Part shown: piece by piece, positions 1 through 64,000 of the stretch
Numbering within the stretch: position 1 is the first letter of the stretch
How the letters are laid out: every line of letters begins with the position of its first letter
Source of the DNA: a virus
Lineage: Duplodnaviria > Heunggongvirae > Uroviricota > Caudoviricetes
DNA: 64,000 bases
Virus record (IMG/VR): IMGVR_UViG_3300031419_000007
Direction: 5' to 3' (one strand)
Made by a program: the position numbers and the translations under genes
The notes under the pieces: model-generated
What the model was told of the DNA's origin: nothing
Database searches by the model: none
The model's input: only the letters and a program-made list of their open reading frames with translations

Positions 1-160
1 GCATCACGGCAAACCACTCGTTCACCTTCTGCAGGATATCAGAAGGTTCAACCATTACCGGTTCTGCGTCACCGTTATCGAACTGCAACCACACCTCGAA
101 GATGTCGTAGTGTTGTTCGTTGGCGACTAGCGGACCGATTACAACTTCACTGTATCTCAC
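1..160 (-). CDS. Partial hypothetical protein; third member of the tandem GDA-motif paralog family
   Basis: Hand translation from GTG at 160 (overlaps the TGA of 157..495): VRYSEVVIGPLVANEQHYDIFEVWLQFDNGDAEPV..., open to the window edge. Confidence 0.55.
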   Translation of the reverse strand, partial: MRYSEVVIGPLVANEQHYDIFEVWLQFDNGDAEPVMVEPSDILQKVNEWFAVM

Positions 161-495
161 TTGAACTCCACAGGGAACTTCACACCGGAATAGTCATAAT
201 AGAAGATCGTCCAGCCTTCCAACGCAGCCTGCACATCGTCACACATCGCATCACACGGGAACCCGCCCCATTGATCATAACCGGGGACTTTACGGTAACC
301 GGGACCTCCGCTGCCTTCAGATTCCACTTCCTCGCATGCAGCATAGAAGTTGGCTACAGTGAGCAGGTCGGCTTCTTCCACAACCATTTCTTCAACGGTC
401 GTAGCATCTGCATCCCCGTGCATGTATTTCACTTCCAGCACATACTTGCCGAAGAAACCGAGTGGGGTGTGGCCCACTTTGAATTCACTAAACAT
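157..495 (-). CDS. Hypothetical protein, paralog of 488..871
   Basis: 112-aa ORF; YVLEVKYMHGDAD and FYYDYSGVKFPVEF motifs match the neighbour. Confidence 0.7.
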   Translation of the reverse strand: MFSEFKVGHTPLGFFGKYVLEVKYMHGDADATTVEEMVVEEADLLTVANFYAACEEVESEGSGGPGYRKVPGYDQWGGFPCDAMCDDVQAALEGWTIFYYDYSGVKFPVEFK

Positions 496-871
496 AATCT
501 TTCCACCAGAAATCTACAGAGTGAGGGAGTCCCTGATCGTCGTACCACAGGACTAACAGGTCTTTGAACCTACCGTAGCCCCACGCGTCATGGTCGTTTT
601 GGAAAAAGTCACAGAGATCGTCTTCGTCCCGCTCACCGAGAGTATCAACAAAGACTTGGTACAAAGGATCCCGTGTGTAACCGTGATCTTTCGTCCACTT
701 GGCGCCGTCGAACATGTTCTTCAGAGCGATAACCTGCTCTTCCGTTTCCAGCGTTATATGGCCGGTTGGGTAGCTGTCGGCATCACCGAGCATAAACATA
801 CACTCGATGACGTAGACTTCCCGATGCTCGGATTGCATTACAAAAGGACTTACCGTTAAGCCATTGATCAT
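488..871 (-). CDS. Hypothetical protein, paralog of 157..495
   Basis: 127-aa ORF; YVIECMFMLGDAD and LWYDDQGLPHSVDF motifs. Confidence 0.7.
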   Translation of the reverse strand: MINGLTVSPFVMQSEHREVYVIECMFMLGDADSYPTGHITLETEEQVIALKNMFDGAKWTKDHGYTRDPLYQVFVDTLGERDEDDLCDFFQNDHDAWGYGRFKDLLVLWYDDQGLPHSVDFWWKDYV

Positions 872-1197
872 ACTGACCTCTTCTTGACGCCCACTTGGAC
901 GACCGGAATGTTACCGATGTCCACGTTGAACACCACCTTTAACGCCGCCAGGAAAGCCTCGGGCGATTGATCTTCCCAGAGTGCCGCCACCGGTTGGTAC
1001 CCGACGGCCGACTTGAAGATTTTCTCCGAGCGATCGTAGTATATGTAACCCTGCAGTTCTTCATAGAGCCGCAGGTCTCGTGTTGCCGTTATCTCAGAGA
1101 TGTCAAAGAGCTCGACCAGGAAAGAACGTTTCAGACGGCCGTGCTCGTGGAACATCGCATCGATGAACTTGAGTCGGACAAGCTGTTGGTTCTTCAC
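868..1197 (-). CDS. Stand-alone winged-HTH protein resembling the N-terminal domain of CapW-type WYL regulators (no WYL domain)
   Basis: RLKFIDAMFHEHGRLKRSFLVELFDISEITATRDLRLY...YDRSEKIF resembles the CapW-like N-terminal wHTH pattern by eye; only 109 aa. Confidence 0.6.
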   Translation of the reverse strand: MKNQQLVRLKFIDAMFHEHGRLKRSFLVELFDISEITATRDLRLYEELQGYIYYDRSEKIFKSAVGYQPVAALWEDQSPEAFLAALKVVFNVDIGNIPVVQVGVKKRSV

Positions 1198-1664
1198 ACT
1201 AACCCCGCGTTGAACAGGACGACGGTGTTGAAATCCTGGAAGAGCGACTTCGTGTTAAGGATTTCTTCGACCGTCATCCAGGAGGCCGGCCCTTCATTTT
1301 CAAAGCCGGCTGAAGGTCCGACAGGGACTTCCACCGTGGCAATCCCGGAGTACACAGCGATCTGGGCACCGCGGAAGTTGATCTCTTGGAGATAGTCGAT
1401 CGGGTCTTTCAAATTGCTCAGGCCAATACCGGTCTCTTCTTCCAGCTCACGGTACGCGGCGTCCCGATAGCTTTCCCCAGGATCGCGTTTACCACAGGGC
1501 AGGCCAAGTTGACCGTCTTTCGCCCGGTGTGTTACGAGCACACGACCGGTGTCTTCAGCGTAGATCACGCACAGGCTGGCCGTCATTTTGACAGTTTGGG
1601 CTTGAGTCTCAACGAACGCAGCCGAAGCCAGCACGTTCTTATTACCAGTGGGTCGGAGTAGCAT
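1194..1664 (-). CDS. Nudix hydrolase
   Basis: Nudix box LPCGKRDPGESYRDAAYRELEEETG. Confidence 0.9.
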   Translation of the reverse strand: MLLRPTGNKNVLASAAFVETQAQTVKMTASLCVIYAEDTGRVLVTHRAKDGQLGLPCGKRDPGESYRDAAYRELEEETGIGLSNLKDPIDYLQEINFRGAQIAVYSGIATVEVPVGPSAGFENEGPASWMTVEEILNTKSLFQDFNTVVLFNAGLV

Positions 1665-1665
1665 G

Positions 1666-1875
1666 TTAGATTCCTATGACAAATACTTTGATCAAGCCCG
1701 CAGTGAAGAGGGCGACGACGATAACTAAAACAGCGATCAGTGTGATAAAACCACTGAGGTCAGATACACGTGCAGGAAGGGGAGTACTGTGGTACGCCTC
1801 CCATTGTCTGGCAATAAGAACAGGAAAGGCCATAATCAGGCAGACACACAAGGCAAAGAAAATCACGTAACCCAT
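1666..1875 (-). CDS. Small two-TM membrane protein
   Basis: 69 aa with two long hydrophobic stretches. Confidence 0.55.
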   Translation of the reverse strand: MGYVIFFALCVCLIMAFPVLIARQWEAYHSTPLPARVSDLSGFITLIAVLVIVVALFTAGLIKVFVIGI

Positions 1876-2327
1876 CAGTCTTCCTCAATAGGCTCCCAGC
1901 GTTCGCCGGCGAGCATGATAGTTTGTGGGAATTCCCCTTTGTCGAGCATCATCTTCAACCGAGGAATCTGTTTCACAATGTCCGGACCGTAGCCCAGGCT
2001 CATGTGAAGATTCAGTTTGGGGTAAGAATGCTCAAACCCTTTTGTACGCAGCACCATGTGGCGGCCAACGAGATTTGGGCAGTCCAACTTAAGGACCGCC
2101 GCTTCCCATTTACTGCCGGGCTCACCCATGTGTTCAATTCCGGTGATCCGGGCCTGGTAGCGGGCTTCAGGCGATGCCTTGGGATCGATATTTGGGTTAC
2201 GCTTGTCGTACATCAGCGTGACGTGCAGTTTGTTCTGGTCCATGCCTTTAATGCCGGCATTGGTTAAAGCCTTGATGATTTTCTTTGCGTCAAGGGAATC
2301 GGGTTTTACTTGGGCATAACCGTTCAT
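1875..2327 (-). CDS. 2H phosphoesterase, T4 57B/Acb1 (anti-CBASS nuclease)-like
   Basis: Two Hx(T/S) motifs, LHVTLMYD and LHMSLGY, in a 150-aa protein. Confidence 0.7.
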   Translation of the reverse strand: MNGYAQVKPDSLDAKKIIKALTNAGIKGMDQNKLHVTLMYDKRNPNIDPKASPEARYQARITGIEHMGEPGSKWEAAVLKLDCPNLVGRHMVLRTKGFEHSYPKLNLHMSLGYGPDIVKQIPRLKMMLDKGEFPQTIMLAGERWEPIEED

Positions 2328-2656
2328 GACAGCTCCAGGGTGATAATTCCGTGATTTCTCCAGACCATGCTTGCTGGGATGGGCAGGGGTCTCATGGTTG
2401 CGAGGATGAAAGCGGGTTCTTCATAGGACCAGGAGTATTCATGACCGTGATCATGATCCACGCCCTTAACAGTCAGGGTATCCGCCGACACCACAAACTG
2501 GTTGATTTCCCCATCTGGCCATTTGATAGTACCCGTTTTGCCTTTTACGACAAGGGGATCAAACCCGTGGATAACATGGAAATCCCTGCGAGATAGCCCG
2601 TTGTAACGCCACTCTCCGCCGTTCCAACCACCGATATGAGTAAAGACTACTTCCAT
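2324..2656 (-). CDS. Hypothetical protein
   Basis: 110-aa ORF translationally coupled to its neighbours. Confidence 0.6.
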   Translation of the reverse strand: MEVVFTHIGGWNGGEWRYNGLSRRDFHVIHGFDPLVVKGKTGTIKWPDGEINQFVVSADTLTVKGVDHDHGHEYSWSYEEPAFILATMRPLPIPASMVWRNHGIITLELS

Positions 2657-2874
2657 TAGCGCCTCCGGGCGAGTTTCTGTGCACGTTTCTTACGGGCCAG
2701 GCGGCGATCTTTGGCCACACCGGTGTGACGGCGGGTGTGTTCTTCTGTCGGGCGGAGAAACATAGCGTCCCCTTCGAAGTCCCGGCACTCGTCGACAGCA
2801 ATAGAGGTAAGGGATAGACCTCCGAACACCCCACAGCCCGCACCCAGTACCACAACCTTGCGAGTATCTTCCAT
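2656..2874 (-). CDS. Hypothetical protein with a basic C-terminal tail
   Basis: 72 aa, ends RRLARKKRAQKLARRR; RBS GGAG upstream. Confidence 0.55.
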   Translation of the reverse strand: MEDTRKVVVLGAGCGVFGGLSLTSIAVDECRDFEGDAMFLRPTEEHTRRHTGVAKDRRLARKKRAQKLARRR

Positions 2875-2884
2875 CGCAAACTCC

Positions 2885-2909
2885 TAAAAAAGCCCGGACG
2901 AATCCGGGC
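2885..2909 (-). terminator. Intrinsic terminator
   Basis: Minus strand GCCCGGATTCGTCCGGGC followed by TTTTTT. Confidence 0.8.
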
Positions 2910-2916
2910 AGTTCTA

Positions 2917-3054
2917 CTACGGGCAGGGCTCTGCGTCTTCCAGAGGCTCTGCACCGCACTTACAACATTTTGTCCAGGACCGGTCGTTCATCGAACCGCA
3001 GCGTGCACAGTTGATGATCGAGTTCCAGTCCTGGTCCCAGATGCGAAGAATCAT
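2917..3054 (-). CDS. 45-aa zinc-ribbon protein (not in the ORF track)
   Basis: MILRIWDQDWNSIINCARCGSMNDRSWTKCCKCGAEPLEDAEPCP; two CxxC motifs; ATGA overlap with 3051..3455. Confidence 0.65.
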   Translation of the reverse strand: MILRIWDQDWNSIINCARCGSMNDRSWTKCCKCGAEPLEDAEPCP

Positions 3055-3455
3055 GAGCCGCGAAGTGCAGCCAGTTTAGCTTCGATCTCAGCTTCAGACA
3101 GGCTCTGCAGAGCGTCTTTCTTCTTGCTGTGCAGCAGGTTTTCCAGATCGGCGATCTGCTGGGTAGTCTGCAGACGTTTTTCAGCCGCGTCTTTCTCACG
3201 CTGTCTAACACCGATGATGTACTTCACGATGTCCAGCTTGTCCGAGACCAGGGCACGCTTAGGGTTGCTGCCGGTTTCAACGAAGCTCTCTTCGCCCAGA
3301 GTTTTCAGCTCGTTGTTCAGAGCCACGGCGACCGAGTTCAGGTCAATGCCCTGGGTTTTCACCAGCAGAGGCAGGTCCCACAGCTGCTCAACAGACAGTT
3401 CGCCTTTAGCAGACGGGAAACGGAATTTGTTACGGATTGCTTTTTCGAAGTTCAT
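3051..3455 (-). CDS. Phage hypothetical protein with a coiled-coil C-terminus
   Basis: 134 aa, FRFPSAKGELSVEQLWDLPL; lies directly downstream of the 689-aa gene. Confidence 0.75.
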   Translation of the reverse strand: MNFEKAIRNKFRFPSAKGELSVEQLWDLPLLVKTQGIDLNSVAVALNNELKTLGEESFVETGSNPKRALVSDKLDIVKYIIGVRQREKDAAEKRLQTTQQIADLENLLHSKKKDALQSLSEAEIEAKLAALRGS

Positions 3456-3464
3456 GATTGTTCC

Positions 3465-5534
3465 TTAGAATTGAACGTTATAGACTTTGTTGAGTTTTTC
3501 ACCGGTAACACGGATCGTGACCGACTCAGATTTAGTGGAACTGAAACCTACGCCAGACAGCTGGTCATCGGTCGGTTCACACTTGGTTTTGGAGCCCAGT
3601 ACTTCGAACACCTTGCGATGCTGTTCCAGATCGCTACGCAGGAATTCGTTGTAGATACCGCGGGTTGGTTCTGGGTTTTTGGCGCCGTCCAGCAGGAAGA
3701 ACCAGTGTTTGTTGCCGATCGCTTTGCCTTCCCAGAAGTTCGGGGACAGCATGACGGTGGCCACGGGAACGAACTGCTCGGTTTTCAGACCCCAGACTTC
3801 TTGAGGGGCAGAGCCGCACGGCATGTGGTGTTTGATTGACAGGTCACTGCCACGTTTGGTGACGGTTGCAACTGGCTGCCACTCTTTGTGTTTCATGGCG
3901 CTTTCACGCTCGTACTGGAAGATCTGACCGTTGAACTCGATCTCGGCTTTGAAGCCACCTTCTGTTGGAGCACGCAGTGACCAGTTGTGGATCTTACAGA
4001 TGTAATCCCCGTCTGGCATACGGTCGAAGCTTGGGAACGTGATGTTCTCAACCGGAACGTAGCCAACCGGTGCCGCCGTCACGTAGTCGACGTCTTGATG
4101 ACCGCCAGAACGTGGGTGCGTACGGTAGTTCCAGCCCACACGCTCATTGTTACCGTAGTTGTCATGGCACAGCTGATCGCCGTGGCCGTTCCAACCTGGC
4201 ATGAACACGTGCAGGTCCATCAATGACGCATTACGCTCACGGTAGTTCCACTGGTGAGTGAAACGGAAGGCACCGGTCACAGAGCCGCCACGCGCCACTA
4301 CTGCTTCACGCATGGAGTCCGCGATGTTACCGTTGTAGGACCACGCGAAGTCATTGCCCCATTTGAACAGCGGCTCGGTACCTTCGTGGACCGGTGCCGT
4401 GATGCTCATCAGGTTGTTTTTCAGCGAGTTCTTCAACAGCACGTCCAGCGTACGGGCACGCGGCAGAATGTTCGCCATGAAGTCTTCGATACGGATATCT
4501 TCGCCTTCAGTGCTGACAGACTTCTGCTGCACGGCACCGGCCAGCAGGCTTTCCAGACCGCCTTTCATTTTGGCCTGAGCTGCGTTGCTGACCCACAGGA
4601 CGTCATTCACGGACACGTCGGACAGGCGAGCATGACGACGTTCCAGGGAAGGCTCGAGGTTCAGCTCCTGAATGGTCTTCATCGCTTGGTTAACCATCCC
4701 TTGAGAGATGATCGCCGTTGGACGCTTGTAGTTCAGCGGATCCGTCTTACGGCCGAACACTTCCACCGCCTTCTCAACGTCCATTTCACCGGCCGTCAGG
4801 TCGATCAGGAATGTGCCGACTGCCGTATTACGCAGTTTGGCCGCAGGGAAATCGATGTTGTTCCAGACGAACGCCGTACGGGCATTGCCCTCTGGCAGCT
4901 CCAGGTAGGCCGTCTGCACGTCGTAGAACGCTTTCACACTTGGACGGAACTCCGCACCACGGTAAACCGAGTTGGAGTCGATTAGGTCCAGCGCGATCTC
5001 AAAGGCTTCCGGAGAGAGCTCTTCCAGGCCACGCTTGAAGACTGCAGCTTTGGTGTTCAGCTCACCGGTCACTTCACCGATGGATTTGCTGAAGTGGCGC
5101 TTGGCAATCGTACAGTTGAAGTGGTTCCAGGTCAGCGTCGTGCCGTCGTCCAGCTTTTCGTACGTCTCCACGTGGCCCAGTTTGTTCTCGTCGATACGGA
5201 ACACGCCGGTTACCGCAGCCGCCATGACACGGGCAGCCAGTTCTGAGGCGACGCAGTCGTACGGGAACTCCAGACCTTCTACATCCCAGATGGACTGCAG
5301 GTTACCCTGATCGTCCATGGCGACGATGTTACCAACACGACGAATGAACGCTTTATCATAAGAACCATCGTGCTCGGTACGCTGACGGAAGATCGGGTTG
5401 GTGCCTTCCGGGAAGGACGCCAGGTACAGATCCCACAGGTCGTCACCAGAAACGTTGGTACGGTACAGCTCTTGGGCTGACAATGCGTCCCAACGTTGGG
5501 CGATCTTGTCTGCGAACGGCTTAAAGTTACTCAT
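3465..5534 (-). CDS. Large phage hypothetical protein (689 aa), possibly with a YfaP/DUF2135-like C-terminal beta domain
   Basis: Long ORF with good RBS; MDLHV...DVDY...VENI...G.Y...IHNW pattern in the C-terminal third. Confidence 0.7.
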   Translation of the reverse strand: MSNFKPFADKIAQRWDALSAQELYRTNVSGDDLWDLYLASFPEGTNPIFRQRTEHDGSYDKAFIRRVGNIVAMDDQGNLQSIWDVEGLEFPYDCVASELAARVMAAAVTGVFRIDENKLGHVETYEKLDDGTTLTWNHFNCTIAKRHFSKSIGEVTGELNTKAAVFKRGLEELSPEAFEIALDLIDSNSVYRGAEFRPSVKAFYDVQTAYLELPEGNARTAFVWNNIDFPAAKLRNTAVGTFLIDLTAGEMDVEKAVEVFGRKTDPLNYKRPTAIISQGMVNQAMKTIQELNLEPSLERRHARLSDVSVNDVLWVSNAAQAKMKGGLESLLAGAVQQKSVSTEGEDIRIEDFMANILPRARTLDVLLKNSLKNNLMSITAPVHEGTEPLFKWGNDFAWSYNGNIADSMREAVVARGGSVTGAFRFTHQWNYRERNASLMDLHVFMPGWNGHGDQLCHDNYGNNERVGWNYRTHPRSGGHQDVDYVTAAPVGYVPVENITFPSFDRMPDGDYICKIHNWSLRAPTEGGFKAEIEFNGQIFQYERESAMKHKEWQPVATVTKRGSDLSIKHHMPCGSAPQEVWGLKTEQFVPVATVMLSPNFWEGKAIGNKHWFFLLDGAKNPEPTRGIYNEFLRSDLEQHRKVFEVLGSKTKCEPTDDQLSGVGFSSTKSESVTIRVTGEKLNKVYNVQF

Positions 5535-5570
5535 GCACTACTCCTTATGGTGCCAGTGGTGTCCTGGCGA

Positions 5571-5813
5571 TTAAAGTTCGGGAATTGCGTTTAATAAAGC
5601 TTTGAGGAGCCTGAGGCTTTCCATCAGGCTTTCGTCACTGGAACAACTGATACGGAGGCCAAGGGGATCGAACTCGATGTGTGCATTCCCTTGGCGCCGA
5701 GTGAAGGACATTCGGGTGCGGTGAAAGCGATCTTCTGGAAGGCGAGCTATGACCTTTGTCACCTTCCAGAACCCTTCACCTGTCTCCTCAACTTTTATGT
5801 CGGGTTCACTCAT
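5571..5813 (-). CDS. Hypothetical protein
   Basis: 80-aa ORF overlapping the upstream stop. Confidence 0.55.
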   Translation of the reverse strand: MSEPDIKVEETGEGFWKVTKVIARLPEDRFHRTRMSFTRRQGNAHIEFDPLGLRISCSSDESLMESLRLLKALLNAIPEL

Positions 5814-6178
5814 ACGGAGAGACGAATATCCGTGGTGAGATCGATGGCAGTGATGCAGCTCTTACCGAGATTCAGCATTTCGACCTCATAGCACGCATCA
5901 GGATCGTCTATCGTTGCAGCTTCCCACTGCTCGGTACACGCTTGAACATCACCATTAAAGAACATGATGGCTGTGGCGTGCAGCGTTTTTTCTGCAGTGC
6001 TGGTAGTGACTTTCTCACTATCTGCAAGAAAGACCATGAGCTCACGATGACGACGTTGCAGTTCAGAACGCATCATGAATTGCATGTAGTCATACTCAGG
6101 GAGATTTGTACACTCAGATGTGGTGTGGCGGATCACGGAGTTCATCAACTGCTGGCGGAACGTTTCAGTTTTGATCAT
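5810..6178 (-). CDS. Hypothetical protein
   Basis: 122-aa ORF, ATGA coupling. Confidence 0.6.
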   Translation of the reverse strand: MIKTETFRQQLMNSVIRHTTSECTNLPEYDYMQFMMRSELQRRHRELMVFLADSEKVTTSTAEKTLHATAIMFFNGDVQACTEQWEAATIDDPDACYEVEMLNLGKSCITAIDLTTDIRLSV

Positions 6179-6597
6179 GGTGGATTACCTATCAGGATAG
6201 CGGTGACCTTCGGGGCGCCCGCTACGTTTGTGAAAGTGATACCCAGCAGTTCTTTGCCGGATCCCTGGAGCTCTTCAAATGCCACGGTGAACAGGTTGGC
6301 CTGTTCATCCTCGGCGTACATCACAGCCATTGCCTGAAGCAGAGTCAGGTGTGGATTTTTATTGTGGATCACGTTCAGCTGCATCAGCAGGTTGTTCGTG
6401 AAGTTATGGGTTACGTGGGTCGCCTGGAGTTCTTTGGCCATGATGGCCGCAATCTTACAGGAGATCTGGGTGGCGAATTCAGCTTGCTGCATAGATCTCA
6501 CCATCATCGGTGAAAGTTTTGGATACGTCGCCAACGGTAATAGTGAACGCATGGAGGATCGGTGGATTAAACCATTCACGATCTTCGACCGTAGCAC
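6175..6597 (-). CDS. Hypothetical protein
   Basis: 140-aa ORF; start uncertain. Confidence 0.5.
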   Translation of the reverse strand: MLRSKIVNGLIHRSSMRSLLPLATYPKLSPMMVRSMQQAEFATQISCKIAAIMAKELQATHVTHNFTNNLLMQLNVIHNKNPHLTLLQAMAVMYAEDEQANLFTVAFEELQGSGKELLGITFTNVAGAPKVTAILIGNPP

Positions 6598-6904
6598 TAA
6601 CGTGCCATTCTTCTACACTATCCTCATCGAATTGCTTAATGAACTCGGTTGCATCCACCAGGTGTTGCTTGATGACTGGAGTTTCATCTCCAAAGAGAAT
6701 GTTTAGCATTTTGATTTGGTCAAATTCATCTTTTTCACCCTTAAGCGGGCGGTTGATGTCTTCGAGAATATCGAGCATGCGGACATTCAATGCATGGCAA
6801 TAGGAAAGGCGGACGGCCCGGTCTGGGGACATCCCTTCAGTGATCGCCATCAACAGTGCAATACGAAGAGCTTTAGAGGCTTGACGGAAAGTTTTGGTTG
6901 TCAT
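6479..6904 (-). CDS. Hypothetical protein
   Basis: 141-aa ORF with RBS AAGGA. Confidence 0.6.
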   Translation of the reverse strand: MTTKTFRQASKALRIALLMAITEGMSPDRAVRLSYCHALNVRMLDILEDINRPLKGEKDEFDQIKMLNILFGDETPVIKQHLVDATEFIKQFDEDSVEEWHVSATVEDREWFNPPILHAFTITVGDVSKTFTDDGEIYAAS

Positions 6905-6912
6905 GGTAATCC

Positions 6913-7287
6913 TTATTTATCAAAGAGGCCGTGGACACGAGGCGTCTCGTGCCAATTATCATCATCAATCGTTACAATGAAGCTGGAATTTAAGTTTTCA
7001 CCATCCAGCCATTCTTCCCAGTAATCACTCCATCCCTCTTGATTCCACCCAAAGACGCCATAGAGCAACTTGTAGCAATCGGAGTTGGACTCGATGTCGT
7101 AGTCGTTCTTGGCGATCTCGTCGTTAATAGCGTCGATGATCAAACTGCGGTAGGTCGCCTTGACCATTGGAACGGCTTGGAAGCCACCGGTGATGGAGAA
7201 GACGATGTGCTGAAGGAAACGTTCGTTGTGGGACCAGGTGTGATCGTGCTCATAGCGGTGTAACCCGCCGGTAAGATACTGTGGCAT
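6913..7287 (-). CDS. Hypothetical protein
   Basis: 124-aa acidic/aromatic ORF, RBS GGAGG, first gene after the motif at 7327. Confidence 0.7.
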   Translation of the reverse strand: MPQYLTGGLHRYEHDHTWSHNERFLQHIVFSITGGFQAVPMVKATYRSLIIDAINDEIAKNDYDIESNSDCYKLLYGVFGWNQEGWSDYWEEWLDGENLNSSFIVTIDDDNWHETPRVHGLFDK

Positions 7288-7326
7288 AGCGCCTCCAAAA
7301 GGTTAAAGGGGAGAGGTCTCCCCTTG

Positions 7327-7346
7327 GTTTACACCTTTCTTATACC
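7327..7346 (-). promoter_or_regulatory. Putative phage promoter GGTATAAG-N4-GTGTAAAC
   Basis: Plus strand gtttacac cttt cttatacc, 40 nt before the start at 7287. Confidence 0.7.
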
Positions 7347-7350
7347 CGAG

Positions 7351-8907
7351 TTAAGCGGCAATTCGGAGAGCTTCCTGGAATTTCTCAGGGTTGGCGTCGG
7401 CAAGCATAGCGACAACTTCCGTCTGCGTGATACCGGCACGGACAGGTTCCACGTCACCCCAGTTCCAACCGATTTCACCGTCGGCACCGATCGGGAAGTT
7501 CAGCCAATCGAACACTTCCTGTGGCCAATCGTTCATGACGTAGAAACCAAGGTTGATGGCTTCTGCAGCACGGGCGAGTGGCACTTCGATCTCAATGGAG
7601 TCATAAACCGTACACACGCAGCGTCCACCCAGTTCTTTCATACGGCGGTTCAGTTCGGTGAACACAATCAGTCCGAGCGTGGAGGCCGGCGACTGGATCA
7701 TCACGTTCTGAGCATTACGCTTAGCCGCATTGAATGCAGCGGAACCACGGAACATTGGCAGCGTGCCGAATTCCATTTTGCGCTGGGCGAATGGCGTCAC
7801 GACGAACTGGTTATCTGCAGCCATGGCGTGGCAGTCAGAGATGAAGGCTTTCACTCGAGGGTAGATGCCGAAGTACGCATCGACGATTTCCTGAGCTTCA
7901 GACACTTCGATACCCAGGTCACGGGCGATGGAGTTAACCGTAGCGCCGTACAGGAGACCGAATGTGATCGCCTTGGCACCCTGACGGTAATCCTTGTACT
8001 TCTTGTGCTCCGGGTGGTGATGGTCCTTCACGATGGCCACGAATTCGTCGTAGTCAATGTGGTAAATCATCGAGGCCGTATATGAGTGGAAGTCCTTACC
8101 GGACACACACGCATCGATCATCGTCTCGTCACCGGACAGGGCGGCGAGGATCTTTACCTCACAGGACGAGAAGTCGAACGCCAGGAACACGTAGCCGGCT
8201 TTCGCACAGTACAGCTGACGGATGTTGTACCCGTAGTACCCGCGGGGCAGGTTCAGCAGGTTCGGGTCCGACGAGGAGATACGGTGCGAACTCGTCCCGT
8301 GCAGGTTGTAGTTCGGATGCACTCGCCCGTCAGACTTGACCCAGTCGGCCACGTACGTCTTGATGAACGAGTTGTGCATCGACGCCACGTCATTACGCTT
8401 CTTGATCGCTTCAAGCCACGGCAGCTGGTGTTGCTTGGCCAGGGCTTTTAGGGCATCACCGGAAGTTGAGTCATCGCCGTGCTTGGTCTGAATGGGCGCC
8501 TTGAAGCCTTTCTCGACGTACAGGAACTCCTTGAGCACCGCCGCTGACGAGAGGTCGATACGCTTACCGATGGCCGTGAAGATCTGGTCCTCGGTTTCCG
8601 CCAAGTCCTCGATCATCCGGTTGTCCATCAAGCGGTTACCCAGGATGTCGTATTCCATTCCGACGATTTCCATGTCGCAAATGAACTCCAGGGCCTTGGA
8701 CTTGATGTCAATTTGCTCGGAAAAAACAGACGGTGCGGTCCCGACCGTTCGCTGACCTTGATGATGCCAGACAAAGCGTGGTTTATCTAAGAGCTTAGGC
8801 ATCAAGCTCGCCATGAGCTCCAACGTTCCCACGCAGTCGAGTCCTGCGTACGCATTGAGGGCGTCGTAATCGTACCACTCATACGTGAAGTTGGAAGGTT
8901 TTTTCAT
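7351..8907 (-). CDS. Family-A DNA polymerase, C-terminal piece (ExoIII motif plus polymerase domain)
   Basis: Motif A DFSSCEVKILA, motif B RQGAKAITFGLLYG, motif C VYDS, RISSSDPNLLNLP; N-terminal YAGLD matches ExoIII. Confidence 0.92.
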   Translation of the reverse strand: MKKPSNFTYEWYDYDALNAYAGLDCVGTLELMASLMPKLLDKPRFVWHHQGQRTVGTAPSVFSEQIDIKSKALEFICDMEIVGMEYDILGNRLMDNRMIEDLAETEDQIFTAIGKRIDLSSAAVLKEFLYVEKGFKAPIQTKHGDDSTSGDALKALAKQHQLPWLEAIKKRNDVASMHNSFIKTYVADWVKSDGRVHPNYNLHGTSSHRISSSDPNLLNLPRGYYGYNIRQLYCAKAGYVFLAFDFSSCEVKILAALSGDETMIDACVSGKDFHSYTASMIYHIDYDEFVAIVKDHHHPEHKKYKDYRQGAKAITFGLLYGATVNSIARDLGIEVSEAQEIVDAYFGIYPRVKAFISDCHAMAADNQFVVTPFAQRKMEFGTLPMFRGSAAFNAAKRNAQNVMIQSPASTLGLIVFTELNRRMKELGGRCVCTVYDSIEIEVPLARAAEAINLGFYVMNDWPQEVFDWLNFPIGADGEIGWNWGDVEPVRAGITQTEVVAMLADANPEKFQEALRIAA

Positions 8908-8917
8908 TTGGTCTCCT

Positions 8918-8941
8918 AAAAAAGCCCGACAGGAATCGGGC
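8918..8941 (-). terminator. Intrinsic terminator
   Basis: GCCCGATTCCTGTCGGGC plus T-run on the minus strand. Confidence 0.75.
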
Positions 8942-8964
8942 GGTGTTATAGCCTCCGAAGAGGC

Positions 8965-9843
8965 TTACACCATAAGGTTAATACCGGAGAGACGCACGCC
9001 TTCATTCAGTGACAACAGGAAATCTGTCGGGGTGAACGGCAGGTTCATCTCATTGTACTTCTCAATTACGGCGGTCAGGTTGGCGTCAGCCGCTGGAGTA
9101 GGGTCTTTACTCCACAGGACCGTTTCAGACGCGGCCAGATCGATATCGCCCAGGCCAGCTTTCTCTGGGGCAATCAGTGACTTACGATAAGACATCATCG
9201 CTTCACCGATACTCACGACCATCTCCATGATTTCTTTATCCGGAGCACCGAAACGCGGTATCGGCATTTCCAGCTTCAAGCCATTAAGAGCAGAATGAAT
9301 GTTATTCATCCGGGCCAACATCTTGGCAAGGTGAGCCGTGTCGGGAATCAGTTTATCAAAATCCGTACGCAGTTCCAATTCAGCTTTACTCAGTCCTTGC
9401 GGCGTCTGCAGAGCCATCATACGGGAACGATTATACAGGAGCTTGGCGAAGACAACCAGGCCGTCGGCACCAACTTCCAGATCCACCAAGCGAGAATGCA
9501 TCTCTTGCAGCGGTGCCATTTTGGAGAAGATGTAAGCCAGGTCTGGTGTGGAGGTCAAACTGAGATACGTCAGAAGGGAGTTCACCATCTGACTTTCTTG
9601 CTCGTTGTAGAAATACAGCTCGTCAATCAGTTGCGTTAACGCCGAGTGCAACTTCTTCGGCAGTTTGTCGGTTGACACTTTGAAGTCATCCACCTCGTCC
9701 TTCGCGAGAATGTTCTTAACGAACATATCATCGGGCATCGGGTTCACGAGGTAAATCTTCAGTTCATTGAGGTACGGTAAGTTGAATCCAATGTAGCGGT
9801 TATAAAGCTCGCGATCGATGGTTTGAAGATACGGGAGAATCAT
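8965..9843 (-). CDS. Hypothetical alpha-helical protein (292 aa)
   Basis: Long ORF flanked by its own promoter motif and terminator. Confidence 0.75.
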   Translation of the reverse strand: MILPYLQTIDRELYNRYIGFNLPYLNELKIYLVNPMPDDMFVKNILAKDEVDDFKVSTDKLPKKLHSALTQLIDELYFYNEQESQMVNSLLTYLSLTSTPDLAYIFSKMAPLQEMHSRLVDLEVGADGLVVFAKLLYNRSRMMALQTPQGLSKAELELRTDFDKLIPDTAHLAKMLARMNNIHSALNGLKLEMPIPRFGAPDKEIMEMVVSIGEAMMSYRKSLIAPEKAGLGDIDLAASETVLWSKDPTPAADANLTAVIEKYNEMNLPFTPTDFLLSLNEGVRLSGINLMV

Positions 9844-9861
9844 AGTAAAGTCCTTAGGTTG

Positions 9862-9880
9862 GTTACACCTTACTTATACC
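9862..9880 (-). promoter_or_regulatory. Putative phage promoter GGTATAAG-N4-GTGTAAC
   Basis: Plus strand gttacac ctta cttatacc, 19 nt before the start at 9843. Confidence 0.7.
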
Positions 9881-9905
9881 TGAGCTCTGCCGCATTATGG
9901 AGGCT

Positions 9906-9928
9906 AAAAAAGCCCGTCCATGGGCTTT
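9906..9928 (-). terminator. Intrinsic terminator after NAMPT
   Basis: AAAGCCC-loop-GGGCTTTTTT on the minus strand. Confidence 0.7.
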
Positions 9929-9933
9929 CAGTT

Positions 9934-11454
9934 TTAGGCCGTGTGGGCCATTAGCATACGAGTCATCGTTGCCGTGTAGTCTTCCAGCAGAATGCCGTCG
10001 CGGTAACGAACGGACATCAGTTCCGGTGTCAGCGTGCGAAGCTTAGACTCCTCCACACGGATCTCACCATCGATGAGGTACAGGAAGCGGGGACCGAACT
10101 TCGAGGCCTTGGTCGAATCCGTCGCCGGCTTCTTACCGATTGGACGACGACCATCTGCGTCACCGATTTCACACGCCTTCATGGCATAGCGTTCAGTGTC
10201 ACGCACGACGTCCTGCAGCAGGGCGCCACCCATACCGAACGCCATGTTCTCGATGGAGAAGCCGTGGGCCTTCACTTCATGACAAATACGTTCGATGCTC
10301 TCTTCGTTGATACCGTCACCGTAAATCATGCGGACTTTCGGGTTCAGCACGCGGTAGCCCTTGGAGTTGATGGTGCCACCGAACTTATCCCAGAGAATAT
10401 ACAACACGGCCACTGACTCTTCTTCCGGTACGCCAGAATCCGGGCGGAGCACCAGGCGGGCGTTCATCGCTTTGATACGCTCGATGTTGGCCGTACCCCA
10501 GTGATCAGCGACGTTACGGTGAGCGTCGACCGAGTCAATTACCGACGCGAAGATTGGACCGTCACCGAACTGGGTGATCATGTGGTCGTTGAACGCGATT
10601 TCCTGTTCCGGAGAGAGTCCAAACGCCGTCGCCGTTGAGTGTTCAGACGCTGGGATGGTGCCGCCGCCGGTGCCAGGCTCCTGATGGTAGTAAATCCGCA
10701 GGCCGTCAACGGCTTCAACGGTGTCGGTACCACGGGCACCGGTCAGCAGGTGAGCCATACCACCCAGCATTGCGCCTTCATGGCCGGTCGCACCGCGGGC
10801 GCCGAAGTCATTCAGCATGAACGTCATCAACGAATCGACGTCATCATCGGTGGTTTCTTCCAGATGCTTACGGATAGTCGCCTGCACGGCCATGCTGACG
10901 GCACCAACGGTGGTCATGTACCACACGCCACGGAGCAGAGCGGTTTCGAACGGCGAGACCAACCACGCGAAGTCAGGATGGGTTTCCTGAACGTACACCA
11001 TCGGCACACCCGGCTTCACGACACAACCTTCCGGCAGGGCCTTGATTTCCACCGGCCACTTTCCGCCAAACTCGTCGACCACACGGCGGTAGCCGGCTTC
11101 ATTGAACGGGGCGCCGTACTGTGGGTTGAAAGCTTTCTGCAGATCAATGTGCTTGTGCGTCAGCGGACGCGTCATGAACTCTTTAAGGAACGGCTGGATG
11201 AAGAACGGGATCTTGCCGTGCTTGGCACCGAAACGGGCTTCGATGTAGGACAGCAGGTGGTTGGTGCCGATCGGGTACTGCAAGAACTGAGAGAACTTGT
11301 AGCCATCCATCCACGTCAACGGGTTGAAGTTGTACTCATTGAAGATGCGGTGACGTTCGTTCGGTTGGCCGTGCAGGTCAATCATCATCTTGGCCTGGTG
11401 CTGAATGTTGCTGATAAAGCTCATATCCATGGGATTATCCTTTAGCGATGTCAA
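9934..11454 (-). CDS. nadV: Nicotinamide phosphoribosyltransferase (NAMPT); start probably near 11430
   Basis: Motifs DGYKFSQ, DFGARG, ASEHS, RPDSG, YGDGI, FGMGGALLQ, YAMKA. Confidence 0.92.
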   Translation of the reverse strand: MTSLKDNPMDMSFISNIQHQAKMMIDLHGQPNERHRIFNEYNFNPLTWMDGYKFSQFLQYPIGTNHLLSYIEARFGAKHGKIPFFIQPFLKEFMTRPLTHKHIDLQKAFNPQYGAPFNEAGYRRVVDEFGGKWPVEIKALPEGCVVKPGVPMVYVQETHPDFAWLVSPFETALLRGVWYMTTVGAVSMAVQATIRKHLEETTDDDVDSLMTFMLNDFGARGATGHEGAMLGGMAHLLTGARGTDTVEAVDGLRIYYHQEPGTGGGTIPASEHSTATAFGLSPEQEIAFNDHMITQFGDGPIFASVIDSVDAHRNVADHWGTANIERIKAMNARLVLRPDSGVPEEESVAVLYILWDKFGGTINSKGYRVLNPKVRMIYGDGINEESIERICHEVKAHGFSIENMAFGMGGALLQDVVRDTERYAMKACEIGDADGRRPIGKKPATDSTKASKFGPRFLYLIDGEIRVEESKLRTLTPELMSVRYRDGILLEDYTATMTRMLMAHTA

Positions 11455-11590
11455 TAAAGAAAAGGGCTGCGTTAAACATTGCGGTACCTACCAGAATAAT
11501 TCGACCGGTAAATGCCATAGGCGTGCAATTACTGCGGCCCAACGACATGAAGATAATCGTCGTCAGGAAGAACCATTCCCCGTGTGTCAT
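11435..11590 (-). CDS. 51-aa hydrophobic peptide (not in the ORF track)
   Basis: MTHGEWFFLTTIIFMSLGRSNCTPMAFTGRIILVGTAMFNAALFFIDIAKG; ATGA overlap with the i-spanin stop. Confidence 0.5.
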   Translation of the reverse strand: MTHGEWFFLTTIIFMSLGRSNCTPMAFTGRIILVGTAMFNAALFFIDIAKG

Positions 11591-12108
11591 TTGGTCACCA
11601 TGTGGGTCGATTGGGGTGCCGCACGTTTGTCCAGAATCACCTCTAAGGCGTGGACGTAGTCGATGAGGCTGTTAAGCTGTCGGGTGTTTTCGTTGGCGTC
11701 GTTGGCGAGACGGGCAAGATCCGCTGCAGTCTGTCGAGGAAGTTCACATCTCGCTTTTGCAGCAGGCTGGCTGGCGCTCGGTCCGTGATCACCGGACACG
11801 GCGGTGGCGGCTGGAACTTCTGGGACGTACATCCCGACAGAACCGTTAAGCAAAGAATCAGTGAGAGTTTGTGCATTCTTGCGGCCCTCCTGGAGGCCTT
11901 TTTGGTACGCCGCGTCGATCTCGAAACTGGCCGTCGTGATGGCTTGCTCCTGACCACGGGCACCGTTGGTTTGTGTCACGGTCGCCGTGGCGTTCTTCAG
12001 ATCATCCTTCGTGGCACGGTTGGAAACGCCAAAGTGATACACACCGATGGAATAGGCTGCGAACAGCCCAATCGCCAGAAGGTACTTAGTAGCAGGAGAA
12101 ATGATCAT
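11587..12108 (-). CDS. i-spanin (Rz-like)
   Basis: N-terminal TM (KYLLAIGLFAAYSIGVYHFG), helical periplasmic part, C-terminal ADENTRQLNSLIDYV-type end; contains an embedded lipoprotein ORF. Confidence 0.8.
   Translation of the reverse strand: MIISPATKYLLAIGLFAAYSIGVYHFGVSNRATKDDLKNATATVTQTNGARGQEQAITTASFEIDAAYQKGLQEGRKNAQTLTDSLLNGSVGMYVPEVPAATAVSGDHGPSASQPAAKARCELPRQTAADLARLANDANENTRQLNSLIDYVHALEVILDKRAAPQSTHMVTK
11643..11876 (-). CDS. o-spanin (Rz1-like lipoprotein), fully embedded in the i-spanin
   Basis: MHKLSLILCLTVLSG-C lipobox followed by a Pro-rich mature part, in an alternative frame. Confidence 0.8.
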   Translation of the reverse strand: MHKLSLILCLTVLSGCTSQKFQPPPPCPVITDRAPASLLQKRDVNFLDRLQRILPVSPTTPTKTPDSLTASSTTSTP

Positions 12109-12481
12109 CGAGTCTCTTCTCCTCTGCACGCTCTTCCATGAAGCAATTGGTTTCAAGCTGAATGACCGTACGGTATTCTTCATCCTCTTTGTAGAGACGG
12201 CCCGTGGTCAAGCCCCGAGAGTGCCCACGAGAGTAACCCTCACGAAAAGCAGCACGAACTTGCTCTTCGAGAGATTTCGACTCGGTCCGAGAAGGGACCA
12301 AGGAAAAATCGTCTTGTCTAGCCAGGAAGTGATAGTTACCGTCCGACACCGAGTAGAGCAGGCCGTGAGGTCCCTCCATACGGTGACCAGAGATAGTTAC
12401 TGTTTGTCCGGCGACCATTACTGTACGACCTTCGACGAGGAAGTCTTTCAGGAGCCGAACCGGCGTACCGATTTGATGCAT
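12086..12481 (-). CDS. Hypothetical protein
   Basis: 131-aa ORF between NMNAT and the spanins. Confidence 0.6.
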   Translation of the reverse strand: MHQIGTPVRLLKDFLVEGRTVMVAGQTVTISGHRMEGPHGLLYSVSDGNYHFLARQDDFSLVPSRTESKSLEEQVRAAFREGYSRGHSRGLTTGRLYKEDEEYRTVIQLETNCFMEERAEEKRLDDHFSCY

Positions 12482-12482
12482 A

Positions 12483-13721
12483 TTAACCTCGAGAGAAAAC
12501 GAGACGTTTGATGATTTCAGCGTGGTCTTCGAAGAGCTCAGAATCGGCCTTCAGGATTTCACTGAACGTGAACCAGCGGACGGCTTCGGCGTCGTCGTCG
12601 GCACGTACCTTCGGACGCTTCTCGAGACCCAGGTGATCTAGGTTAAAACGAGCGGCGTGCGTAATGGTGCGGCCACGGAGCGAGCGGCCAGGATTGTCGA
12701 ACACTTGGATCGGCTGCATGATTCGCAGCAGGTCGTCGTTGGCGACGGCGATACGGGTTTCTTCACGCAGCTCACGGATGATGGAGTCACGGATCCACTC
12801 TTTCGGACCCAGGAACCCTCCGGGAAGCGCCCAGAGGCCTTTGCCCGGGTTGAACTTGCGGCGAATCATCAGGATTGACGACTTGTGAGTCACGACAGCG
12901 TCGGTGGTCACGAAGGTTACCGGGTACGGTGCCATAGACCACGAGAACTTATCATCGCGGTAACGTTGTGATTCCGCCCGCATGTCAAAGTAACGCTCAG
13001 ACTTCACGTAGTCTTCCAGGAACTGATGCATGCTCGCCGGAGAGTTCAGCTTCAAGTGGGTCATGTCGGGCATCATCCGCAGGATACGGGCGTACTTGCC
13101 GTCCATCTGAAAGTGCTGAATCAGACCGTACGAGTTGCCGATGAAGTCTTTGATCATCGCCGACAGCACCGGGCCGTCTTTCGGATCCAGTGCCTGCAGG
13201 ATATCAAAGAGACGCGGCAGGAAGGTGTAATCCTTAGCCGGCTCTTGATCGAACAGCTCACGACGGAAGTCGGTGGCGTTCAGGTTGCGATCGTTCGGAG
13301 CGTTGTAGAAGTTCCACTGCGGGAACGAACTGAGGTAATAAGACGATTCGTCTTTCTCATGGCCAACCAGGACGACATCTTCATCTCGAATGCGATAGCC
13401 TGACTCTGGCAGTTGCTCTTCGGCGTAAGCTGCCACGGCGTTCATGACGTTGAGTTGCCACTGCTCTTCCCGGTAGTCGTCCGCCAGCGGTTTAACGGAG
13501 ACCCAACGGGCTTCATGACCCATTTCCTGCAGGGCACCGTAGATAACGGCTTCGCGGTCACGGTAATTGAAAGGGTTGCTTGGAGACGGTGCCTTGTCGG
13601 CAGAGCCTACCAGAACTAAAAGTTGATCGGCCTTTTTCGCCGCTTCACGGAACAGGTGGATGTGGCCATTGTGCAGGAACTGCATGCGGCCGATTACTAC
13701 AGCTAACTTGTATTGCTTCAT
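12483..13721 (-). CDS. Bifunctional NMN adenylyltransferase / ADP-ribose pyrophosphatase (NadM-Nudix)
   Basis: N-terminal IGRMQFLHNGH (HxGH), VLVGSA...SNPF; C-terminal Nudix box ALPGGFLGPKEWIRDSIIRELREET. Confidence 0.92.
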   Translation of the reverse strand: MKQYKLAVVIGRMQFLHNGHIHLFREAAKKADQLLVLVGSADKAPSPSNPFNYRDREAVIYGALQEMGHEARWVSVKPLADDYREEQWQLNVMNAVAAYAEEQLPESGYRIRDEDVVLVGHEKDESSYYLSSFPQWNFYNAPNDRNLNATDFRRELFDQEPAKDYTFLPRLFDILQALDPKDGPVLSAMIKDFIGNSYGLIQHFQMDGKYARILRMMPDMTHLKLNSPASMHQFLEDYVKSERYFDMRAESQRYRDDKFSWSMAPYPVTFVTTDAVVTHKSSILMIRRKFNPGKGLWALPGGFLGPKEWIRDSIIRELREETRIAVANDDLLRIMQPIQVFDNPGRSLRGRTITHAARFNLDHLGLEKRPKVRADDDAEAVRWFTFSEILKADSELFEDHAEIIKRLVFSRG

Positions 13722-13778
13722 CGTATGGTTCTCCAAAACGAGTGAGTAGGGTGTCGGTCCTCCGAGCACCCAGACAGT

Positions 13779-14045
13779 TTATGAGTATTTTTGAATCAGG
13801 TCAAGCAGGACATCACCGTGGCACGCACGAGGCTTACAGGAGCACCCCAGACGCTTGTCTTTGAGCTTCAGAAGCTCCTGGACTAGGTTAGGGTCCTCTT
13901 CCAGCTGGCGTTCAATGTAGGCCCGGTACAGCTCGATACAACGCTCCCGGCCGTACTCATTGACGCCAAACGGGTTGCCCCATGGGGTGCCGCGACCGAT
14001 GTACACGTCGAAGGGTTCGTGATGGCGATTAACGACCGTAGCCAT
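13779..14045 (-). CDS. DUF4326-family protein
   Basis: DVYIGRGTPWGNPF...LKDKRLGCSCKPRACHGDVL signature. Confidence 0.8.
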   Translation of the reverse strand: MATVVNRHHEPFDVYIGRGTPWGNPFGVNEYGRERCIELYRAYIERQLEEDPNLVQELLKLKDKRLGCSCKPRACHGDVLLDLIQKYS

Positions 14046-14382
14046 GGTTATTCCCCGGAGTTGGTAGATGATCCCACGCAATGGTCCAGACGGGATTATG
14101 CGTGTGTTGGTGTGGGGTGACTTTGTAGCCGGCGGCTTCCAGGTTGGATTTCAAGCCGGCCATCACTTCAGCAGAGCAAGGATGGGTAAGCTCGTGCTCG
14201 ATCTTAAAGCGCCCCAGGTCGACGGCCGCGGCGATCTTACCGGCAATCTTTTTCTGATGGCCGAGGACGAACTGAGCAACCTTTTGATTGGTCTGCTCGA
14301 GAACTTGGTGGGCCGGCACCAGGGTTTGAGACTGCTGGTCATAAACAGCTGTGATTTGATCAGGATTCATAGGGTTATCCAA
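14029..14382 (-). CDS. Hypothetical protein, six-member paralog family (cluster A)
   Basis: IAAAVDLG...NLEAAGYKVT...WTIAW. Confidence 0.7.
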   Translation of the reverse strand: MDNPMNPDQITAVYDQQSQTLVPAHQVLEQTNQKVAQFVLGHQKKIAGKIAAAVDLGRFKIEHELTHPCSAEVMAGLKSNLEAAGYKVTPHQHTHNPVWTIAWDHLPTPGNNHGYGR

Positions 14383-14393
14383 GGGTTAAGGGT

Positions 14394-14705
14394 TTACCAG
14401 AATTTCCACCAGGGTTTGTCAGGCAGCGGGCCCCACTTAATGAGGCAACTGTTGTCGGTACCGAACTCCCAGTCACCCCGAAAGAAACAAGCCCGATAGC
14501 CTTTTACCTTCAAGTTTTCAATGACGGCCTTCCGAACGTCATTACACTCTCGGTTTAAGCGCTTCGTCTCGAAGGAAGTCAAGCCTTTAGCCGCCGCCTC
14601 GAGAATTTCCCCGTGGATATAGGCTTCCGCTTTCAGCGTACTGTCAGCGAGCCCTTTTATCGTTGCGGCGAGTGCTTCCGATTGGTCTACCATAGGCGCC
14701 ACCAT
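14394..14705 (-). CDS. Hypothetical protein, six-member paralog family (cluster A)
   Basis: ILEAAAKG...NLKVKGYRA...LIKWG...PWWKFW. Confidence 0.7.
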   Translation of the reverse strand: MVAPMVDQSEALAATIKGLADSTLKAEAYIHGEILEAAAKGLTSFETKRLNRECNDVRKAVIENLKVKGYRACFFRGDWEFGTDNSCLIKWGPLPDKPWWKFW

Positions 14706-14989
14706 TGCTTTTCTTCAGGTTTTTCCACCTCACCCCAGGAAATGGTGTGCCATTGGTAACCTTCCTCGCCTACTTCACGGACGATCGAGTAGCCCAGATG
14801 CATAATGTGTTCGAAAGCGTGCTGGCGGACGAGGAAAGACGGGTGGCAGACGAGGGTGTGAGTAACCAGAGTGGTCAGGTTTTTAGAGCAGGCCGCGAGG
14901 ACCTGCGATTCTACGGCGTTAAGTACGTTCTCAACTTCCGTCGCCAAGGCCTCTGAAGAGGACAGGACTGCTGATTTTGCTGAAATCAT
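14687..14989 (-). CDS. Hypothetical protein, six-member paralog family (cluster A)
   Basis: VLAACSKN...HIMHLGYSIV...HTISWG...WWRLW; start chosen at ATG 14989. Confidence 0.65.
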   Translation of the reverse strand: MISAKSAVLSSSEALATEVENVLNAVESQVLAACSKNLTTLVTHTLVCHPSFLVRQHAFEHIMHLGYSIVREVGEEGYQWHTISWGEVEKPEEKQWWRLW

Positions 14990-15129
14990 CCTTTGGTTCT
15001 TCCTTACGGTAGCGTGAACGGATGTAGCCATGCGGCGACATCTCCACGTAGTCACCGACTCGATACGGTCCGGTGACAGGTTTTGCTGAAGGGGGAATGT
15101 GGTTGACCGGCTCGTATGAGTTCTGGTAA

Positions 15130-15516
15130 TCAACCTTCGTGATGCGTAACAGTTTCATGCTCCTCCACCCGTGCAGTTTTGCCATCAAATACCACCACGA
15201 CGCCATCCTTCAGCTCAACCCCGTTGAGGTTCATGACGTTATTGTCAAAGTTAATCTGGCGGGTGTGCATCAAGTTGGCGAACCAGTTCGGTAACTCGTT
15301 AGCGTCCAGATCGACCTGCAGCTGGTCGCCTTTTACCGACTTGATGCGAACTTCCTTGGCTTCGGGGCGAAGAAAGTGGATGTGACCATCGCGTTCGATC
15401 ATAAAGTCACCCAACCGAGGGGTTCCGCTGAACTGCATACAATCGGCACCCTGGGCTACTGGACGCCATACTTCTGAACTACCCTCGATGTGAACTAACT
15501 CTAAGATCTCTTGCAT
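15130..15516 (-). CDS. Hypothetical protein
   Basis: 128-aa ORF. Confidence 0.6.
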   Translation of the reverse strand: MQEILELVHIEGSSEVWRPVAQGADCMQFSGTPRLGDFMIERDGHIHFLRPEAKEVRIKSVKGDQLQVDLDANELPNWFANLMHTRQINFDNNVMNLNGVELKDGVVVVFDGKTARVEEHETVTHHEG

Positions 15517-15795
15517 TTACTTTCTCCAATAAGACATTTCGAAGTAGACCGGATCGGTGACGTACTTCCTCATTTCCCAAATGTTACCAGACTTACCGTT
15601 GCAAAAAAAGCTTGTATTCCACACACCGTGACAATTTATCTCGTGGTGCATGTAAAACGTCTCGCCGGTGACCAACGTGACTTTGACAAAGTCGTCGCCG
15701 TCGCGGGAGTACAACCAGCGGATAAACTTGAACCAATTAATCACGCGGGCACCAATCCCAGGACTCGTTGTGCTCGTCCGCTTTAAGCGCCGCAT
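15517..15795 (-). CDS. Hypothetical protein
   Basis: 3' part of track ORF 15517..15990; start uncertain. Confidence 0.45.
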   Translation of the reverse strand: MRRLKRTSTTSPGIGARVINWFKFIRWLYSRDGDDFVKVTLVTGETFYMHHEINCHGVWNTSFFCNGKSGNIWEMRKYVTDPVYFEMSYWRK

Positions 15796-16132
15796 GGAAT
15801 GCTCGGTACGCCGCTTGCTGCTCTTCTCGCAGTTCGATAATGATGTTGCCACCTTTACCAAACCACTTATAGCAGAACCCCACGTAAGACTGACCAGTCT
15901 CGAACGTTGAGACGGATAGCATGCCGTAAGAGCGGGAGTATTCGCCGTGATCGGTCGGTTTGCTATCACAGAGCCAAATCTGACGACCACCGAGATGGCT
16001 ATCCGAGCGGTGACTCGAGTGCACGAGCATGTAGAAACGCCCCGGAGTTAAATCCGGAAGGCCATCTAAGCCCGATTTAACAAGCCGAGGGTGCGACAAA
16101 TACTTCTTGAGGTAATCCGGTACCGACCGCAT
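15737..16132 (-). CDS. Hypothetical protein
   Basis: 131-aa ORF. Confidence 0.5.
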   Translation of the reverse strand: MRSVPDYLKKYLSHPRLVKSGLDGLPDLTPGRFYMLVHSSHRSDSHLGGRQIWLCDSKPTDHGEYSRSYGMLSVSTFETGQSYVGFCYKWFGKGGNIIIELREEQQAAYRAFHAALKADEHNESWDWCPRD

Positions 16133-16463
16133 TGGCAGGCTCCTTCACGTAGTATTTAGCAGGATCCAGAGCAGCGAACTGTTCCGGGGAGATGAACGTG
16201 CCACCATCAAAGTACCAACCGGGACCGACGTCACGGAAATGGCAGTACGCTTTCAACACGCCAGACTCACCGTGCATCAAGGCAAAGCCATCTTTGTCAA
16301 TCTCATGGATGGCCAACAGCACGCGCTTATGGCTTTGTACCGGCTCCGGATGAATCCCGAACTTCTTCAGCACGCTGATGATGTGTCCCCGCTTACTCTG
16401 GATATTTGGGACGTCACGAAGCTCATTGACGAGCTCCGAGTACAGATGACGTTTCATTTGCAT
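16077..16463 (-). CDS. Hypothetical protein
   Basis: 128-aa ORF. Confidence 0.55.
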   Translation of the reverse strand: MQMKRHLYSELVNELRDVPNIQSKRGHIISVLKKFGIHPEPVQSHKRVLLAIHEIDKDGFALMHGESGVLKAYCHFRDVGPGWYFDGGTFISPEQFAALDPAKYYVKEPANAVGTGLPQEVFVAPSAC

Positions 16464-16783
16464 AGGTTAATCAGTCCTGCTTTGATATACAGGTGAAGGA
16501 AGCGGCCAGGGTATAGCTTACCGCCGTGGTAAAAGCCTTGGATGATCTTCACGTCCAGTTCCGGCCCGTGGGCTCCACGGTACCGGCATACAGCAACGGA
16601 GCGTCCACGGATGGTCAATCCAACCATGGCGTACAACCGCACGCCATTAATCAGAACGGGGACACAGCGTACCGGGTCTCGACGGAGACCATGATAAAGC
16701 ACCATATCCCAGACTTCTTCCGGACGATCGTTGCGATGATACCAGCACAGAAACTTCTCGATCGCCCGAGAGATTAATCGCAT
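16454..16783 (-). CDS. Hypothetical protein
   Basis: 109-aa ORF. Confidence 0.55.
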   Translation of the reverse strand: MRLISRAIEKFLCWYHRNDRPEEVWDMVLYHGLRRDPVRCVPVLINGVRLYAMVGLTIRGRSVAVCRYRGAHGPELDVKIIQGFYHGGKLYPGRFLHLYIKAGLINLCK

Positions 16784-17646
16784 CCGCTGCCCCCACCACT
16801 ATAACTCCCGTTGTCACTGCCATAGGACGGCGAAGGATCATAGCTCGGAGAATGGTGGTGTGATGGAGACTCATAACTCGGAGTAGAGTGACGTGGTGCA
16901 TCACAAGTTGACGTATCCACCGAACGGGACGGCTCACTCAGCACGGAGTTCATGATCAGCATCTGGGCCATCATGGCATCGCTCTGAGAGGAACGTGATC
17001 CACGGTGGCCCTGATGGTGAGCACGGGTTCCCGGGCTGTGTGGACGCTGAGCCTTCTGGGCCCGAGCAATCAGCCGCTCAGTCTCCGCTTGGTTGTGGTA
17101 GGTGGAACCGTCTTGCATGATCCGACCAGGCTCTACCGGGAGATCCGGTGCCACGAACAAGTCCGCCCGGGTTAAGGGTTGTTCCGGTGGCAGGCTCGAC
17201 CGTACGATCTTAGACCTCAGCGGTTTCATGGGTTCACGGACTTCCGGTTTCTCAATCGACATGTTCACCGCCGCCCGCACGTCACGTTCAGTAACCGGCG
17301 TCAGGGATGCCGCGTAGCCCACCAGTACCGAAGCCGGTCCCCAGTAAGTCTTGCGGAACCAGCCTTTCTGGAGGATACCTGGGCCCGGACCGCGTGCTTT
17401 ACGGAACAGGCCGTGTTTACGAACAGGAATCCCGACCCGGTCCAGGGCCCAGTGCTGCGGCGCTGCCCGGTCGTTACGCATGTCCATCACATTGTACAGA
17501 TCGCTCAGACAATAGAGTGGACCATCCACACGGATCGAGCAGAAGTCATTAATCTTCAGTTTCTTCATCATCGTTTTCCTCAGTTTCCTTGCCAGCTTTT
17601 TCCGCTGCCACCAGTGCCTTAATCTTGTCTGCATCGAGTGTTTCAT
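16774..17646 (-). CDS. KilA-N-like DNA-binding protein with a Ser/His/Pro-rich tail; start probably 17571
   Basis: IRVDGPLYCLSDLY...APQHW...TYWGPASVLVGYAASL matches the KilA-N pattern. Confidence 0.6.
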   Translation of the reverse strand: MKHSMQTRLRHWWQRKKLARKLRKTMMKKLKINDFCSIRVDGPLYCLSDLYNVMDMRNDRAAPQHWALDRVGIPVRKHGLFRKARGPGPGILQKGWFRKTYWGPASVLVGYAASLTPVTERDVRAAVNMSIEKPEVREPMKPLRSKIVRSSLPPEQPLTRADLFVAPDLPVEPGRIMQDGSTYHNQAETERLIARAQKAQRPHSPGTRAHHQGHRGSRSSQSDAMMAQMLIMNSVLSEPSRSVDTSTCDAPRHSTPSYESPSHHHSPSYDPSPSYGSDNGSYSGGGSGCD

Positions 17647-18934
17647 CGAGCAGCTCTTCGTAACCGCCGATGCCCAAGTGCGGCACGTGATCCCACATTG
17701 CGGCCTTCAGACCGTAGTTCCCCTGGATCCCGGAGTTCAGCGAGTGAATCATGTACATCGTGTCGAAGATACGCCCACGGACGCGGACGCCGGTGGTTAC
17801 CGCACAGTACTTGATATCAAACTTCACGTTGTGACCCACTTTCGCACGCTCAGACAGTAACACCGCCTTCACGTACTCCCACGCTTCTTCCGGTTTGAAG
17901 AACCGCTGGTCTTTGTGCCACAGTGGAACGACGATCGCTTGCACCTTCCCGTCCGGACGGCGGTAGCCGAACTGAGACGTCAGGATGCGAGCATCTTCAG
18001 CCCACGGATCCAGGCCGGTCGATTCCAAGTCCCAGGAAATCACCTGGTTTGGCGGCAGCCTGAGGATATCTTCCATGGTATCGCGGACGTGGTCAAGTGT
18101 CGTGCACACAAATACTTGGTCCGCAATGATCCGCTCCAGGTTCTCCCGCAAGCCACCCACGGCAATCTGACCGTCGAGGATGCGGCGAATCTTGGTGAGA
18201 TCGTTGATGATGACACCAGTGTAATCCGACCCGTACATCTGACCAGACGCATTCTGGCGAAGCATGTTGAGCACTTTCGCATGCAGCGTCAGGACGGTAG
18301 GAATAGGCGGCAGACCTTCAAGCTCCGTGTGGTAAAACTCCCCACGGTTCTTGTAGTTCGACTTCTTGGCCAGACCTAAGGCTTTGGTCACTTCGGTCGA
18401 CATCGAGACGATTGCTTTCGGGCGGGTCCGGCGGATTTCTTCCATCAGGTAGACCGAGCACGGTGCCATCTGCGTGTACGTCAGTTTGACCCGGTCTTCA
18501 GCTTCGAGGTTCGGGCACTTGATCAGGTTCAGTACCTTAAAGTGCACGTCCTTACCGAACGCCAACCGGGCCATGGAGGCGATCTGCTGGGCGTGCAGCT
18601 GGTTCACCTGTCCGGCTGTCTTCCACCCGTCGGGACCGGCACGGTGATCCTGAATGATGACCACGTCAGCACGATCAGTGTTCAGGTCAGCAATGAGCGG
18701 CCGCTTCATGGAGCACGGCAGTTTGCACACCTTCTCGCAGTACCGCGGGCGAATTTCCGAGAAGTCTTCTTTGGCCTGAATCGCTTTGGTCACGGCCGTA
18801 GTCATCTTCTCTTGGGCGTACAGTTGGTCGAGATCCATGTCTTGGATCTTGGTGCGTTTCGGTTTGGGTTCGGCCTTGGGTTTGGTGGTCGATGCCCGCA
18901 GCTTTGGCGAGTTTATAGCCATGAATTGCCTCAT
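17549..18934 (-). CDS. Family-A DNA polymerase, N-terminal piece: UDG family-4-like domain plus 3'-5' exonuclease (ExoI and ExoII only)
   Basis: UDG-like (CEKVC...NLIKCP...PCSVYLMEEIRRTRPKAIV...LTLH); ExoI SWDLESTGLD; ExoII GHNVKFD; no ExoIII before the stop. Confidence 0.82.
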   Translation of the reverse strand: MRQFMAINSPKLRASTTKPKAEPKPKRTKIQDMDLDQLYAQEKMTTAVTKAIQAKEDFSEIRPRYCEKVCKLPCSMKRPLIADLNTDRADVVIIQDHRAGPDGWKTAGQVNQLHAQQIASMARLAFGKDVHFKVLNLIKCPNLEAEDRVKLTYTQMAPCSVYLMEEIRRTRPKAIVSMSTEVTKALGLAKKSNYKNRGEFYHTELEGLPPIPTVLTLHAKVLNMLRQNASGQMYGSDYTGVIINDLTKIRRILDGQIAVGGLRENLERIIADQVFVCTTLDHVRDTMEDILRLPPNQVISWDLESTGLDPWAEDARILTSQFGYRRPDGKVQAIVVPLWHKDQRFFKPEEAWEYVKAVLLSERAKVGHNVKFDIKYCAVTTGVRVRGRIFDTMYMIHSLNSGIQGNYGLKAAMWDHVPHLGIGGYEELLDETLDADKIKALVAAEKAGKETEENDDEETED

Positions 18935-19181
18935 CTACAGTGCGTTGAAAGTGAATGGAAATCCACTTCGCGTAAGGCGAAATGAGTTCCAGGCGGACCC
19001 AGATTCTACCATAGTCATCGTCGATCCGCACTTTCTTTGGTTTACGCAGACGGTGGAACCCGCCGGTGAGCAGCCAGCGGGGTGGGCTTTTGTAATCCGG
19101 ACGCTGGGACGCCCGGAACACATCGTGAAGCCTAAACCACTCGCCTTCCTGTCGGATTACGCATCCGTCGATGACGAGCAT
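18687..19181 (-). CDS. KilA-N domain protein
   Basis: IRQEGEWFRLHDVFRAS...SPPRWL...GRIWVRLELISPYAKWIS. Confidence 0.7.
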   Translation of the reverse strand: MLVIDGCVIRQEGEWFRLHDVFRASQRPDYKSPPRWLLTGGFHRLRKPKKVRIDDDYGRIWVRLELISPYAKWISIHFQRTVDEAIHGYKLAKAAGIDHQTQGRTQTETHQDPRHGSRPTVRPREDDYGRDQSDSGQRRLLGNSPAVLREGVQTAVLHEAAAHC

Positions 19182-19693
19182 GGGGTGGGCTCCATGGTTT
19201 TAGCAATCCCTTGTAACGCAGCGATGATCTGCTCAAGGTTTTCTTTACTCGGGAACGCCAGGGTCAGCAGGTCAGGCTCGTCTTCTGAACCGATAGTAAT
19301 GCTGGAGCCTTTGCCGTCGTAGGCACCGAGGAACAGGTCATCGCTACAGTTAACGTATAGGCCGCCATCCATGTACATCATGCCTTTCGGCAGCGTCTGG
19401 TCCGGACCGGAATACGCCAAACCGACTTTCTCCCAGTACTTCAGTCGTCCCTCGCCTTTATCTTCTTGAGCAGCCAAGCGGCGTTCGTTATCAAGAGTAG
19501 AGATGATAGTGTGAGGGGTTTCTGGATCGAGGATTACGCGATGGTTTTCTGTAGCCTGGTAAATCACGCCGATGACTTTCTGATTATGCATCGAGCTCGT
19601 GATGCTCAGTTGGGCAATAGCTTCTTCACGGTTGCCAGAAGCAAGGAATTCGTCCAGAATTTGGCCGAACAGGATCTCTTTCTCAGCTTGCAT
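19157..19693 (-). CDS. Hypothetical protein
   Basis: 178-aa ORF; CTTATACC motif 30 nt upstream (19723..19730). Confidence 0.65.
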   Translation of the reverse strand: MQAEKEILFGQILDEFLASGNREEAIAQLSITSSMHNQKVIGVIYQATENHRVILDPETPHTIISTLDNERRLAAQEDKGEGRLKYWEKVGLAYSGPDQTLPKGMMYMDGGLYVNCSDDLFLGAYDGKGSSITIGSEDEPDLLTLAFPSKENLEQIIAALQGIAKTMEPTPCSSSTDA

Positions 19694-19723
19694 GGTACTT
19701 CTCCATTATGGGGTATGCTTTTC

Positions 19724-20200
19724 TTATACCTCGGCTTCTTCTGCTTGTTTATTCTGCAGAATGAAGGCGCCGCGGATAGATTCCATTGTCTGCATGCATT
19801 GCATCATGACATCATTCGGCGACAGAGGACGTTTATGGCACCGCGAACGGTTGATCACCAGCATGCCGTCTTCGTTAACGGTATATCCCGAGATACGGAA
19901 AGGGATACCGATACGCCAACCCCGGGGGAAGTCAATCGCCCGCGGTTTTCTAAACAGGTTGATTGCACCCTCTGGCATCGGGCGGCGCTCGTGCAGACCA
20001 ACGTCACCCTCGTAGTACCAGGCAATTGGGGTGAAGTGGGCGAAATTCAGACGCTGTCTTTCCCGACGATGACCGGCACGGGAGATTTCCAGTGCGTCGA
20101 TCAGCAGCAGGACTTCCTGGCGGGAAAACGCGTTGTAACCGGCGTCAAGCTGGCGACGAACGGACGCTTCATTACGGGAAATGACTCTGATGTCATTCAT
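19724..20200 (-). CDS. Hypothetical protein
   Basis: 158-aa ORF; N-terminal FSRQEVLLL resembles the repeats of the upstream protein. Confidence 0.6.
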   Translation of the reverse strand: MNDIRVISRNEASVRRQLDAGYNAFSRQEVLLLIDALEISRAGHRRERQRLNFAHFTPIAWYYEGDVGLHERRPMPEGAINLFRKPRAIDFPRGWRIGIPFRISGYTVNEDGMLVINRSRCHKRPLSPNDVMMQCMQTMESIRGAFILQNKQAEEAEV

Positions 20201-21159
20201 TACTTTGTTCCTTCTGGGTGTTGAAGATAAAGGGTGTGGAGGTCACCGAGAGTGGTTTCCAAAACGTGTTGCAGTTCGGCAGCTGTCAGGTTGGAGAACA
20301 TTCTGCCACACCACCAAGTACCATCGGATTTCGTGTGGAAGTTTTCCCCCGCATGGAACTGTTCAGACCCATCTTTAGGTTTGATGACCCAGTCCTTCGG
20401 AATCGTGAAATTATCCGGGCGGGAGAACAAGCCTTCCTGGAAGCTGGCAGGGCTAATAGAGCCGGCTTTGAGCATCGCTTTCTTGGCCGCATCACCGAGG
20501 AAAAAGCCAGTTGCTTGGTCTACCCAGGCTTTCGGGTCAAAGAACGCACGGGCCAGGCGAATCTTCAATGCCTTGGCTGTATGCTGCTGTTCACGGCCCC
20601 AGCGAAGCATCATTCGCATTTCATTAAGGCTGAACACGCGGGGATCTTCCTGCTTCACCAGATCCATTAACTCTTTGATGTTCTTACGTTCTTTACGTAC
20701 ACCCCATGGGTTTCTCTTAGTCACGTGGTTCACCAGCTGGCGAACTTCAACGAAGGAGAAACGGGTGATGTTATCGTCTTCGATGATCTTCAGGATTTCC
20801 TCCGGACTACGGGTCGGGCCTTCGACTGCCAGTTGCTTATTAGCGGTCTTATACTGCTCGAGATCTTTTTGGGTCTCTTCAAGCTTCTGACCAAGTCGGG
20901 CAATTTCTGCGTAGCTAAACAAATGGGTATCTTCACTGGGCGGCTGTCGAACAATGTTGAGAATGTGCTGCACCGAACGGTCACCGTCCGCGGCGTCCAG
21001 AGAGGCCTTGAGAATATTTTCCATAAACTGCAGACGGCGGGCCTTAGCGTCTAAATCTTTTTGAAGCATGTCCAATTGATGAGCCAGCTCGACCATTTCG
21101 TGAGACATGAGGGCACGGCCGATCGCCGCAAGCTCTCTGATTTTTGCTGAAGTAACCAT
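20200..21159 (-). CDS. Hypothetical protein with three internal FSxxE repeats
   Basis: 319 aa; HILNIV..FSYAEIARL / EILKII..FSFVEVRQL / ELMDLV..FSLNEMRMM. Confidence 0.7.
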   Translation of the reverse strand: MVTSAKIRELAAIGRALMSHEMVELAHQLDMLQKDLDAKARRLQFMENILKASLDAADGDRSVQHILNIVRQPPSEDTHLFSYAEIARLGQKLEETQKDLEQYKTANKQLAVEGPTRSPEEILKIIEDDNITRFSFVEVRQLVNHVTKRNPWGVRKERKNIKELMDLVKQEDPRVFSLNEMRMMLRWGREQQHTAKALKIRLARAFFDPKAWVDQATGFFLGDAAKKAMLKAGSISPASFQEGLFSRPDNFTIPKDWVIKPKDGSEQFHAGENFHTKSDGTWWCGRMFSNLTAAELQHVLETTLGDLHTLYLQHPEGTK

Positions 21160-21276
21160 AACATCACCTAAATATGTAGGGCTCCGGACGGAGACCTTTC
21201 GTCACATTTGTTATACCCGGATTTCGACGTTTTGGGGACGTTCCAGTAGGGTTGGCGACAGCTCGGGCTTTCTCGG

Positions 21277-21522
21277 CGTTGATACGTTTGGACGTCCATT
21301 ACGTCCAGAACGACACCCGCTTATAGCCCTGAAGAGTAAGGGTATGGACTCTCTATATATCTTTAAAAAAGCCTTAGTAAGTAGTTTATAGTATAGGGGA
21401 ACAGTTACACTATAGAGTGTGTCAAGGTTCGCGTACCAGACGTATCGGCGTACCAACTCCCCGCAAACCCGCGTGGTGTAAGGCTTTCGCTTGGAACATT
21501 TTGGGAACGTGGGGCGTATCAG
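21277..21522. repeat. Non-coding AT-rich element, copy 1 of a dispersed repeat
   Basis: 67-bp core 21348..21414 matches 58085..58151 at 66/67 positions; flanking CGTA(T/C)C arrays. Confidence 0.9.
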
Positions 21523-21527
21523 ACAAG

Positions 21528-21548
21528 AAAAAGCCCTCCGAAGAGGGC
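21528..21548 (-). terminator. Terminator; also a 21-bp direct repeat with 23475..23495
   Basis: aaaaagccctccgaagagggc. Confidence 0.85.
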
Positions 21549-21556
21549 TCTGGGTT

Positions 21557-23365
21557 TTAGAAGTACGCAACCTTTCGGTCGACACCGTTGATGTTCACGG
21601 TGACGTAGCCGGCAGGGAGTGCGACCAGCGGGGCAGCCGCAACGGCCGTTTGCATGGTCAGGACACCTTGCTCATTCGCACCGATACCGGCCAGGCCGTT
21701 GTGCAGGCTGAAGCGGTTCTGAGGGACAGCAAAGTCACCCCCTTTGGTGAAGCTTGCCAGTAACGCATCCAGATCCGCATCGGCGACCGGGCCGTAGTCC
21801 GAGCTGAAAGCGGTACACTGACCGGCTTCAAAGCGGGTTGGACCAGTGGTGGTCAGGTTGAAGATCACGTCGCCGCAGTTCTTGGCCAGCTTGACCCAGA
21901 CTTTGGCACCGTCACCCCAGACACGTTGGTAGCGAACGTCGACGATGGCATCCATTCCTTCCTGCTGCATGTCCGCGTAGACTTTGCCAGGAGAAGCACA
22001 ACGCTGCAGGTTAATGCGACGTTTACCCACACCGTTCATGGCACACGGTTGTTCCAGTTTGGCGTTTGCCGCCGCACCGTCACGCTTGGACAGGAACTCG
22101 ATTTCCCACACTTGGTTCATTTTCGGGAACGAGAAGTGCCCGACGTAGAACCACTTGTCTTCCGGTGTGGTGTTCGTCAGCTTGTAACCGGTGAAGTAAC
22201 CGGCACGGAAGGACGCGTCGTTCATTTCCACACCGTATGTTTCACGACGGATCCAACCCTTCTCGTAGCCTGACAGCCAGGAACCGGCGACGCGGTTACA
22301 CGTCATGGTGCCCTGACCTTGGAAGTACGCACCGTCGATGACGCAACGGGTGTTGTCCAGGCAAAGCGGGTTGTCTGACGACTCGATCGATAACGCTTCG
22401 ATGACCCACTGACCGTTATCCAGGTTGCCCGGGAAGCGGGTGTGTTCAATCCACACGTTACGAATCAAGCCCTGAGTCAGGCGTGGCATATCCAGCAGGG
22501 CAGGACCGTAGCCGTTTTGGAAGTTAGAGTTCTGCAGACTGATCGCCGTCGAGTGGTTCCATCCACCAGCAGGGTTGTTCGAGTACTTCACTTCGATGAC
22601 AGAGCCGAAGGACTTCGAGCTGTAGATCTGATCCAGCTTGGTATCCAAGGTGTCGATGAACTTCAGGCCGGTACCACCGTTGTTGTCGATACGGACAGCA
22701 AAGATGTTACAGAACTCACCGGTCTGGCAGATGTTCTCGAAGAACGGCTGGTTGTTCGAACGCTGAGCAGGCATGACTGCACCCTTGATGTTGTTCACGT
22801 CAGCGGTACATTGGCCATTCCAGGTGAAGCCTTGCATGATCACGCGGCGAGCGTTGACCTTGAAGACCGTGGCATCAGATTTATCCGAAATGATGCGGAC
22901 ACGAGGACGCCAACCACCCTTCGCACGGACGTCACCGTAGATGGCGAAGACCGGCAGTTCACCTAAGCCGGTGAAATCTAATGGCTTAATGAACGTTTGA
23001 CCGGTTGGGATGCGGACACCCAGTGCGTCGCTGTAACTCTCGTAGTTCTTAGACCACAGGAAGTTACGCATGAACGCATCACTGTCGTCGGTCTTACCGT
23101 CACAGCGGCCACCGAAGTGGAAAAGGTTGATCTGCTCGGGATCGTCGATGATACGCTTCCAGAAGAACTTCTTGCCGGCGTCCAGAGCGACAGTACCACC
23201 GTCGTCTGCAGGCAAGTCTTTGGTCTGCACGAAACCGACGAATAAACCACCACCCCGGAAGGTGCTGTCTCTGTCGTAGTATCGTGTCAGCATGGCGATA
23301 TCGCCAGATTTGGTCGGAGCGGTGGTACGGAGTTGGGCGAAGCTATTGACTTCAATCATTGACAT
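21557..23365 (-). CDS. Tailspike-like exopolysaccharide depolymerase (beta-helix type)
   Basis: VNSFAQLRTTAP...YYDRDSTFRGGG N-terminus, FHFGGRCDGKTDDSDAF pectate-lyase-like start, Asn/Gly-rich beta-helix composition; resembles Erwinia/Pantoea phage EPS depolymerases from memory. Confidence 0.65.
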   Translation of the reverse strand: MSMIEVNSFAQLRTTAPTKSGDIAMLTRYYDRDSTFRGGGLFVGFVQTKDLPADDGGTVALDAGKKFFWKRIIDDPEQINLFHFGGRCDGKTDDSDAFMRNFLWSKNYESYSDALGVRIPTGQTFIKPLDFTGLGELPVFAIYGDVRAKGGWRPRVRIISDKSDATVFKVNARRVIMQGFTWNGQCTADVNNIKGAVMPAQRSNNQPFFENICQTGEFCNIFAVRIDNNGGTGLKFIDTLDTKLDQIYSSKSFGSVIEVKYSNNPAGGWNHSTAISLQNSNFQNGYGPALLDMPRLTQGLIRNVWIEHTRFPGNLDNGQWVIEALSIESSDNPLCLDNTRCVIDGAYFQGQGTMTCNRVAGSWLSGYEKGWIRRETYGVEMNDASFRAGYFTGYKLTNTTPEDKWFYVGHFSFPKMNQVWEIEFLSKRDGAAANAKLEQPCAMNGVGKRRINLQRCASPGKVYADMQQEGMDAIVDVRYQRVWGDGAKVWVKLAKNCGDVIFNLTTTGPTRFEAGQCTAFSSDYGPVADADLDALLASFTKGGDFAVPQNRFSLHNGLAGIGANEQGVLTMQTAVAAAPLVALPAGYVTVNINGVDRKVAYF

Positions 23366-23474
23366 TTCCTCTAATAATAATGGACCTTAAAATCGAAAAA
23401 ACCCTTATAATAAAAGGACTTTCAGGTAGACACCTGTCAATTTTAACGTCAAAAATTTGAGTTAGACGAAATGA

Positions 23475-23495
23475 AAAAAGCCCTCCGAAGAGGGC
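23475..23495 (-). terminator. Terminator; identical 21-mer to 21528..21548
   Basis: aaaaagccctccgaagagggc. Confidence 0.85.
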
Positions 23496-23507
23496 CTGGG
23501 GGTGTTC

Positions 23508-23789
23508 TTAGCGACGAGACAGAGGGACTGCTTCGTAGTACTGCATTACGGTATTGGCAGGAATGTACCCGCGGACCACCGCCAGTTTCAACGCTGCTTC
23601 CGCAGAGTGAGCGTGGACGATTTCGCTAGATGGCTTTTTGCCGTAGCGACCCTTCTTCTGGCTCCCGTCTTTGTTCAGAGGGAGGACAGGACGAACTTCA
23701 TACTGCATGCCGGACTTTTTCATGATAAAAACCTGGTGTGTGGTGGAAGATGGGATCACTATAACGGAGGTATCCCACTCTGTCAACAC
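23508..23789 (-). CDS. Hypothetical protein
   Basis: 93-aa ORF ending at the terminator. Confidence 0.5.
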   Translation of the reverse strand: MLTEWDTSVIVIPSSTTHQVFIMKKSGMQYEVRPVLPLNKDGSQKKGRYGKKPSSEIVHAHSAEAALKLAVVRGYIPANTVMQYYEAVPLSRR

Positions 23790-24419
23790 TTACAGAGAAA
23801 TATCTTTCGAATACACCAAGTTCTGTCCGACACGGTGAATTCTGGCTAAAAAGCCGTTTACGCCGCCCCGATCGATCTGGCGTTCGGTACGAGCCCGTGC
23901 GAGCAATCCCGGGACGCCGACGACTTTGGTGCCGGTTCGCTCCAGATCGGACTGAAGTACAGAGCGCTTATACGGCGTGAAAGCTGCTGAGAGCTTTCCG
24001 TCTTCAACAAGGCGATCGTCGAGGATAACCGTATCACGGTTGCCACGAGCAAGCCTTTTACGTAACGAGTAAAAGATGTGTTCATTTGGATCTCCAAGTT
24101 TGACCTGGGCGCCGTGGGGCTGAACCTGGCCATTGTTAATGAGGTAGATATCCCGTGCGTTGTTATTATCCGGTGCACGCACAGCGATATTATCACCCTT
24201 CGTCAGAATCCTTGCAACCACTCTTTCCGCGTACGGACCGAGGTTCGTCATTTGGTGACGCAGATTGCCGTCTTCACGGTATCCCGCAGTGTCAGGGACA
24301 GAGCCCTTTCCGGCGAGCATCGCTTTGACCGTTTCCAAGCGGGTGCGTGTGTGGTTATTCTCCCAGACGGCCTGAGCGGCTTGGTCCAGGTCGAGATTGT
24401 CAATGTCCGACCAATTCAT
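23790..24419 (-). CDS. Hypothetical protein, possible PD-(D/E)xK-fold nuclease
   Basis: YAERVV...RDIYLI...GAQVK resembles an E..D..QxK variant. Confidence 0.35.
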   Translation of the reverse strand: MNWSDIDNLDLDQAAQAVWENNHTRTRLETVKAMLAGKGSVPDTAGYREDGNLRHQMTNLGPYAERVVARILTKGDNIAVRAPDNNNARDIYLINNGQVQPHGAQVKLGDPNEHIFYSLRKRLARGNRDTVILDDRLVEDGKLSAAFTPYKRSVLQSDLERTGTKVVGVPGLLARARTERQIDRGGVNGFLARIHRVGQNLVYSKDISL

Positions 24420-24498
24420 AGTATCCTCCGGTATCCCTATAGTTTAGCTAAAAAGAAAGGTAGGACCCCCGCGTGGTTGGGGCCCTACCCGCCAGTAA

Positions 24499-24609
24499 TC
24501 ACCGGCTATGTCGTACCATCGAAACTTGTGAATTGTAATCCATCGTGCCAACAGCTACGAAGGATGATGCGAAGAGCAGAGCGATTAGAATAGCTTTTCC
24601 ACGGGTCAT
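24499..24609 (-). CDS. 36-aa peptide with an N-terminal hydrophobic segment (not in the ORF track)
   Basis: MTRGKAILIALLFASSFVAVGTMDYNSQVSMVRHSR; RBS AAGGAG; sits between a promoter motif and a terminator. Confidence 0.55.
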   Translation of the reverse strand: MTRGKAILIALLFASSFVAVGTMDYNSQVSMVRHSR

Positions 24610-24628
24610 AAGAATTTCTCCTTTCCTG

Positions 24629-24648
24629 GTTTACACTCTTCTTATACC
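24629..24648 (-). promoter_or_regulatory. Putative phage promoter GGTATAAG-N4-GTGTAAAC
   Basis: Plus strand gtttacac tctt cttatacc. Confidence 0.7.
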
Positions 24649-24669
24649 GCTCCGCTTCTTCGATATTGA

Positions 24670-24939
24670 CTACGGCCGAGGCAACCGGACTTTCCAGTTG
24701 ATATCGACTTGTAAGTGAGCTTCGTTAACCCAGCTTGCGTAAAAACCTTCGAGTTTCAACGCCTGGATCATCGCTTCACCTTTGTCTTGATCTTCACGGG
24801 ATACTGGAAAATCGTTGATCTCAGCCTTACCCAACCCTGATTCATAACGGATTTGGTCCTGAACCTTGTGAGCAAGGTCGCCGGCCCGGGCCCACTGGAA
24901 GTCCGCCGCCCGCTGTCGGTTCTCTGCTAAGAAATTCAT
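24670..24939 (-). CDS. Hypothetical protein, six-member paralog family (cluster B)
   Basis: IRYESGLG...ALKLEGFYA...VDINW. Confidence 0.65.
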   Translation of the reverse strand: MNFLAENRQRAADFQWARAGDLAHKVQDQIRYESGLGKAEINDFPVSREDQDKGEAMIQALKLEGFYASWVNEAHLQVDINWKVRLPRP

Positions 24940-25187
24940 GACCAGGCTACCGTGGCGTTATGGGTGTACTGGTTGTAATCGGACACTTTAAAACCACGGC
25001 GTTCCAACTTGCAGATTAACGAATGGCGATCATTAGCTGCTTCTGGAAAGCTGATCTCCACTGAGTAGTAACCCTGTTCGGCACGCTCCTTGATTTCTTT
25101 CAGGCTGCCGGCTAACCAACTGGATACGTCGTTTTCGTTGGCCGTGTCGGCGATATTTCGCATGTCTTGGGCTGTTTGTTCGTTCAT
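24936..25187 (-). CDS. Hypothetical protein, six-member paralog family (cluster B)
   Basis: IKERAEQG...KLERRGFKV...ATVAW. Confidence 0.7.
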   Translation of the reverse strand: MNEQTAQDMRNIADTANENDVSSWLAGSLKEIKERAEQGYYSVEISFPEAANDRHSLICKLERRGFKVSDYNQYTHNATVAWS

Positions 25188-25363
25188 GCTGTTTCCTTAC
25201 TTTTTCGTTGAATGATGCGAAGACGCTGCTCGAGCGTCCACGCGTTCAGGCGTTCGGTCAGAACCCCGAGGAGAATCATCTTCTCAACGGGATCCTTCTC
25301 GGCTTCGTACAAGCGGTTGAATTCTTCGCAGAAATCATTCGCTTCTTGTAGGATATCCCTCAT
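25184..25363 (-). CDS. Small hypothetical protein
   Basis: MRDILQEANDF..., 59 aa. Confidence 0.45.
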   Translation of the reverse strand: MRDILQEANDFCEEFNRLYEAEKDPVEKMILLGVLTERLNAWTLEQRLRIIQRKSKETA

Positions 25364-25607
25364 ACAAATGCCCCCATAAGATGGTAACTTCAGGATTATT
25401 AAGCCGGAGAACAACCTTGAAGCCGTCCTCCTTAGCCAGTGAACTGATCGCCTGTCGATCGACAGGGTGTTCAATCTTGAAGTCTGCATACATTTCACCC
25501 CGAAGGGTAGCCTCTTCAATCCCTTTTTGAATATCCCCGTAGAGCTCAGCTCGGTTCTTCTTCAAATTTGAAATCGTTTCGGCGTACGCTTTCTGAGCCT
25601 TACTCAT
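25335..25607 (-). CDS. Hypothetical protein, six-member paralog family (cluster B)
   Basis: IEEATLRG...LAKEDGFKVV...VTILWG. Confidence 0.7.
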   Translation of the reverse strand: MSKAQKAYAETISNLKKNRAELYGDIQKGIEEATLRGEMYADFKIEHPVDRQAISSLAKEDGFKVVLRLNNPEVTILWGHLYEGYPTRSE

Positions 25608-26676
25608 AGATACGCTCTACCATGCCACGGGCGAACTGTGGTTTACCGGAATCCAGGAAGCCTTGGAATCGAGTAGTCATCGGCTTGCCCAGGATCTTAT
25701 CCGGGTTGTTGGCCAAGTCTTCCTTCATCCAGTCTTCTGCCTTCAGCGTCACTTCGAACCGCACGCCGTTGTGCTCACATACCGCAATGGCATTGCCCTC
25801 ACGGTCAACGCCGACGTCGACGACCATGAACTCCTGCTCCATGAAGTCCTTCCACTTGATCAGTGTCCGAGAGCGTTTCCACTCGTACGGAGAGCCGATC
25901 AGGTTGATCATGATGCCTTCATACAGCGCCTGCGTGAAGCGGTTCTTGTACTCTTCGACACGGGAGGAATCGATCGTGAAGTGCGGAACCACGAAGATAC
26001 CATTCGCACGGGCTTCCTCGTTGTCGTACATCTCGACGATCATCGCTTTACGTTCTTCCACCGGAATGCGAGGAATCGGTAAGTCGAACAAGTGGTACCC
26101 CAGACGCGGTGTCAGCTCGGGATCCGGTCGGTTGACCAGGCCATTAAGCTTACGCAGGCTCACTTGATGGATGTACATCTCACCATCAACCGGACCGCGA
26201 CCACGCAGGAAGTTCTGGATGCGTTGCGGAATGGCCCGGAACAGGATGTTATTGCGGGACAGGTACTGGTCGTTCAGCATCTTGGTGCGGACACCGTCGA
26301 GCTTCGGCGACACGATTACCGTATCCGGCAGGTTCACCCCGATCTTGCGTTTGGCTAAATCGTAGTAGTCGGTTGCCAACTGGACACCACGTTGTTCCAC
26401 CAGCTCACCGGTCTCAGAATAACCCTTCTTCACCTTGTCGTTCCACGCGGACAGGGCTTCTGCTTCTGCCTGCGTGACCGGTGTCGTTTCGTTACTCCGT
26501 CCGATGTTCTTGCCCTCGCGGATGATGATCTCGTGCTCGATCATCTTGCCGCCTTGACGCCCGTAGATCGCACCCAGGGCACAGGTACCGTCAAGCTTAG
26601 GTTGCGTGTACACCCGCCATTCCTGCGTGACCCCTTTGCTGTCTGTCTTCAGCAGGGTCGGTAGGAAAGTTCGCAT
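25600..26676 (-). CDS. ATP-dependent DNA ligase with an N-terminal WGR-like extension
   Basis: Motif I SPKLDGVR, DGEMY, YHLFD, EGIM, RSRTLIKWK, GKPQF. Confidence 0.9.
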   Translation of the reverse strand: MRTFLPTLLKTDSKGVTQEWRVYTQPKLDGTCALGAIYGRQGGKMIEHEIIIREGKNIGRSNETTPVTQAEAEALSAWNDKVKKGYSETGELVEQRGVQLATDYYDLAKRKIGVNLPDTVIVSPKLDGVRTKMLNDQYLSRNNILFRAIPQRIQNFLRGRGPVDGEMYIHQVSLRKLNGLVNRPDPELTPRLGYHLFDLPIPRIPVEERKAMIVEMYDNEEARANGIFVVPHFTIDSSRVEEYKNRFTQALYEGIMINLIGSPYEWKRSRTLIKWKDFMEQEFMVVDVGVDREGNAIAVCEHNGVRFEVTLKAEDWMKEDLANNPDKILGKPMTTRFQGFLDSGKPQFARGMVERIYE

Positions 26677-26693
26677 GATTGACTCCTGTGTTT

Positions 26694-26713
26694 GTTTACA
26701 CATTACTTATACC
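26694..26713 (-). promoter_or_regulatory. Putative phage promoter GGTATAAG-N4-GTGTAAAC
   Basis: Plus strand gtttacac atta cttatacc, 18 nt before the ligase ATG. Confidence 0.72.
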
Positions 26714-26718
26714 TGTAA

Positions 26719-26850
26719 TTAAGGGCGGCGAGTAACCCAAAGGTAAGCCGCAATCCAGACTACGGCAACGGCAATACCGCCGTCACCACCGAGATACTCT
26801 GTTATCACCCCAGCGATAAGCGAGATGACAATAGTGAAGAAGATGATCAC
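26719..26850 (-). CDS. 43-aa two-TM peptide (not in the ORF track)
   Basis: VIIFFTIVISLIAGVITEYLGGDGGIAVAVVWIAAYLWVTRRP; GTGA coupling. Confidence 0.5.
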   Translation of the reverse strand: MIIFFTIVISLIAGVITEYLGGDGGIAVAVVWIAAYLWVTRRP

Positions 26851-26990
26851 CGCCGACCTGCCACCCAGCAGCAACCGGTCAGTGCCGCACCGACGCCAAT
26901 CAGGGCAGAACCGGTCAGCGGGACGATCGTGGTCGCCAGCACGCCACCGACCATGAGGATAATACCGACAGTGGTACCTTTAAGCTTCAT
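26847..26990 (-). CDS. 47-aa two-TM peptide (not in the ORF track)
   Basis: MKLKGTTVGIILMVGGVLATTIVPLTGSALIGVGAALTGCCWVAGRR. Confidence 0.5.
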   Translation of the reverse strand: MKLKGTTVGIILMVGGVLATTIVPLTGSALIGVGAALTGCCWVAGRR

Positions 26991-27177
26991 CGCGTTTTTT
27001 ACTCCGGAAGCCGATAATCATGTATGTCGTCCCGATTAGCAGCAGGATTAACGAAATGCCCTGGGTACCGAGCGCCCACCACAGGTTGTCAACGAAATGC
27101 TGAAGCAGCGTGGCAATCGAATTGAAGATCCAACCGATCGCCGCCAGTATGATACCTATCACAAATTTCTTACTCAT
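26980..27177 (-). CDS. 65-aa two-TM membrane protein
   Basis: Two hydrophobic helices, basic C-terminal tail; coupled to the thyA stop. Confidence 0.6.
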   Translation of the reverse strand: MSKKFVIGIILAAIGWIFNSIATLLQHFVDNLWWALGTQGISLILLLIGTTYMIIGFRSKKRDEA

Positions 27178-28064
27178 ACTGCCACCGGTGCCTTAACGAA
27201 AGGCCCGTGCTCGTAACCGACGATCCGGATGTCATCCATGGTGAACTCATCGATGTCCATCCGCTCTGCCAGGTGGACGCGAGCCAGAGGGTACGTAGGA
27301 GCTTCCAGGAGGCCCTCAGCGAGCTCCAAATGGTTCTGGTATAGATGTGTGTCACCTGTGACGTGGATGAACTCAGCGGGCTTGTGAGACGTCACAGCGG
27401 CTACCATGTGGGCGAGCAGAGCGTAGGACGCAATGTTGAACGGCACGCCCAGGAACACGTCGGCGGAACGCTGGTACAGCAGGCAGGACAGATAGCGCTC
27501 GCCGTTACGCTCTTCAGAGAAGAACTGGAAGAAGCAGTGGCACGGTGGCAGCGCCATGTCGTCGATATCGGCAGGGTTCCACGCTGAGACGATGATCCGA
27601 CGGGAATCCGGGTTGGTCCGCAGCAGCTCGATTGCGTTGGTCAGCTGGTCAATATCCCGACGGAATACCGCTTCCCCATTCGGGAGGGTACCGAGGTACT
27701 CGTAGCCATTCTCCAGCAGTAAATTACAACGGCCTTGGTCCAAGATGTCGATCAGCTTAGTGTCGTTCCAGCGGCGCCACTGCTTGCCATAAATCGGGCC
27801 CAACTCACCTTCTTCATCCGCCCACTCGTTCCAAATGCCGCAACCAAGGGTCTTGGTGTTTGTCTCGCCACGCAGGAACCAGAAGAGTTCTTTCTTAATG
27901 CTCAGGGTCTTGGTTTCTTTGGCGGTTACCAACGGCAGCGTGCCGTCGTACAGCGGGTAGCGGCGAAGCTCACCGATTACCCCAAGGGTGCCGACACCGG
28001 TGCGGTCGTCGCGAGGGATGCCATTTTCCAAGATCGTATCGATCAAGCTTATGTACTGTTTCAA
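27174..28064 (-). CDS. thyA: Thymidylate synthase
   Basis: DDRTGVGT, ELFWFLRG, LGPIYGKQWR, ALPPCH, YQRSADVFLGVPFNIASY, DTHLY. Confidence 0.97.
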   Translation of the reverse strand: MKQYISLIDTILENGIPRDDRTGVGTLGVIGELRRYPLYDGTLPLVTAKETKTLSIKKELFWFLRGETNTKTLGCGIWNEWADEEGELGPIYGKQWRRWNDTKLIDILDQGRCNLLLENGYEYLGTLPNGEAVFRRDIDQLTNAIELLRTNPDSRRIIVSAWNPADIDDMALPPCHCFFQFFSEERNGERYLSCLLYQRSADVFLGVPFNIASYALLAHMVAAVTSHKPAEFIHVTGDTHLYQNHLELAEGLLEAPTYPLARVHLAERMDIDEFTMDDIRIVGYEHGPFVKAPVAV

Positions 28065-28079
28065 AGGGTTTTCTCCAAT

Positions 28080-28097
28080 AAAAAAGGCCCGAAGGCC
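28080..28097 (-). terminator. Intrinsic terminator
   Basis: GGCC-TTCG-GGCC plus T-run on the minus strand. Confidence 0.7.
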
Positions 28098-28532
28098 TTA
28101 AGGTTTGTAACCGGTGATATTCACCTGGGCCGTCCAGATCGGATAGCCCGCGTCATAATGATCGCCAATACTGTCTTCCGAGCCTTCCATCGGGATGGCC
28201 ACGGCGCCCTGCTTCAGTAAAAAGAACAGGTCGGGAGTATCTGCCGGGTTAAGCGTATCAACATTCTCAATCTCGTTCAACGCCGAGAGGGAGATGACTT
28301 GCATGCTACGCCCGAAGGTGAGAGTCACACCGTTCTGTGCCGCCAGATAACGTAAAGCATCTTTGTTCAATAGGAACTTATCCAGTTCCATCCCGACGAT
28401 AGAATACGACCGGGGTTCTCCTTTTTTCAAGTTGTCGATCATGAAGACTAAGTAGTCGACCCATGATGTAACATCAATGCCTTCTTCCCGATAGCCTACC
28501 GGAAGTTCAGTGATTAACGAGTTTGACGCCAT
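28098..28532 (-). CDS. Hypothetical protein
   Basis: 144-aa ORF with RBS GAGG. Confidence 0.65.
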   Translation of the reverse strand: MASNSLITELPVGYREEGIDVTSWVDYLVFMIDNLKKGEPRSYSIVGMELDKFLLNKDALRYLAAQNGVTLTFGRSMQVISLSALNEIENVDTLNPADTPDLFFLLKQGAVAIPMEGSEDSIGDHYDAGYPIWTAQVNITGYKP

Positions 28533-29128
28533 TTATATACCTCTTGCATTTCTAAGGCCTGACGAACGCAGTCGCCGAGTGCTTCATGTTTGGTACCCCA
28601 GTCCAGCTTGCGGTTGCCGAAAACAAAGCCACGCAGCGAACGGACATCGATCTCTTTGTAGAACGGGATCGGAAGAGACTGGTATTCACCTTTCTCGTCT
28701 TTACCATAGACGTCTTCTACTGCACTTTCAAGGATGCCAACGTCAAAACGTGGGGAACACGCAAAGATTGCTTCCGCACCGTTGCGGGCTTGGTCCGCCA
28801 TCCAATCGTAGAAACGACGGATACCGGTGTCAAAGTCCAGACGCAACAGTTTGTCGCTAAAGACAGAACGCTTGGCATCGACCGATTGCTTCTCCCACCA
28901 GGCAATGGTGCTCGGAGAAGTGGAGCGAGAGGTTTGGGTCGTTTTGTACTCGAGCACCAAGTTGATGTTCGGGGCGATGACTTTGTCACCCTCTACCAGA
29001 TCATCTTTAGTACCCAGCGGATTGAACGTTAAGGCGGCCATCGACAGGATCACCGACTGGGGACGCTTATCCAGAGTCTCAAAGTCAATCATCACTGCTT
29101 TTTTAGGAATGTTCGGAACGTAATTCAT
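28514..29128 (-). CDS. DEDDh 3'-5' exonuclease (DexA/ExoVIII-like)
   Basis: MIDFETL, SPRFDVGIL, DVRSL, HEALGDC. Confidence 0.85.
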   Translation of the reverse strand: MNYVPNIPKKAVMIDFETLDKRPQSVILSMAALTFNPLGTKDDLVEGDKVIAPNINLVLEYKTTQTSRSTSPSTIAWWEKQSVDAKRSVFSDKLLRLDFDTGIRRFYDWMADQARNGAEAIFACSPRFDVGILESAVEDVYGKDEKGEYQSLPIPFYKEIDVRSLRGFVFGNRKLDWGTKHEALGDCVRQALEMQEVYKWRQTR

Positions 29129-29166
29129 GTGGACTCCAGTAAAGGGGCGGCGAACCGCCCGTCAAA

Positions 29167-32064
29167 TTAACGAAGGATGCTATCCTGGGAGACAGCAGCA
29201 ATTTCTTTGATGATGGTCGGTGCGTCTTCAATCTTGAAGGACAGCACACGTCGCTGGTGGTTAGCGGTTCCCATCCGGTGCGTGGTCTCACCGCAGAAGT
29301 AGGATTCTTCCATGATCGCCGTGCGGATGGTCGACTTGGCGTGACCCATGTGGGAAATCTCCCGTTCCATCGCATCGATGGTGCCCGGGAACCACACGTA
29401 CAGCTTGGTGCCGTCAGTGGTCACGTGGTCACCGGTCACGGATGGGCGAGCCGATACCTGGCAGGAAGCAATCTTGTTGAAGAATTCGGTCACGATATCA
29501 ACCTCTTCTTGCATCACGACGTCCTGCTTAATCTGGTTGACCATCCACGGCAGGTACTCTTCACCGGGGAAGTAGGTCTTCATGAAACGCATGGCGAACC
29601 ATCCGACGACCTTCCAGATTTCTTTGGTACGCGAACCCACGTCGGAACCCTTCGGCAGGCTCTGGTTGATGAGTTCCTTCATCTCTTCCCAATTGCCTTC
29701 CAGTTCACGTTTATCCGTGCGGGTCGATTCCATGATCCAGTGGTAGCCGAAACGTGAGAAGTAGTCCACTTCCTCGTTCAACCAGTTGTACGCCCGCTGG
29801 GACTCGGCATCGTTACGCAGCGACGTGGTCTTTAAGGCCACGCAGCGTGACTGCAGCGCCGCATCGGTGAAGGAATCCTGACCGCCGAACCCGATGTTGC
29901 CCCGCACTTTCTGCACCTTGACCACACCCTGACGTGGCGTACCGAGTACACGCGGCGCACGGTTGAACATCCCACGCCACATAGAGTAATGCTCACGGGT
30001 TTTGAAGTCCGCACGCAACTCATCGACGATGATCGGCAGGCTTGAATAGTACTCGAGCTTACGCTGGAAGCCGACGGTGGATTTCTCCATCGAAGACACT
30101 ACCATGTAGCCTTTGTTCGCTTCCAGCATGTCAAACATCGCGAGCATCCATTGGAGCAGCGTCGTTTTGCCTTTACCGTGACGTCCCCACAGCTGGAGCA
30201 TCGGGAAGAAGTTCTGGGATTGGAAAATCACGTTCGAGAACGCATTCGCCTGAGCCCACGCCATCAGCGTACACGCTTCCGGAATCCCGATGATCTTAGA
30301 CAGCTTGTCCAGCACGGCGCCTTGATACTCCATGAACTCCTCGTGATCCTGAATATCGTTCATCAGGCGAGGAATGTGGATATTGTCATCCGCAGAGATA
30401 CCGTCGTTCAGGATATCCGACGAGATGGACTGTGGCATGACGCCATGGCCCGGCTGCGTCCAGAAAATCCCACGTTCATCCGGATAGTACACCGCACCGG
30501 TCGCGTTATTGATCATCACGTTGCGGAAAATCCACATGTTCAGCTCACTAACGTACCCGCAGTATTCCGGGATGTTCACCACACGTTCACGCTGGGTCTC
30601 AGAGATGTGCAGCCACAGGTTGTTCAGGTCCGAGTCAGAACCGAAGAAGATACCGTCACACGCCTTGGAGCAGAACTCTTTGAACAGACGCAGCGAAGAG
30701 CGGGCTGACGAGTTCAGGAAGACTGCACCGGAGCGGGATCCGTCTTCACGGGTGAACTCCATTTCACGCACACGTTCGCCACGGTGCAGGTAGACCGTTT
30801 TGACGCGGAGCGTGAAGTTGGTTAACCGCGTGAGCGTTTCCTTGGTGTCGCCGTTCGCCGAGGTGAATTCTTTGAGGCCATAATAGCTGCCGTCTTTCTC
30901 AACAATGTTGCCAGAACCCGTAACCTTAAGTTCCGCATTGTCACCTTCACCAAGGTTAGGACGAGGTACTTCGCCATCATTAAGAAGGCGCTCAACAGGA
31001 TTAAGCTCATCAGAACGACGTCGCTGAATGTAGAGGTCGATATCTCCATCTTGATCCGGAACCTTATACTGGTGCAGTTCACCCTTCGCCCACTTCCACG
31101 TGTTCGTACGGTATTTATCACCAGCTTCATCTGTGTCATAAAAAGTATGCACACGCTTGTGGCGAAGCGCCTCGGCGATGTACTCGTATTGGGCTTTGGA
31201 CAGCTGGCCATTCACGCAGATGATGCCGCCATCCCAACCCATGTCGATCAGGGAGAGCATATCATTCTCGCCTTCCACGACGGCCACGTCTTCGGCGTGT
31301 GCCACCGAGTCTTGGCCCATGACCACCACGCCGTTCAGCCAGTATTCTTTCTTCAGCTGAAACTGCAGCGGCTTATTGTCTTTGCCCAGACGCAGCGTCT
31401 TGAAGGTAAAACGAGACGCTCGGCCGTTGACGTATGCCACGTAGATAAACGACTCTTTGGGCAGTTTGTCACGGATCGACCCGTTGCCCGCAGCACCCAG
31501 ACCGGACTCCAGAATCTCCTCTTCGGAGAATCCTTTCATCAGCAGGTGTTTGCACAGCTCGGCATTGTCTGACCAGCCGACACGGGCAGATAAAAGGGTG
31601 GACTGCTTATGACCACGCACCTGCTCTTGGTAATCCAGCGGTGATTTCTTACCGAGGGACTCGTAGATTTTGGTGGTCATGAGCAGGTTGTGGTAATAGT
31701 CCGCCGCCTCGGTGAAGATCTTCTGGGATGAACTCACAGAGAACGTCAGGCCGAGGTCGAAGTCTTTGATGATGAGCTGGGCGGCCTCTTTCGGCGTCTC
31801 CAGACTCATCGTGCGACGGACGAATTCGATCACGTCAGCCGGAGACTCATCATGGATACACGCCGAGGAGAAGCATTTGGCGAAACCCTTCTCCGGTTCT
31901 GACTCGTCGAACGCAATGTGGAACGAGCCTTGACCGCCGTGCCAAGGACACAGGTCGTCGTCAGGGATGAAGTCATTTTCGCCACGTGCCCGCAGTGGTG
32001 TCCCGGGGCAGTATTTGTCGTAAGCATCAACGATAGATACACGGTTCTTTATTTCATTAAACAT
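29167..32064 (-). CDS. DnaG-type primase (Zn-finger plus TOPRIM) fused to a C-terminal P-loop ATPase/helicase
   Basis: CPWH...CFSSAC Zn finger; VVEGENDMLSL and FYDTDEAG TOPRIM; GRHGKGKTT Walker A; IIVDE Walker B. Confidence 0.85.
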   Translation of the reverse strand: MFNEIKNRVSIVDAYDKYCPGTPLRARGENDFIPDDDLCPWHGGQGSFHIAFDESEPEKGFAKCFSSACIHDESPADVIEFVRRTMSLETPKEAAQLIIKDFDLGLTFSVSSSQKIFTEAADYYHNLLMTTKIYESLGKKSPLDYQEQVRGHKQSTLLSARVGWSDNAELCKHLLMKGFSEEEILESGLGAAGNGSIRDKLPKESFIYVAYVNGRASRFTFKTLRLGKDNKPLQFQLKKEYWLNGVVVMGQDSVAHAEDVAVVEGENDMLSLIDMGWDGGIICVNGQLSKAQYEYIAEALRHKRVHTFYDTDEAGDKYRTNTWKWAKGELHQYKVPDQDGDIDLYIQRRRSDELNPVERLLNDGEVPRPNLGEGDNAELKVTGSGNIVEKDGSYYGLKEFTSANGDTKETLTRLTNFTLRVKTVYLHRGERVREMEFTREDGSRSGAVFLNSSARSSLRLFKEFCSKACDGIFFGSDSDLNNLWLHISETQRERVVNIPEYCGYVSELNMWIFRNVMINNATGAVYYPDERGIFWTQPGHGVMPQSISSDILNDGISADDNIHIPRLMNDIQDHEEFMEYQGAVLDKLSKIIGIPEACTLMAWAQANAFSNVIFQSQNFFPMLQLWGRHGKGKTTLLQWMLAMFDMLEANKGYMVVSSMEKSTVGFQRKLEYYSSLPIIVDELRADFKTREHYSMWRGMFNRAPRVLGTPRQGVVKVQKVRGNIGFGGQDSFTDAALQSRCVALKTTSLRNDAESQRAYNWLNEEVDYFSRFGYHWIMESTRTDKRELEGNWEEMKELINQSLPKGSDVGSRTKEIWKVVGWFAMRFMKTYFPGEEYLPWMVNQIKQDVVMQEEVDIVTEFFNKIASCQVSARPSVTGDHVTTDGTKLYVWFPGTIDAMEREISHMGHAKSTIRTAIMEESYFCGETTHRMGTANHQRRVLSFKIEDAPTIIKEIAAVSQDSILR

Positions 32065-32522
32065 TCTGTCACGCCCTTGTTTGCTAATGCGTCTGCTGCG
32101 TCATTACCAGGATCATTGCTATGACCCTTCACTTTATGAAGACTGAGTTTGGCAGCCAGTTTATCATAAAGAGGAATGATTTGCTGCCACAGCTCAAGAT
32201 TTTTTACATCTTTGAAGTTTCTGGCTTTCCAACCGGGCAACCATTCGGTTAACCCTTTCAGTACCAAGTTGGAATCCAAATAGATAGAGGCTGTACAGCC
32301 CGTCATGTCGACCAACTGCAGTGCCTTGAGCATCGCGGTCATCTCCATGATGTTGTTCGTGGTGTGCTTACTGCCGCCACATAACCCCCAGTTCAACTCC
32401 TGGAGGTGCACGCCCCAGCCGCCGGGGCCAGGATTGCCTTTACAGGCACCATCCGTGTAGATGGTTAAGTGTGAGGGAACGTCACGTTTCAAATAGCTTA
32501 GCTGTTCAATAATATCGTCCAT
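32049..32522 (-). CDS. rnhA: Ribonuclease HI
   Basis: IYTDGACKGNPGPGGWG, TTNNIMEM, DS, KVKGHSNDPGNDAADALAN. Confidence 0.95.
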   Translation of the reverse strand: MDDIIEQLSYLKRDVPSHLTIYTDGACKGNPGPGGWGVHLQELNWGLCGGSKHTTNNIMEMTAMLKALQLVDMTGCTASIYLDSNLVLKGLTEWLPGWKARNFKDVKNLELWQQIIPLYDKLAAKLSLHKVKGHSNDPGNDAADALANKGVTECLMK

Positions 32523-32556
32523 GGTGCCTCGAATGGGTTGAGTGGTCTCTGAAATT

Positions 32557-32571
32557 CTTATACCTTAAAAT
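32557..32571. promoter_or_regulatory. Back-to-back divergent promoter motifs CTTATACC-T-TAAAAT
   Basis: At the strand switch between RNase H (minus) and the tail-fibre cluster (plus). Confidence 0.55.
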
Positions 32572-32598
32572 ACCGATATGTGGATTTAGGAGACCATT

Positions 32599-33243
32599 AT
32601 GAGTGATTTGACTGTTATCTCCGACGGTATGTTCACTTCACCGGGTCTCGTCCGAACTGACGAACTCCCAGTGATGGACGCAGACATCGTCGAACTGGAG
32701 CATAAGGTAAGCCTTTTGCTTCAAAGTTTCAACAATAAGCTGTACCAGCAGACCTCTTGGCCGTGGGCCGGAGTGGAAGTCCCGTATGCTCAAAACCCAG
32801 GCCTCGGCTTGCCGTGGGGTGCGGATGCTATCCCTGGATTGCTGCAGTACGGTGAACCAACAGGGCCGATCACGGATGCTGATCACTTGCTGGCGGCCAC
32901 ACCGGATGCCGTCCGCCAAGTCCAAGCGTACTTTGCCGATGGCTTAACCGCTCGTCGGTTAGTGCAAGGTCAGGACCTTCGCAAAGACATTTGGATCTAC
33001 GGCAACGATGTCGGCGGTGCCACCGGTGAGGAAATTATCCGCCTGGCCCAGTCTCACCGTTTTGCCAAAGAGTTACCGGGCAGCGATTACGCTTATGTTC
33101 TGCATAAAGCAACGATTGACCCGACGGCCGCCAATGACGATACTCGCCCGCTGACCCGCATCACGGCCATCAGCCCGACGTCGGTAACGGCAGAGTATAA
33201 GGCCTTCAAAGTCCTCGTAGACGGGGAGTGGAAAGTACAATGA
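32599..33243 (+). CDS. Tail-fibre-associated protein 1
   Basis: Shared N-terminal motif; C-terminal ..VLVDGEWK.. fibre-tip-like end. Confidence 0.55.
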   Translation: MSDLTVISDGMFTSPGLVRTDELPVMDADIVELEHKVSLLLQSFNNKLYQQTSWPWAGVEVPYAQNPGLGLPWGADAIPGLLQYGEPTGPITDADHLLAATPDAVRQVQAYFADGLTARRLVQGQDLRKDIWIYGNDVGGATGEEIIRLAQSHRFAKELPGSDYAYVLHKATIDPTAANDDTRPLTRITAISPTSVTAEYKAFKVLVDGEWKVQ

Positions 33244-33842
33244 GTGAGACCCTAGTAACGCTCGGCGGGATGCCCGTTCCCCGCCCGCTCGCACTGAAAG
33301 ACGACATCGGGCAGTATTACACCCGCTTGGACGCTATCCAGGTGGCGATCAATCACGTTGACGTTAATGTTGACACCCTCTCGGACAAAGGTGGTCACAT
33401 CCGTTGGGAAAACATCGTGAACAAACCCGCTGCGAGCCTCACGGCGCCCGGCGTGGTGACCCTCTCGAACACCCCTTCCACGGACAAGACTACCGGCGCT
33501 ACCTTGAAGAGCCTCTGGGCCGTGAACGCCAACGGTTGGGGCTTCGTGCCCAAGACCCGGACGATCAACGGGATCGGTATGGCAGGGGATATCACCATGG
33601 CCGCCGATGACCTGCTGTCGTTCGATAAAGCGGCAACCGATGCCCTGGCTGCACTCGGTGGCAAGGTGAAAGACGTTCGCTTCGGTCCCGCCGTCCAGTC
33701 TTCTCTGGACAAAGTGCCGTTGAATAACTTCATCACGTCCTTCAATGGGCCGGGTCAACCGGTGTATTCTCGTCCGCTGCAGTTCCAGGTTCGCCAGAGC
33801 GATGGTACACTAGAGTGGATCAACATTCGGAGAACCGCATGA
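33240..33842 (+). CDS. Short tail fibre protein 2
   Basis: Fibre repeat ASLTAPGVVTLS, VPKTRTING repeat, C-terminal VKDVRFG...RPLQ domain. Confidence 0.75.
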   Translation: MSETLVTLGGMPVPRPLALKDDIGQYYTRLDAIQVAINHVDVNVDTLSDKGGHIRWENIVNKPAASLTAPGVVTLSNTPSTDKTTGATLKSLWAVNANGWGFVPKTRTINGIGMAGDITMAADDLLSFDKAATDALAALGGKVKDVRFGPAVQSSLDKVPLNNFITSFNGPGQPVYSRPLQFQVRQSDGTLEWINIRRTA

Positions 33843-34438
33843 TCAATATCGTAACAGAAGGCGCCGTCGATCCTTCCTTCCTGACTTCCCAAGACGTGGC
33901 CGACATGCGTGCGGACATTCCGAAGAAGTCAGACAAGATCGACGAGCTCATGGCCGAACTGGCCGAGAAAATGGGCATTGACGAGAAGGTACCATGGGAA
34001 AACATCGACGATCCGATTCAAGCCGACGCCTCCGCCGGAATCAGTGGTATCGCAACTGTCGAATCAGTGGCGAACAGTGTATCTCAGCAGGGTGCCCCGA
34101 GTATCTGGGTCATCAAGAAGCTCTTGGCACAAACCAAGGCGTCACCGAGCCTGAAGATCAACGGGAAGCCTTTGACGGCGGACGTCACCTTCACGGCAGC
34201 TGACTTCAATATGTACGACGCGGCAACGGTCCGGGCGAAGTTTTCCACGCCGGCTACTCCCGCGAAGGCAATCCAAATGGGTACCGCCACGCCGCAGCCT
34301 ACTTCCAGCAATGAAGTTGCCGGTAGCGTGCTGGTCGACGTGAAGTATGATTCGGCTGCGGGAACCTGGTCTGGCGTGTTCCGTCCGGTGCTTGCCGTGC
34401 TGCAAGACGGCTCGACTAAGCCCGTCGCATTCTCGTAA
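33839..34438 (+). CDS. Short tail fibre protein 3
   Basis: ADASAGISGIAT fibre repeat, KINGKPLTADV repeat. Confidence 0.7.
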   Translation: MINIVTEGAVDPSFLTSQDVADMRADIPKKSDKIDELMAELAEKMGIDEKVPWENIDDPIQADASAGISGIATVESVANSVSQQGAPSIWVIKKLLAQTKASPSLKINGKPLTADVTFTAADFNMYDAATVRAKFSTPATPAKAIQMGTATPQPTSSNEVAGSVLVDVKYDSAAGTWSGVFRPVLAVLQDGSTKPVAFS

Positions 34439-34464
34439 AATAACGGCTATTACAGGAGAAACGC

Positions 34465-35748
34465 ATGAATGAATTAACAGTGGTGGGGCCAGGTGGGGTC
34501 TTACGTCCCGACATCCTCACTGAAGCAGAAGCCCAAGCCTTACTTGACCGTTACGGTGTCGGTGGGACGGCGATTACGATCCCTGCCGGTACCAACCTGC
34601 AGAAATACCTGGGCCGCGTGGACGGCGGGTTCTATTACGACGATGCGACGACTTCTGGCACAACCGGCGGGCCGATTCAGGACAAGGTTCATTACACCGT
34701 CCTGTCTGCTGACATCCCGGGCAACCGTACGATCCTTGCCGTCACCAAAGGAAACCACCTGTACACCGCCGAAGTCTATGGCGACGTGTTCCAGGGTTGG
34801 GCGTCTTACGGTAACTCCGTTGACGTGAAGTCCTGGATCGATGCGGCTATCGAAGCTCACGAAAAGACCCGTGACCACCCGTATGCCACCGAGACCGACC
34901 AAGGGTTTATCGAGATCGCCGCTCAGGAAGAAGCCGTGAGCGGTACCGATAACACCCGTGCCTTGACGTCGCTGCGGGCCCAAAACCTGCTGAGCACGTA
35001 CGGTCTGGGCGCCACGTCGGTTAAAGTCCCGAACAACGCTAACCTGGCGACGTACTTCAACACGGTCAAACCGGGGTTTTACCACCTGGATGCGTCAACC
35101 GGTTACGGTTACCAGAATACCCCGACGGACGTGGCGTTTGCTTGGGCGGAAATCATCGTTGGGGCTCATGAAGCGACGAACTACCGCAGCCTGCTAATGA
35201 TCACTGCCGAAGGTCGCCTGTATACCGCGGTCGTGAGTGCCGGATCCTTCAGTGGCTGGCGCCGCAAGATCGAATTCGCCGACATCCCGCATGCTTCGGG
35301 CTCTGTGGATGGCCTGACGAAAGTCCTGGACTCAATCTCCAGTGGCGATCAGGTTAATGCCGGTTCGGCCAACGCCGTCCGTGTTGCCTACGAGACGGCC
35401 AACTCCAAAGTCCCCCTGACCCGCCGTATTAACGGTCTGGCACTGACCGGCGATATCAACATCACGCCAGGTCTGATCGGGACCTACACTGCCCAGGAAA
35501 TTGATGCTAAACTGGCCGGACTCGGCACCATCCAGGATATTCGTTGGGGTGGTCTGCAAGGGTACGGCAACGCCTCGTTCATCGGATGGGAGAAGGGCCG
35601 TAAAACGGTTACCCCTGCGGGCGGCGTGATGGTTGACATCGCTGACTACAGCACGGGCAAAATTTGGATCGAGGACGTGGATAACGTCTGGTGGCGTTAC
35701 CTTCAAAAACAGGTGAATGGTTCATGGTACAATGTCGGAGCAATCTAA
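34465..35748 (+). CDS. Tail fibre protein 4
   Basis: HEKTRDHPYATETDQGFI, VPLTRRINGLALTGDI, C-terminal IQDIRWG...RYLQKQVNGSW. Confidence 0.85.
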   Translation: MNELTVVGPGGVLRPDILTEAEAQALLDRYGVGGTAITIPAGTNLQKYLGRVDGGFYYDDATTSGTTGGPIQDKVHYTVLSADIPGNRTILAVTKGNHLYTAEVYGDVFQGWASYGNSVDVKSWIDAAIEAHEKTRDHPYATETDQGFIEIAAQEEAVSGTDNTRALTSLRAQNLLSTYGLGATSVKVPNNANLATYFNTVKPGFYHLDASTGYGYQNTPTDVAFAWAEIIVGAHEATNYRSLLMITAEGRLYTAVVSAGSFSGWRRKIEFADIPHASGSVDGLTKVLDSISSGDQVNAGSANAVRVAYETANSKVPLTRRINGLALTGDINITPGLIGTYTAQEIDAKLAGLGTIQDIRWGGLQGYGNASFIGWEKGRKTVTPAGGVMVDIADYSTGKIWIEDVDNVWWRYLQKQVNGSWYNVGAI

Positions 35749-36230
35749 TCAGAGGCCCGTGGCGGGAGTATAAATCCGGCCACAGTACGAGTGTAGTCTT
35801 CCTGCAGTACGCGGGGATTGACTGGTACAAATACCGAGATTTGGTTGATAGTAAGTACCTGGTGGTGTTCGAAGGCTCCGGTGTCATCCTCAAAGTATAC
35901 GAGGACATTCAGGAAGCGTTCCCGGGGGATTTCTTCACGGCAGAAGTGGATGAGATCCCAGAAGACTTTTCAGTTGATAAGTACCGATTCGGGAAAGACG
36001 GTTTCTACGTCTACACGCCAACTGAAGAGGAAGTCCGGGCGAAGAACCAACGGATTGTCGATGCAGGTTGCAAGCGGGTGGCAGGGGACATTAACACCCT
36101 GACCATGCTGGGCAACATTGGGATTCGCTCTCCTGAAGAAGATGCCCGGTTGGAACAGCTGGTTACCTTCGTCAAAACCCTCCGGTCAGTTGACCTGTTG
36201 AATCCGGTCTGGCCTGACCTGCCGGACTAA
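35691..36230 (+). CDS. Tail fibre assembly chaperone; start probably 35718
   Basis: GIDWY...VILKV...FPG...AEVDEIPEDF...WPDLP pattern directly after a fibre gene. Confidence 0.7.
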   Translation: MALPSKTGEWFMVQCRSNLIRGPWREYKSGHSTSVVFLQYAGIDWYKYRDLVDSKYLVVFEGSGVILKVYEDIQEAFPGDFFTAEVDEIPEDFSVDKYRFGKDGFYVYTPTEEEVRAKNQRIVDAGCKRVAGDINTLTMLGNIGIRSPEEDARLEQLVTFVKTLRSVDLLNPVWPDLPD

Positions 36231-36247
36231 ACTCAACGTATTACGGA

Positions 36248-36272
36248 TAGGCAGACTTCGGTCTGCCTACTT
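36248..36272 (+). terminator. Terminator with a UUCG tetraloop
   Basis: TAGGCAGAC TTCG GTCTGCCTA. Confidence 0.7.
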
Positions 36273-36311
36273 ATCGCTTAACCGCGACACACAGACATTT
36301 GGAGAAAACAA

Positions 36312-38645
36312 TTGGCCAACTTGACGCAAGTGATGCCGGGTGGTGTAGACCGTCCGGACGTCGCCCTCAAAGAAGACCTGGATGCTATCGCTCAGGTTGC
36401 AAACAATGCGAAGGCCCAAGCCCAGGAGACATCTGACTTCCTGGAAACCCGTGTGCCTGTAGGCCGCACGATCAACAGCATGCCTCTGGACGAGGATATC
36501 GTCATCGACGCTGATTCTATCGACACGTACGACAAGTCGACGATCGATTCGAAGATCTCAGCGGTTGAAGCGGGTGGATACAACCCCGTTCACGTTAACG
36601 GCCATTTGCTGGATCAAGATGTTATCCTGTCTGCCGGTGACGTCGGTGCCTATTCGTCTTCAGAAGTTGACGGCAAGGTTGCCAACCTGGTGCCGAAAAC
36701 CCGCACGGTCAACGGTAAGCCGCTGGATGCTGACATTACGATCTCAGCGAGCGACCTGAACGTTTACACCAAAACGGAAGTCGACGGTAAGACCGACAAC
36801 TTCGTGACCCAGGACCGCAAGATCAACGGGAAGAACCTGTCGTCAGACATTACGCTGACCCTGTCCGATCTCGGTGGTGCAGATGGTTTTGTGCCACGTA
36901 CCTTCAAGATCAACAACAAAGCCATGTCCGGCGTAAGCCTTGACCTGACCGCTGATGACATCGGGGCGATCTCTCAGTCGTACGTTGATGACAAACTGTC
37001 AAAATACATCGGCGTGGACAACCAGAACGGTCTGGGTAACGCCCCGTATCCGGTGACCGACAAGAGCTTTGCGGAAAACGTCGGCGGATCGGGCTTCTAT
37101 TCTTACGCTGCCGGTACCACTCAGGATGATCAAGGCAACCCCGTTCCAACCTCCGTTTCTGACCGCCCAACCGGGTCACAGAGCGGCCGCGTGGTGATCC
37201 TGACCAACAAGGCGACTTACGACCAGGACGGCAACGTGGTGACGCCTGCCTCTCAGGATCTGCTGGCATTCCCGAACGATCTGGACGGCCTGTGGTTCAA
37301 GAAGAGCGGTTCTACCGTGTGGCAGCAAGTCGGCGCTGGCGGTGCGGGCGATCTGCCGTACCCGAACGTCTGGGCTCCGATGGGAGATACCCTGGCAATC
37401 ACTGCCGGTTCCGCCCCGTATGACACGATCACGATCGGCGGTGACACCATCGATCTGAACTCGAAGTCTGTGACCTTCACGCGTTCAACCGTGGCGACCT
37501 ACGTGGACAACGCCGGTGTACTGCAGTCAGCAGAAGTCGATGAGGCTCGCTTTGAGCGTCAAGGCATCCTGATTGAAGGCCCGTCGGTCAACGCTCTGTT
37601 CAATTCGAACACGTTGGGTTCTTGGCAGAAGACCACGAACGCTACCGTAACGGCGGGTGCTGCAGTGGGCCCTGACGGTGTCAACGCGTCAGCCAACAAG
37701 CTGAGCCTGACCGCGGCAAGCGGCGAAGTGACAGCACAGGGTTCTGTTCGAGCAGATACCTTCTCGGCGAACGGCAACGTTGCGTTCTCAATCTTTGCGA
37801 AGGCTTCTGAGCGTTCACTCCTGCAGCTGAGTTTCGCCACGAGCGTTAGCAGCCTGTACGCCAACTTTGATCTGATCAACGGCACGACGGGTGGAAATGC
37901 GACGGTTAAGTCAATCCAGAAACTGGGTAACGGTTGGTTCCGCTGTTCGGTTGTCGTCAAGGCAATTGCAGTACCGGCGTCCGGTTCAAACTTCAGTGTT
38001 AAGGCTACGATCATCAACGCATTGAGCGATACCCTTGCTCCAGCTGCGTCCGGTGTTGCCGGTGACAGTCTGTTCCTGTTCGGTGGCCAGGTTGAAGCCC
38101 TGCCGTTTGCCTCATCGTACTTCCCAACCGGGAATACTGCCCCGACGACCGGACGTGCGGCTGACATGGCGAGCATGCGTGGAGCGGCTAACTGGAATGC
38201 AGGTCCTTTCACGCTCTTTGCAGAAGTTCACACCAACTGGGACGCTACTCCTCCGAACGAAGCGCCTCGCGTCTTTGATCTGGGTGGTACGGTCGCAACC
38301 GGCGTGGACTACGTGAGCCTGGCCGTAGGTTGGAACACTGCGATTCAGCAAGCAACGGCGGTGATTGGTGACGGAGCAGCAGCAACCCAATACGCGGCAG
38401 CACGGAGCTACTCTGGACGAAACATTATGGTGGCCATGCGCTACGACGGGACCGCTCTGGACGTTGCAGCGAACGGTATGCTGTCAGCGAAAACCGCCGT
38501 ACCGTACACCATCGGTAACTCGTCGACCGCCCTTCGTATCGGTGGACAAGCGGCAGATGGGATTCGCCACCTGTTTGGGCACATTAAGAATTTACGTGTC
38601 TGGCACCGTGCATTAAAGGACTCTGAGGTCAAAGGGTTGCAGTAA
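36312..38645 (+). CDS. Long tail fibre/spike protein 5 with a C-terminal carbohydrate-binding/LamG-like domain
   Basis: Multiple R(T/K)(I/V)NG..L..DI.L repeats; FTRSTVATY...ARFERQGILIEG; GHIKNLRVWHRAL C-terminal end. Confidence 0.8.
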   Translation: MANLTQVMPGGVDRPDVALKEDLDAIAQVANNAKAQAQETSDFLETRVPVGRTINSMPLDEDIVIDADSIDTYDKSTIDSKISAVEAGGYNPVHVNGHLLDQDVILSAGDVGAYSSSEVDGKVANLVPKTRTVNGKPLDADITISASDLNVYTKTEVDGKTDNFVTQDRKINGKNLSSDITLTLSDLGGADGFVPRTFKINNKAMSGVSLDLTADDIGAISQSYVDDKLSKYIGVDNQNGLGNAPYPVTDKSFAENVGGSGFYSYAAGTTQDDQGNPVPTSVSDRPTGSQSGRVVILTNKATYDQDGNVVTPASQDLLAFPNDLDGLWFKKSGSTVWQQVGAGGAGDLPYPNVWAPMGDTLAITAGSAPYDTITIGGDTIDLNSKSVTFTRSTVATYVDNAGVLQSAEVDEARFERQGILIEGPSVNALFNSNTLGSWQKTTNATVTAGAAVGPDGVNASANKLSLTAASGEVTAQGSVRADTFSANGNVAFSIFAKASERSLLQLSFATSVSSLYANFDLINGTTGGNATVKSIQKLGNGWFRCSVVVKAIAVPASGSNFSVKATIINALSDTLAPAASGVAGDSLFLFGGQVEALPFASSYFPTGNTAPTTGRAADMASMRGAANWNAGPFTLFAEVHTNWDATPPNEAPRVFDLGGTVATGVDYVSLAVGWNTAIQQATAVIGDGAAATQYAAARSYSGRNIMVAMRYDGTALDVAANGMLSAKTAVPYTIGNSSTALRIGGQAADGIRHLFGHIKNLRVWHRALKDSEVKGLQ

Positions 38646-38691
38646 ACTTAAGTGAAACTGGAGGTTTCCTCCAGTTAACTTAGGAGGCATA

Positions 38692-39585
38692 ATGGCCAAG
38701 CGTAAATCGATCATCACCCTTTCAAACTTTGTCCAGATGGCTGTCGGTTCGTCCGGCAGCAATGTCGTTAATGTAATGCCGAACGGAGGTCTCCAAGTAG
38801 GCAATAACACTGGCCAAACCATTCTGTATTCAAGCCAAGATCCTACCACCATCGTCGACGGTGTCACCTACAAGCTTCTCAGTGAGAAGAATATGGCGGA
38901 CTTCGTCACGGCCGGTGGACTCAACCGTATCACCATCATGAAAGCCAACGGTACTTTTACGAAAGACACCAAGACTAAACGCATGATTGTCGAAATGGTA
39001 GGCGGCGGCGGGGCGGTTCCATCCTGTGCGGCACTCGGGTTGGCAGCAGTGGCTGTCGCGTCGGGCGGGGCGTCCGGAGCATACATGAAGTTGTCCTTCG
39101 ACTCTGCTCAAGCGGCACTGGTTACTGCCGTTCCCGTGGTGATCGGGGCGGCCGGTGTGATCGCCGCAACCAAAGGTGGCAACGGTGGAGATACCTCGTT
39201 CGGTGCACTGATTGCCCGCGGCGGGGCCGGCGCTACGATGATGACTTCAGGGAACTTACTCGGTGCCTGGACCATGACGGGGCGGGCCAAAGGCGGTTCT
39301 TACCAGACCAGTGCCAATGCCACGACCATGCAGTCACTTCGTGGTGGGTGCGGCCAGGAAGGGATCTACTCCGGGGCAGACGGCCGGGGCGGTACCGGTG
39401 GGTCTAACCCGCTCGGTTCCGGCGGGCAGGGAATGTCTACCCGGGATGGTACGTCCGTTGTTGCCGACATGATCCCCGACGGGTTTGGTGCCGGTGCTGG
39501 CGGCTTCGTGGCAAGCGGTCTGGGTGGATTTAGCGTAGGTTGCGGCGGGGCACCTGGAGCGGTCATCGTCTGGGAGTTTTTCTGA
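38692..39585 (+). CDS. Glycine-rich tail-associated protein
   Basis: GTFTKD..RMIVEMVGGGG...GGAPGAVIVWE, a Gly-rich domain typical of fibre accessory proteins. Confidence 0.7.
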   Translation: MAKRKSIITLSNFVQMAVGSSGSNVVNVMPNGGLQVGNNTGQTILYSSQDPTTIVDGVTYKLLSEKNMADFVTAGGLNRITIMKANGTFTKDTKTKRMIVEMVGGGGAVPSCAALGLAAVAVASGGASGAYMKLSFDSAQAALVTAVPVVIGAAGVIAATKGGNGGDTSFGALIARGGAGATMMTSGNLLGAWTMTGRAKGGSYQTSANATTMQSLRGGCGQEGIYSGADGRGGTGGSNPLGSGGQGMSTRDGTSVVADMIPDGFGAGAGGFVASGLGGFSVGCGGAPGAVIVWEFF

Positions 39586-39588
39586 GCT

Positions 39589-39618
39589 AAAAAAGAACCC
39601 CGGGTTTCCGGGGTTTTT
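39589..39618. terminator. Bidirectional terminator
   Basis: A-run, AACCCCGG-loop-CCGGGGTT, T-run between convergent genes. Confidence 0.85.
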
Positions 39619-39621
39619 CAT

Positions 39622-40518
39622 TTAGAACAGCTTACGGGATTCAACCCTAATGGATTGAAGGTCGCCGCAAGTGTTCCGCTTGCCGTTCTTACAGAGCGGC
39701 TTGAAGTCGCAGTACGTACACGCCGTACCCTTGTTCGGGAAGAACTCTTCAGCTTCGAGGACGGTTTGCACCGCTGTTTCAATCTTCGCGTCCAACCACG
39801 TTGGGAGCAGATCCTCGATGTTCTTCGCCTTGATGTAGTCGTTCATGACGACCTGGCCGGCTTCCATGAAGTGGATCCCTGACTGCATGCCCCGCACTTT
39901 ACGGTGACCAAAGTGGTACAGCAAGTGGTACGTTGAGAGCTGCGGACGGTGATACTTCAGGCCATAGGCCGGTGAGCCACCACGCTTGTGGTCGATGACC
40001 AGAGCGTCGTCGTTCTGCAGGTGGATCGGCAAGTCGATAACACCACGGAAGTACGCATCCGGTGACGTGAACCCGGTTGGTTTATAGTCACGGGTAATCG
40101 CAAGCTTCAACTCCGGAACGATCTCGTCAATCGGGTGATTCTCTTCGAACACGCCCATGCGTTGACGGAAGGCTTTGAGGTTAGCGTAGTGCTTCTCGAC
40201 AAACCACCAGCGTTCTGGAGTCACGGCCGAAAAGTTTTCTTCCTTGCCGAGTGCTTCTGCTTCTTCAAACGTGTGGCCTTCGAACATCAGTTCGAGCATG
40301 CGGTGCAGGGCCGTACCGGTATTACGCAGCAAGACATCATCCGGGTTCTCTTCACCAAGAACACGCAGCTTAACGCCATACTGAAGTAAAAATTGTAGCG
40401 GGCATTTCTCGAGCGTCTTCAGCTTGGAGACTGACCACGGTCCGAAACCCGTTGGGGAAATGTCGGTAACACCTTCGAGGCGGGCAAGCGCTTCCTCGAG
40501 TTCTTGTTTCTGACTCAT
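39622..40518 (-). CDS. Cas4/RecB-like PD-(D/E)xK exonuclease with Fe-S cysteines
   Basis: WSVSK...CPLQF, GTALH, RGVIDL, VIDHK, QLSTY, CTYCDFKPLC. Confidence 0.85.
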   Translation of the reverse strand: MSQKQELEEALARLEGVTDISPTGFGPWSVSKLKTLEKCPLQFLLQYGVKLRVLGEENPDDVLLRNTGTALHRMLELMFEGHTFEEAEALGKEENFSAVTPERWWFVEKHYANLKAFRQRMGVFEENHPIDEIVPELKLAITRDYKPTGFTSPDAYFRGVIDLPIHLQNDDALVIDHKRGGSPAYGLKYHRPQLSTYHLLYHFGHRKVRGMQSGIHFMEAGQVVMNDYIKAKNIEDLLPTWLDAKIETAVQTVLEAEEFFPNKGTACTYCDFKPLCKNGKRNTCGDLQSIRVESRKLF

Positions 40519-40568
40519 GAAATCTCCTGAAAGGTTAATCTTATAAGAGTTTAACCTCTCCAGGCACT

Positions 40569-40592
40569 AAAAGAAAGGGCCCCGTAGGGCCC
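40569..40592 (-). terminator. Intrinsic terminator after SSB
   Basis: GGGCCC-loop-GGGCCC plus T-rich tail on the minus strand. Confidence 0.7.
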
Positions 40593-40603
40593 TCTGGTAC
40601 ACC

Positions 40604-41287
40604 TTAGACGGTGTAGTTGGTTTCGTCAGTGCTACCAGTCAGTTCCTGGTCGCCGCCGGCTACCGGTACGTCTGGAGCAGCGAACTCGCCGCCTTCAAAC
40701 TCACCGAACTCATTGTCGGTGCCGCCGCCGCCATACTGAACAACCTTGATCAGCTGGATCTTCTCCAGACGCAGGCTCACGCCCACACCCTGAGTTGCCA
40801 TGTTGTAAGGACGAGCCGTTACAACTACGCGAACGATGGTGCCGTTACCGATCTTGGCTGCTGCCAGTTGCTCTTTGCTCAGGTATTTACCCTTGCTGTC
40901 AACGATCGGCAGGTTGATTTCCTGCACTGCGCCATCTTTATCGGTGAAGCGAGCAGCACGTTTCAGCTTGAGCTGAAGGGTACCGTTCTCCATTTCACCG
41001 GCCAGCCAAGGCTGAGTGTCAGAAGCTTTAAGCTGTTTGGCTTTCTTGCCTTTCTTCTTAGCTTCTTCGTTTTCGATTTCCTGGTAGATCGGCAGAGCCG
41101 CTTCCAGAATTGCCTGCATGTCTGCGAAGTGGGTACGCATTTCTTCAGGCTTAGGGTAAACAGTGACTTTGAACTCACCCATTGCGTTGAACTTGGTGTC
41201 CGGCTCCAGCAGGTGGAACCATTCGCCCGCTACTGGGCCGATGATGATGCGTTTCTCGAGTTCTTTCAGTTGATCAGCTGCTGCCAT
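40604..41287 (-). CDS. ssDNA-binding protein, T7 gp2.5-like
   Basis: HLLEPDTKFNAMGEFKV...IGNGTIVRV...GVSLRLEKIQLIKVVQYGGG, acidic C-terminal tail. Confidence 0.82.
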   Translation of the reverse strand: MAAADQLKELEKRIIIGPVAGEWFHLLEPDTKFNAMGEFKVTVYPKPEEMRTHFADMQAILEAALPIYQEIENEEAKKKGKKAKQLKASDTQPWLAGEMENGTLQLKLKRAARFTDKDGAVQEINLPIVDSKGKYLSKEQLAAAKIGNGTIVRVVVTARPYNMATQGVGVSLRLEKIQLIKVVQYGGGGTDNEFGEFEGGEFAAPDVPVAGGDQELTGSTDETNYTV

Positions 41288-41483
41288 GTTCGTGTTCTCC
41301 AGTGGAAGTGTATTTGTGAGTCATAATTATGTCGGAAAGCTCGGCTAAAGTCAAGCCCCAATTCTCACGAATTCGTTGAGATACTCGGCCGTTACGAAAT
41401 TCTGCCCAGTCCTCGGGTGTCAAAACGATGCTACCTGATTTCTCCATATTAGTTATACCCTCAAATGAAATCTTATTGGATGC

Positions 41484-41690
41484 TTATTCAGCACCCTTGA
41501 CGTGAATCTCCATGACATTCCCGCCGCCAGACATCGGGTAAGCGCCACGCTTTTCGCCGGCATCCATAATCGCCGCCCCGATCAGATCAAGTTTATCCTT
41601 GTCTGCGGTGACGTCGTTCGTGGTAAGCACCAGAGTGGTGATACCATTTTGTTTCCGAATTGCATCGATCTTGATCATATCAGTCCTCAA
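41484..41690 (-). CDS. Small hypothetical protein
   Basis: 68-aa ORF. Confidence 0.5.
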   Translation of the reverse strand: MRTDMIKIDAIRKQNGITTLVLTTNDVTADKDKLDLIGAAIMDAGEKRGAYPMSGGGNVMEIHVKGAE

Positions 41691-41722
41691 TTGACTTATA
41701 CTGCTCTGCCGAGTACTATACC

Positions 41723-42604
41723 GTGACTAACCTGGAGAACACAATGGGATTGACAAAATACTACGAGGATATCTGTGATCGGTATCCTATCCTCAGTCGT
41801 GAGGAAGAAAACAAACAACTGGGCATTTACTTCTCGACAACCGCCTCGGCCAAAGAGAAGTCACAGGCTCGGGATATCCTCATTTGCTCAAACCTGCGGT
41901 TTGTGTTCAAGAAAGCCAAACGTTACTCCCGTGGGAACGTCGAGCAGTTTGAAGACCTGATCGCAGCAGGCAATGAAGGCTTGCTGGCCGGTCTGGATAA
42001 GTTCGATCCAACCAGTGGGGTTCGCTTACTGAGCTACGCCGGCTGGTGGGTCATGCAACGTCAGCTAAAGGAAATGTCCCGCTGGCGCCTGGTCGCTCTT
42101 CCTGCTCAGAAGCAGCAACTCGCCACAAAGATCAAGAAGTTCGTTGAGTCTAAGGACGAGATGCCGAGCATTGAAGAACTGCGTGAAGAGTTTCCCAATG
42201 CGTCCATCAAGGATCTGCGTGAACTGAGCAAAACCCAGTACATCACATTCTATCTGGACAACATGAAGGAAACCGACACACCGATTGTCCACCCGATTGA
42301 TCAGTTGGTGGAAGAACTGGAGAACGATAGCTTGCTTACGGCTATCAATGCACTGCCTTATCCGGATAATGAAATCGTGAAGATGTCTTACGGAATCGTC
42401 GATGGGGTTGAAATGAAACCCGTTGAGATCGTTCGCGTCTTAGACAATCCGAAATATAATCAGGCGTACGTTAAGCGATCCCTGGTGAAAAGTGCTGAAG
42501 CATTGCGTCTAGTCATGGTGGACGGTTACGGGCAAACGACAACTTCCGGGTATGACGTTCCGTCCAGCGCCCTGGGGTATATCGAGAACGACCTGCCCTG
42601 GTAA
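41723..42604 (+). CDS. Sigma70-family RNA polymerase sigma factor (RpoD/RpoH-like regions 1.2-2, divergent region 4)
   Basis: LSREEE, SNLRFVFKKAKRY, DLIAAGNEGLLAGLDKFD, SYAGWWVMQ. Confidence 0.9.
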   Translation: MTNLENTMGLTKYYEDICDRYPILSREEENKQLGIYFSTTASAKEKSQARDILICSNLRFVFKKAKRYSRGNVEQFEDLIAAGNEGLLAGLDKFDPTSGVRLLSYAGWWVMQRQLKEMSRWRLVALPAQKQQLATKIKKFVESKDEMPSIEELREEFPNASIKDLRELSKTQYITFYLDNMKETDTPIVHPIDQLVEELENDSLLTAINALPYPDNEIVKMSYGIVDGVEMKPVEIVRVLDNPKYNQAYVKRSLVKSAEALRLVMVDGYGQTTTSGYDVPSSALGYIENDLPW

Positions 42605-42804
42605 AGTACCTGGCGTGGCTCAACTCGAATATCCGGTCGGATCTCAGAACAGATTGCCACCGCAGCATAGATCCGAGCCACGCGAGACGAGACGTTAAAC
42701 CTGGTCATTGCCAGTTTTGTTTTACGCTCGATGTTCTTGCGTTCGTGGATTCCCTCGGGTGTTAGCGTTAGCTGGCACTCGTTCATTTCGATCTTCATCT
42801 TCAT
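42526..42804 (-). CDS. Small hypothetical protein; its 3' end overlaps the sigma gene convergently
   Basis: 92-aa ORF with RBS GGAGA. Confidence 0.4.
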   Translation of the reverse strand: MKMKIEMNECQLTLTPEGIHERKNIERKTKLAMTRFNVSSRVARIYAAVAICSEIRPDIRVEPRQVLYQGRSFSIYPRALDGTSYPEVVVCP

Positions 42805-42840
42805 CTCCGTTCGGAAAATAACCCCAGTTCCAAATATTCA

Positions 42841-44454
42841 TTAAAACCCCTCGAAAGAGTCTTGCAGCCAGCGTGGTATCCACTGACGGGTGCGGTTTAG
42901 AAACGATGGGAATCGGCTATCGAGTAGATAAGTGATTCCATAATCTTGCTCAGATCTTACTGGTCGGCCAAGCATCTGGCCAAATACTACGAGTGTCTTC
43001 AAGTCGTACCATTGGGGATTCCGCTGCATCATCTTGCCCACGACCTTATCCCCGACGTTGAGGTAAGGTACGGATGTCACAATCTGGAAACGAGCACGGT
43101 CGTCCTTGAAGTCTACCCCTTGCTGGCAAATCGGTGAGATGAATACCGAGTTGTCGCGACGGAGGTAAAACCCTGATAACTGCATGCCGAAGTCATCAGA
43201 GGTGTGCGTCACAGTACGGCCACCTAAGGCTTCCTGTAACTGTGCAGCCTTAACGTAGCTACTGACGTGAATCAATCCCTTCTCGTCCGGATGTCGAGAA
43301 AAGATCCTACGGATTCGATCAACGAGACGACCGAAGTTATTCTCCCACTCTGCAGCATTGAGCTTCACAGCGCCGGCGTCCATCACGACCGGACGGTTCT
43401 CTACGGGGAACGTTGAGTTCACACGAAGATAAGCCGTCTGGGCCGGATCCAGTCCGTTCTCATAGCAGAACATGTTCTTGCTGAAGATCGTACCGGACAT
43501 CAGCAGCACCTTATCCGCTTGATCGAAGATTAAGGAGCGGGCTTGACGGGACACGTCCAGAGGGCGGAATGTGAAGTACGTACCGCTATCCTTATGGGTT
43601 ACGTCCGTGGCGAATTGTCCAAACATCATCACGCTGGTGGAGCCGTCGGCATTGAGCTGGTACATATTGTCAATCTGCTCGCCGAGGTCACTCAGGTACT
43701 GGCGGAACTCCCGGGTGAACGCCCCTGTTGGCTGGTGGGCCGGGGCACGGAAGTAACGCTGCCAGTCCTGCATCGTCCAGCGGTCCATTTGTGGAAGCTC
43801 GGGCAGTCGCATGCCTTTGATGAACACCGTTTTGGCCAGTGTATCGCGGACAATTCCCGCCAGATCGTGGCACTCGTCCACAACCAAACGGGGGCGACGC
43901 TCGAAGCGTCCGGCATAGTGGGTCTGATAGATGAAAGAGTGCAGGTTACACACGATGTGTTCCGACTCCAGGGCCACGTTAATGGCGGTCTGGTACGGGC
44001 ACTCGATGCCTGACAATCTTTCACAGCTCTCTTGATAGCCTAATCGAGCATCCGGTTCGGTCTGGGACAGACAGCGACCCTGCGAACAACGGATGCCACC
44101 CTGAAATCGGGGTGACAGATTACCTTCGAGAATCTCAGCATGGATCTGATGAACCGGTAAAGATTCAAGTCCTGGACGTCTGGGGTCGACGCAAGGATAG
44201 GCCGCACGGCCTTTAAGTGTTACGATATACTCACTGAAATCATCAAAGTACTGATCTTGTAAGCTTTTACGGGGAGTCAGGATGAAACTCTGGTGGCCAT
44301 GTCTGGCAAACGCAACTCCCATACCTGATTTCCCCGAACCTACAGGACTTTCCAACAGGACGTAGGGATGACGCTGTATGATTGGGTCAAGAGCGGTCAG
44401 AACACGGTCCTGCGTTTCGCGAATCGTTCGAAACGGAAAGAAATCCTTTAGCAT
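42841..44454 (-). CDS. DinG/Rad3-like SF2 helicase with Fe-S cysteines
   Basis: ESPVGSGKS, LKGRAAYPC...C...C...CPY, VDECH, LMSGT, QGVDF, QMLGRPVRSEQDYG. Confidence 0.9.
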   Translation of the reverse strand: MLKDFFPFRTIRETQDRVLTALDPIIQRHPYVLLESPVGSGKSGMGVAFARHGHQSFILTPRKSLQDQYFDDFSEYIVTLKGRAAYPCVDPRRPGLESLPVHQIHAEILEGNLSPRFQGGIRCSQGRCLSQTEPDARLGYQESCERLSGIECPYQTAINVALESEHIVCNLHSFIYQTHYAGRFERRPRLVVDECHDLAGIVRDTLAKTVFIKGMRLPELPQMDRWTMQDWQRYFRAPAHQPTGAFTREFRQYLSDLGEQIDNMYQLNADGSTSVMMFGQFATDVTHKDSGTYFTFRPLDVSRQARSLIFDQADKVLLMSGTIFSKNMFCYENGLDPAQTAYLRVNSTFPVENRPVVMDAGAVKLNAAEWENNFGRLVDRIRRIFSRHPDEKGLIHVSSYVKAAQLQEALGGRTVTHTSDDFGMQLSGFYLRRDNSVFISPICQQGVDFKDDRARFQIVTSVPYLNVGDKVVGKMMQRNPQWYDLKTLVVFGQMLGRPVRSEQDYGITYLLDSRFPSFLNRTRQWIPRWLQDSFEGF

Positions 44455-44474
44455 TACGGAGCCTCAATTGTGTG

Positions 44475-44495
44475 TGTACACATTATTCTTATACC
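44475..44495 (-). promoter_or_regulatory. Promoter-motif variant (N6 spacer)
   Basis: tgtacac attatt cttatacc, 21 nt before the DinG ATG. Confidence 0.5.
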
Positions 44496-46405
44496 AGTGG
44501 TTTAAGCCTTTTCGAAAAGTCCACCAGTATCGCTTCACGGATCACCATCTTGTTCTGCAGGGCTTGATAGACCTGTTCTTCCGCCTCACACTCCGCTAAG
44601 AGGATGAAATAGTCCACTTCTCGGGTCTGTCCGATACGGTGCGAACGGTCTTGCTGCTGAAGGAACACTTCCAGCGAGTAGTTCAGCGAGTAAAACACGT
44701 GCGTATACACACGGGTTGAGAATTCCGGCAGCACCTCATCGATACCTTCAAGGGCCTCCGGGTCTTTGCCGAGTACGGTGATCCCGTAGTTCACGGCTTT
44801 GGCCTGACAGATCATCACGGTCACGTTCGGATCATTGTTGAACCGACGGACAATCTCACCGGTGTCCTTGGTGCCGCCGCGGACCGACAGGTGGCTTATT
44901 CCGCGAGAGTCCATGAACCGGGTGATGAGCTCGTGCTCTGCCTGGCAGTTGTACCACAGAATAAACTTGCGGCCGGCGAGTTGGTTATCCAGAAGGTTGC
45001 CCAACTGGTTCATCTTCGGTTGATCCTCGAAGAAGTAGGTCTTGCGGGGTGATTCTGTTTTCTCGCCGCCGAACAGGATATCCAGGTAGTCGTCCTCTTG
45101 CTCCTTGTAATACAGGAAGCCGTTGGCGATCTGCTGCACCTTGGAGAGCATGCCCAGGCCGTTTTCAACCGAGACAACTTCGCCATTCGGTAAAGTGTAG
45201 ACGTAGTTGCTGACAAGTCCAGAATACATGGCTTTCTGAATGTCCGACATCTCGAAGCGAATCGGGTGGAAGTTCTTCGCCGGCAACTGCAGCCAATCTT
45301 CTTTACGCATGACGATCGAACAAGACTCGAGAATCTCTCGGATTTCCTGCACGTTCTTCTTGCTGACCCCGATTGTCACCGAGAACGACTTGCCCCGTGG
45401 CTTGATCTTGATGCCGTAGTGCTGGTCGAACTTCCCGTACGCCATGCCGGTCAGGGCGGGTTGCAGGAAACGGATCGGGGCAAAGGCGTCCAGGGCCGTG
45501 TTGTTGATGAGCGTTCCCGACATGATCACACGGTAAGGCACGACGGAGGCGAGCTTCAGCAAGTCCCGGGTGCGGGCCGAGTTGTGTGTCTTGATCAGGG
45601 CTTCATCCAGGGCCACGAAGTCGAACTTGAACTTATCCGTCAGGTAATCCACACCGGTCGGGATTCGGTGGGCTGCCATGTCGGCATCGATGGTCGCCTT
45701 GTTGTAGTTGATCACGATGATGTCAGCTTCAGCCGCCGCCGCCAGGTCCGCTTCACGCTTCTCTGGGATGGTCAGCACTTCACGTTCCGCCGTCTTCACG
45801 TTAGAACGGGCACGCTTCCACTTGTCGGAGCCTTCTTCCAGCTGCTCCATGATCTTCTCCCACTTCTCGACACGCTGCTTGGCCGAGACCAGCGAGCGGT
45901 TCCAGTTGGTGGAAGCCAGGACGTGGATCTTCAAGTCGGGACGGTGCGTGGCCACTTCATCGATCCACACGTGACGGAGCGCCACCGGACAGACGATCAG
46001 GCTCTTCGAGAACTTCATCAAGGCGATGTAATCGAGAATGACTTTGGTTTTCCCCAAGCCCGGGTCAAGCAGTAACCCGCCGCCGCCCCGCGTGTAGAGG
46101 AAACGAAGGGCAATCTCTTGATGCTCCAACGGCGACGTGTGATACTCGAAATGTGGCGGGAGAGGCAACAGGACCGACTCCTGACGGAGCAGATCGACGA
46201 TGTCTTTCTCTTTGGTGGTGATCGAGGTCTTGAGACTCTTCTTCAAACGACCCACGATATTCTGTAAAATAGAAGGGAATGCCGGCGCCCACCGTTCGCC
46301 GCGTACCTTATACAGTGCAGGGAATACCGTAAGTATGGTATCCTCAGCCGTCGTCTCAGGAATGAACCGAACGTTCTTCCTGTCCGGAGTGAAAGTTAAT
46401 TGCAT
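44489..46405 (-). CDS. SNF2-family helicase/ATPase
   Basis: LLLDPGLGKT, VALDEA, IMSGT, YGI, QQQDRSHRIGQ. Confidence 0.9.
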   Translation of the reverse strand: MQLTFTPDRKNVRFIPETTAEDTILTVFPALYKVRGERWAPAFPSILQNIVGRLKKSLKTSITTKEKDIVDLLRQESVLLPLPPHFEYHTSPLEHQEIALRFLYTRGGGGLLLDPGLGKTKVILDYIALMKFSKSLIVCPVALRHVWIDEVATHRPDLKIHVLASTNWNRSLVSAKQRVEKWEKIMEQLEEGSDKWKRARSNVKTAEREVLTIPEKREADLAAAAEADIIVINYNKATIDADMAAHRIPTGVDYLTDKFKFDFVALDEALIKTHNSARTRDLLKLASVVPYRVIMSGTLINNTALDAFAPIRFLQPALTGMAYGKFDQHYGIKIKPRGKSFSVTIGVSKKNVQEIREILESCSIVMRKEDWLQLPAKNFHPIRFEMSDIQKAMYSGLVSNYVYTLPNGEVVSVENGLGMLSKVQQIANGFLYYKEQEDDYLDILFGGEKTESPRKTYFFEDQPKMNQLGNLLDNQLAGRKFILWYNCQAEHELITRFMDSRGISHLSVRGGTKDTGEIVRRFNNDPNVTVMICQAKAVNYGITVLGKDPEALEGIDEVLPEFSTRVYTHVFYSLNYSLEVFLQQQDRSHRIGQTREVDYFILLAECEAEEQVYQALQNKMVIREAILVDFSKRLKPLV

Positions 46406-46454
46406 GCTCCACCTGTGGTTAAACTATGAGTACCTAGCGCGAGGATAACATTAC

Positions 46455-47387
46455 ATGGCTACAACTCAATCGAAATTAAAGCAGGTCCGCTACTACACGC
46501 AGCTGGATCCGTACTACGTCGATGTTGACAACCGTCCGTTAAAGGACATCATGGACAACATGGGCATTCTAGCAGATCAGCTGGATATCACCAAGGGGTC
46601 TTTCAACCGTGGTTCCCTGGCCGCAGCGGCAATCGGCATCCAGTTTGCGACTGACCAAGCGTTCGTGGGCAACCTGTACTTCCCAGGCGGACTGAATCTG
46701 AGTGTGCTGTTTGGCTATCTGATCCAGACCATCCCGTACGATATCGACAACCCGTACTTCCGCGTGCCAACCATGGCCATCCACGACGCGCCAACCAATC
46801 TGGTTAACGTTGCGGCACCGACCACTGCAGGCAAGAACATCAAGTACCTGCTGCAGGGCTACATGGAAGAAGCGACGGCGTCATCAATCGTTCCGGGCGT
46901 TGACTCGTTGACCAAAGTGGCACGTTTCGCCCTGAAGTCGAGCGGTGAGTACGACAACACGGCGGCCGAACCTATCATGTACCCCGATACCGGGAACACG
47001 GCGGTTCTGAGCTTCGTGATCAAGTACGGTCAGACGTCACTGACTAAAAATGACATCCAGGAAATCCACTGGGTTGACCAGTCGAACATCTCGGATCTGG
47101 TTACCGGCCAGTCGAAGACCAAGCTGGAAAATGCCCGCTTCATCAAGTACCGTGCGTCACAGACGGTCGTGAAGGGCTCGAAGATTGTTGACCTGTCGAA
47201 GAATACTGACATCGATCTGTCCTACGGGAAAGACTCGCTGGACGTGTTCGTGTCCGGTGTGCACCAGACGAACTACTCAATCGATACAGTGAACCATACT
47301 GTTATCCTGGGTGGGGAGCTGGCGTATGATACGGAAGTAACCGTGGTGCAAACCCGTGTTTACACCCTCGGCAACATCACAATTTAA
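46455..47387 (+). CDS. Probable virion/tail structural protein
   Basis: 310 aa; RYYTQLDPYYVDVDNRPL N-terminus and LDVFVSGVHQ..Y.I...TVIL C-terminal beta module typical of phage tail proteins. Confidence 0.5.
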   Translation: MATTQSKLKQVRYYTQLDPYYVDVDNRPLKDIMDNMGILADQLDITKGSFNRGSLAAAAIGIQFATDQAFVGNLYFPGGLNLSVLFGYLIQTIPYDIDNPYFRVPTMAIHDAPTNLVNVAAPTTAGKNIKYLLQGYMEEATASSIVPGVDSLTKVARFALKSSGEYDNTAAEPIMYPDTGNTAVLSFVIKYGQTSLTKNDIQEIHWVDQSNISDLVTGQSKTKLENARFIKYRASQTVVKGSKIVDLSKNTDIDLSYGKDSLDVFVSGVHQTNYSIDTVNHTVILGGELAYDTEVTVVQTRVYTLGNITI

Positions 47388-47661
47388 GCAGTTCATCCAT
47401 GGTCGTCTCGCATTTCTGGATCAACTCCACGATTTGCTTGGCGACCAAATCCCTCCTGCCCTTATCCGTTTCTTTTCTTACTGTAGAAACCATACCTGCC
47501 AGAGTATTCACGTTCGTTTCCAACACCTTCATCGGAAAGCAGAGGATGTTGCGATCATTCACGTGGTGAGCCACTTGCTGATACTTCGCCCAGAACAAAC
47601 GCAGGCAGTTATCCTTTGAATTCGGATCCCGTGCGTCTTTCACAATTTGCATGTAATCCAT
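47377..47661 (-). CDS. Hypothetical protein
   Basis: 94-aa ORF. Confidence 0.55.
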   Translation of the reverse strand: MDYMQIVKDARDPNSKDNCLRLFWAKYQQVAHHVNDRNILCFPMKVLETNVNTLAGMVSTVRKETDKGRRDLVAKQIVELIQKCETTMDELLKL

Positions 47662-47730
47662 GTTTGACCCTATTGTAAAGTAAAAAAGGCCGAAGCCTTT
47701 GGGGATGTCCCGCCGGAGCGGGACTACCAG

Positions 47731-47973
47731 TTACTGCTGGTGGGGTGTGACGCGTAATACAGCGACAGTACGAGGGGAGGAGACCAGCTCACTGTTTCCC
47801 TCAAGAGTACGGCCGCGGAAAGCGTCGTTCTCTCGCTTTTTGCCGTACGCCTGTAATGCCAGGGTAGTGCTGATACCGACCGCGACGCCTACACCCACCG
47901 CTACAGCCAATTTTACACTTTCATCGCTCTGCTTGAACTTGCCCAGGAGGCCATTCTTTTTTACGTCTTCCAT
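47731..47973 (-). CDS. Single-pass membrane protein, K(F/Y)KQ-TM family
   Basis: LLGKFKQ followed by LAVAVGVGVAVGISTTLAL. Confidence 0.7.
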   Translation of the reverse strand: MEDVKKNGLLGKFKQSDESVKLAVAVGVGVAVGISTTLALQAYGKKRENDAFRGRTLEGNSELVSSPRTVAVLRVTPHQQ

Positions 47974-48018
47974 CTGAATTTCCTTAAGGGGTCTTAGCTA
48001 TTGACCCCTCCTTAATGA

Positions 48019-48486
48019 TTACTTGTTAAGGCCCAGACCCTGACGGATTGCATCCTGCTTGGCTGGAGTTACTGGAGTACCGATAGCCTGAACGCCCAGA
48101 ATGTTCTGGTCTTCAATGGCTTTGCGGCCCTGATACATTTCGTAGCCTTTGTAAGAGGCATAGCCAACGCCGGCAACCACAGCAGTAGCTGCAGTAGCGA
48201 TGATGACTTTCTTACCGGTAGATGCCTGTTTGAATTTACCCAGGGCACCGGCTTTGATCTGCTCAGCTTGCTCGACAGCAGCCTGCAGATTTTCTTCTGC
48301 GTTCTGCTTAGCCGAGGAGCCTTCGATCTTGTTCAGACGGCCATCGAAGTCTGCAACGGTGCGAGCCATCACATCCTGCTTCTGCAGCACTTCAGTTTGA
48401 CCCTGCAGAATCTTCTCCATCATTTCTGCCATGTTGTCAGCAGTAACGGTTTCTTTGTTGGTAGTTTTAGCAGCATTGGTAGACAT
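48019..48486 (-). CDS. Coiled-coil plus single-pass membrane protein, K(F/Y)KQ-TM family
   Basis: ALGKFKQ followed by VIIATAATAVVAGVGYASY. Confidence 0.75.
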   Translation of the reverse strand: MSTNAAKTTNKETVTADNMAEMMEKILQGQTEVLQKQDVMARTVADFDGRLNKIEGSSAKQNAEENLQAAVEQAEQIKAGALGKFKQASTGKKVIIATAATAVVAGVGYASYKGYEMYQGRKAIEDQNILGVQAIGTPVTPAKQDAIRQGLGLNK

Positions 48487-48523
48487 AAGGAAACTCCTGA
48501 TAATGAAAGTGATTGTATGTTTT

Positions 48524-48542
48524 GTTACACGATACTTATACC
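48524..48542 (-). promoter_or_regulatory. Putative phage promoter GGTATAAG-N4-GTGTAAC
   Basis: gttacac gata cttatacc; a second CTTATACC at 48601..48608. Confidence 0.7.
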
Positions 48543-48615
48543 GTTACGCTTCTAACTTATTGATAGACAAACGTATTGCGGTTATTCTGTATACAAGATA
48601 CTTATACCATACCGA

Positions 48616-48831
48616 TTATTCGATATTGGATTTACGCTCTTTTGCCACGTGAGTGGTCAGGGCCAGGATAGCTGAGGTGTTGATCATGATAGCCTGGTTG
48701 TGAAGATCCAGGGTCTTCTGCTGCTGGCGGATGATGTACGCACCGGCGACGACGCCGACAGCAGACCCAACGACCATACCTACCATCATGCCTTTACCGG
48801 CAGCCTGCTTGTAGTTCTTTAAGACGCTCAT
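48616..48831 (-). CDS. Single-pass membrane protein, K(F/Y)KQ-TM family
   Basis: VLKNYKQ followed by MMVGMVVGSAVGVVAGAYII. Confidence 0.7.
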   Translation of the reverse strand: MSVLKNYKQAAGKGMMVGMVVGSAVGVVAGAYIIRQQQKTLDLHNQAIMINTSAILALTTHVAKERKSNIE

Positions 48832-48833
48832 GG

Positions 48834-48998
48834 TTACTTCCCCGCGTCATCGATGAGATAGGAGACTTTACGTTCCAGCTCTTCGATACGCTTGTTGTGG
48901 TAGACGATAGCGCCTACGGTGAATGCACTCGCTGCAATTAAACCTACCGTTACGGCGGTAGATCGTTTAGACTGTTTGTACTTCTGTAAGACGGCCAT
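48834..48998 (-). CDS. 54-aa single-pass membrane protein, K(F/Y)KQ-TM family (not in the ORF track)
   Basis: MAVLQKYKQSKRSTAVTVGLIAASAFTVGAIVYHNKRIEELERKVSYLIDDAGK; RBS AGGAG. Confidence 0.7.
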   Translation of the reverse strand: MAVLQKYKQSKRSTAVTVGLIAASAFTVGAIVYHNKRIEELERKVSYLIDDAGK

Positions 48999-49014
48999 AA
49001 TATTCTCCTGTTTC

Positions 49015-49033
49015 GTTACACCCTTCTTATACC
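49015..49033 (-). promoter_or_regulatory. Putative phage promoter GGTATAAG-N4-GTGTAAC
   Basis: gttacac cctt cttatacc, 17 nt before the start at 48998. Confidence 0.7.
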
Positions 49034-49096
49034 ATGGTGGATTATGATAGTGGAATCCGCTAAAATCCCTTTAGTCTAATTAACGAGGAAAACCAT

Positions 49097-50827
49097 ATGT
49101 CAGGATTGTTCGGATTGAACCCTACGCCTAGCGGCATGGCTGATAGCTACGAAGTAGGGCAGCTGCCGAGCCCGTTCTTCACGCAGGCGAATCAGTTCAT
49201 CCCACGAAGCTTCCACGATATCATCAAGTGGTCGCGCTACATCACGACTCAGTCACCTACCACGACCGAGGTGATTCGTAAGCTGTCATCTTATCCGATC
49301 ACGGACTTCATCATGGATTCCGATCAAGAGCTGACGGTCGATACGTACAAGAAGATCTTCAAGTCTGTGAAGTTCAAGGAAAAGCTGTGTGATTTTGGCT
49401 TTGACTATTACACGCTGGGTAACGTCTACGTGTCGATTTACTTCCCGATCGACCGCCATCTGCACTGCCCGAACTGCAAGTCGAGCTACGAAGTGCGTGC
49501 AGCGATGCGTTCAGGCTTTGCGGTCTTCAAGAAGTGGACATTCCAAGGCGAATGCCCGAACTGCTCGAACCAAGTGACTTACAAGGTCGTTGACACCAAA
49601 TCCCGTGACATCAACCGTATCAACCTGGTGAAGTGGAAAGCAGAGCACGTCTCGCTGAACCACAACCCGGTAACCGGCGAATCGGAGTTCTACTACACCA
49701 TCCCAGGTGACGTGAAACGCAAGATCATGATGGGTGACGCTCTGTTCCTGTCGACGGTGCCGTGGTCAATGGTTGAAGCTGTACGCTACAACAAGGACTA
49801 CATGTTTGACCCGAGCAACATCTACCACATGAAATCCATCTCGATGGGCAACATGGTTGATGGCCTGGGTATTCCACCGCTGATCTCCCACTTCGGTCTG
49901 GTGTTCTACCAGCAGATGCTGCGTAAAGCGAACGAAGCCGTGGCGGCTGAACACATGGTTCCTCTGCGTGTGCTGTTCCCACAGCAATCTTCTGCAGCGG
50001 CTGACCCGGTGGCATCCATGTCCCTGCGTGGCTTTGCGAAAAACATGCGTAACACCATGCGTAAGATGAAGTCGGATCCGAACCACATTCTGATTTCTCC
50101 AGTGCAGGTTGGTTACCAACAGCTCGGCGGCCAAGGTCGTTCACTGCTGGTTTCCCAAGAGCTGCAGTACGCTGAAGAACAACAGCTGATGTCCATGGGC
50201 GTGTCCCGTGAGCTGCTGTCCGGTACCACCAACTGGACGTCATCAACCGTCGGTCTGCGTCTGCTGGAAAACACCATGGGTAACTACGTTGGCCAGATCA
50301 GCGAAGTCATCAACTGGGTTATGGAAAAGATCGCTCAGTACCTGTCGATTGAGATCACCGACGTCAAGCTCGTGCCGTTTAAACTTACGGATAACGAGGC
50401 TCTCAAAGCGACCATGCTGGACATGTGGAAGTCGAAGATCCTCTCTGCGTCTACCCTGCTGGAAACCTTCGGCATGGACTACAACGAAGAGCTCGACAAG
50501 ATGGGTCGTGACCAAGTGTCCGTCGCCGAGAAGGAAATCGAGATCAAGGACCTGGTTGATAAAGCCATGTACCAGAAATCGAAAGGCCTCAGCAGCGATA
50601 AAGATTCATCTGGCTTTGCAGATAACCGCACCGAAGCGTACAATATCGCGAAGAAGATTCTGGCAGCCAAGTCTCCAGAAGAACAACGTGATATTCTGAT
50701 GGATCTGCAGCATACCGATCCAACTCTGTACCAGACGGTAATGGGCGTACTGAATGATATGCCTAACCCGGGCGGCCAAGAACCAGGAGAGCAAAATGAG
50801 CAAGCACAACCCGCTGGAAACCAGTAA
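49097..50827 (+). CDS. Probable portal protein with an inserted zinc ribbon
   Basis: 576 aa; ..EVIRKLSSYPI.. and DYYTLGNVYV portal-like segments; two CPNC motifs; first gene of a plus-strand block. Confidence 0.5.
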   Translation: MSGLFGLNPTPSGMADSYEVGQLPSPFFTQANQFIPRSFHDIIKWSRYITTQSPTTTEVIRKLSSYPITDFIMDSDQELTVDTYKKIFKSVKFKEKLCDFGFDYYTLGNVYVSIYFPIDRHLHCPNCKSSYEVRAAMRSGFAVFKKWTFQGECPNCSNQVTYKVVDTKSRDINRINLVKWKAEHVSLNHNPVTGESEFYYTIPGDVKRKIMMGDALFLSTVPWSMVEAVRYNKDYMFDPSNIYHMKSISMGNMVDGLGIPPLISHFGLVFYQQMLRKANEAVAAEHMVPLRVLFPQQSSAAADPVASMSLRGFAKNMRNTMRKMKSDPNHILISPVQVGYQQLGGQGRSLLVSQELQYAEEQQLMSMGVSRELLSGTTNWTSSTVGLRLLENTMGNYVGQISEVINWVMEKIAQYLSIEITDVKLVPFKLTDNEALKATMLDMWKSKILSASTLLETFGMDYNEELDKMGRDQVSVAEKEIEIKDLVDKAMYQKSKGLSSDKDSSGFADNRTEAYNIAKKILAAKSPEEQRDILMDLQHTDPTLYQTVMGVLNDMPNPGGQEPGEQNEQAQPAGNQ

Positions 50828-51077
50828 CAGCGGACAAAGCATGCCGGGGATGACCCCGGCTTTAGAAGACGTCGGGTTCAACCCTGAAGAATATGTCTAC
50901 CGCGTCGGTCACTTCACGATCGGCGGGGAAGATGATGACACCATCCAGATGGAAACGCTGCTGACCCGCAGCCTGTCTGGAGACGTCGTTGTTATCGAAC
51001 GCAAAGACTCAATCTCAGGCACCACCGGCGTCTACACCTGTGTGGTAATTTATATGGAGAAGCGACTGCATGCCTAA
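50796..51077 (+). CDS. Small hypothetical protein coupled between the portal and RNAP genes
   Basis: 93 aa from ATG 50796, RBS GGAGAG. Confidence 0.65.
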   Translation: MSKHNPLETSNSGQSMPGMTPALEDVGFNPEEYVYRVGHFTIGGEDDDTIQMETLLTRSLSGDVVVIERKDSISGTTGVYTCVVIYMEKRLHA

Positions 51078-54000
51078 GTCAGCCAGTGATTTGATCCCGA
51101 TTTTCTCATCGCCAAAGTCCATCAATGATGCGACTGACCACGCGATGCTGGACGGGATCGTTAAGCAGTTCCCAATCGAAACCGGGAAGTACACCCTCTC
51201 GGTTGTCGACCCGTACGTGGACAAGAAAGAATACACCACGGCCGACGAAAAGGACGCTATCCTCAAGTCACGCTCGCTGACCTACCCAATCCGCGGTACG
51301 CTGCTGCTGCACGACCGTGCGACCGGTAAGCTGGTGGACCGTGTGCAGAACTTCGCTTTAGCGGACACTTTCCACGTGACCAACAAGCACACGCTGCTGT
51401 ACAAAGGGAACAACTACTCGGTTGCGAACTTAATGCAGCTGCGTCCGGGCGTCTACACCCGCCGCACCAACAACGGTGAGCTTGAGACCAACATCAACAC
51501 CGGTAAGGGTGCAACGTTCTCGCTCGGTCTGGATTCCAAGACCATGCTGATCTACTTCTCGAAGATCAACGGCAAGACGCTGAACATCCCGATCGCCCCG
51601 CTGCTGACCAAAGGCTTCGGCCTGAGTGCTTCAGAAATCACCAAGTTTGTCCCACAGGACGTTTGGCAGGCGAACCTGAAGTTGACGCAGGGTAAGGAAG
51701 ACACGGCACTGAACCAGCTGTACAAGCGTCTGGTGGACCGTCGTGAGCAATCGAAGAGCGTCTCAACGGAAGAGATGGGTGTTGCACTGAAGAAGCGTCT
51801 GGGTGAAATGACCCTGGACAAGGAAACGACCGAAGTGACCCTGGGTAAATCCTTCGGTGGCATCGAGCCGGAAACCCTGCTGCGTGCCATGCACAACATC
51901 GTTCAGGTGTACTCGAAGAAGCGCCCTGAGGATAACCGTGACTCCCTGCAGTTCAAACGTGTACAGAACCTGCCAGACTTTATCGGTCGTCGTTTCGAAG
52001 AGAACAAGACGCACCAGACGGTCGGCAAAGCGTTTGACCGTATCAAGTACAACATGAGCCGCTTGAAGGAAGACGCTCCGTCACTGCGTGAAGTGATTCC
52101 GTCGAAGCCGTTCAACAAGATCTACACCGATTTCGTCATCGGTTCTCAGCTGTCGTCAACGCCGGATGAGACCAACCCAATCGAGTCGATCGAGAACGTC
52201 GGTAAAGTTACGCTGATCGCCAAAGGTGAAGGCGGGATGTCCTCTGAGCGTCAGGCCACCAGCGAGTCACGTAACGTGCACCCGTCAAACCTGGGGATCA
52301 TTGACCCGAGCCGTACCCCCGAGTCATCCTCTGCCGGCCTGGACCAGCGTTTCACCATTTCTGCCCGTCGCGACAAGGAAGGCGGCATGTATGCCCGTGC
52401 CCTCGATGCGAAAACCGGCAAGATGGTCTACTTGTCCGCCAACGAGCTGATGACCAAAGTGGTCGGGTTCCCAGACGGCATCAAGAGCGGCAAACCTCAA
52501 GTTCAAGCCCAGGTAAAGGGCGAGTTCAAGAGCGTGCCCCGCAGCGAAGTCGAGTACTGGATCCCGTCGGGCACCGACATGTACACCATCACGACTAACC
52601 TCGTGCCGTTCCTGAACGCCAACCACCCAGGTCGTCTGACCATGGCCGGTAAGGCAATCCCTCAGGCACTGTCACTGGTACACCGTGAAGCACCGCTGGT
52701 GCAAACCTTGGCGGACAACGGCCAGACCTTCGTGAAGCAAATCGGTCAGATCGTATCTACCGTGGCACCAGCGGCGGGTACCGTCGTGAAAGCTGAGCCG
52801 AACAGCATCACCATCAAGACCGAAGAAGGCAAGCAACACGTGGTCGACTTCGTGAAGAACCTGCCGTTCAACATGAAAGGTTTCCACGATGACGAAGCTC
52901 ACGGCCTGCAGGTCGGTGATCAAGTCAAAGCCGGACAGGTCCTGTCGGACAACAACTACACCAAGAACGGTGAGTTCGCGATTGGTAAAAACCTGGAAAC
53001 GGCCTACATGCCGTACAAAGGGTTCAACCACGAAGATGGTATCGTTGTGTCCCGCTCTGCGTGTGCCAAGCTGACTTCGAACCACGCTTACAAAGTCGAA
53101 TACTCGATGAGTAAGGAAACCGTGGCCGACCTCGGCAAGTACAAATCGGCCTTCGCCGGCAAGTTCACCGCTGACCAGTTGAACAAGCTGGACAACCGTG
53201 GCTTCGCTAAGCCTGGGGTGACGCTGCATTACGGTGATCCGGTTTACGCCGTCCTCGAGACCCGTACGCTGACCGAGACCGACATGGTCCTGGGCCGTCT
53301 GCACAAGACACTGGTGAACCCGTACCGTTCTGCCGCTGAGATTTGGGACCACGATGAGCCCGGTGTTGTTACCGATTGCTCAACCGACGGCTCGAAGATC
53401 CGCATCATGCTGCGTTCTGAACGCCAGCTGGAAGTCGGTGACAAGGTGACCGGTCTGCACGGTAACAAAGGTGTGGTTTCTGCCATCCTGGAAGATGACG
53501 AGATGCCGCATGCTAAGACGACCGGCAAGCCACTCGACCTGATTCTGAACCCGGCGTCCGTGACTTCACGTATCAACCTGGGCCAGGTCTTTGAAGCTGC
53601 AGCGGGCAAGATCGCTCAGAAAGACGGCCAACCGTACAAGACCAAAGTGTACGATGAAGGCAACGTCGTGAAGAACATGATGGACAAGCTGAAAGAAAAA
53701 GGCTTGAGCGACACCGATACCGTCTACGATCCGAAGACTGGTCACGTCTACGGCGACCGCGTCCTGACCGGCCCGCAGTACATCCTGAAGCTGAACAAGA
53801 CAACGGATGCCAACTACTCAGCCCGTTCAGTTGGCGGTTACGACAACAACGCCCAGCCGACCAAGGGTGGTGACGATGGTGCGAAGTCTGTGGGTTACAT
53901 GGAGTTCCTGGGCCTGCTCGGCTCAAACGCCCGTGCCAACCTGAAAGAGATCGGAACAGTCAAATCGGAAGGTGGTGATCATGCGGATACTCACGACTAC

Positions 54001-55647
54001 TGGGACAAGTTCATGCGTGGCCTCCCGCTGCCGCAGCCGAAAACGACGTTCGCAACGAAGAAATTCTTCGATTATCTGCGTGGTTCTGGGATCAACGTGT
54101 CCGAGCGTAATGGTAATCTCGTCGCGTCGCCGATGACCGACCGTGAAGTACTGGCCAACTCGTCCGGTGAAATTCATAAGCCTGACATGATCCTGGCTCG
54201 TAACGTGTCTCCGGTGAAAGGTGGCCTGTTCGACATGGCTGTAACCGGTGGTCCAGAAGGCACCAACTGGTCGCATTACAAGTTGATGGAACCGATCGTC
54301 AACCCAGTGATGGAAATGCCCGTGCGTGACCTGACTGGTCTGAACCAGGAGCAGTTCAACAACGTCGTCAGCGGTAAGTTCGGTGTCATTCGTCGTGGCC
54401 ATGGCCAGTTCGACTTAGTCGACACGCACAAAGACGACGCCGTCATCAAGCGTATCAACGTCACCGGTCTGCTGAACAAAGCAGCGTCGGACGACGGTGA
54501 AGCGCTGGTGGGCGGACACGCTATCAAGGCGATGCTCGGCGACATCCACGTTCAGGACGAACTGACCCATCTCCGTCAAGCGGTAGCCGATGAGAAATCG
54601 ACGGCGAAGCGTGACAAGATGATCAAGAAGATGAAATTCCTGGCCGGTCTGGACAAGCAAGGGTTCAGCGACCCGTCGAAAGCGTACGTGCTGCACAACA
54701 TGCCGGTTATTCCTCCGGTGATGCGTCCGTACTCTATCTCGGGTAGCCGCCTGTCCTTCGCTGACGTGAACGAGCTGTACAAACACCACATGCTGGTGAA
54801 TGGCCGTATGAAACGTCTGGATGAAGAGATCGGTATGGACATGACCTCTCCGGACATGGAAGGGATGGTTGATCTGCGTCGTGACCTGTATGAAGGCGCC
54901 AAGGCTATCATGGCCGGTGGTGAGCCGATTGACTTCCAGGCGAAGCAGAAAGGTCTGAAAGGTCTGCTCCAGCAGATCAAAGGTGATGAAGGTCCGAAGA
55001 ACGGTTTCTTCCAGAGCAAATTACTGTCTAAAAAGCAGGACTTCTCTGGCCGTGGCACCATCTACGCGGCGCCGGACGTAGGCTTCAACGAAGCGAAGAT
55101 TCCAAAGGATCAGCTGTGGGAGATGTACAAAATGCACATCATCCGCGACCTGAGCCAGAAGGGTTACGATCTCGCCGAAGCGAAGAACGCGTACGAGTCT
55201 CGTAATGATGCGGCCATGAACTCGTTCAACCACATCGTCGACACCGTACCGGTCCTGCTGAACCGTGCACCGACCCTGATGCGTACCAACATCATGGCGA
55301 TGCGTCCGATTCCTTCCGAAGGGAAGACGATTGGTCTGAACATTCTGCACCTGCCAGGCTACGCAGCGGACTACGACGGCGACGCCCTGTCAATGTACGT
55401 GCCGATGACGCCGGAAGCTGTGAAGGAAGCTCGTGAGAAGTTAATGCCGAGCAACCACCTGCACGACGCCCGCCGCGGATTCGGTAACCCGATGTTCGCC
55501 CCAGGTCACGAAGCCATCCTCGGTTCCGTACACCTGACGCAGCCGGACATGGAGCAGAAGGTCCACGAGTTCAAGACTGAGGAGGAAGCTCTCACAGCCT
55601 TGAAGGAAGGGAAGATCAAATCGAACACCCCGATCAAGATCGGCTAA
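51070..55647 (+). CDS. Multisubunit RNA polymerase: beta fused to the N-half of beta' (includes the catalytic DxDGD)
   Basis: beta motifs RNVHPSNLGIIDPSRTPE, VPFLN, YKGFNHEDGI, GDKVTGLHGNKGVV, LNPASVTSRINLGQ, GPQYILKL; beta' motifs SSGEI..GGLFD, PVIPP.MRP, DVNELY, LLSKKQDFSGRG, LLNRAPTL, YAADYDGD (55369..55383). Confidence 0.95.
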   Translation: MPKSASDLIPIFSSPKSINDATDHAMLDGIVKQFPIETGKYTLSVVDPYVDKKEYTTADEKDAILKSRSLTYPIRGTLLLHDRATGKLVDRVQNFALADTFHVTNKHTLLYKGNNYSVANLMQLRPGVYTRRTNNGELETNINTGKGATFSLGLDSKTMLIYFSKINGKTLNIPIAPLLTKGFGLSASEITKFVPQDVWQANLKLTQGKEDTALNQLYKRLVDRREQSKSVSTEEMGVALKKRLGEMTLDKETTEVTLGKSFGGIEPETLLRAMHNIVQVYSKKRPEDNRDSLQFKRVQNLPDFIGRRFEENKTHQTVGKAFDRIKYNMSRLKEDAPSLREVIPSKPFNKIYTDFVIGSQLSSTPDETNPIESIENVGKVTLIAKGEGGMSSERQATSESRNVHPSNLGIIDPSRTPESSSAGLDQRFTISARRDKEGGMYARALDAKTGKMVYLSANELMTKVVGFPDGIKSGKPQVQAQVKGEFKSVPRSEVEYWIPSGTDMYTITTNLVPFLNANHPGRLTMAGKAIPQALSLVHREAPLVQTLADNGQTFVKQIGQIVSTVAPAAGTVVKAEPNSITIKTEEGKQHVVDFVKNLPFNMKGFHDDEAHGLQVGDQVKAGQVLSDNNYTKNGEFAIGKNLETAYMPYKGFNHEDGIVVSRSACAKLTSNHAYKVEYSMSKETVADLGKYKSAFAGKFTADQLNKLDNRGFAKPGVTLHYGDPVYAVLETRTLTETDMVLGRLHKTLVNPYRSAAEIWDHDEPGVVTDCSTDGSKIRIMLRSERQLEVGDKVTGLHGNKGVVSAILEDDEMPHAKTTGKPLDLILNPASVTSRINLGQVFEAAAGKIAQKDGQPYKTKVYDEGNVVKNMMDKLKEKGLSDTDTVYDPKTGHVYGDRVLTGPQYILKLNKTTDANYSARSVGGYDNNAQPTKGGDDGAKSVGYMEFLGLLGSNARANLKEIGTVKSEGGDHADTHDYWDKFMRGLPLPQPKTTFATKKFFDYLRGSGINVSERNGNLVASPMTDREVLANSSGEIHKPDMILARNVSPVKGGLFDMAVTGGPEGTNWSHYKLMEPIVNPVMEMPVRDLTGLNQEQFNNVVSGKFGVIRRGHGQFDLVDTHKDDAVIKRINVTGLLNKAASDDGEALVGGHAIKAMLGDIHVQDELTHLRQAVADEKSTAKRDKMIKKMKFLAGLDKQGFSDPSKAYVLHNMPVIPPVMRPYSISGSRLSFADVNELYKHHMLVNGRMKRLDEEIGMDMTSPDMEGMVDLRRDLYEGAKAIMAGGEPIDFQAKQKGLKGLLQQIKGDEGPKNGFFQSKLLSKKQDFSGRGTIYAAPDVGFNEAKIPKDQLWEMYKMHIIRDLSQKGYDLAEAKNAYESRNDAAMNSFNHIVDTVPVLLNRAPTLMRTNIMAMRPIPSEGKTIGLNILHLPGYAADYDGDALSMYVPMTPEAVKEAREKLMPSNHLHDARRGFGNPMFAPGHEAILGSVHLTQPDMEQKVHEFKTEEEALTALKEGKIKSNTPIKIG

Positions 55648-55680
55648 AAAGAAACCCCAGGGAGACCTGGGGTTTTTTCT
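55646..55680. terminator. Bidirectional terminator
   Basis: AAAAAG AAACCCCAGG-GAGA-CCTGGGGTTT TTTCT. Confidence 0.85.
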
Positions 55681-55681
55681 T

Positions 55682-56284
55682 TTAGAACCATTTAATGTTC
55701 TGTTCGTACATTTCGTTCACGCGATCTTGAATCTTATCGGCGTGCTTGTCGACGTACAGTGCGGTGAGATCCGTTCGAAGAAATTTGAAGTAACGATCCG
55801 CGAATTCTAGCGGGATGAAATACACCACCATCTCACGGTCGTTCTGCCACACTAAGCGGGGGCGGAATGGGATCATCACGGTATTCTTCAAGGATGGCTT
55901 CAAGCTGCACGCCACCCGTAAATCATAGTGAATCCCATGAGCTGCTTGCTCGAGCTGTACTGCACAGACCCAGACCCGACCGTTCTCTTTGTACGTCGAG
56001 AGGCGGAACCTGCGGTCAAACTCAACATCAACGACCTGTGGTATATTCATGTCCCCGACGTTAAACGTACGGTCCAGAACCACATGTTTAATGAGCTCGC
56101 GACGATAAAGCCCATCCCAATCGGTTTCCCGAAGGCTCGCCATCAAAGGGAGCAGTTCATCCAACGGTATGCCGCTGGGAGTTTGATACGTTTTGGCAAG
56201 TTCATCTACCAGTATGCCTTCCATGTTTACGTAGAATTGGTCTTCTACCTTAACTACATCAATTTCTTTGCCAAAGAAGTTCAT
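55682..56284 (-). CDS. Hypothetical protein with two Bro-N/antirepressor-like N-terminal repeats
   Basis: IDVVKVEDQFYVNMEGI and LSTYKENGRVWVCAVQL. Confidence 0.45.
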   Translation of the reverse strand: MNFFGKEIDVVKVEDQFYVNMEGILVDELAKTYQTPSGIPLDELLPLMASLRETDWDGLYRRELIKHVVLDRTFNVGDMNIPQVVDVEFDRRFRLSTYKENGRVWVCAVQLEQAAHGIHYDLRVACSLKPSLKNTVMIPFRPRLVWQNDREMVVYFIPLEFADRYFKFLRTDLTALYVDKHADKIQDRVNEMYEQNIKWF

Positions 56285-56601
56285 ACGATTTTCCTGTGAT
56301 CCTTAAGTATTTCTGTAATCAGTGCATCGGGTAAAGCGTGTTCCAATTTTTCGTTCAGGGTTTGCAGATCCTCCAAGCGGATGCAGGTGGTGTGGAACTC
56401 CCGCGTACCCCAGGATATGAGGACGGTCTTCGGGGATATTTTGGCAGACTTCAAAGCGGTCTTGACTATCTCGCCGCCGACGTTGGCCAAGTTGCGGATG
56501 GAGCTTACTGTGATGAAAGGACGTTTACGCTCACGGACCAGTTGTAAACCACGAAAGGACATGATGTTCTGTCCTATGGTACTGCTCTTCACATGTCTCA
56601 T
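56281..56601 (-). CDS. Bro-N/antirepressor-like protein
   Basis: LQLVRERKRPFITVSSIRNLANV. Confidence 0.45.
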   Translation of the reverse strand: MRHVKSSTIGQNIMSFRGLQLVRERKRPFITVSSIRNLANVGGEIVKTALKSAKISPKTVLISWGTREFHTTCIRLEDLQTLNEKLEHALPDALITEILKDHRKIV

Positions 56602-56625
56602 AATAGGAAAAGGCCCCAGCGGGCC

Positions 56626-56961
56626 TTAGTGTTTGAGTGGAGTGAACTCCGGAAGCGAAGACCAGAAGCGGAGCAAGACCTCTTCTAAGGCTTCGATGAA
56701 CAGGTCCCGTTGATCCGGGTAATCCAGTCCATTATCGGGCATGGCTCTCAGTGCTGCCATGACGTCCGGCACCAGGCTGTAATGGCCAAGGGTGAACGCT
56801 CTATCCGATTCCGAAGTGATGATGTTCGAGTACAGCGGAAGTGGTGCCACGTTTTCACGGACACGCAGAGTTTTCCAAAGCAGAACGACATCGACGTAGA
56901 CTTCCTTGTTGAACTTCACAGTACTCACGGGAAGGGTGTTAATGTACAGAATATAGACCAT
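56626..56961 (-). CDS. Bro-N/antirepressor-like protein
   Basis: VSTVKFNKEVYVDVVLLWKTL. Confidence 0.45.
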   Translation of the reverse strand: MVYILYINTLPVSTVKFNKEVYVDVVLLWKTLRVRENVAPLPLYSNIITSESDRAFTLGHYSLVPDVMAALRAMPDNGLDYPDQRDLFIEALEEVLLRFWSSLPEFTPLKH

Positions 56962-56983
56962 GGGCGGTACCTCCGCCCTGATT

Positions 56984-57133
56984 TTACTTGAGGATCGTTG
57001 GACCCTTTAAGTTATTGTCTTTGTAGTATTTACGGACACGACGGACACGTTGATGGTCTTTTCCGGCTACCCAGCAGAGGTATCCTGCCAGTGCAAGAAT
57101 GACCGCGATAAGGATTATGTCACCTGGTTCCAT
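56984..57133 (-). CDS. 49-aa single-TM peptide (not in the ORF track)
   Basis: MEPGDIILIAVILALAGYLCWVAGKDHQRVRRVRKYY...; RBS GGAG. Confidence 0.6.
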   Translation of the reverse strand: MEPGDIILIAVILALAGYLCWVAGKDHQRVRRVRKYYKDNNLKGPTILK

Positions 57134-57157
57134 AGTTACTCCAAAATGAATGTGTTT

Positions 57158-57184
57158 GTGTACACTTTCCTTATACCCTAAAAT
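57158..57184. promoter_or_regulatory. Back-to-back divergent promoter motifs: minus GGTATAAG-N4-GTGTACAC and plus TAAAAT
   Basis: gtgtacac tttc cttatacc c taaaat. Confidence 0.65.
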
Positions 57185-57208
57185 AAAAGCGGAATGGAGG
57201 AGATCACC

Positions 57209-57364
57209 ATGAACCCAAATACAGACTCTTTAGAGCAAGGTATCCGCGTCGGGGTAACCCTTGGATCACTCGTTGCTCTTCGTGCGGCCTTCAAGGGCTC
57301 ACGTCAAGCCGGCAAAGGTATCTACCGCCGGGCAGTAAAACTGAGAGGTAAGAATGGACGATAA
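57209..57364 (+). CDS. 51-aa basic peptide (not in the ORF track)
   Basis: MNPNTDSLEQGIRVGVTLGSLVALRAAFKGSRQAGKGIYRRAVKLRGKNGR; RBS GGAGG. Confidence 0.6.
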   Translation: MNPNTDSLEQGIRVGVTLGSLVALRAAFKGSRQAGKGIYRRAVKLRGKNGR

Positions 57365-58019
57365 AAGCCAAGTCATTGAAGCTTACCGTCAACCGGAAAC
57401 GAAGATTATCCTGAAGTCGATGACCGACCCGCGGCCGCACAAGATCGCTTCGGCGTACTTGAAAGCCAAGGTTCGGTTACTCTTAGGGCGATCGCATGAG
57501 AAGAAGGCACTCTGGACCCGACCGATTGACGACATGTCTTTCCTGGCCGTCGACGCTCTGCAAGGCGGAGGCGCCCTGGGAGGCTCTCAGTTGGGACGTC
57601 GTGTCGCAGCAATGGTAGCGCCCCGGTCTATGCAGATGCAGGCCGTGGGGATGATTGGGGGCGCTCTGGCAGGGTCTTCTCTGGCCGGTGCCGTCGGTAG
57701 GAAGATCATCGGCGGAGCGATCAATGCGGCGGACCAAGCCGGCGTGCTCCCGGAAGCGTTGACACACGTCAACATCATGAGTGAACGCCAGTCGAAGTAC
57801 TCGAACATTGGGTCGGCAGCGGGGATTGCCATGGCGGTGCCATTGTCTCTGCGTCTGCTCTTGAAGCCAGGAACTTCGCCGATTGCCGCGGTGGCCGGAA
57901 GCTTAGGATCTGCTTACCTGTTGTCCCGTGCTGGGAACGCGGCTGGGAACGTTGCGGGTTACTACGCGGACAAACGTTCCGATGTAATCGGTGACACGGC
58001 AAGCGATCCGGACGCTTGA
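57354..58019 (+). CDS. Gly/Ala-rich glycine-zipper protein (possible virion/ejection protein)
   Basis: GGALGG, MIGGALAGSSLAG, IGSAAG, AGSLGSA hydrophobic Gly-zipper segments. Confidence 0.6.
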   Translation: MDDKSQVIEAYRQPETKIILKSMTDPRPHKIASAYLKAKVRLLLGRSHEKKALWTRPIDDMSFLAVDALQGGGALGGSQLGRRVAAMVAPRSMQMQAVGMIGGALAGSSLAGAVGRKIIGGAINAADQAGVLPEALTHVNIMSERQSKYSNIGSAAGIAMAVPLSLRLLLKPGTSPIAAVAGSLGSAYLLSRAGNAAGNVAGYYADKRSDVIGDTASDPDA

Positions 58020-58260
58020 TACGCCGATACGGTATGTACGTGGAAAGTCACACCCCTCTATAGCTCTCTCTGGTGGGTATAGATACTCTCTATATATCTC
58101 TAAAAAAGCCTTAGTAAGTAGTTTATAGTATAGGGGAACAGTTACACTATAATAGGTGTCAAGAGTGACGTACCAAACGTATCAACGTACCAACTGCCCT
58201 TAAAGCCTTGTGCCACAAGGGTTTTCTCTGATACGTCGTTGGAACATTTGGCGTATCAGA
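58020..58260. repeat. Non-coding AT-rich element, copy 2 of the dispersed repeat
   Basis: Core 58085..58151 matches 21348..21414; flanking CGTA(T/C)C arrays; tctgatacg...cgtatcaga inverted repeat near the right end. Confidence 0.9.
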
Positions 58261-58264
58261 ATGT

Positions 58265-58288
58265 AAAAAGGGGAGGTGACTCCCCTTT
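58265..58288 (-). terminator. Terminator
   Basis: AAAGGGGAG-loop-CTCCCCTTTTT on the minus strand. Confidence 0.75.
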
Positions 58289-58294
58289 GTTTTA

Positions 58295-58657
58295 TCAAAA
58301 CGCCTTGGCCATCAGGTTAGGCAATGTGGTCATACAGGTTCTTTGACGGTCCAGTTTGGACATGTCTTTGAGCTTTACCTTGGATGCATAGAGCGACAGG
58401 TTGTCCAGAGCGATCCACAGCTCTTTCTTCCCGTCCGGAGTTTGGATAACTTTTGCGTGTGGTGTCACGTGCTTGTTGACTTGTAGTGCCGCCTTTGAAG
58501 TATTAACCACCAGCTCGGTGATTTGCTCTTCGTAGTCCAGTCCCAAGAATTCGCTCAGTGAACGAACAGAGACCCAAGTGGTACCCTCGGTGTGTAACAG
58601 ATCAATTGGTGAAGCTTGTACTTGAATAGTTTTGGTCAGCATAGTTTTTGCGAGCAT
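58295..58657 (-). CDS. P22 antirepressor N-terminal-domain-like protein
   Basis: EGTTWVSVRSLSEFLGLDYEEQ...KELWIALDNLSLY. Confidence 0.65.
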   Translation of the reverse strand: MLAKTMLTKTIQVQASPIDLLHTEGTTWVSVRSLSEFLGLDYEEQITELVVNTSKAALQVNKHVTPHAKVIQTPDGKKELWIALDNLSLYASKVKLKDMSKLDRQRTCMTTLPNLMAKAF

Positions 58658-58775
58658 GGTATGCTCCCTCTGTGAATGTATGAGAAGTTGGTTATTTCTT
58701 ACTACTTTGCTTATACCAGGATAGCCCTTCTATGAGGGCTCAATTAGCCAAACATCTCGCCTAATCTCCTCGGTA

Positions 58776-59051
58776 CTACGTCGTGCGTTTCCTTACACAC
58801 AAGTCCCACAGTTCCTGTGGTGCTTCAGACTTCCACTCCGTGAAGCCTTGCGTGCCCTCCTGGATCCAAGCCCAGTTAGGGACGTGCTCTTTAAAGAGGG
58901 TCTTCGAGTAGACCCGGATGCGGCCAAAGAGTAGAATATCTTTGACGAAATACTGCATGCGACGAAGCTCCTTATCGATGTATCCCTGCATCGGAAGTTC
59001 ATACTCCCGAGCAAAAGCGCGATGTCGTACCACGAACAGCTTACTGAACAT
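58776..59051 (-). CDS. Hypothetical protein
   Basis: 91-aa ORF with RBS GGAGGA. Confidence 0.6.
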   Translation of the reverse strand: MFSKLFVVRHRAFAREYELPMQGYIDKELRRMQYFVKDILLFGRIRVYSKTLFKEHVPNWAWIQEGTQGFTEWKSEAPQELWDLCVRKRTT

Positions 59052-59076
59052 AAATCCTCCTTAGTTCTGTATATTA

Positions 59077-59091
59077 CTTATACCCTAAAAT
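59077..59091. promoter_or_regulatory. Back-to-back divergent promoter motifs CTTATACC-C-TAAAAT
   Basis: At the strand switch between 58776..59051 (minus) and the beta'-C gene (plus). Confidence 0.6.
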
Positions 59092-59099
59092 AGGTTCAG

Positions 59100-60941
59100 T
59101 TGATCAACGAAAAAGGTGACATGATGACTCAAATTATCACTCCCGGGGCGCTTCTCGTTAAGAGCATGCTCCCTGAAGCTTCAAAGCAACACTTTGACCC
59201 ACACGTGGTGTTAAACAAGAACGGCGTTAAAGACCTGATTGCAAACGTGATCACTCACGGCGGTGATAAAGCAGCGGACACGATCTCGGACCTGTCTCAC
59301 CTGTTCTTCCACACTGCAACCGATCACGGTTACTCGACGCCGCTGTCCGACTATTACAACGATTCCGACGAACGTACGGCATTACTGAAAGAATACGAAA
59401 CGGCCGTCAACCACGTGAACGACAAGGAAGGCCTGTCAGAACGTGAGAAGCGTGAACAACTGTCCGAGCTCGGCAGCAAGTACGGCGACATCCTGACGAA
59501 CCAGAACCTGAAGTACCTGATGTCCCGCAAATCGACGGCGGCACTGATGGCACAGACCGGTGCCCGTGGTAACCCAAGTCAGCTGCAGCAGGGTACGTCT
59601 TCACCGATTCAGTCAAAGCGCATCGACGGTACGCCAATCCCACTGGCGATCACCCACTCGTTCGCAGAAGGCTTGACGCCAGCGGAGCACTTAGCCATGT
59701 CCTACTGGGGCCGTAGTAACACCGTTTCTGCCCAGCTCTCGACGTCGAAACCAGGTGACATGTTCAAATCGATCACGCCTAACCTGTATCACGAAGTGGT
59801 GACCGAGACTGACTGCCATACTCACAATGGTGTCGTTGAGCCGATCTCTCAGAAGAAGCGTGTGCTGTACCATTACGAAGCCGGCACCGACCGTCTGATC
59901 GATGAGCGTTACTTCAACGATCTGAAACACGACGGCGCCAAAAACGTGAAAGTCCGTAACACCATGACGTGCCAGGCCAAAGAAGGCGTGTGCCAGAAGT
60001 GCTACGGTCTGGATTCCCGCGGCAAACTCCCAGAAATCGGTGAGAACGTCGGTGTGATCGCGGCCCAATCGGCGTCAGAAGTTCTGACCCAGATGATCCT
60101 CGGTACCAAGCATGATGCGAAGTCCGGTAAGTCTGTTAACCCGTTCGACCAGACGTCTAACTTGCTGATCAACCAGGAGAAATTCCCGGATAAGGCAACG
60201 ATCTCTGAGACCAACGGTGAAGTGACGCACATTGAGACCACGTCTCTGGGTGATGCCAAAGTGCACGTGTCCGGTAAGGAATACTTCATCCCGAACTCAC
60301 AGGACGTGATCGTCGGCGAAGGTCACAAAGTGAAGATCGGTCAGCCACTGTCTACCGGTACCGTGAACCCACGTGAACTCGTGGCGCTCCGTGGCCTGGG
60401 TGAAGGACGTCGTTACATGTCCAACAAGCTGTCTGAGATTTATGGCGGCGGCATGGACCCACGTCACTTCGACCTGATCGCCAAGAACCTGATCAAGTAC
60501 GTTAAAGTGCGTGAAGCAGGAGAGACCGGATACATGCCAGGCCAGGTCGTTTCTGTGAACCACATCCAGGACGAACTGCAGAAGGACCAAGAGCTGCTCC
60601 CAATCGAGCGTGCTGCCGGTAAACAACTGGCACGCCCGGTCCTGGAATTAACCCCAGGCACCGTACTCGATGCGAACCACTTGCAGTATCTGAACAAGCA
60701 TGGCGTAACTGACGTTCACACGTCTCGTTCCGGCCTGGTTGTCGATCCGCTGGTTCCCGGGATCAAAACGGTCAAGCTGAACGACACCAACTGGATCTCC
60801 CGTCTGGCGTTCAAACAGATCGGTAAGACCCTGAGTGAAGCAGCTGCAACGGGCATGGAGTCCGCGGCCACCAGCACCGACCCGATCGCTCCGTACATCC
60901 TCGGTGGCGCATTCGGTGAAGGCAGCAACGGGAGATACTAA
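59100..60941 (+). CDS. RNA polymerase beta' C-terminal half; start probably 59121
   Basis: MAQTGARG, SFAEGLTP, DCHT, TCQAKEGVCQKCYG (Zn site), IGENVGVIAAQSASEVLTQMILGTKH (trigger loop), RHFDLI, NWISRLAF. Confidence 0.93.
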   Translation: MINEKGDMMTQIITPGALLVKSMLPEASKQHFDPHVVLNKNGVKDLIANVITHGGDKAADTISDLSHLFFHTATDHGYSTPLSDYYNDSDERTALLKEYETAVNHVNDKEGLSEREKREQLSELGSKYGDILTNQNLKYLMSRKSTAALMAQTGARGNPSQLQQGTSSPIQSKRIDGTPIPLAITHSFAEGLTPAEHLAMSYWGRSNTVSAQLSTSKPGDMFKSITPNLYHEVVTETDCHTHNGVVEPISQKKRVLYHYEAGTDRLIDERYFNDLKHDGAKNVKVRNTMTCQAKEGVCQKCYGLDSRGKLPEIGENVGVIAAQSASEVLTQMILGTKHDAKSGKSVNPFDQTSNLLINQEKFPDKATISETNGEVTHIETTSLGDAKVHVSGKEYFIPNSQDVIVGEGHKVKIGQPLSTGTVNPRELVALRGLGEGRRYMSNKLSEIYGGGMDPRHFDLIAKNLIKYVKVREAGETGYMPGQVVSVNHIQDELQKDQELLPIERAAGKQLARPVLELTPGTVLDANHLQYLNKHGVTDVHTSRSGLVVDPLVPGIKTVKLNDTNWISRLAFKQIGKTLSEAAATGMESAATSTDPIAPYILGGAFGEGSNGRY

Positions 60942-62359
60942 TGGCATATCACCTCCAGGAACATCAGGAGCGGGTATCCAAGAAGATCGGTGAGGGCAAG
61001 TCTGTCCTCGCTTATCACTCGTTAGGGTCAGGGAAGACCCTTACGGCTTTGGATTCCGCCAGCAGCATCCTTAAAGCTAACCCGAATGCTCGGTCGCTGT
61101 TTGTCGTCCCGGCACCACTGCGTGACAACCTGCAAAAGGAAATGGACAAGCACGGTATCGATCCGGAGATCCGCAAACGTATCGACATCGATTCCTATGA
61201 AGGTGCCACGAACAAATCCGAGAAGTACAAGAACAACAAGTACCACTTGGTGGTGATGGATGAGGCACACCGCGTACGTAACTCCGGGCTCCGCTCGGAC
61301 GCTGTGCGTGACATTGCCCGTTCTGCTAAGCAGCGCTTGACCCTGACGGGAACACCAATCTATAACCAGCGTTCTGACATTGCCAAAGTGATCAACACCA
61401 CGGCCGGCAAGACGGTGATGCCGGAAGACCCGACTAAGTTCGACGAAGCGTACATCAACAAGCAGATCGTAAAACCCGGTCTCTTGATGCGGATGCTCGG
61501 GGTGACCCCTGGTGAAAAGCTGACGGTGAAGGATAATGCTGTCCTGAGGAAGATCGGTAAGGAATACATGGACCGGTTTAACGCCATGGAATCCCTGAAG
61601 AGTGACTTCCCAGATCGGACGGATGAGATGGTTCACGTTGACATGAGCCCGCAGCAGCTCCGTGCGTACCAGTACGCCGAGGGCACCATTCCGCTGCCGA
61701 TGCGACTTAAGATCCGAATGAACCTGCCGCTGGACAAGAAAGAGGCTCAGAACCTGAACTCGTTCTCAACGGCAATCCGTCAGATCAGTAACACCGATGC
61801 CGGCTACACCACGCGCCACCCGAACGCCCCGAAGATTGACCGTATCGTCAGTGACTTCGAAGGCATGATGAAGGAGAACCCGAACCACAAAGGGATTATC
61901 TATTCGAATTACCTCGGGTCCGGCCTGGATGAAGCGTACCGTCAGATGACCATGAAGAAGATCCCAACGGTCATGTTCACCGGTAAAACGACCCCGGCCG
62001 AACGTAAGCAGGCGATTAAAGATTACAATGCGGGTAAAGTGAAAGCGATTCTGTTATCCTCTGCAGGATCGGAAGGGCTTGACTTGCAAGGCACCCGTTC
62101 CTTCCAAGGGATGGAGCCTCATTTCAACAACAAGAAGATTGACCAAGTTATCGGTCGCGGCATCCGTTATAAGTCTCACGCGATGCTTCCAGAAGAAGAA
62201 CGTAAGGTCCGTGTCATGCGGTACGCGGCGACTAAGCCGAAACTCTTTGGACACTTCTCGCGTGGCCAGGGGATTGATGACTACCTGAAAAACTCTTCGG
62301 ACACCAAGGATTCACTGACCCGTGAGATCCTCAAAGCGATGACCGATAGCGATAGCTAA
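60941..62359 (+). CDS. SNF2/SF2 helicase-like ATPase, translationally coupled to beta'-C
   Basis: HSLGSGKT, VMDEAH, TLTGTP, EGLDL, QVIGRGIR; TAATG overlap. Confidence 0.88.
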   Translation: MAYHLQEHQERVSKKIGEGKSVLAYHSLGSGKTLTALDSASSILKANPNARSLFVVPAPLRDNLQKEMDKHGIDPEIRKRIDIDSYEGATNKSEKYKNNKYHLVVMDEAHRVRNSGLRSDAVRDIARSAKQRLTLTGTPIYNQRSDIAKVINTTAGKTVMPEDPTKFDEAYINKQIVKPGLLMRMLGVTPGEKLTVKDNAVLRKIGKEYMDRFNAMESLKSDFPDRTDEMVHVDMSPQQLRAYQYAEGTIPLPMRLKIRMNLPLDKKEAQNLNSFSTAIRQISNTDAGYTTRHPNAPKIDRIVSDFEGMMKENPNHKGIIYSNYLGSGLDEAYRQMTMKKIPTVMFTGKTTPAERKQAIKDYNAGKVKAILLSSAGSEGLDLQGTRSFQGMEPHFNNKKIDQVIGRGIRYKSHAMLPEEERKVRVMRYAATKPKLFGHFSRGQGIDDYLKNSSDTKDSLTREILKAMTDSDS

Positions 62360-62408
62360 AATACGAGTGATTAGCTAAAATAGTGTTTATTTAACGGAGA
62401 ACCGAACT

Positions 62409-64000
62409 ATGAATTTTAGTCAAATGGCTCTGGAAAAGCTGAATGCTGCTTCTCCCGGCCTGAGCAAGTACGTGATTGCGTTCAAGGATATGACCTCTGA
62501 ACTGCAAGATTCGGACGGGGTGGAAGTCGGCGTCTTCATCATGCGAAACGGTGGAAGCCTGTTCTACGTCCCAGTGATCTCTCGCGGCGGCGTGACGTTC
62601 CCTATCGACTCCATCTATTTGGCTGATCGTAAGGCGTTCTTCCCGTTAACCAAGAAGACCATCGAGCAGATTAAGACGAGCCAGAACTCAAACGTTGGCC
62701 AGTCTGCACGCATCCCACAGGGTGTCATCAGCAACCCAGATCTGAAAGACCTGGTCGTACCACCACGCACCGGTAAGTTCATGTACGCAAGCGACGGCCG
62801 TTTAGGCGGTATCATTGCGCTGTCTGCACCGGAAATCCGTAAGGACCTGGCTGACGTGATCACCAAGTCTGCCGAAGTGAATGACGCCCTGGGTGCCATG
62901 CTGGACCTGCCGGCACTGACCGAGTCACTGCTGAACGACGAACGTCTGGAATTCACTCTGCAGAAGCAAGCCCGTGTGCTCTTCGACGGTGATGGCCTGC
63001 CGAACGAAGCGGTTCAGAACATCCTGAATAAGGGTTACCACATCGAAGGCGAACATGATCACACCCGTGTGGTTGTTGAGTCTGCCGGTGCATCCCACTT
63101 CACCAAGCTGACCGCTTGTGAACCGGGCCACGCATACACCGCAGAAGGCATCGGTGGTGCAGAACTGCCAATCGCTATCCTGCCGCAGAGCTCGATGAGT
63201 CTGCAGCACAAAGCCGTTCTGGTTGCCCAACCGGATGGCACCTTTGCGTTCATCGACCCTAACGTCGTTGTCCACCAGCAAGAACGCCCGTACGAGAACA
63301 TCGTGAAGAACTTGCTGGAATCAAAAGCCAGTGACGCTTTCGTTCTGGTCGAGCAAGGTGACAACCGTGAAGTGATGTTCTTCGACGGCAGCGGCTACTT
63401 CGTGTTCCGTTCAACCGGTCCGGCGACGCTGGATAACGGCGTGACGATCATGAAAGGTTACGTTCTGCAAGGTGCCGGCGGCTCTACCATGGCAACCCTG
63501 GTGATTTCAGAAGGGATGCACGGCCTGATTCACGTCCAACCGACGGAGAACAAGGGTCTGAACATCTACCTGAACGCCTCGTGCAAAGCCTTCGTGGGTT
63601 ACACGCCGAGCCTGGATTCTCGTATGGAACGCTCACTGTCGTCTGCGATTGTTCGTCACGAGCACCGCACACTGGCCGTTCTGCCTGAATTCCACACCAT
63701 GACCTTCCACAATGGTCAGTTCGCCATTGACGGTCGTATGGTTGGTGGCCGCGGTGACGCTGCCCGTATCCTGGTGGAAGAACTGAAGCTGCAACCAAAC
63801 GATTCTGAATCGCTGCTGAAATCAGCCGAAGAGAACCGCAAGGTTGAGATGCACATGTCGAAAGAAGCGGCAGAAAGCTCGAAGCCAACCCCGATCGTCG
63901 AGTACGGTCAAAAGTTGACTCCGCAAGTGCAGATTTCCGGTGACGCCCGTCAGCGTCAAATGGGCATGGCTGATCGCGTGACTGCTGCGGCGAAGACCCG
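62409..64000 (+). CDS. Large hypothetical protein, probably virion-associated; runs off the window
   Basis: Open frame from ATG 62409 (MNFSQMALEKL...) with RBS GGAGA and two upstream TAAAAT motifs; no stop seen. Confidence 0.7.
   Translation, partial: MNFSQMALEKLNAASPGLSKYVIAFKDMTSELQDSDGVEVGVFIMRNGGSLFYVPVISRGGVTFPIDSIYLADRKAFFPLTKKTIEQIKTSQNSNVGQSARIPQGVISNPDLKDLVVPPRTGKFMYASDGRLGGIIALSAPEIRKDLADVITKSAEVNDALGAMLDLPALTESLLNDERLEFTLQKQARVLFDGDGLPNEAVQNILNKGYHIEGEHDHTRVVVESAGASHFTKLTACEPGHAYTAEGIGGAELPIAILPQSSMSLQHKAVLVAQPDGTFAFIDPNVVVHQQERPYENIVKNLLESKASDAFVLVEQGDNREVMFFDGSGYFVFRSTGPATLDNGVTIMKGYVLQGAGGSTMATLVISEGMHGLIHVQPTENKGLNIYLNASCKAFVGYTPSLDSRMERSLSSAIVRHEHRTLAVLPEFHTMTFHNGQFAIDGRMVGGRGDAARILVEELKLQPNDSESLLKSAEENRKVEMHMSKEAAESSKPTPIVEYGQKLTPQVQISGDARQRQMGMADRVTAAAKT

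What the first reader, a model, noticed from the sequence alone, without database searches (positions are those of the whole stretch)
51070..60941. Phage RNA polymerase with a rearranged architecture: beta+beta'N fusion and a separate beta'C
The 1525-aa ORF runs through recognisable bacterial beta motifs from N- to C-terminus. Near 54100 it continues without a stop into beta' regions up to the catalytic ADYDGD. The rest of beta' (bridge-helix region, Zn site, trigger loop GTKH, C-terminus) is a separate 613-aa gene 3.4 kb downstream. Established: a beta-beta' fusion occurs in Helicobacter/Wolbachia, a beta' split after the catalytic region occurs in cyanobacteria/plastids (RpoC1/RpoC2), and phiKZ-type phage RNAPs are split into 4-5 smaller chains. 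Inference: this is a two-chain, bacterial-like phage RNAP combining both features. No alpha or omega gene is visible in the window.
Basis: partly seen in the sequence, partly recalled or inferred. Interest (0 to 1): 0.82.

Follow-up and report, generated by a model that had tools for sequence, protein, structure and literature searches.

The report
Two-chain phage RNA polymerase, fused and split
This Arash-like Salmonella-type phage encodes a bacterial-type RNA polymerase core as two proteins (all of beta joined to the first 40% of beta-prime, and the rest of beta-prime on a second gene); the layout is real and shared by hundreds of phages, but I found no paper that describes it.

Summary
ORF 51070-55647 (1525 aa) is a complete, insertion-free bacterial beta. 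It runs in frame, through a 5-residue joint, into beta-prime up to about 90 aa past the catalytic AADYDGD. The gene at 59121-60941 (606 aa; 613 from an upstream TTG) carries the rest of beta-prime, and the two pieces abut with nothing missing.

It is not a missed stop. An independent 97.6%-identical contig differs at 134 codons of the long ORF, 131 of them synonymous, including all 15 around the joint. The joint occurs in over 900 clusters (50% identity).

The nearest relative is the published Salmonella phage Arash (86% aa). Its paper calls the genes beta and beta-prime, does not mention the fusion, and finds both proteins abundant in virion preparations.

- The break is not at the cyanobacterial or the AR9-type site.
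- The beta-prime N-terminal zinc ribbon is deleted in every family member aligned.
- Single-chain beta-beta-prime relatives branch basally, so this layout looks like a fission of a fused ancestor.
- Arash's genome has one RNAP set, no alpha or omega, and two sigma-like genes.

Injection with the genome and use of the phage sigma factors are inferred. This scan has found the same layout before on many other DNAs.

The parts
49097..50827 (+). Portal gene that heads the gene string ending in the RNAP large chain. A 107-aa ORF (50754-51077) links them and overlaps the RNAP start by 8 nt.
   Evidence: PHROG portal hit. The same order, portal - small ORF - RNAP, is seen in Arash gp204-206, Vibrio phage D69 and metagenomic loci L007 and L008.
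51070..55647 (+). Large RNAP chain, 1525 aa: complete beta fused in frame to the N-terminal ~40% of beta-prime.
   Evidence: It is 86% identical to Arash gp206. Against L010 it differs at 131 synonymous and 3 nonsynonymous codons.
51070..54114 (+). Beta module (aa 1-~1015).
- It lacks the E. coli lineage-specific inserts (E. coli beta 220-301, 344-368, 936-1047, 1126-1156).
- It keeps the active-site lysine motif GDKVTGLHGNKGV (aa 790-802), a segment aligning to the flap-tip helix region, and a diverged rifampicin-pocket segment (aa 358-383).
   Evidence: MAFFT alignment with E. coli rpoB/rpoC and 17 family members; coordinates.
54088..54132 (+). Beta/beta-prime junction. The beta C-terminal GINV is followed by five residues (SERNG) and then the beta-prime segment NLVASP. 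E. coli beta-prime residues 1-18 have no counterpart.
   Evidence: The family alignment shows the same tight joint in all 17 members shown. In the AF2 model the junction region has block-mean pLDDT mostly 90-95, with one block at 75. All 15 codon differences from L010 at aa 950-1100 are synonymous.
54220..54285 (+). Site where the beta-prime N-terminal zinc ribbon (E. coli 64-95; C70, C72, C85, C88) is deleted. The beta-prime part of this chain has no cysteine at all.
   Evidence: Cysteine positions: only C665 and C770 in the whole chain.
55363..55383 (+). Catalytic Mg-binding motif AADYDGD (E. coli NADFDGD, with N458 replaced by Ala). It is preceded by NRAPTL (55261-55278). The chain ends 87 aa later at ...PIKIG, which aligns to E. 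coli beta-prime ~552.
   Evidence: Across the 122 proteins held (the family members plus this window's own two), the first motif residue varies (A 73, N 39, G 5, S 3, none 2). The tail after the motif has a median of 94 aa.
55652..55675 (.). GC-rich perfect hairpin between the convergent RNAP gene and the minus-strand 200-aa gene. It is a likely bidirectional terminator.
   Evidence: Terminator scan: 10-bp stem with a T run.
55682..59051 (.). 3.47-kb block separating the two RNAP genes.
- It holds five minus-strand ORFs and one plus-strand ORF (57354-58019, homolog of Arash virion protein gp213), all without family assignment.
- It contains three copies of the minus-strand GGTATAAG motif.
   Evidence: The block differs in relatives: 0.64 kb in Vibrio phage D69, one Prim-Pol gene in L007, 4.8 kb in Arash.
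59121..60941 (+). Small RNAP chain, 606 aa: the C-terminal ~60% of beta-prime.
- It starts (MMTQIITPG...) where E. coli beta-prime ~572 aligns.
- Bridge helix: nt 59700-59774.
- Second zinc site, with the chain's only four cysteines: nt 59805-60002.
- Trigger loop with its His, no SI3 insert: nt 60051-60113.
- C-terminal clamp segment: nt 60789-60812.
   Evidence: It is 85% identical to Arash gp216. Against L010 it differs at 40 synonymous and 1 nonsynonymous codons.
60941..62359 (+). SNF2-family ATPase/helicase, 472 aa. Its ATG overlaps the beta-primeC stop codon (TAATG).
   Evidence: Pfam SNF2-rel_dom and Helicase_C; overlap seen. The Arash homolog gp217 was found in virion preparations at 100% coverage.
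41744..42604 (+). Sigma-70-family factor, 286 aa, 8.5 kb upstream of the RNAP. It is the candidate specificity subunit.
   Evidence: Pfam Sigma70_r2, E=1.5e-10. A sigma gene lies 8-9 kb upstream in Arash, D69 and L007 as well.

Best explanation
Shown:
- The window encodes a complete bacterial-type (two double-psi-beta-barrel) RNA polymerase catalytic core in two polypeptides.
- Chain 1 (1525 aa) is a minimal beta covalently joined, by a five-residue link, to beta-prime residues ~19-552 (E. coli numbering). It carries segments aligning to the clamp-helix (sigma-docking), lid and rudder regions, and the Mg-binding DYDGD loop. It lacks the N-terminal zinc ribbon.
- Chain 2 (606 aa) is beta-prime ~572 to the end. 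It carries the bridge helix, the second zinc site, the trigger loop and the C-terminal clamp.
- The two chains abut exactly, so they must assemble non-covalently into one enzyme. There is no room for an intein or a missing exon.

Inferred:
- The beta-to-beta-prime tether takes over part of the assembly role that the alpha dimer and omega play in cells. No alpha or omega gene is detectable in the closest complete genome.
- The enzyme takes its promoter specificity from the phage's own sigma-70-family factors.
- It is made with the virion genes, carried in or with the particle and delivered at infection. Early phage transcription would then not need host RNA polymerase.
- Newly made enzyme plus a second, non-virion sigma (the one in this window) would serve later gene classes.
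- Evolutionarily, the layout arose by fission of a single-chain beta-beta-prime phage enzyme just after the catalytic barrel. Unrelated genes later accumulated in the gap.
For: Architecture and completeness:
- Pfam and PDB sequence matches.
- Residue-level alignment to E. coli beta and beta-prime shows the beta lysine motif, NRAPTL plus AADYDGD, bridge helix, four-Cys zinc site, trigger-loop His and C-terminal clamp. Segments align across the flap-tip, clamp-helix, lid and rudder regions.
- The two chains abut: P0001 ends at residue ~564 and P0002 starts at ~566 of chain 8dkc_D, and at ~573/576 of 9n9p_D. Single-chain relatives read straight through the split point.

Real and translated:
- 131 synonymous against 3 nonsynonymous codon differences from an independent contig, and 15 of 15 synonymous across the joint.
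- The Arash homologs were detected by mass spectrometry at 100% (128 peptides) and 89% coverage.

Conserved family:
- 713 proteins at E<=1e-5 in the 90%-identity collection. The 120 best listed are mostly 1,440-1,620 aa and nearly all carry both Rpb2 and Rpb1 domains.
- The tail after DxDGD has a median of 94 aa.
- The joint region hits 907 clusters (50% identity) at E<=1e-10.
- At least 500 IMG/VR stretches encode a relative.

One RNAP set, no alpha or omega: whole-genome Pfam searches of Arash.

Sigma partnership:
- A sigma-70-family gene lies 8-9 kb upstream in four members at 35-86% identity.
- Sigma and RNAP homologs sit on contigs of identical length, taken as the same contigs.
- A segment aligning to the beta-prime clamp-helix region is retained.

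Virion delivery:
- Arash gp206, gp216, sigma gp10 and helicase gp217 are abundant in purified particles. gp196, the homolog of this window's sigma, is not listed.
- The gene follows the portal gene in all relatives examined.

Fission origin: in trees rooted on one and on four bacterial sequences, single-chain forms are a basal grade. The two-chain forms fall in one derived clade, with support 85 and 99.
Against: - No activity, assembly or sigma-binding data exist for any member.
- Virion packaging rests on one proteomics table. That table also lists ribonucleotide reductases, RNA ligases and 88 'structural' proteins. The authors themselves allow that abundant enzymes may co-purify.
- The absence of alpha and omega is by Pfam models only. 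Host alpha or omega could be recruited.
- The trigger loop and bridge helix are diverged: E. coli R933 is not conserved, and N458 of NADFDGD is Ala.
- The sigma in this window has no Pfam-detectable region 4.
- Both trees were fast-search builds without a mixture model (FastTree; IQ-TREE LG+G4, short search), with long-branch warnings. One single-chain sequence (P0149) nests inside the two-chain clade.
Confidence: 0.75

Rival explanations
1. The polymerase is real but is not an injected enzyme. Host RNA polymerase, perhaps redirected by the phage sigmas, transcribes early genes. The phage enzyme is made later and serves only middle or late transcription. Its presence in particle preparations is co-purification.
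For: - The Arash virion table also contains clearly non-structural enzymes, and the authors raise this possibility themselves.
- The sigma gene in this window is preceded by a near-consensus sigma-70 promoter, TTGACT-17 nt-TACTAT, which host holoenzyme could use.
Against: - gp206 has the highest spectral count of all Arash proteins, and gp216 is among the top five.
- The gene is tied to the portal gene across relatives that share only 35% identity.
- Only one RNAP set exists in Arash.
Confidence: 0.25
2. The two phage chains are not self-sufficient. They assemble with host alpha dimer and/or omega, or with an unrecognised phage scaffold protein, into a hybrid enzyme.
For: - All cellular RNAPs need the alpha-like platform.
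- The beta and beta-prime modules here are much closer to bacterial ones than phiKZ/AR9 enzymes are. Matches to bacterial rpoBC (host-genome contigs filed in the phage collection) reach 27-28% identity with E-values of 1e-40 to 1e-53. AR9-type YerA41 reaches 24% and 1e-25.
- The absence of alpha in the phage genome is equally what a hybrid model predicts.
Against: - phiKZ and AR9 non-virion RNAPs are active without alpha or omega and do not stably bind the host subunits (reviews).
- A covalent beta-beta-prime tether is a plausible substitute for the platform.
- A virion-delivered enzyme would have to carry host proteins.
Confidence: 0.15
3. The phage sigma factors do not serve the phage polymerase. 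They redirect host core RNA polymerase, as in RNAP-less jumbo phages. The phage enzyme uses another, unrecognised specificity factor, as phiKZ gp68 or AR9 gp226 do.
For: - Reviews state that phage multisubunit RNAPs lack sigma homologs and that sigma-encoding jumbo phages lack RNAPs.
- The zinc ribbon that contributes to holoenzyme and promoter contacts in bacteria is deleted.
Against: - Sigma and the fused RNAP co-occur and keep their relative position across deep divergence.
- A sigma (gp10) is found with the RNAP in Arash particles.
- Segments aligning to the clamp-helix and flap-tip regions are retained.
Confidence: 0.2
4. The layout is an artefact or a dead gene: a missed stop or frameshift at the joint, a pseudogene pair, or one gene interrupted by an intron or intein and rejoined after expression.
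For: - Relatives do carry mobile insertions. There is a homing endonuclease inside the gene in Vibrio phages D181 and D148, and LAGLIDADG domains in P0078 and P0095.
Against: - Strong purifying selection acts in this frame across the joint and in both genes.
- The chain end is conserved in about 110 members.
- The intervening 3.47 kb holds genes on both strands and three copies of a minus-strand promoter-like motif.
- The two chains end and start at adjoining homologous positions with no extra residues for a split intein.
- Arash gp206 and gp216 were detected as separate proteins.
Confidence: 0.02

Closest known systems
Salmonella phage Arash gp206 + gp216 (OQ632216; PMC10585845), and Vibrio phages D69, D148 and D181
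   Same: - Same two-chain layout, same joint and same chain ends.
- Same neighbours: portal upstream, and a sigma gene 8-9 kb upstream. In Arash the SNF2 helicase also overlaps the beta-primeC stop.
- Identity is 86% and 85% aa to Arash, and 57% and 54% to D69.
   Different: - This is a different phage: about 82% nt identity over the 66% of the region that aligns.
- The block between the two genes is 3.47 kb here, 4.8 kb in Arash and 0.64 kb in D69.
- The Arash paper annotates the genes as beta and beta-prime without noting the fusion. The D69 genes are annotated as hypothetical.
phiKZ-type and AR9-type jumbo-phage multisubunit RNAPs (virion and non-virion sets)
   Same: - Phage-encoded two-barrel RNAPs with no alpha or omega.
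- Beta-prime is cut after the catalytic barrel.
- One set is virion-packaged.
   Different: - In those phages beta is cut into 2-3 chains and never fused to beta-prime. There are two paralogous sets per genome and no sigma homolog.
- Those enzymes are far more diverged: AR9-type YerA41 is 24% identical over half the query.
- The YerA41 beta-primeN chain runs about 43 aa further than the chain here. Its beta-primeC starts about 100 aa later.
Cyanobacterial and plastid RpoC1 (gamma) / RpoC2 split
   Same: Beta-prime is divided into two genes in the stretch after the catalytic barrel.
   Different: - Gamma extends about 67 residues beyond the phage chain's end, and RpoC2 starts about 16-23 residues after the phage beta-primeC start.
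- Beta is a separate subunit.
- The zinc ribbon, alpha and omega are present.
Helicobacteraceae and Wolbachia RpoB-RpoC fusion
   Same: The beta C-terminus is covalently joined to the beta-prime N-terminus (cited in PMC7483510 from Zakharova 1999 and Lane & Darst 2010).
   Different: - Those are full-length cellular beta-beta-prime chains that work with alpha, omega and host sigma.
- Here the joint drops beta-prime residues 1-18, the zinc ribbon is lost, and beta-prime is cut again.
mReC, the multisubunit-RNAP-encoding Caudovirales (Weinheimer & Aylward 2020, PMC7481178)
   Same: Uncultured large tailed phages whose beta and beta-prime are still alignable with bacterial ones.
   Different: - The supplementary-table rows I read list separate, adjacent beta (1011-1377 aa) and beta-prime (903-1005 aa) ORFs.
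- Their filter required a beta-prime hit of at least 800 aa with a NADxDGD motif. This window's protein fails that filter because its motif is AADYDGD.
- I did not test whether the two groups are sister clades.
crAss-like phage gp66 and P23-45 tape-measure-fused RNAPs
   Same: Virion-delivered two-barrel RNAPs with both barrels in one chain.
   Different: Those enzymes are so diverged that COG/Pfam beta and beta-prime models do not detect them. The enzyme here scores E=1e-55 on Pfam Rpb2_6.

Membership tests
Bacterial-type multisubunit RNAP catalytic core (beta/beta-prime) | Beta double-psi barrel with the two active-site lysines (E. coli K1065, K1073) | tested here: met
   GDKVTGLHGNKGV at aa 790-802 aligns to E. 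coli GDKMAGRHGNKGV. Pfam Rpb2_6 E=1.8e-55.
Bacterial-type multisubunit RNAP catalytic core (beta/beta-prime) | Beta-prime barrel with the Mg-binding DxDGD triad (NADFDGD) | tested here: met
   AADYDGD at aa 1432-1438. The three Asp are invariant in the 24-sequence alignment A1. The Asn is replaced by Ala.
Bacterial-type multisubunit RNAP catalytic core (beta/beta-prime) | Bridge helix, trigger loop, second zinc site and C-terminal clamp of beta-prime | tested here: met
   All align in the 606-aa chain. Its only four Cys match E. coli C814, C888, C895 and C898. The trigger-loop His is kept and SI3 is absent.
Bacterial-type multisubunit RNAP catalytic core (beta/beta-prime) | Beta-prime N-terminal zinc ribbon (C70, C72, C85, C88) | tested here: not met
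   E. coli residues 64-95 have no counterpart in this protein or in any of the 17 family members aligned. There is no Cys in the beta-prime part.
Bacterial-type multisubunit RNAP catalytic core (beta/beta-prime) | Alpha dimer and omega encoded alongside | tested here: not met
   PF01000, PF01193 and PF01192 found nothing at E<=1 in the whole Arash genome, while all 14 control genomes rang. The window itself was not searched exhaustively.
Arash-like fused/split phage RNAP family | Direct beta to beta-prime joint: ...G(I/V)x(V/I), a short link, then beta-prime (A/G)xP(M/L)TD | tested here: met
Arash-like fused/split phage RNAP family | Large chain ends ~90 aa after DxDGD, and a separate ~600-aa beta-primeC follows | tested here: met
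   The tail here is 94 aa and the family median is 94. Beta-primeC homologs are found in Arash, D69 and L007.
Arash-like fused/split phage RNAP family | Gene follows the portal gene, with a sigma-70-family gene a few kb upstream | tested here: met
phiKZ/AR9-type jumbo-phage RNAP | Beta divided into two or three polypeptides | tested here: not met
   Beta is intact and fused here.
phiKZ/AR9-type jumbo-phage RNAP | Two paralogous sets (virion and non-virion) and no sigma homolog | tested here: not met
   The Arash genome has one Rpb2_6 hit, one Rpb1_2 hit and two Sigma70_r2 hits.
Cyanobacterial/plastid split beta-prime | Break at the gamma/RpoC2 boundary | tested here: not met
   Residue 505 of the 510-aa query aligns to gamma residue 554 of 626. 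RpoC2 residue 12 aligns to residue 35 of the 613-aa ORF.
Virion-packaged RNAP (functional class) | Protein present in purified particles and active on entry | not testable with these tools
   The only evidence is the proteomics of the relative Arash. No data exist for this phage, and there is no activity assay.

The most novel reading that the evidence does not exclude
This family is a self-contained, sigma-dependent phage RNA polymerase. It would be a two-chain (ancestrally one-chain) bacterial-type core that needs no alpha or omega because beta and beta-prime are tethered. It would use phage-encoded sigma-70-family factors for promoter choice and be carried into the cell with the genome, making infection independent of, and insensitive to inhibitors of, host RNA polymerase. 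That would be the first phage multisubunit RNAP shown to work with a true sigma factor, against the current textbook split of 'phage RNAP without sigma' versus 'phage sigma without RNAP'.
Probability: 0.4. Interest if true: 0.8.

Novelty: new variant of a known kind. Interest (0 to 1): 0.6.

Why it matters
If the two chains alone form an active core, this would be among the simplest bacterial-type RNA polymerases: two proteins, no alpha, no omega and no lineage inserts. It would be a natural experiment on what the alpha platform and the beta-prime zinc ribbon are for.

Pairing with bona fide sigma factors would contradict the generalisation in recent reviews. These state that phage multisubunit RNAPs lack sigma and that sigma-encoding large phages lack RNAPs.

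The family is large: more than 900 clusters at 50% identity. It contains one-, two- and three-piece versions of the same enzyme, so it records how a polymerase gene is fused and then broken apart.

There is a cultured, published member on Salmonella (Arash), so the biochemistry is directly testable. Practical angles are an orthogonal sigma-programmable transcription system and phage growth that may ignore rifampicin.

Tried and rejected
- Complex prediction of the beta-primeN part (alignment A1) with the phage sigma (alignment A2) gave no answer: score 0.01 against a mark of 0.32, and the controls were not run. This says nothing either way.
I used codon-level comparison with an independent contig instead.
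- The genome search 'own' is unavailable because no genome is held for this window. Alpha, omega and a second RNAP were therefore sought in the Arash record instead.
- The PF00940 (T7-type RNAP) search of Arash was empty, but the control genomes did not ring either, so it is uninformative.
- I first read the ACTTATAC/CTTATACC motif upstream of beta-primeC as its promoter. All 13 copies turn out to point along the minus strand (GGTATAAG), and most are followed by a minus-strand RBS and ATG. The copy at 59077 therefore belongs to the divergent gene 58776-59051, not to beta-primeC.
- The Foldseek search of the junction model returned only ordinary bacterial beta-prime chains, and no fused chain appeared among the top 50 listed.
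- Matching my loci to the mReC contig list failed because the naming schemes differ.
- Six literature searches for a description of the fusion found none. The library lacks most subscription journals, so absence is not proof.

Full report
**1. The observation**

The window has an ATG-initiated ORF at 51070-55647 (1525 aa) and an ORF at 59100-60941 (613 aa from TTG), both on the plus strand.

- Pfam finds Rpb2 domains 2, 3 and 6 at aa 147-933 of the long protein (Rpb2_6 E=1.8e-55).
- It finds Rpb1 domains 1 and 2 at aa 1175-1456 of the same protein, and Rpb1_5 in the short protein.
- phmmer against all PDB chains aligns aa 67-1014 with cyanobacterial beta residues 70-1060 of 1104.
- It aligns aa 1140-1494 with E. 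coli beta-prime 173-518, and the short protein with beta-prime from about residue 571 to about 1100 or beyond.

The one correction concerns the start of the second gene. An ATG at 59121 has a good ribosome-binding site (AAAGGTGA) and gives 606 aa, the length annotated for the Arash homolog.

**2. Anatomy at residue level**

I aligned the protein and 16 diverse relatives with E. coli RpoB+RpoC (coordinates).

Beta part:
- It lacks the E. coli lineage-specific inserts (E. coli 220-301, 344-368, 936-1047, 1126-1156).
- It keeps the active-site lysine motif (aa 790-802) and a segment aligning to the flap-tip helix region.
- The rifampicin-pocket segment (aa 358-383) differs from E. coli at Q513, F514, S522, H526, R529 and S531. 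I read this, by inference only, as likely drug insensitivity.

Joint and beta-primeN:
- The beta C-terminal GINV (aa 1007-1010) is followed by five residues and then by the beta-prime segment that aligns to E. coli residues ~19 onward.
- Beta-prime residues 1-18 are gone, and so is the whole N-terminal zinc ribbon (E. coli 64-95). This holds in every family member aligned, and the beta-prime part has no cysteine.
- Segments aligning to the lid, clamp-helix and rudder regions, and the NRAPTL motif, are present.
- The catalytic motif is AADYDGD (aa 1432-1438). Across the 122 proteins held (the family members plus this window's own two), the first residue is Ala in 73, Asn in 39, Gly in 5 and Ser in 3, and two have no motif.
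- The chain ends at ...PIKIG, which aligns to E. coli beta-prime ~552.

Beta-primeC:
- The second chain starts MMTQIITPG..., aligning to E. coli ~572.
- E. coli has a 19-residue hairpin between these two points. Other bacterial chains show the two phage chains abutting within 1-3 residues (8dkc_D 564/566, 9n9p_D 573/576).
- Single-chain relatives (P0113, P0114) read straight through this point.
- The second chain has the bridge helix, the second zinc site (its only four cysteines), a trigger loop with the catalytic His and no SI3 insert, and the C-terminal clamp.

An AlphaFold2 model of aa 770-1340 gives block-mean pLDDT of mostly 90-95 through the junction region, with one block at 75. It shows the beta C-terminal helix leading into a short hairpin. 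Its beta-prime half matches bacterial beta-prime chains in Foldseek.

**3. It is not an artefact**

- IMG/VR contig L010 (a different metagenome) is 97.6% identical over 12.2 kb, with only three gap openings.
- The 1525-codon frame is open in L010. It differs at 134 codons, of which 131 are synonymous.
- All 15 differences at aa 950-1100, across the joint, are synonymous.
- The second gene shows 40 synonymous and 1 nonsynonymous difference.
- An identical protein is also on record from Logan assemblies (P0003).
- In Arash the homologs were seen by mass spectrometry at 100% coverage (128 unique peptides) and 89% coverage.
- The two chains leave no room for a split intein. The 3.47 kb between them carries ORFs on both strands and three copies of a minus-strand promoter-like motif.

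**4. Relatives**

- The nearest phage is Salmonella phage Arash: 86% and 85% aa, with about 82% nt identity over two thirds of the region.
- Next come Vibrio phages D69, D148 and D181 at 57%.
- Beyond these, the 90%-identity protein collection gave 713 hits at E<=1e-5. The best 120 are mostly 1,440-1,620 aa and nearly all combine Rpb2 and Rpb1 domains.
- In the roughly 110 two-chain-sized members, the tail after DxDGD has a median of 94 aa (range 90-163), so the chain end is conserved.
- A 241-aa query spanning the joint hit 907 clusters (50% identity) at E<=1e-10.
- Of the best 150, about 80 are single-chain forms with a long tail after the motif (those with a complete N-terminus are mostly 2,000-2,600 aa). 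About 36 are of the two-chain type, and the rest include short first pieces of three-piece forms.
- At least 500 IMG/VR stretches encode a relative.

The spacing between the two genes varies:
- 0.64 kb in D69.
- One inserted Prim-Pol gene in L007.
- 3.47 kb here.
- 4.8 kb in Arash.
- None in single-chain L006.

**5. Origin**

Bacterial rpoBC contigs that are misfiled in the phage collection served as outgroups.

- A FastTree of 117 sequences was rooted on E. coli, and a quick IQ-TREE of 56 sequences was rooted on four bacteria.
- Both make the phage family monophyletic and place single-chain forms as a basal grade.
- Both put the two-chain forms in one derived clade, with support 85 and 99. 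A single-chain sequence (P0113) is sister to that clade.
- Three-piece forms appear several times. One single-chain sequence (P0149) nests among two-chain ones.

The simplest reading is that the beta-beta-prime fusion is ancestral to the family and the layout here is a later fission. Both trees were fast-search builds without a mixture model (FastTree; IQ-TREE LG+G4, short search), with long-branch warnings, so this is suggestive and not settled.

The best PDB matches are Firmicute and cyanobacterial enzymes rather than enterobacterial ones. This argues against recent capture from the host.

**6. Comparison of the split site**

- Cyanobacterial gamma continues about 67 residues past the end of the phage chain. 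RpoC2 begins about 16-23 residues after the start of the phage beta-primeC.
- In the AR9-type phage YerA41, the beta-primeN chain runs about 43 residues further, and beta-primeC starts about 100 residues later.

All three breaks lie in the stretch after the catalytic barrel but at different points, so they are best seen as independent events.

**7. How it probably works**

Shown: a complete catalytic core in two chains that must associate non-covalently.

Background from the Arash genome:
- There is only one beta and one beta-prime catalytic domain.
- There is no Pfam-detectable alpha or omega, while all control genomes rang.
- There are two sigma-70 region-2 hits, gp196 and a weaker one in gp10.

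Inferred, point by point:
- The covalent tether substitutes for part of the alpha/omega assembly role.
- The phage sigma-70-family factors supply specificity. A sigma gene sits 8-9 kb upstream of the RNAP in this window, Arash, D69 and L007. About half of the 120 best sigma relatives listed also have a recognisable region 4. Several lie on contigs of the same length as contigs carrying the fused RNAP, which I take to be the same contigs.
- The enzyme is carried with the particle. Arash gp206, gp216, sigma gp10 and the SNF2 helicase gp217 are abundant in virion preparations. gp196, the homolog of this window's sigma, is not listed. This suggests one sigma travels with the enzyme and the other acts later.

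The caveat is serious. The same table lists ribonucleotide reductases and RNA ligases, and the authors allow for co-purification.

**8. Literature**

- The Arash paper calls the genes beta and beta-prime and does not mention a fusion.
- The jumbo-phage RNAP review, the comparative jumbo-phage study and a 2026 review describe only the split phiKZ/AR9 enzymes. They state that these lack sigma, while sigma-encoding phages lack RNAPs.
- The mReC study lists separate beta and beta-prime ORFs. Its filter (at least 800 aa, NADxDGD) would exclude this window's AADYDGD protein.
- I found no description of the beta+beta-primeN / beta-primeC layout in six searches. The library lacks most subscription journals.
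- This scan has already reported the same layout, and its one- and three-piece variants, on dozens of other DNAs.

**9. Verdict**

The finding is real and the reading is right, with the refinements above. This window is a close relative of a published phage, so it is another member of an existing but undescribed family. Measured against what is in print, the family is a new variant of phage multisubunit RNA polymerases.

Noticed in passing
window, 13 sites: 7339, 9873, 19723, 24641, 26706, 32557, 44488, 48535, 48601, 49026, 57170, 58710, 59077: GGTATAAG occurs 13 times, always on the minus strand, where 0.5 copies are expected. The extended form is GGTATAAG-N4/5-GTGTAAAC. In most cases a minus-strand RBS and ATG follow 10-45 nt later. 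It looks like a -10-only promoter class, reminiscent of T4 late TATAAATA, for the minus-strand replication and small-membrane-protein genes.
   Followed up: partly
window 32564-32572, 57177-57185, 59084-59092: C(C/T)TAAAATA sits directly after three of those motifs on the plus strand (0.27 expected), 35-65 nt before plus-strand gene starts including beta-primeC. It may be a divergent plus-strand -10 element.
   Followed up: no
window 41690-41718: The sigma gene (ATG 41744) is preceded by TTGACT-17 nt-TACTAT, a near-consensus sigma-70 promoter.
   Followed up: no
window 60941-62359: An SNF2-family ATPase starts on the last base of the beta-primeC stop codon (TAATG). Its Arash homolog gp217 is as abundant in particle preparations as beta-primeC. 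It may be an RNAP accessory ATPase (compare RapA, or vaccinia NPH-I). Its partnership with the RNAP was not tested.
   Followed up: no
window 55363-55365 (aa 1432): The Asn of NADFDGD (E. coli N458, which contacts the substrate ribose) is Ala here. Across the 122 proteins held (the family members plus this window's own two), it is Ala in 73, Asn in 39, Gly in 5 and Ser in 3, and two have no motif. The effect on NTP/dNTP discrimination is unknown.
   Followed up: partly
Vibrio phages D181 and D148 (hits H3, H4); proteins P0078, P0095: Relatives carry mobile insertions in the RNAP gene. There is a homing endonuclease splitting the gene in D181 and D148, and LAGLIDADG (PF14528) domains in two metagenomic proteins.
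   Followed up: no
L007 14362-15807; protein P0149: In one relative a LigD-type Prim-Pol gene sits exactly between beta-beta-primeN and beta-primeC. Its nearest neighbour in the tree, P0149 (2002 aa), is single-chain, which may be a re-fusion.
   Followed up: no
L091, L092, L093 (records OR844998, CAKLQH020000005, OR846602): These GenBank 'phage' records are bacterial chromosome pieces. The annotated one (CAKLQH020000005) carries nusG-rplKAJL-rpoBC. The two unannotated ones yield full-length rpoB- and rpoC-sized ORFs. They explain the Staphylococcus, Enterococcus, Listeria and Acinetobacter 'phage' hits.
   Followed up: partly
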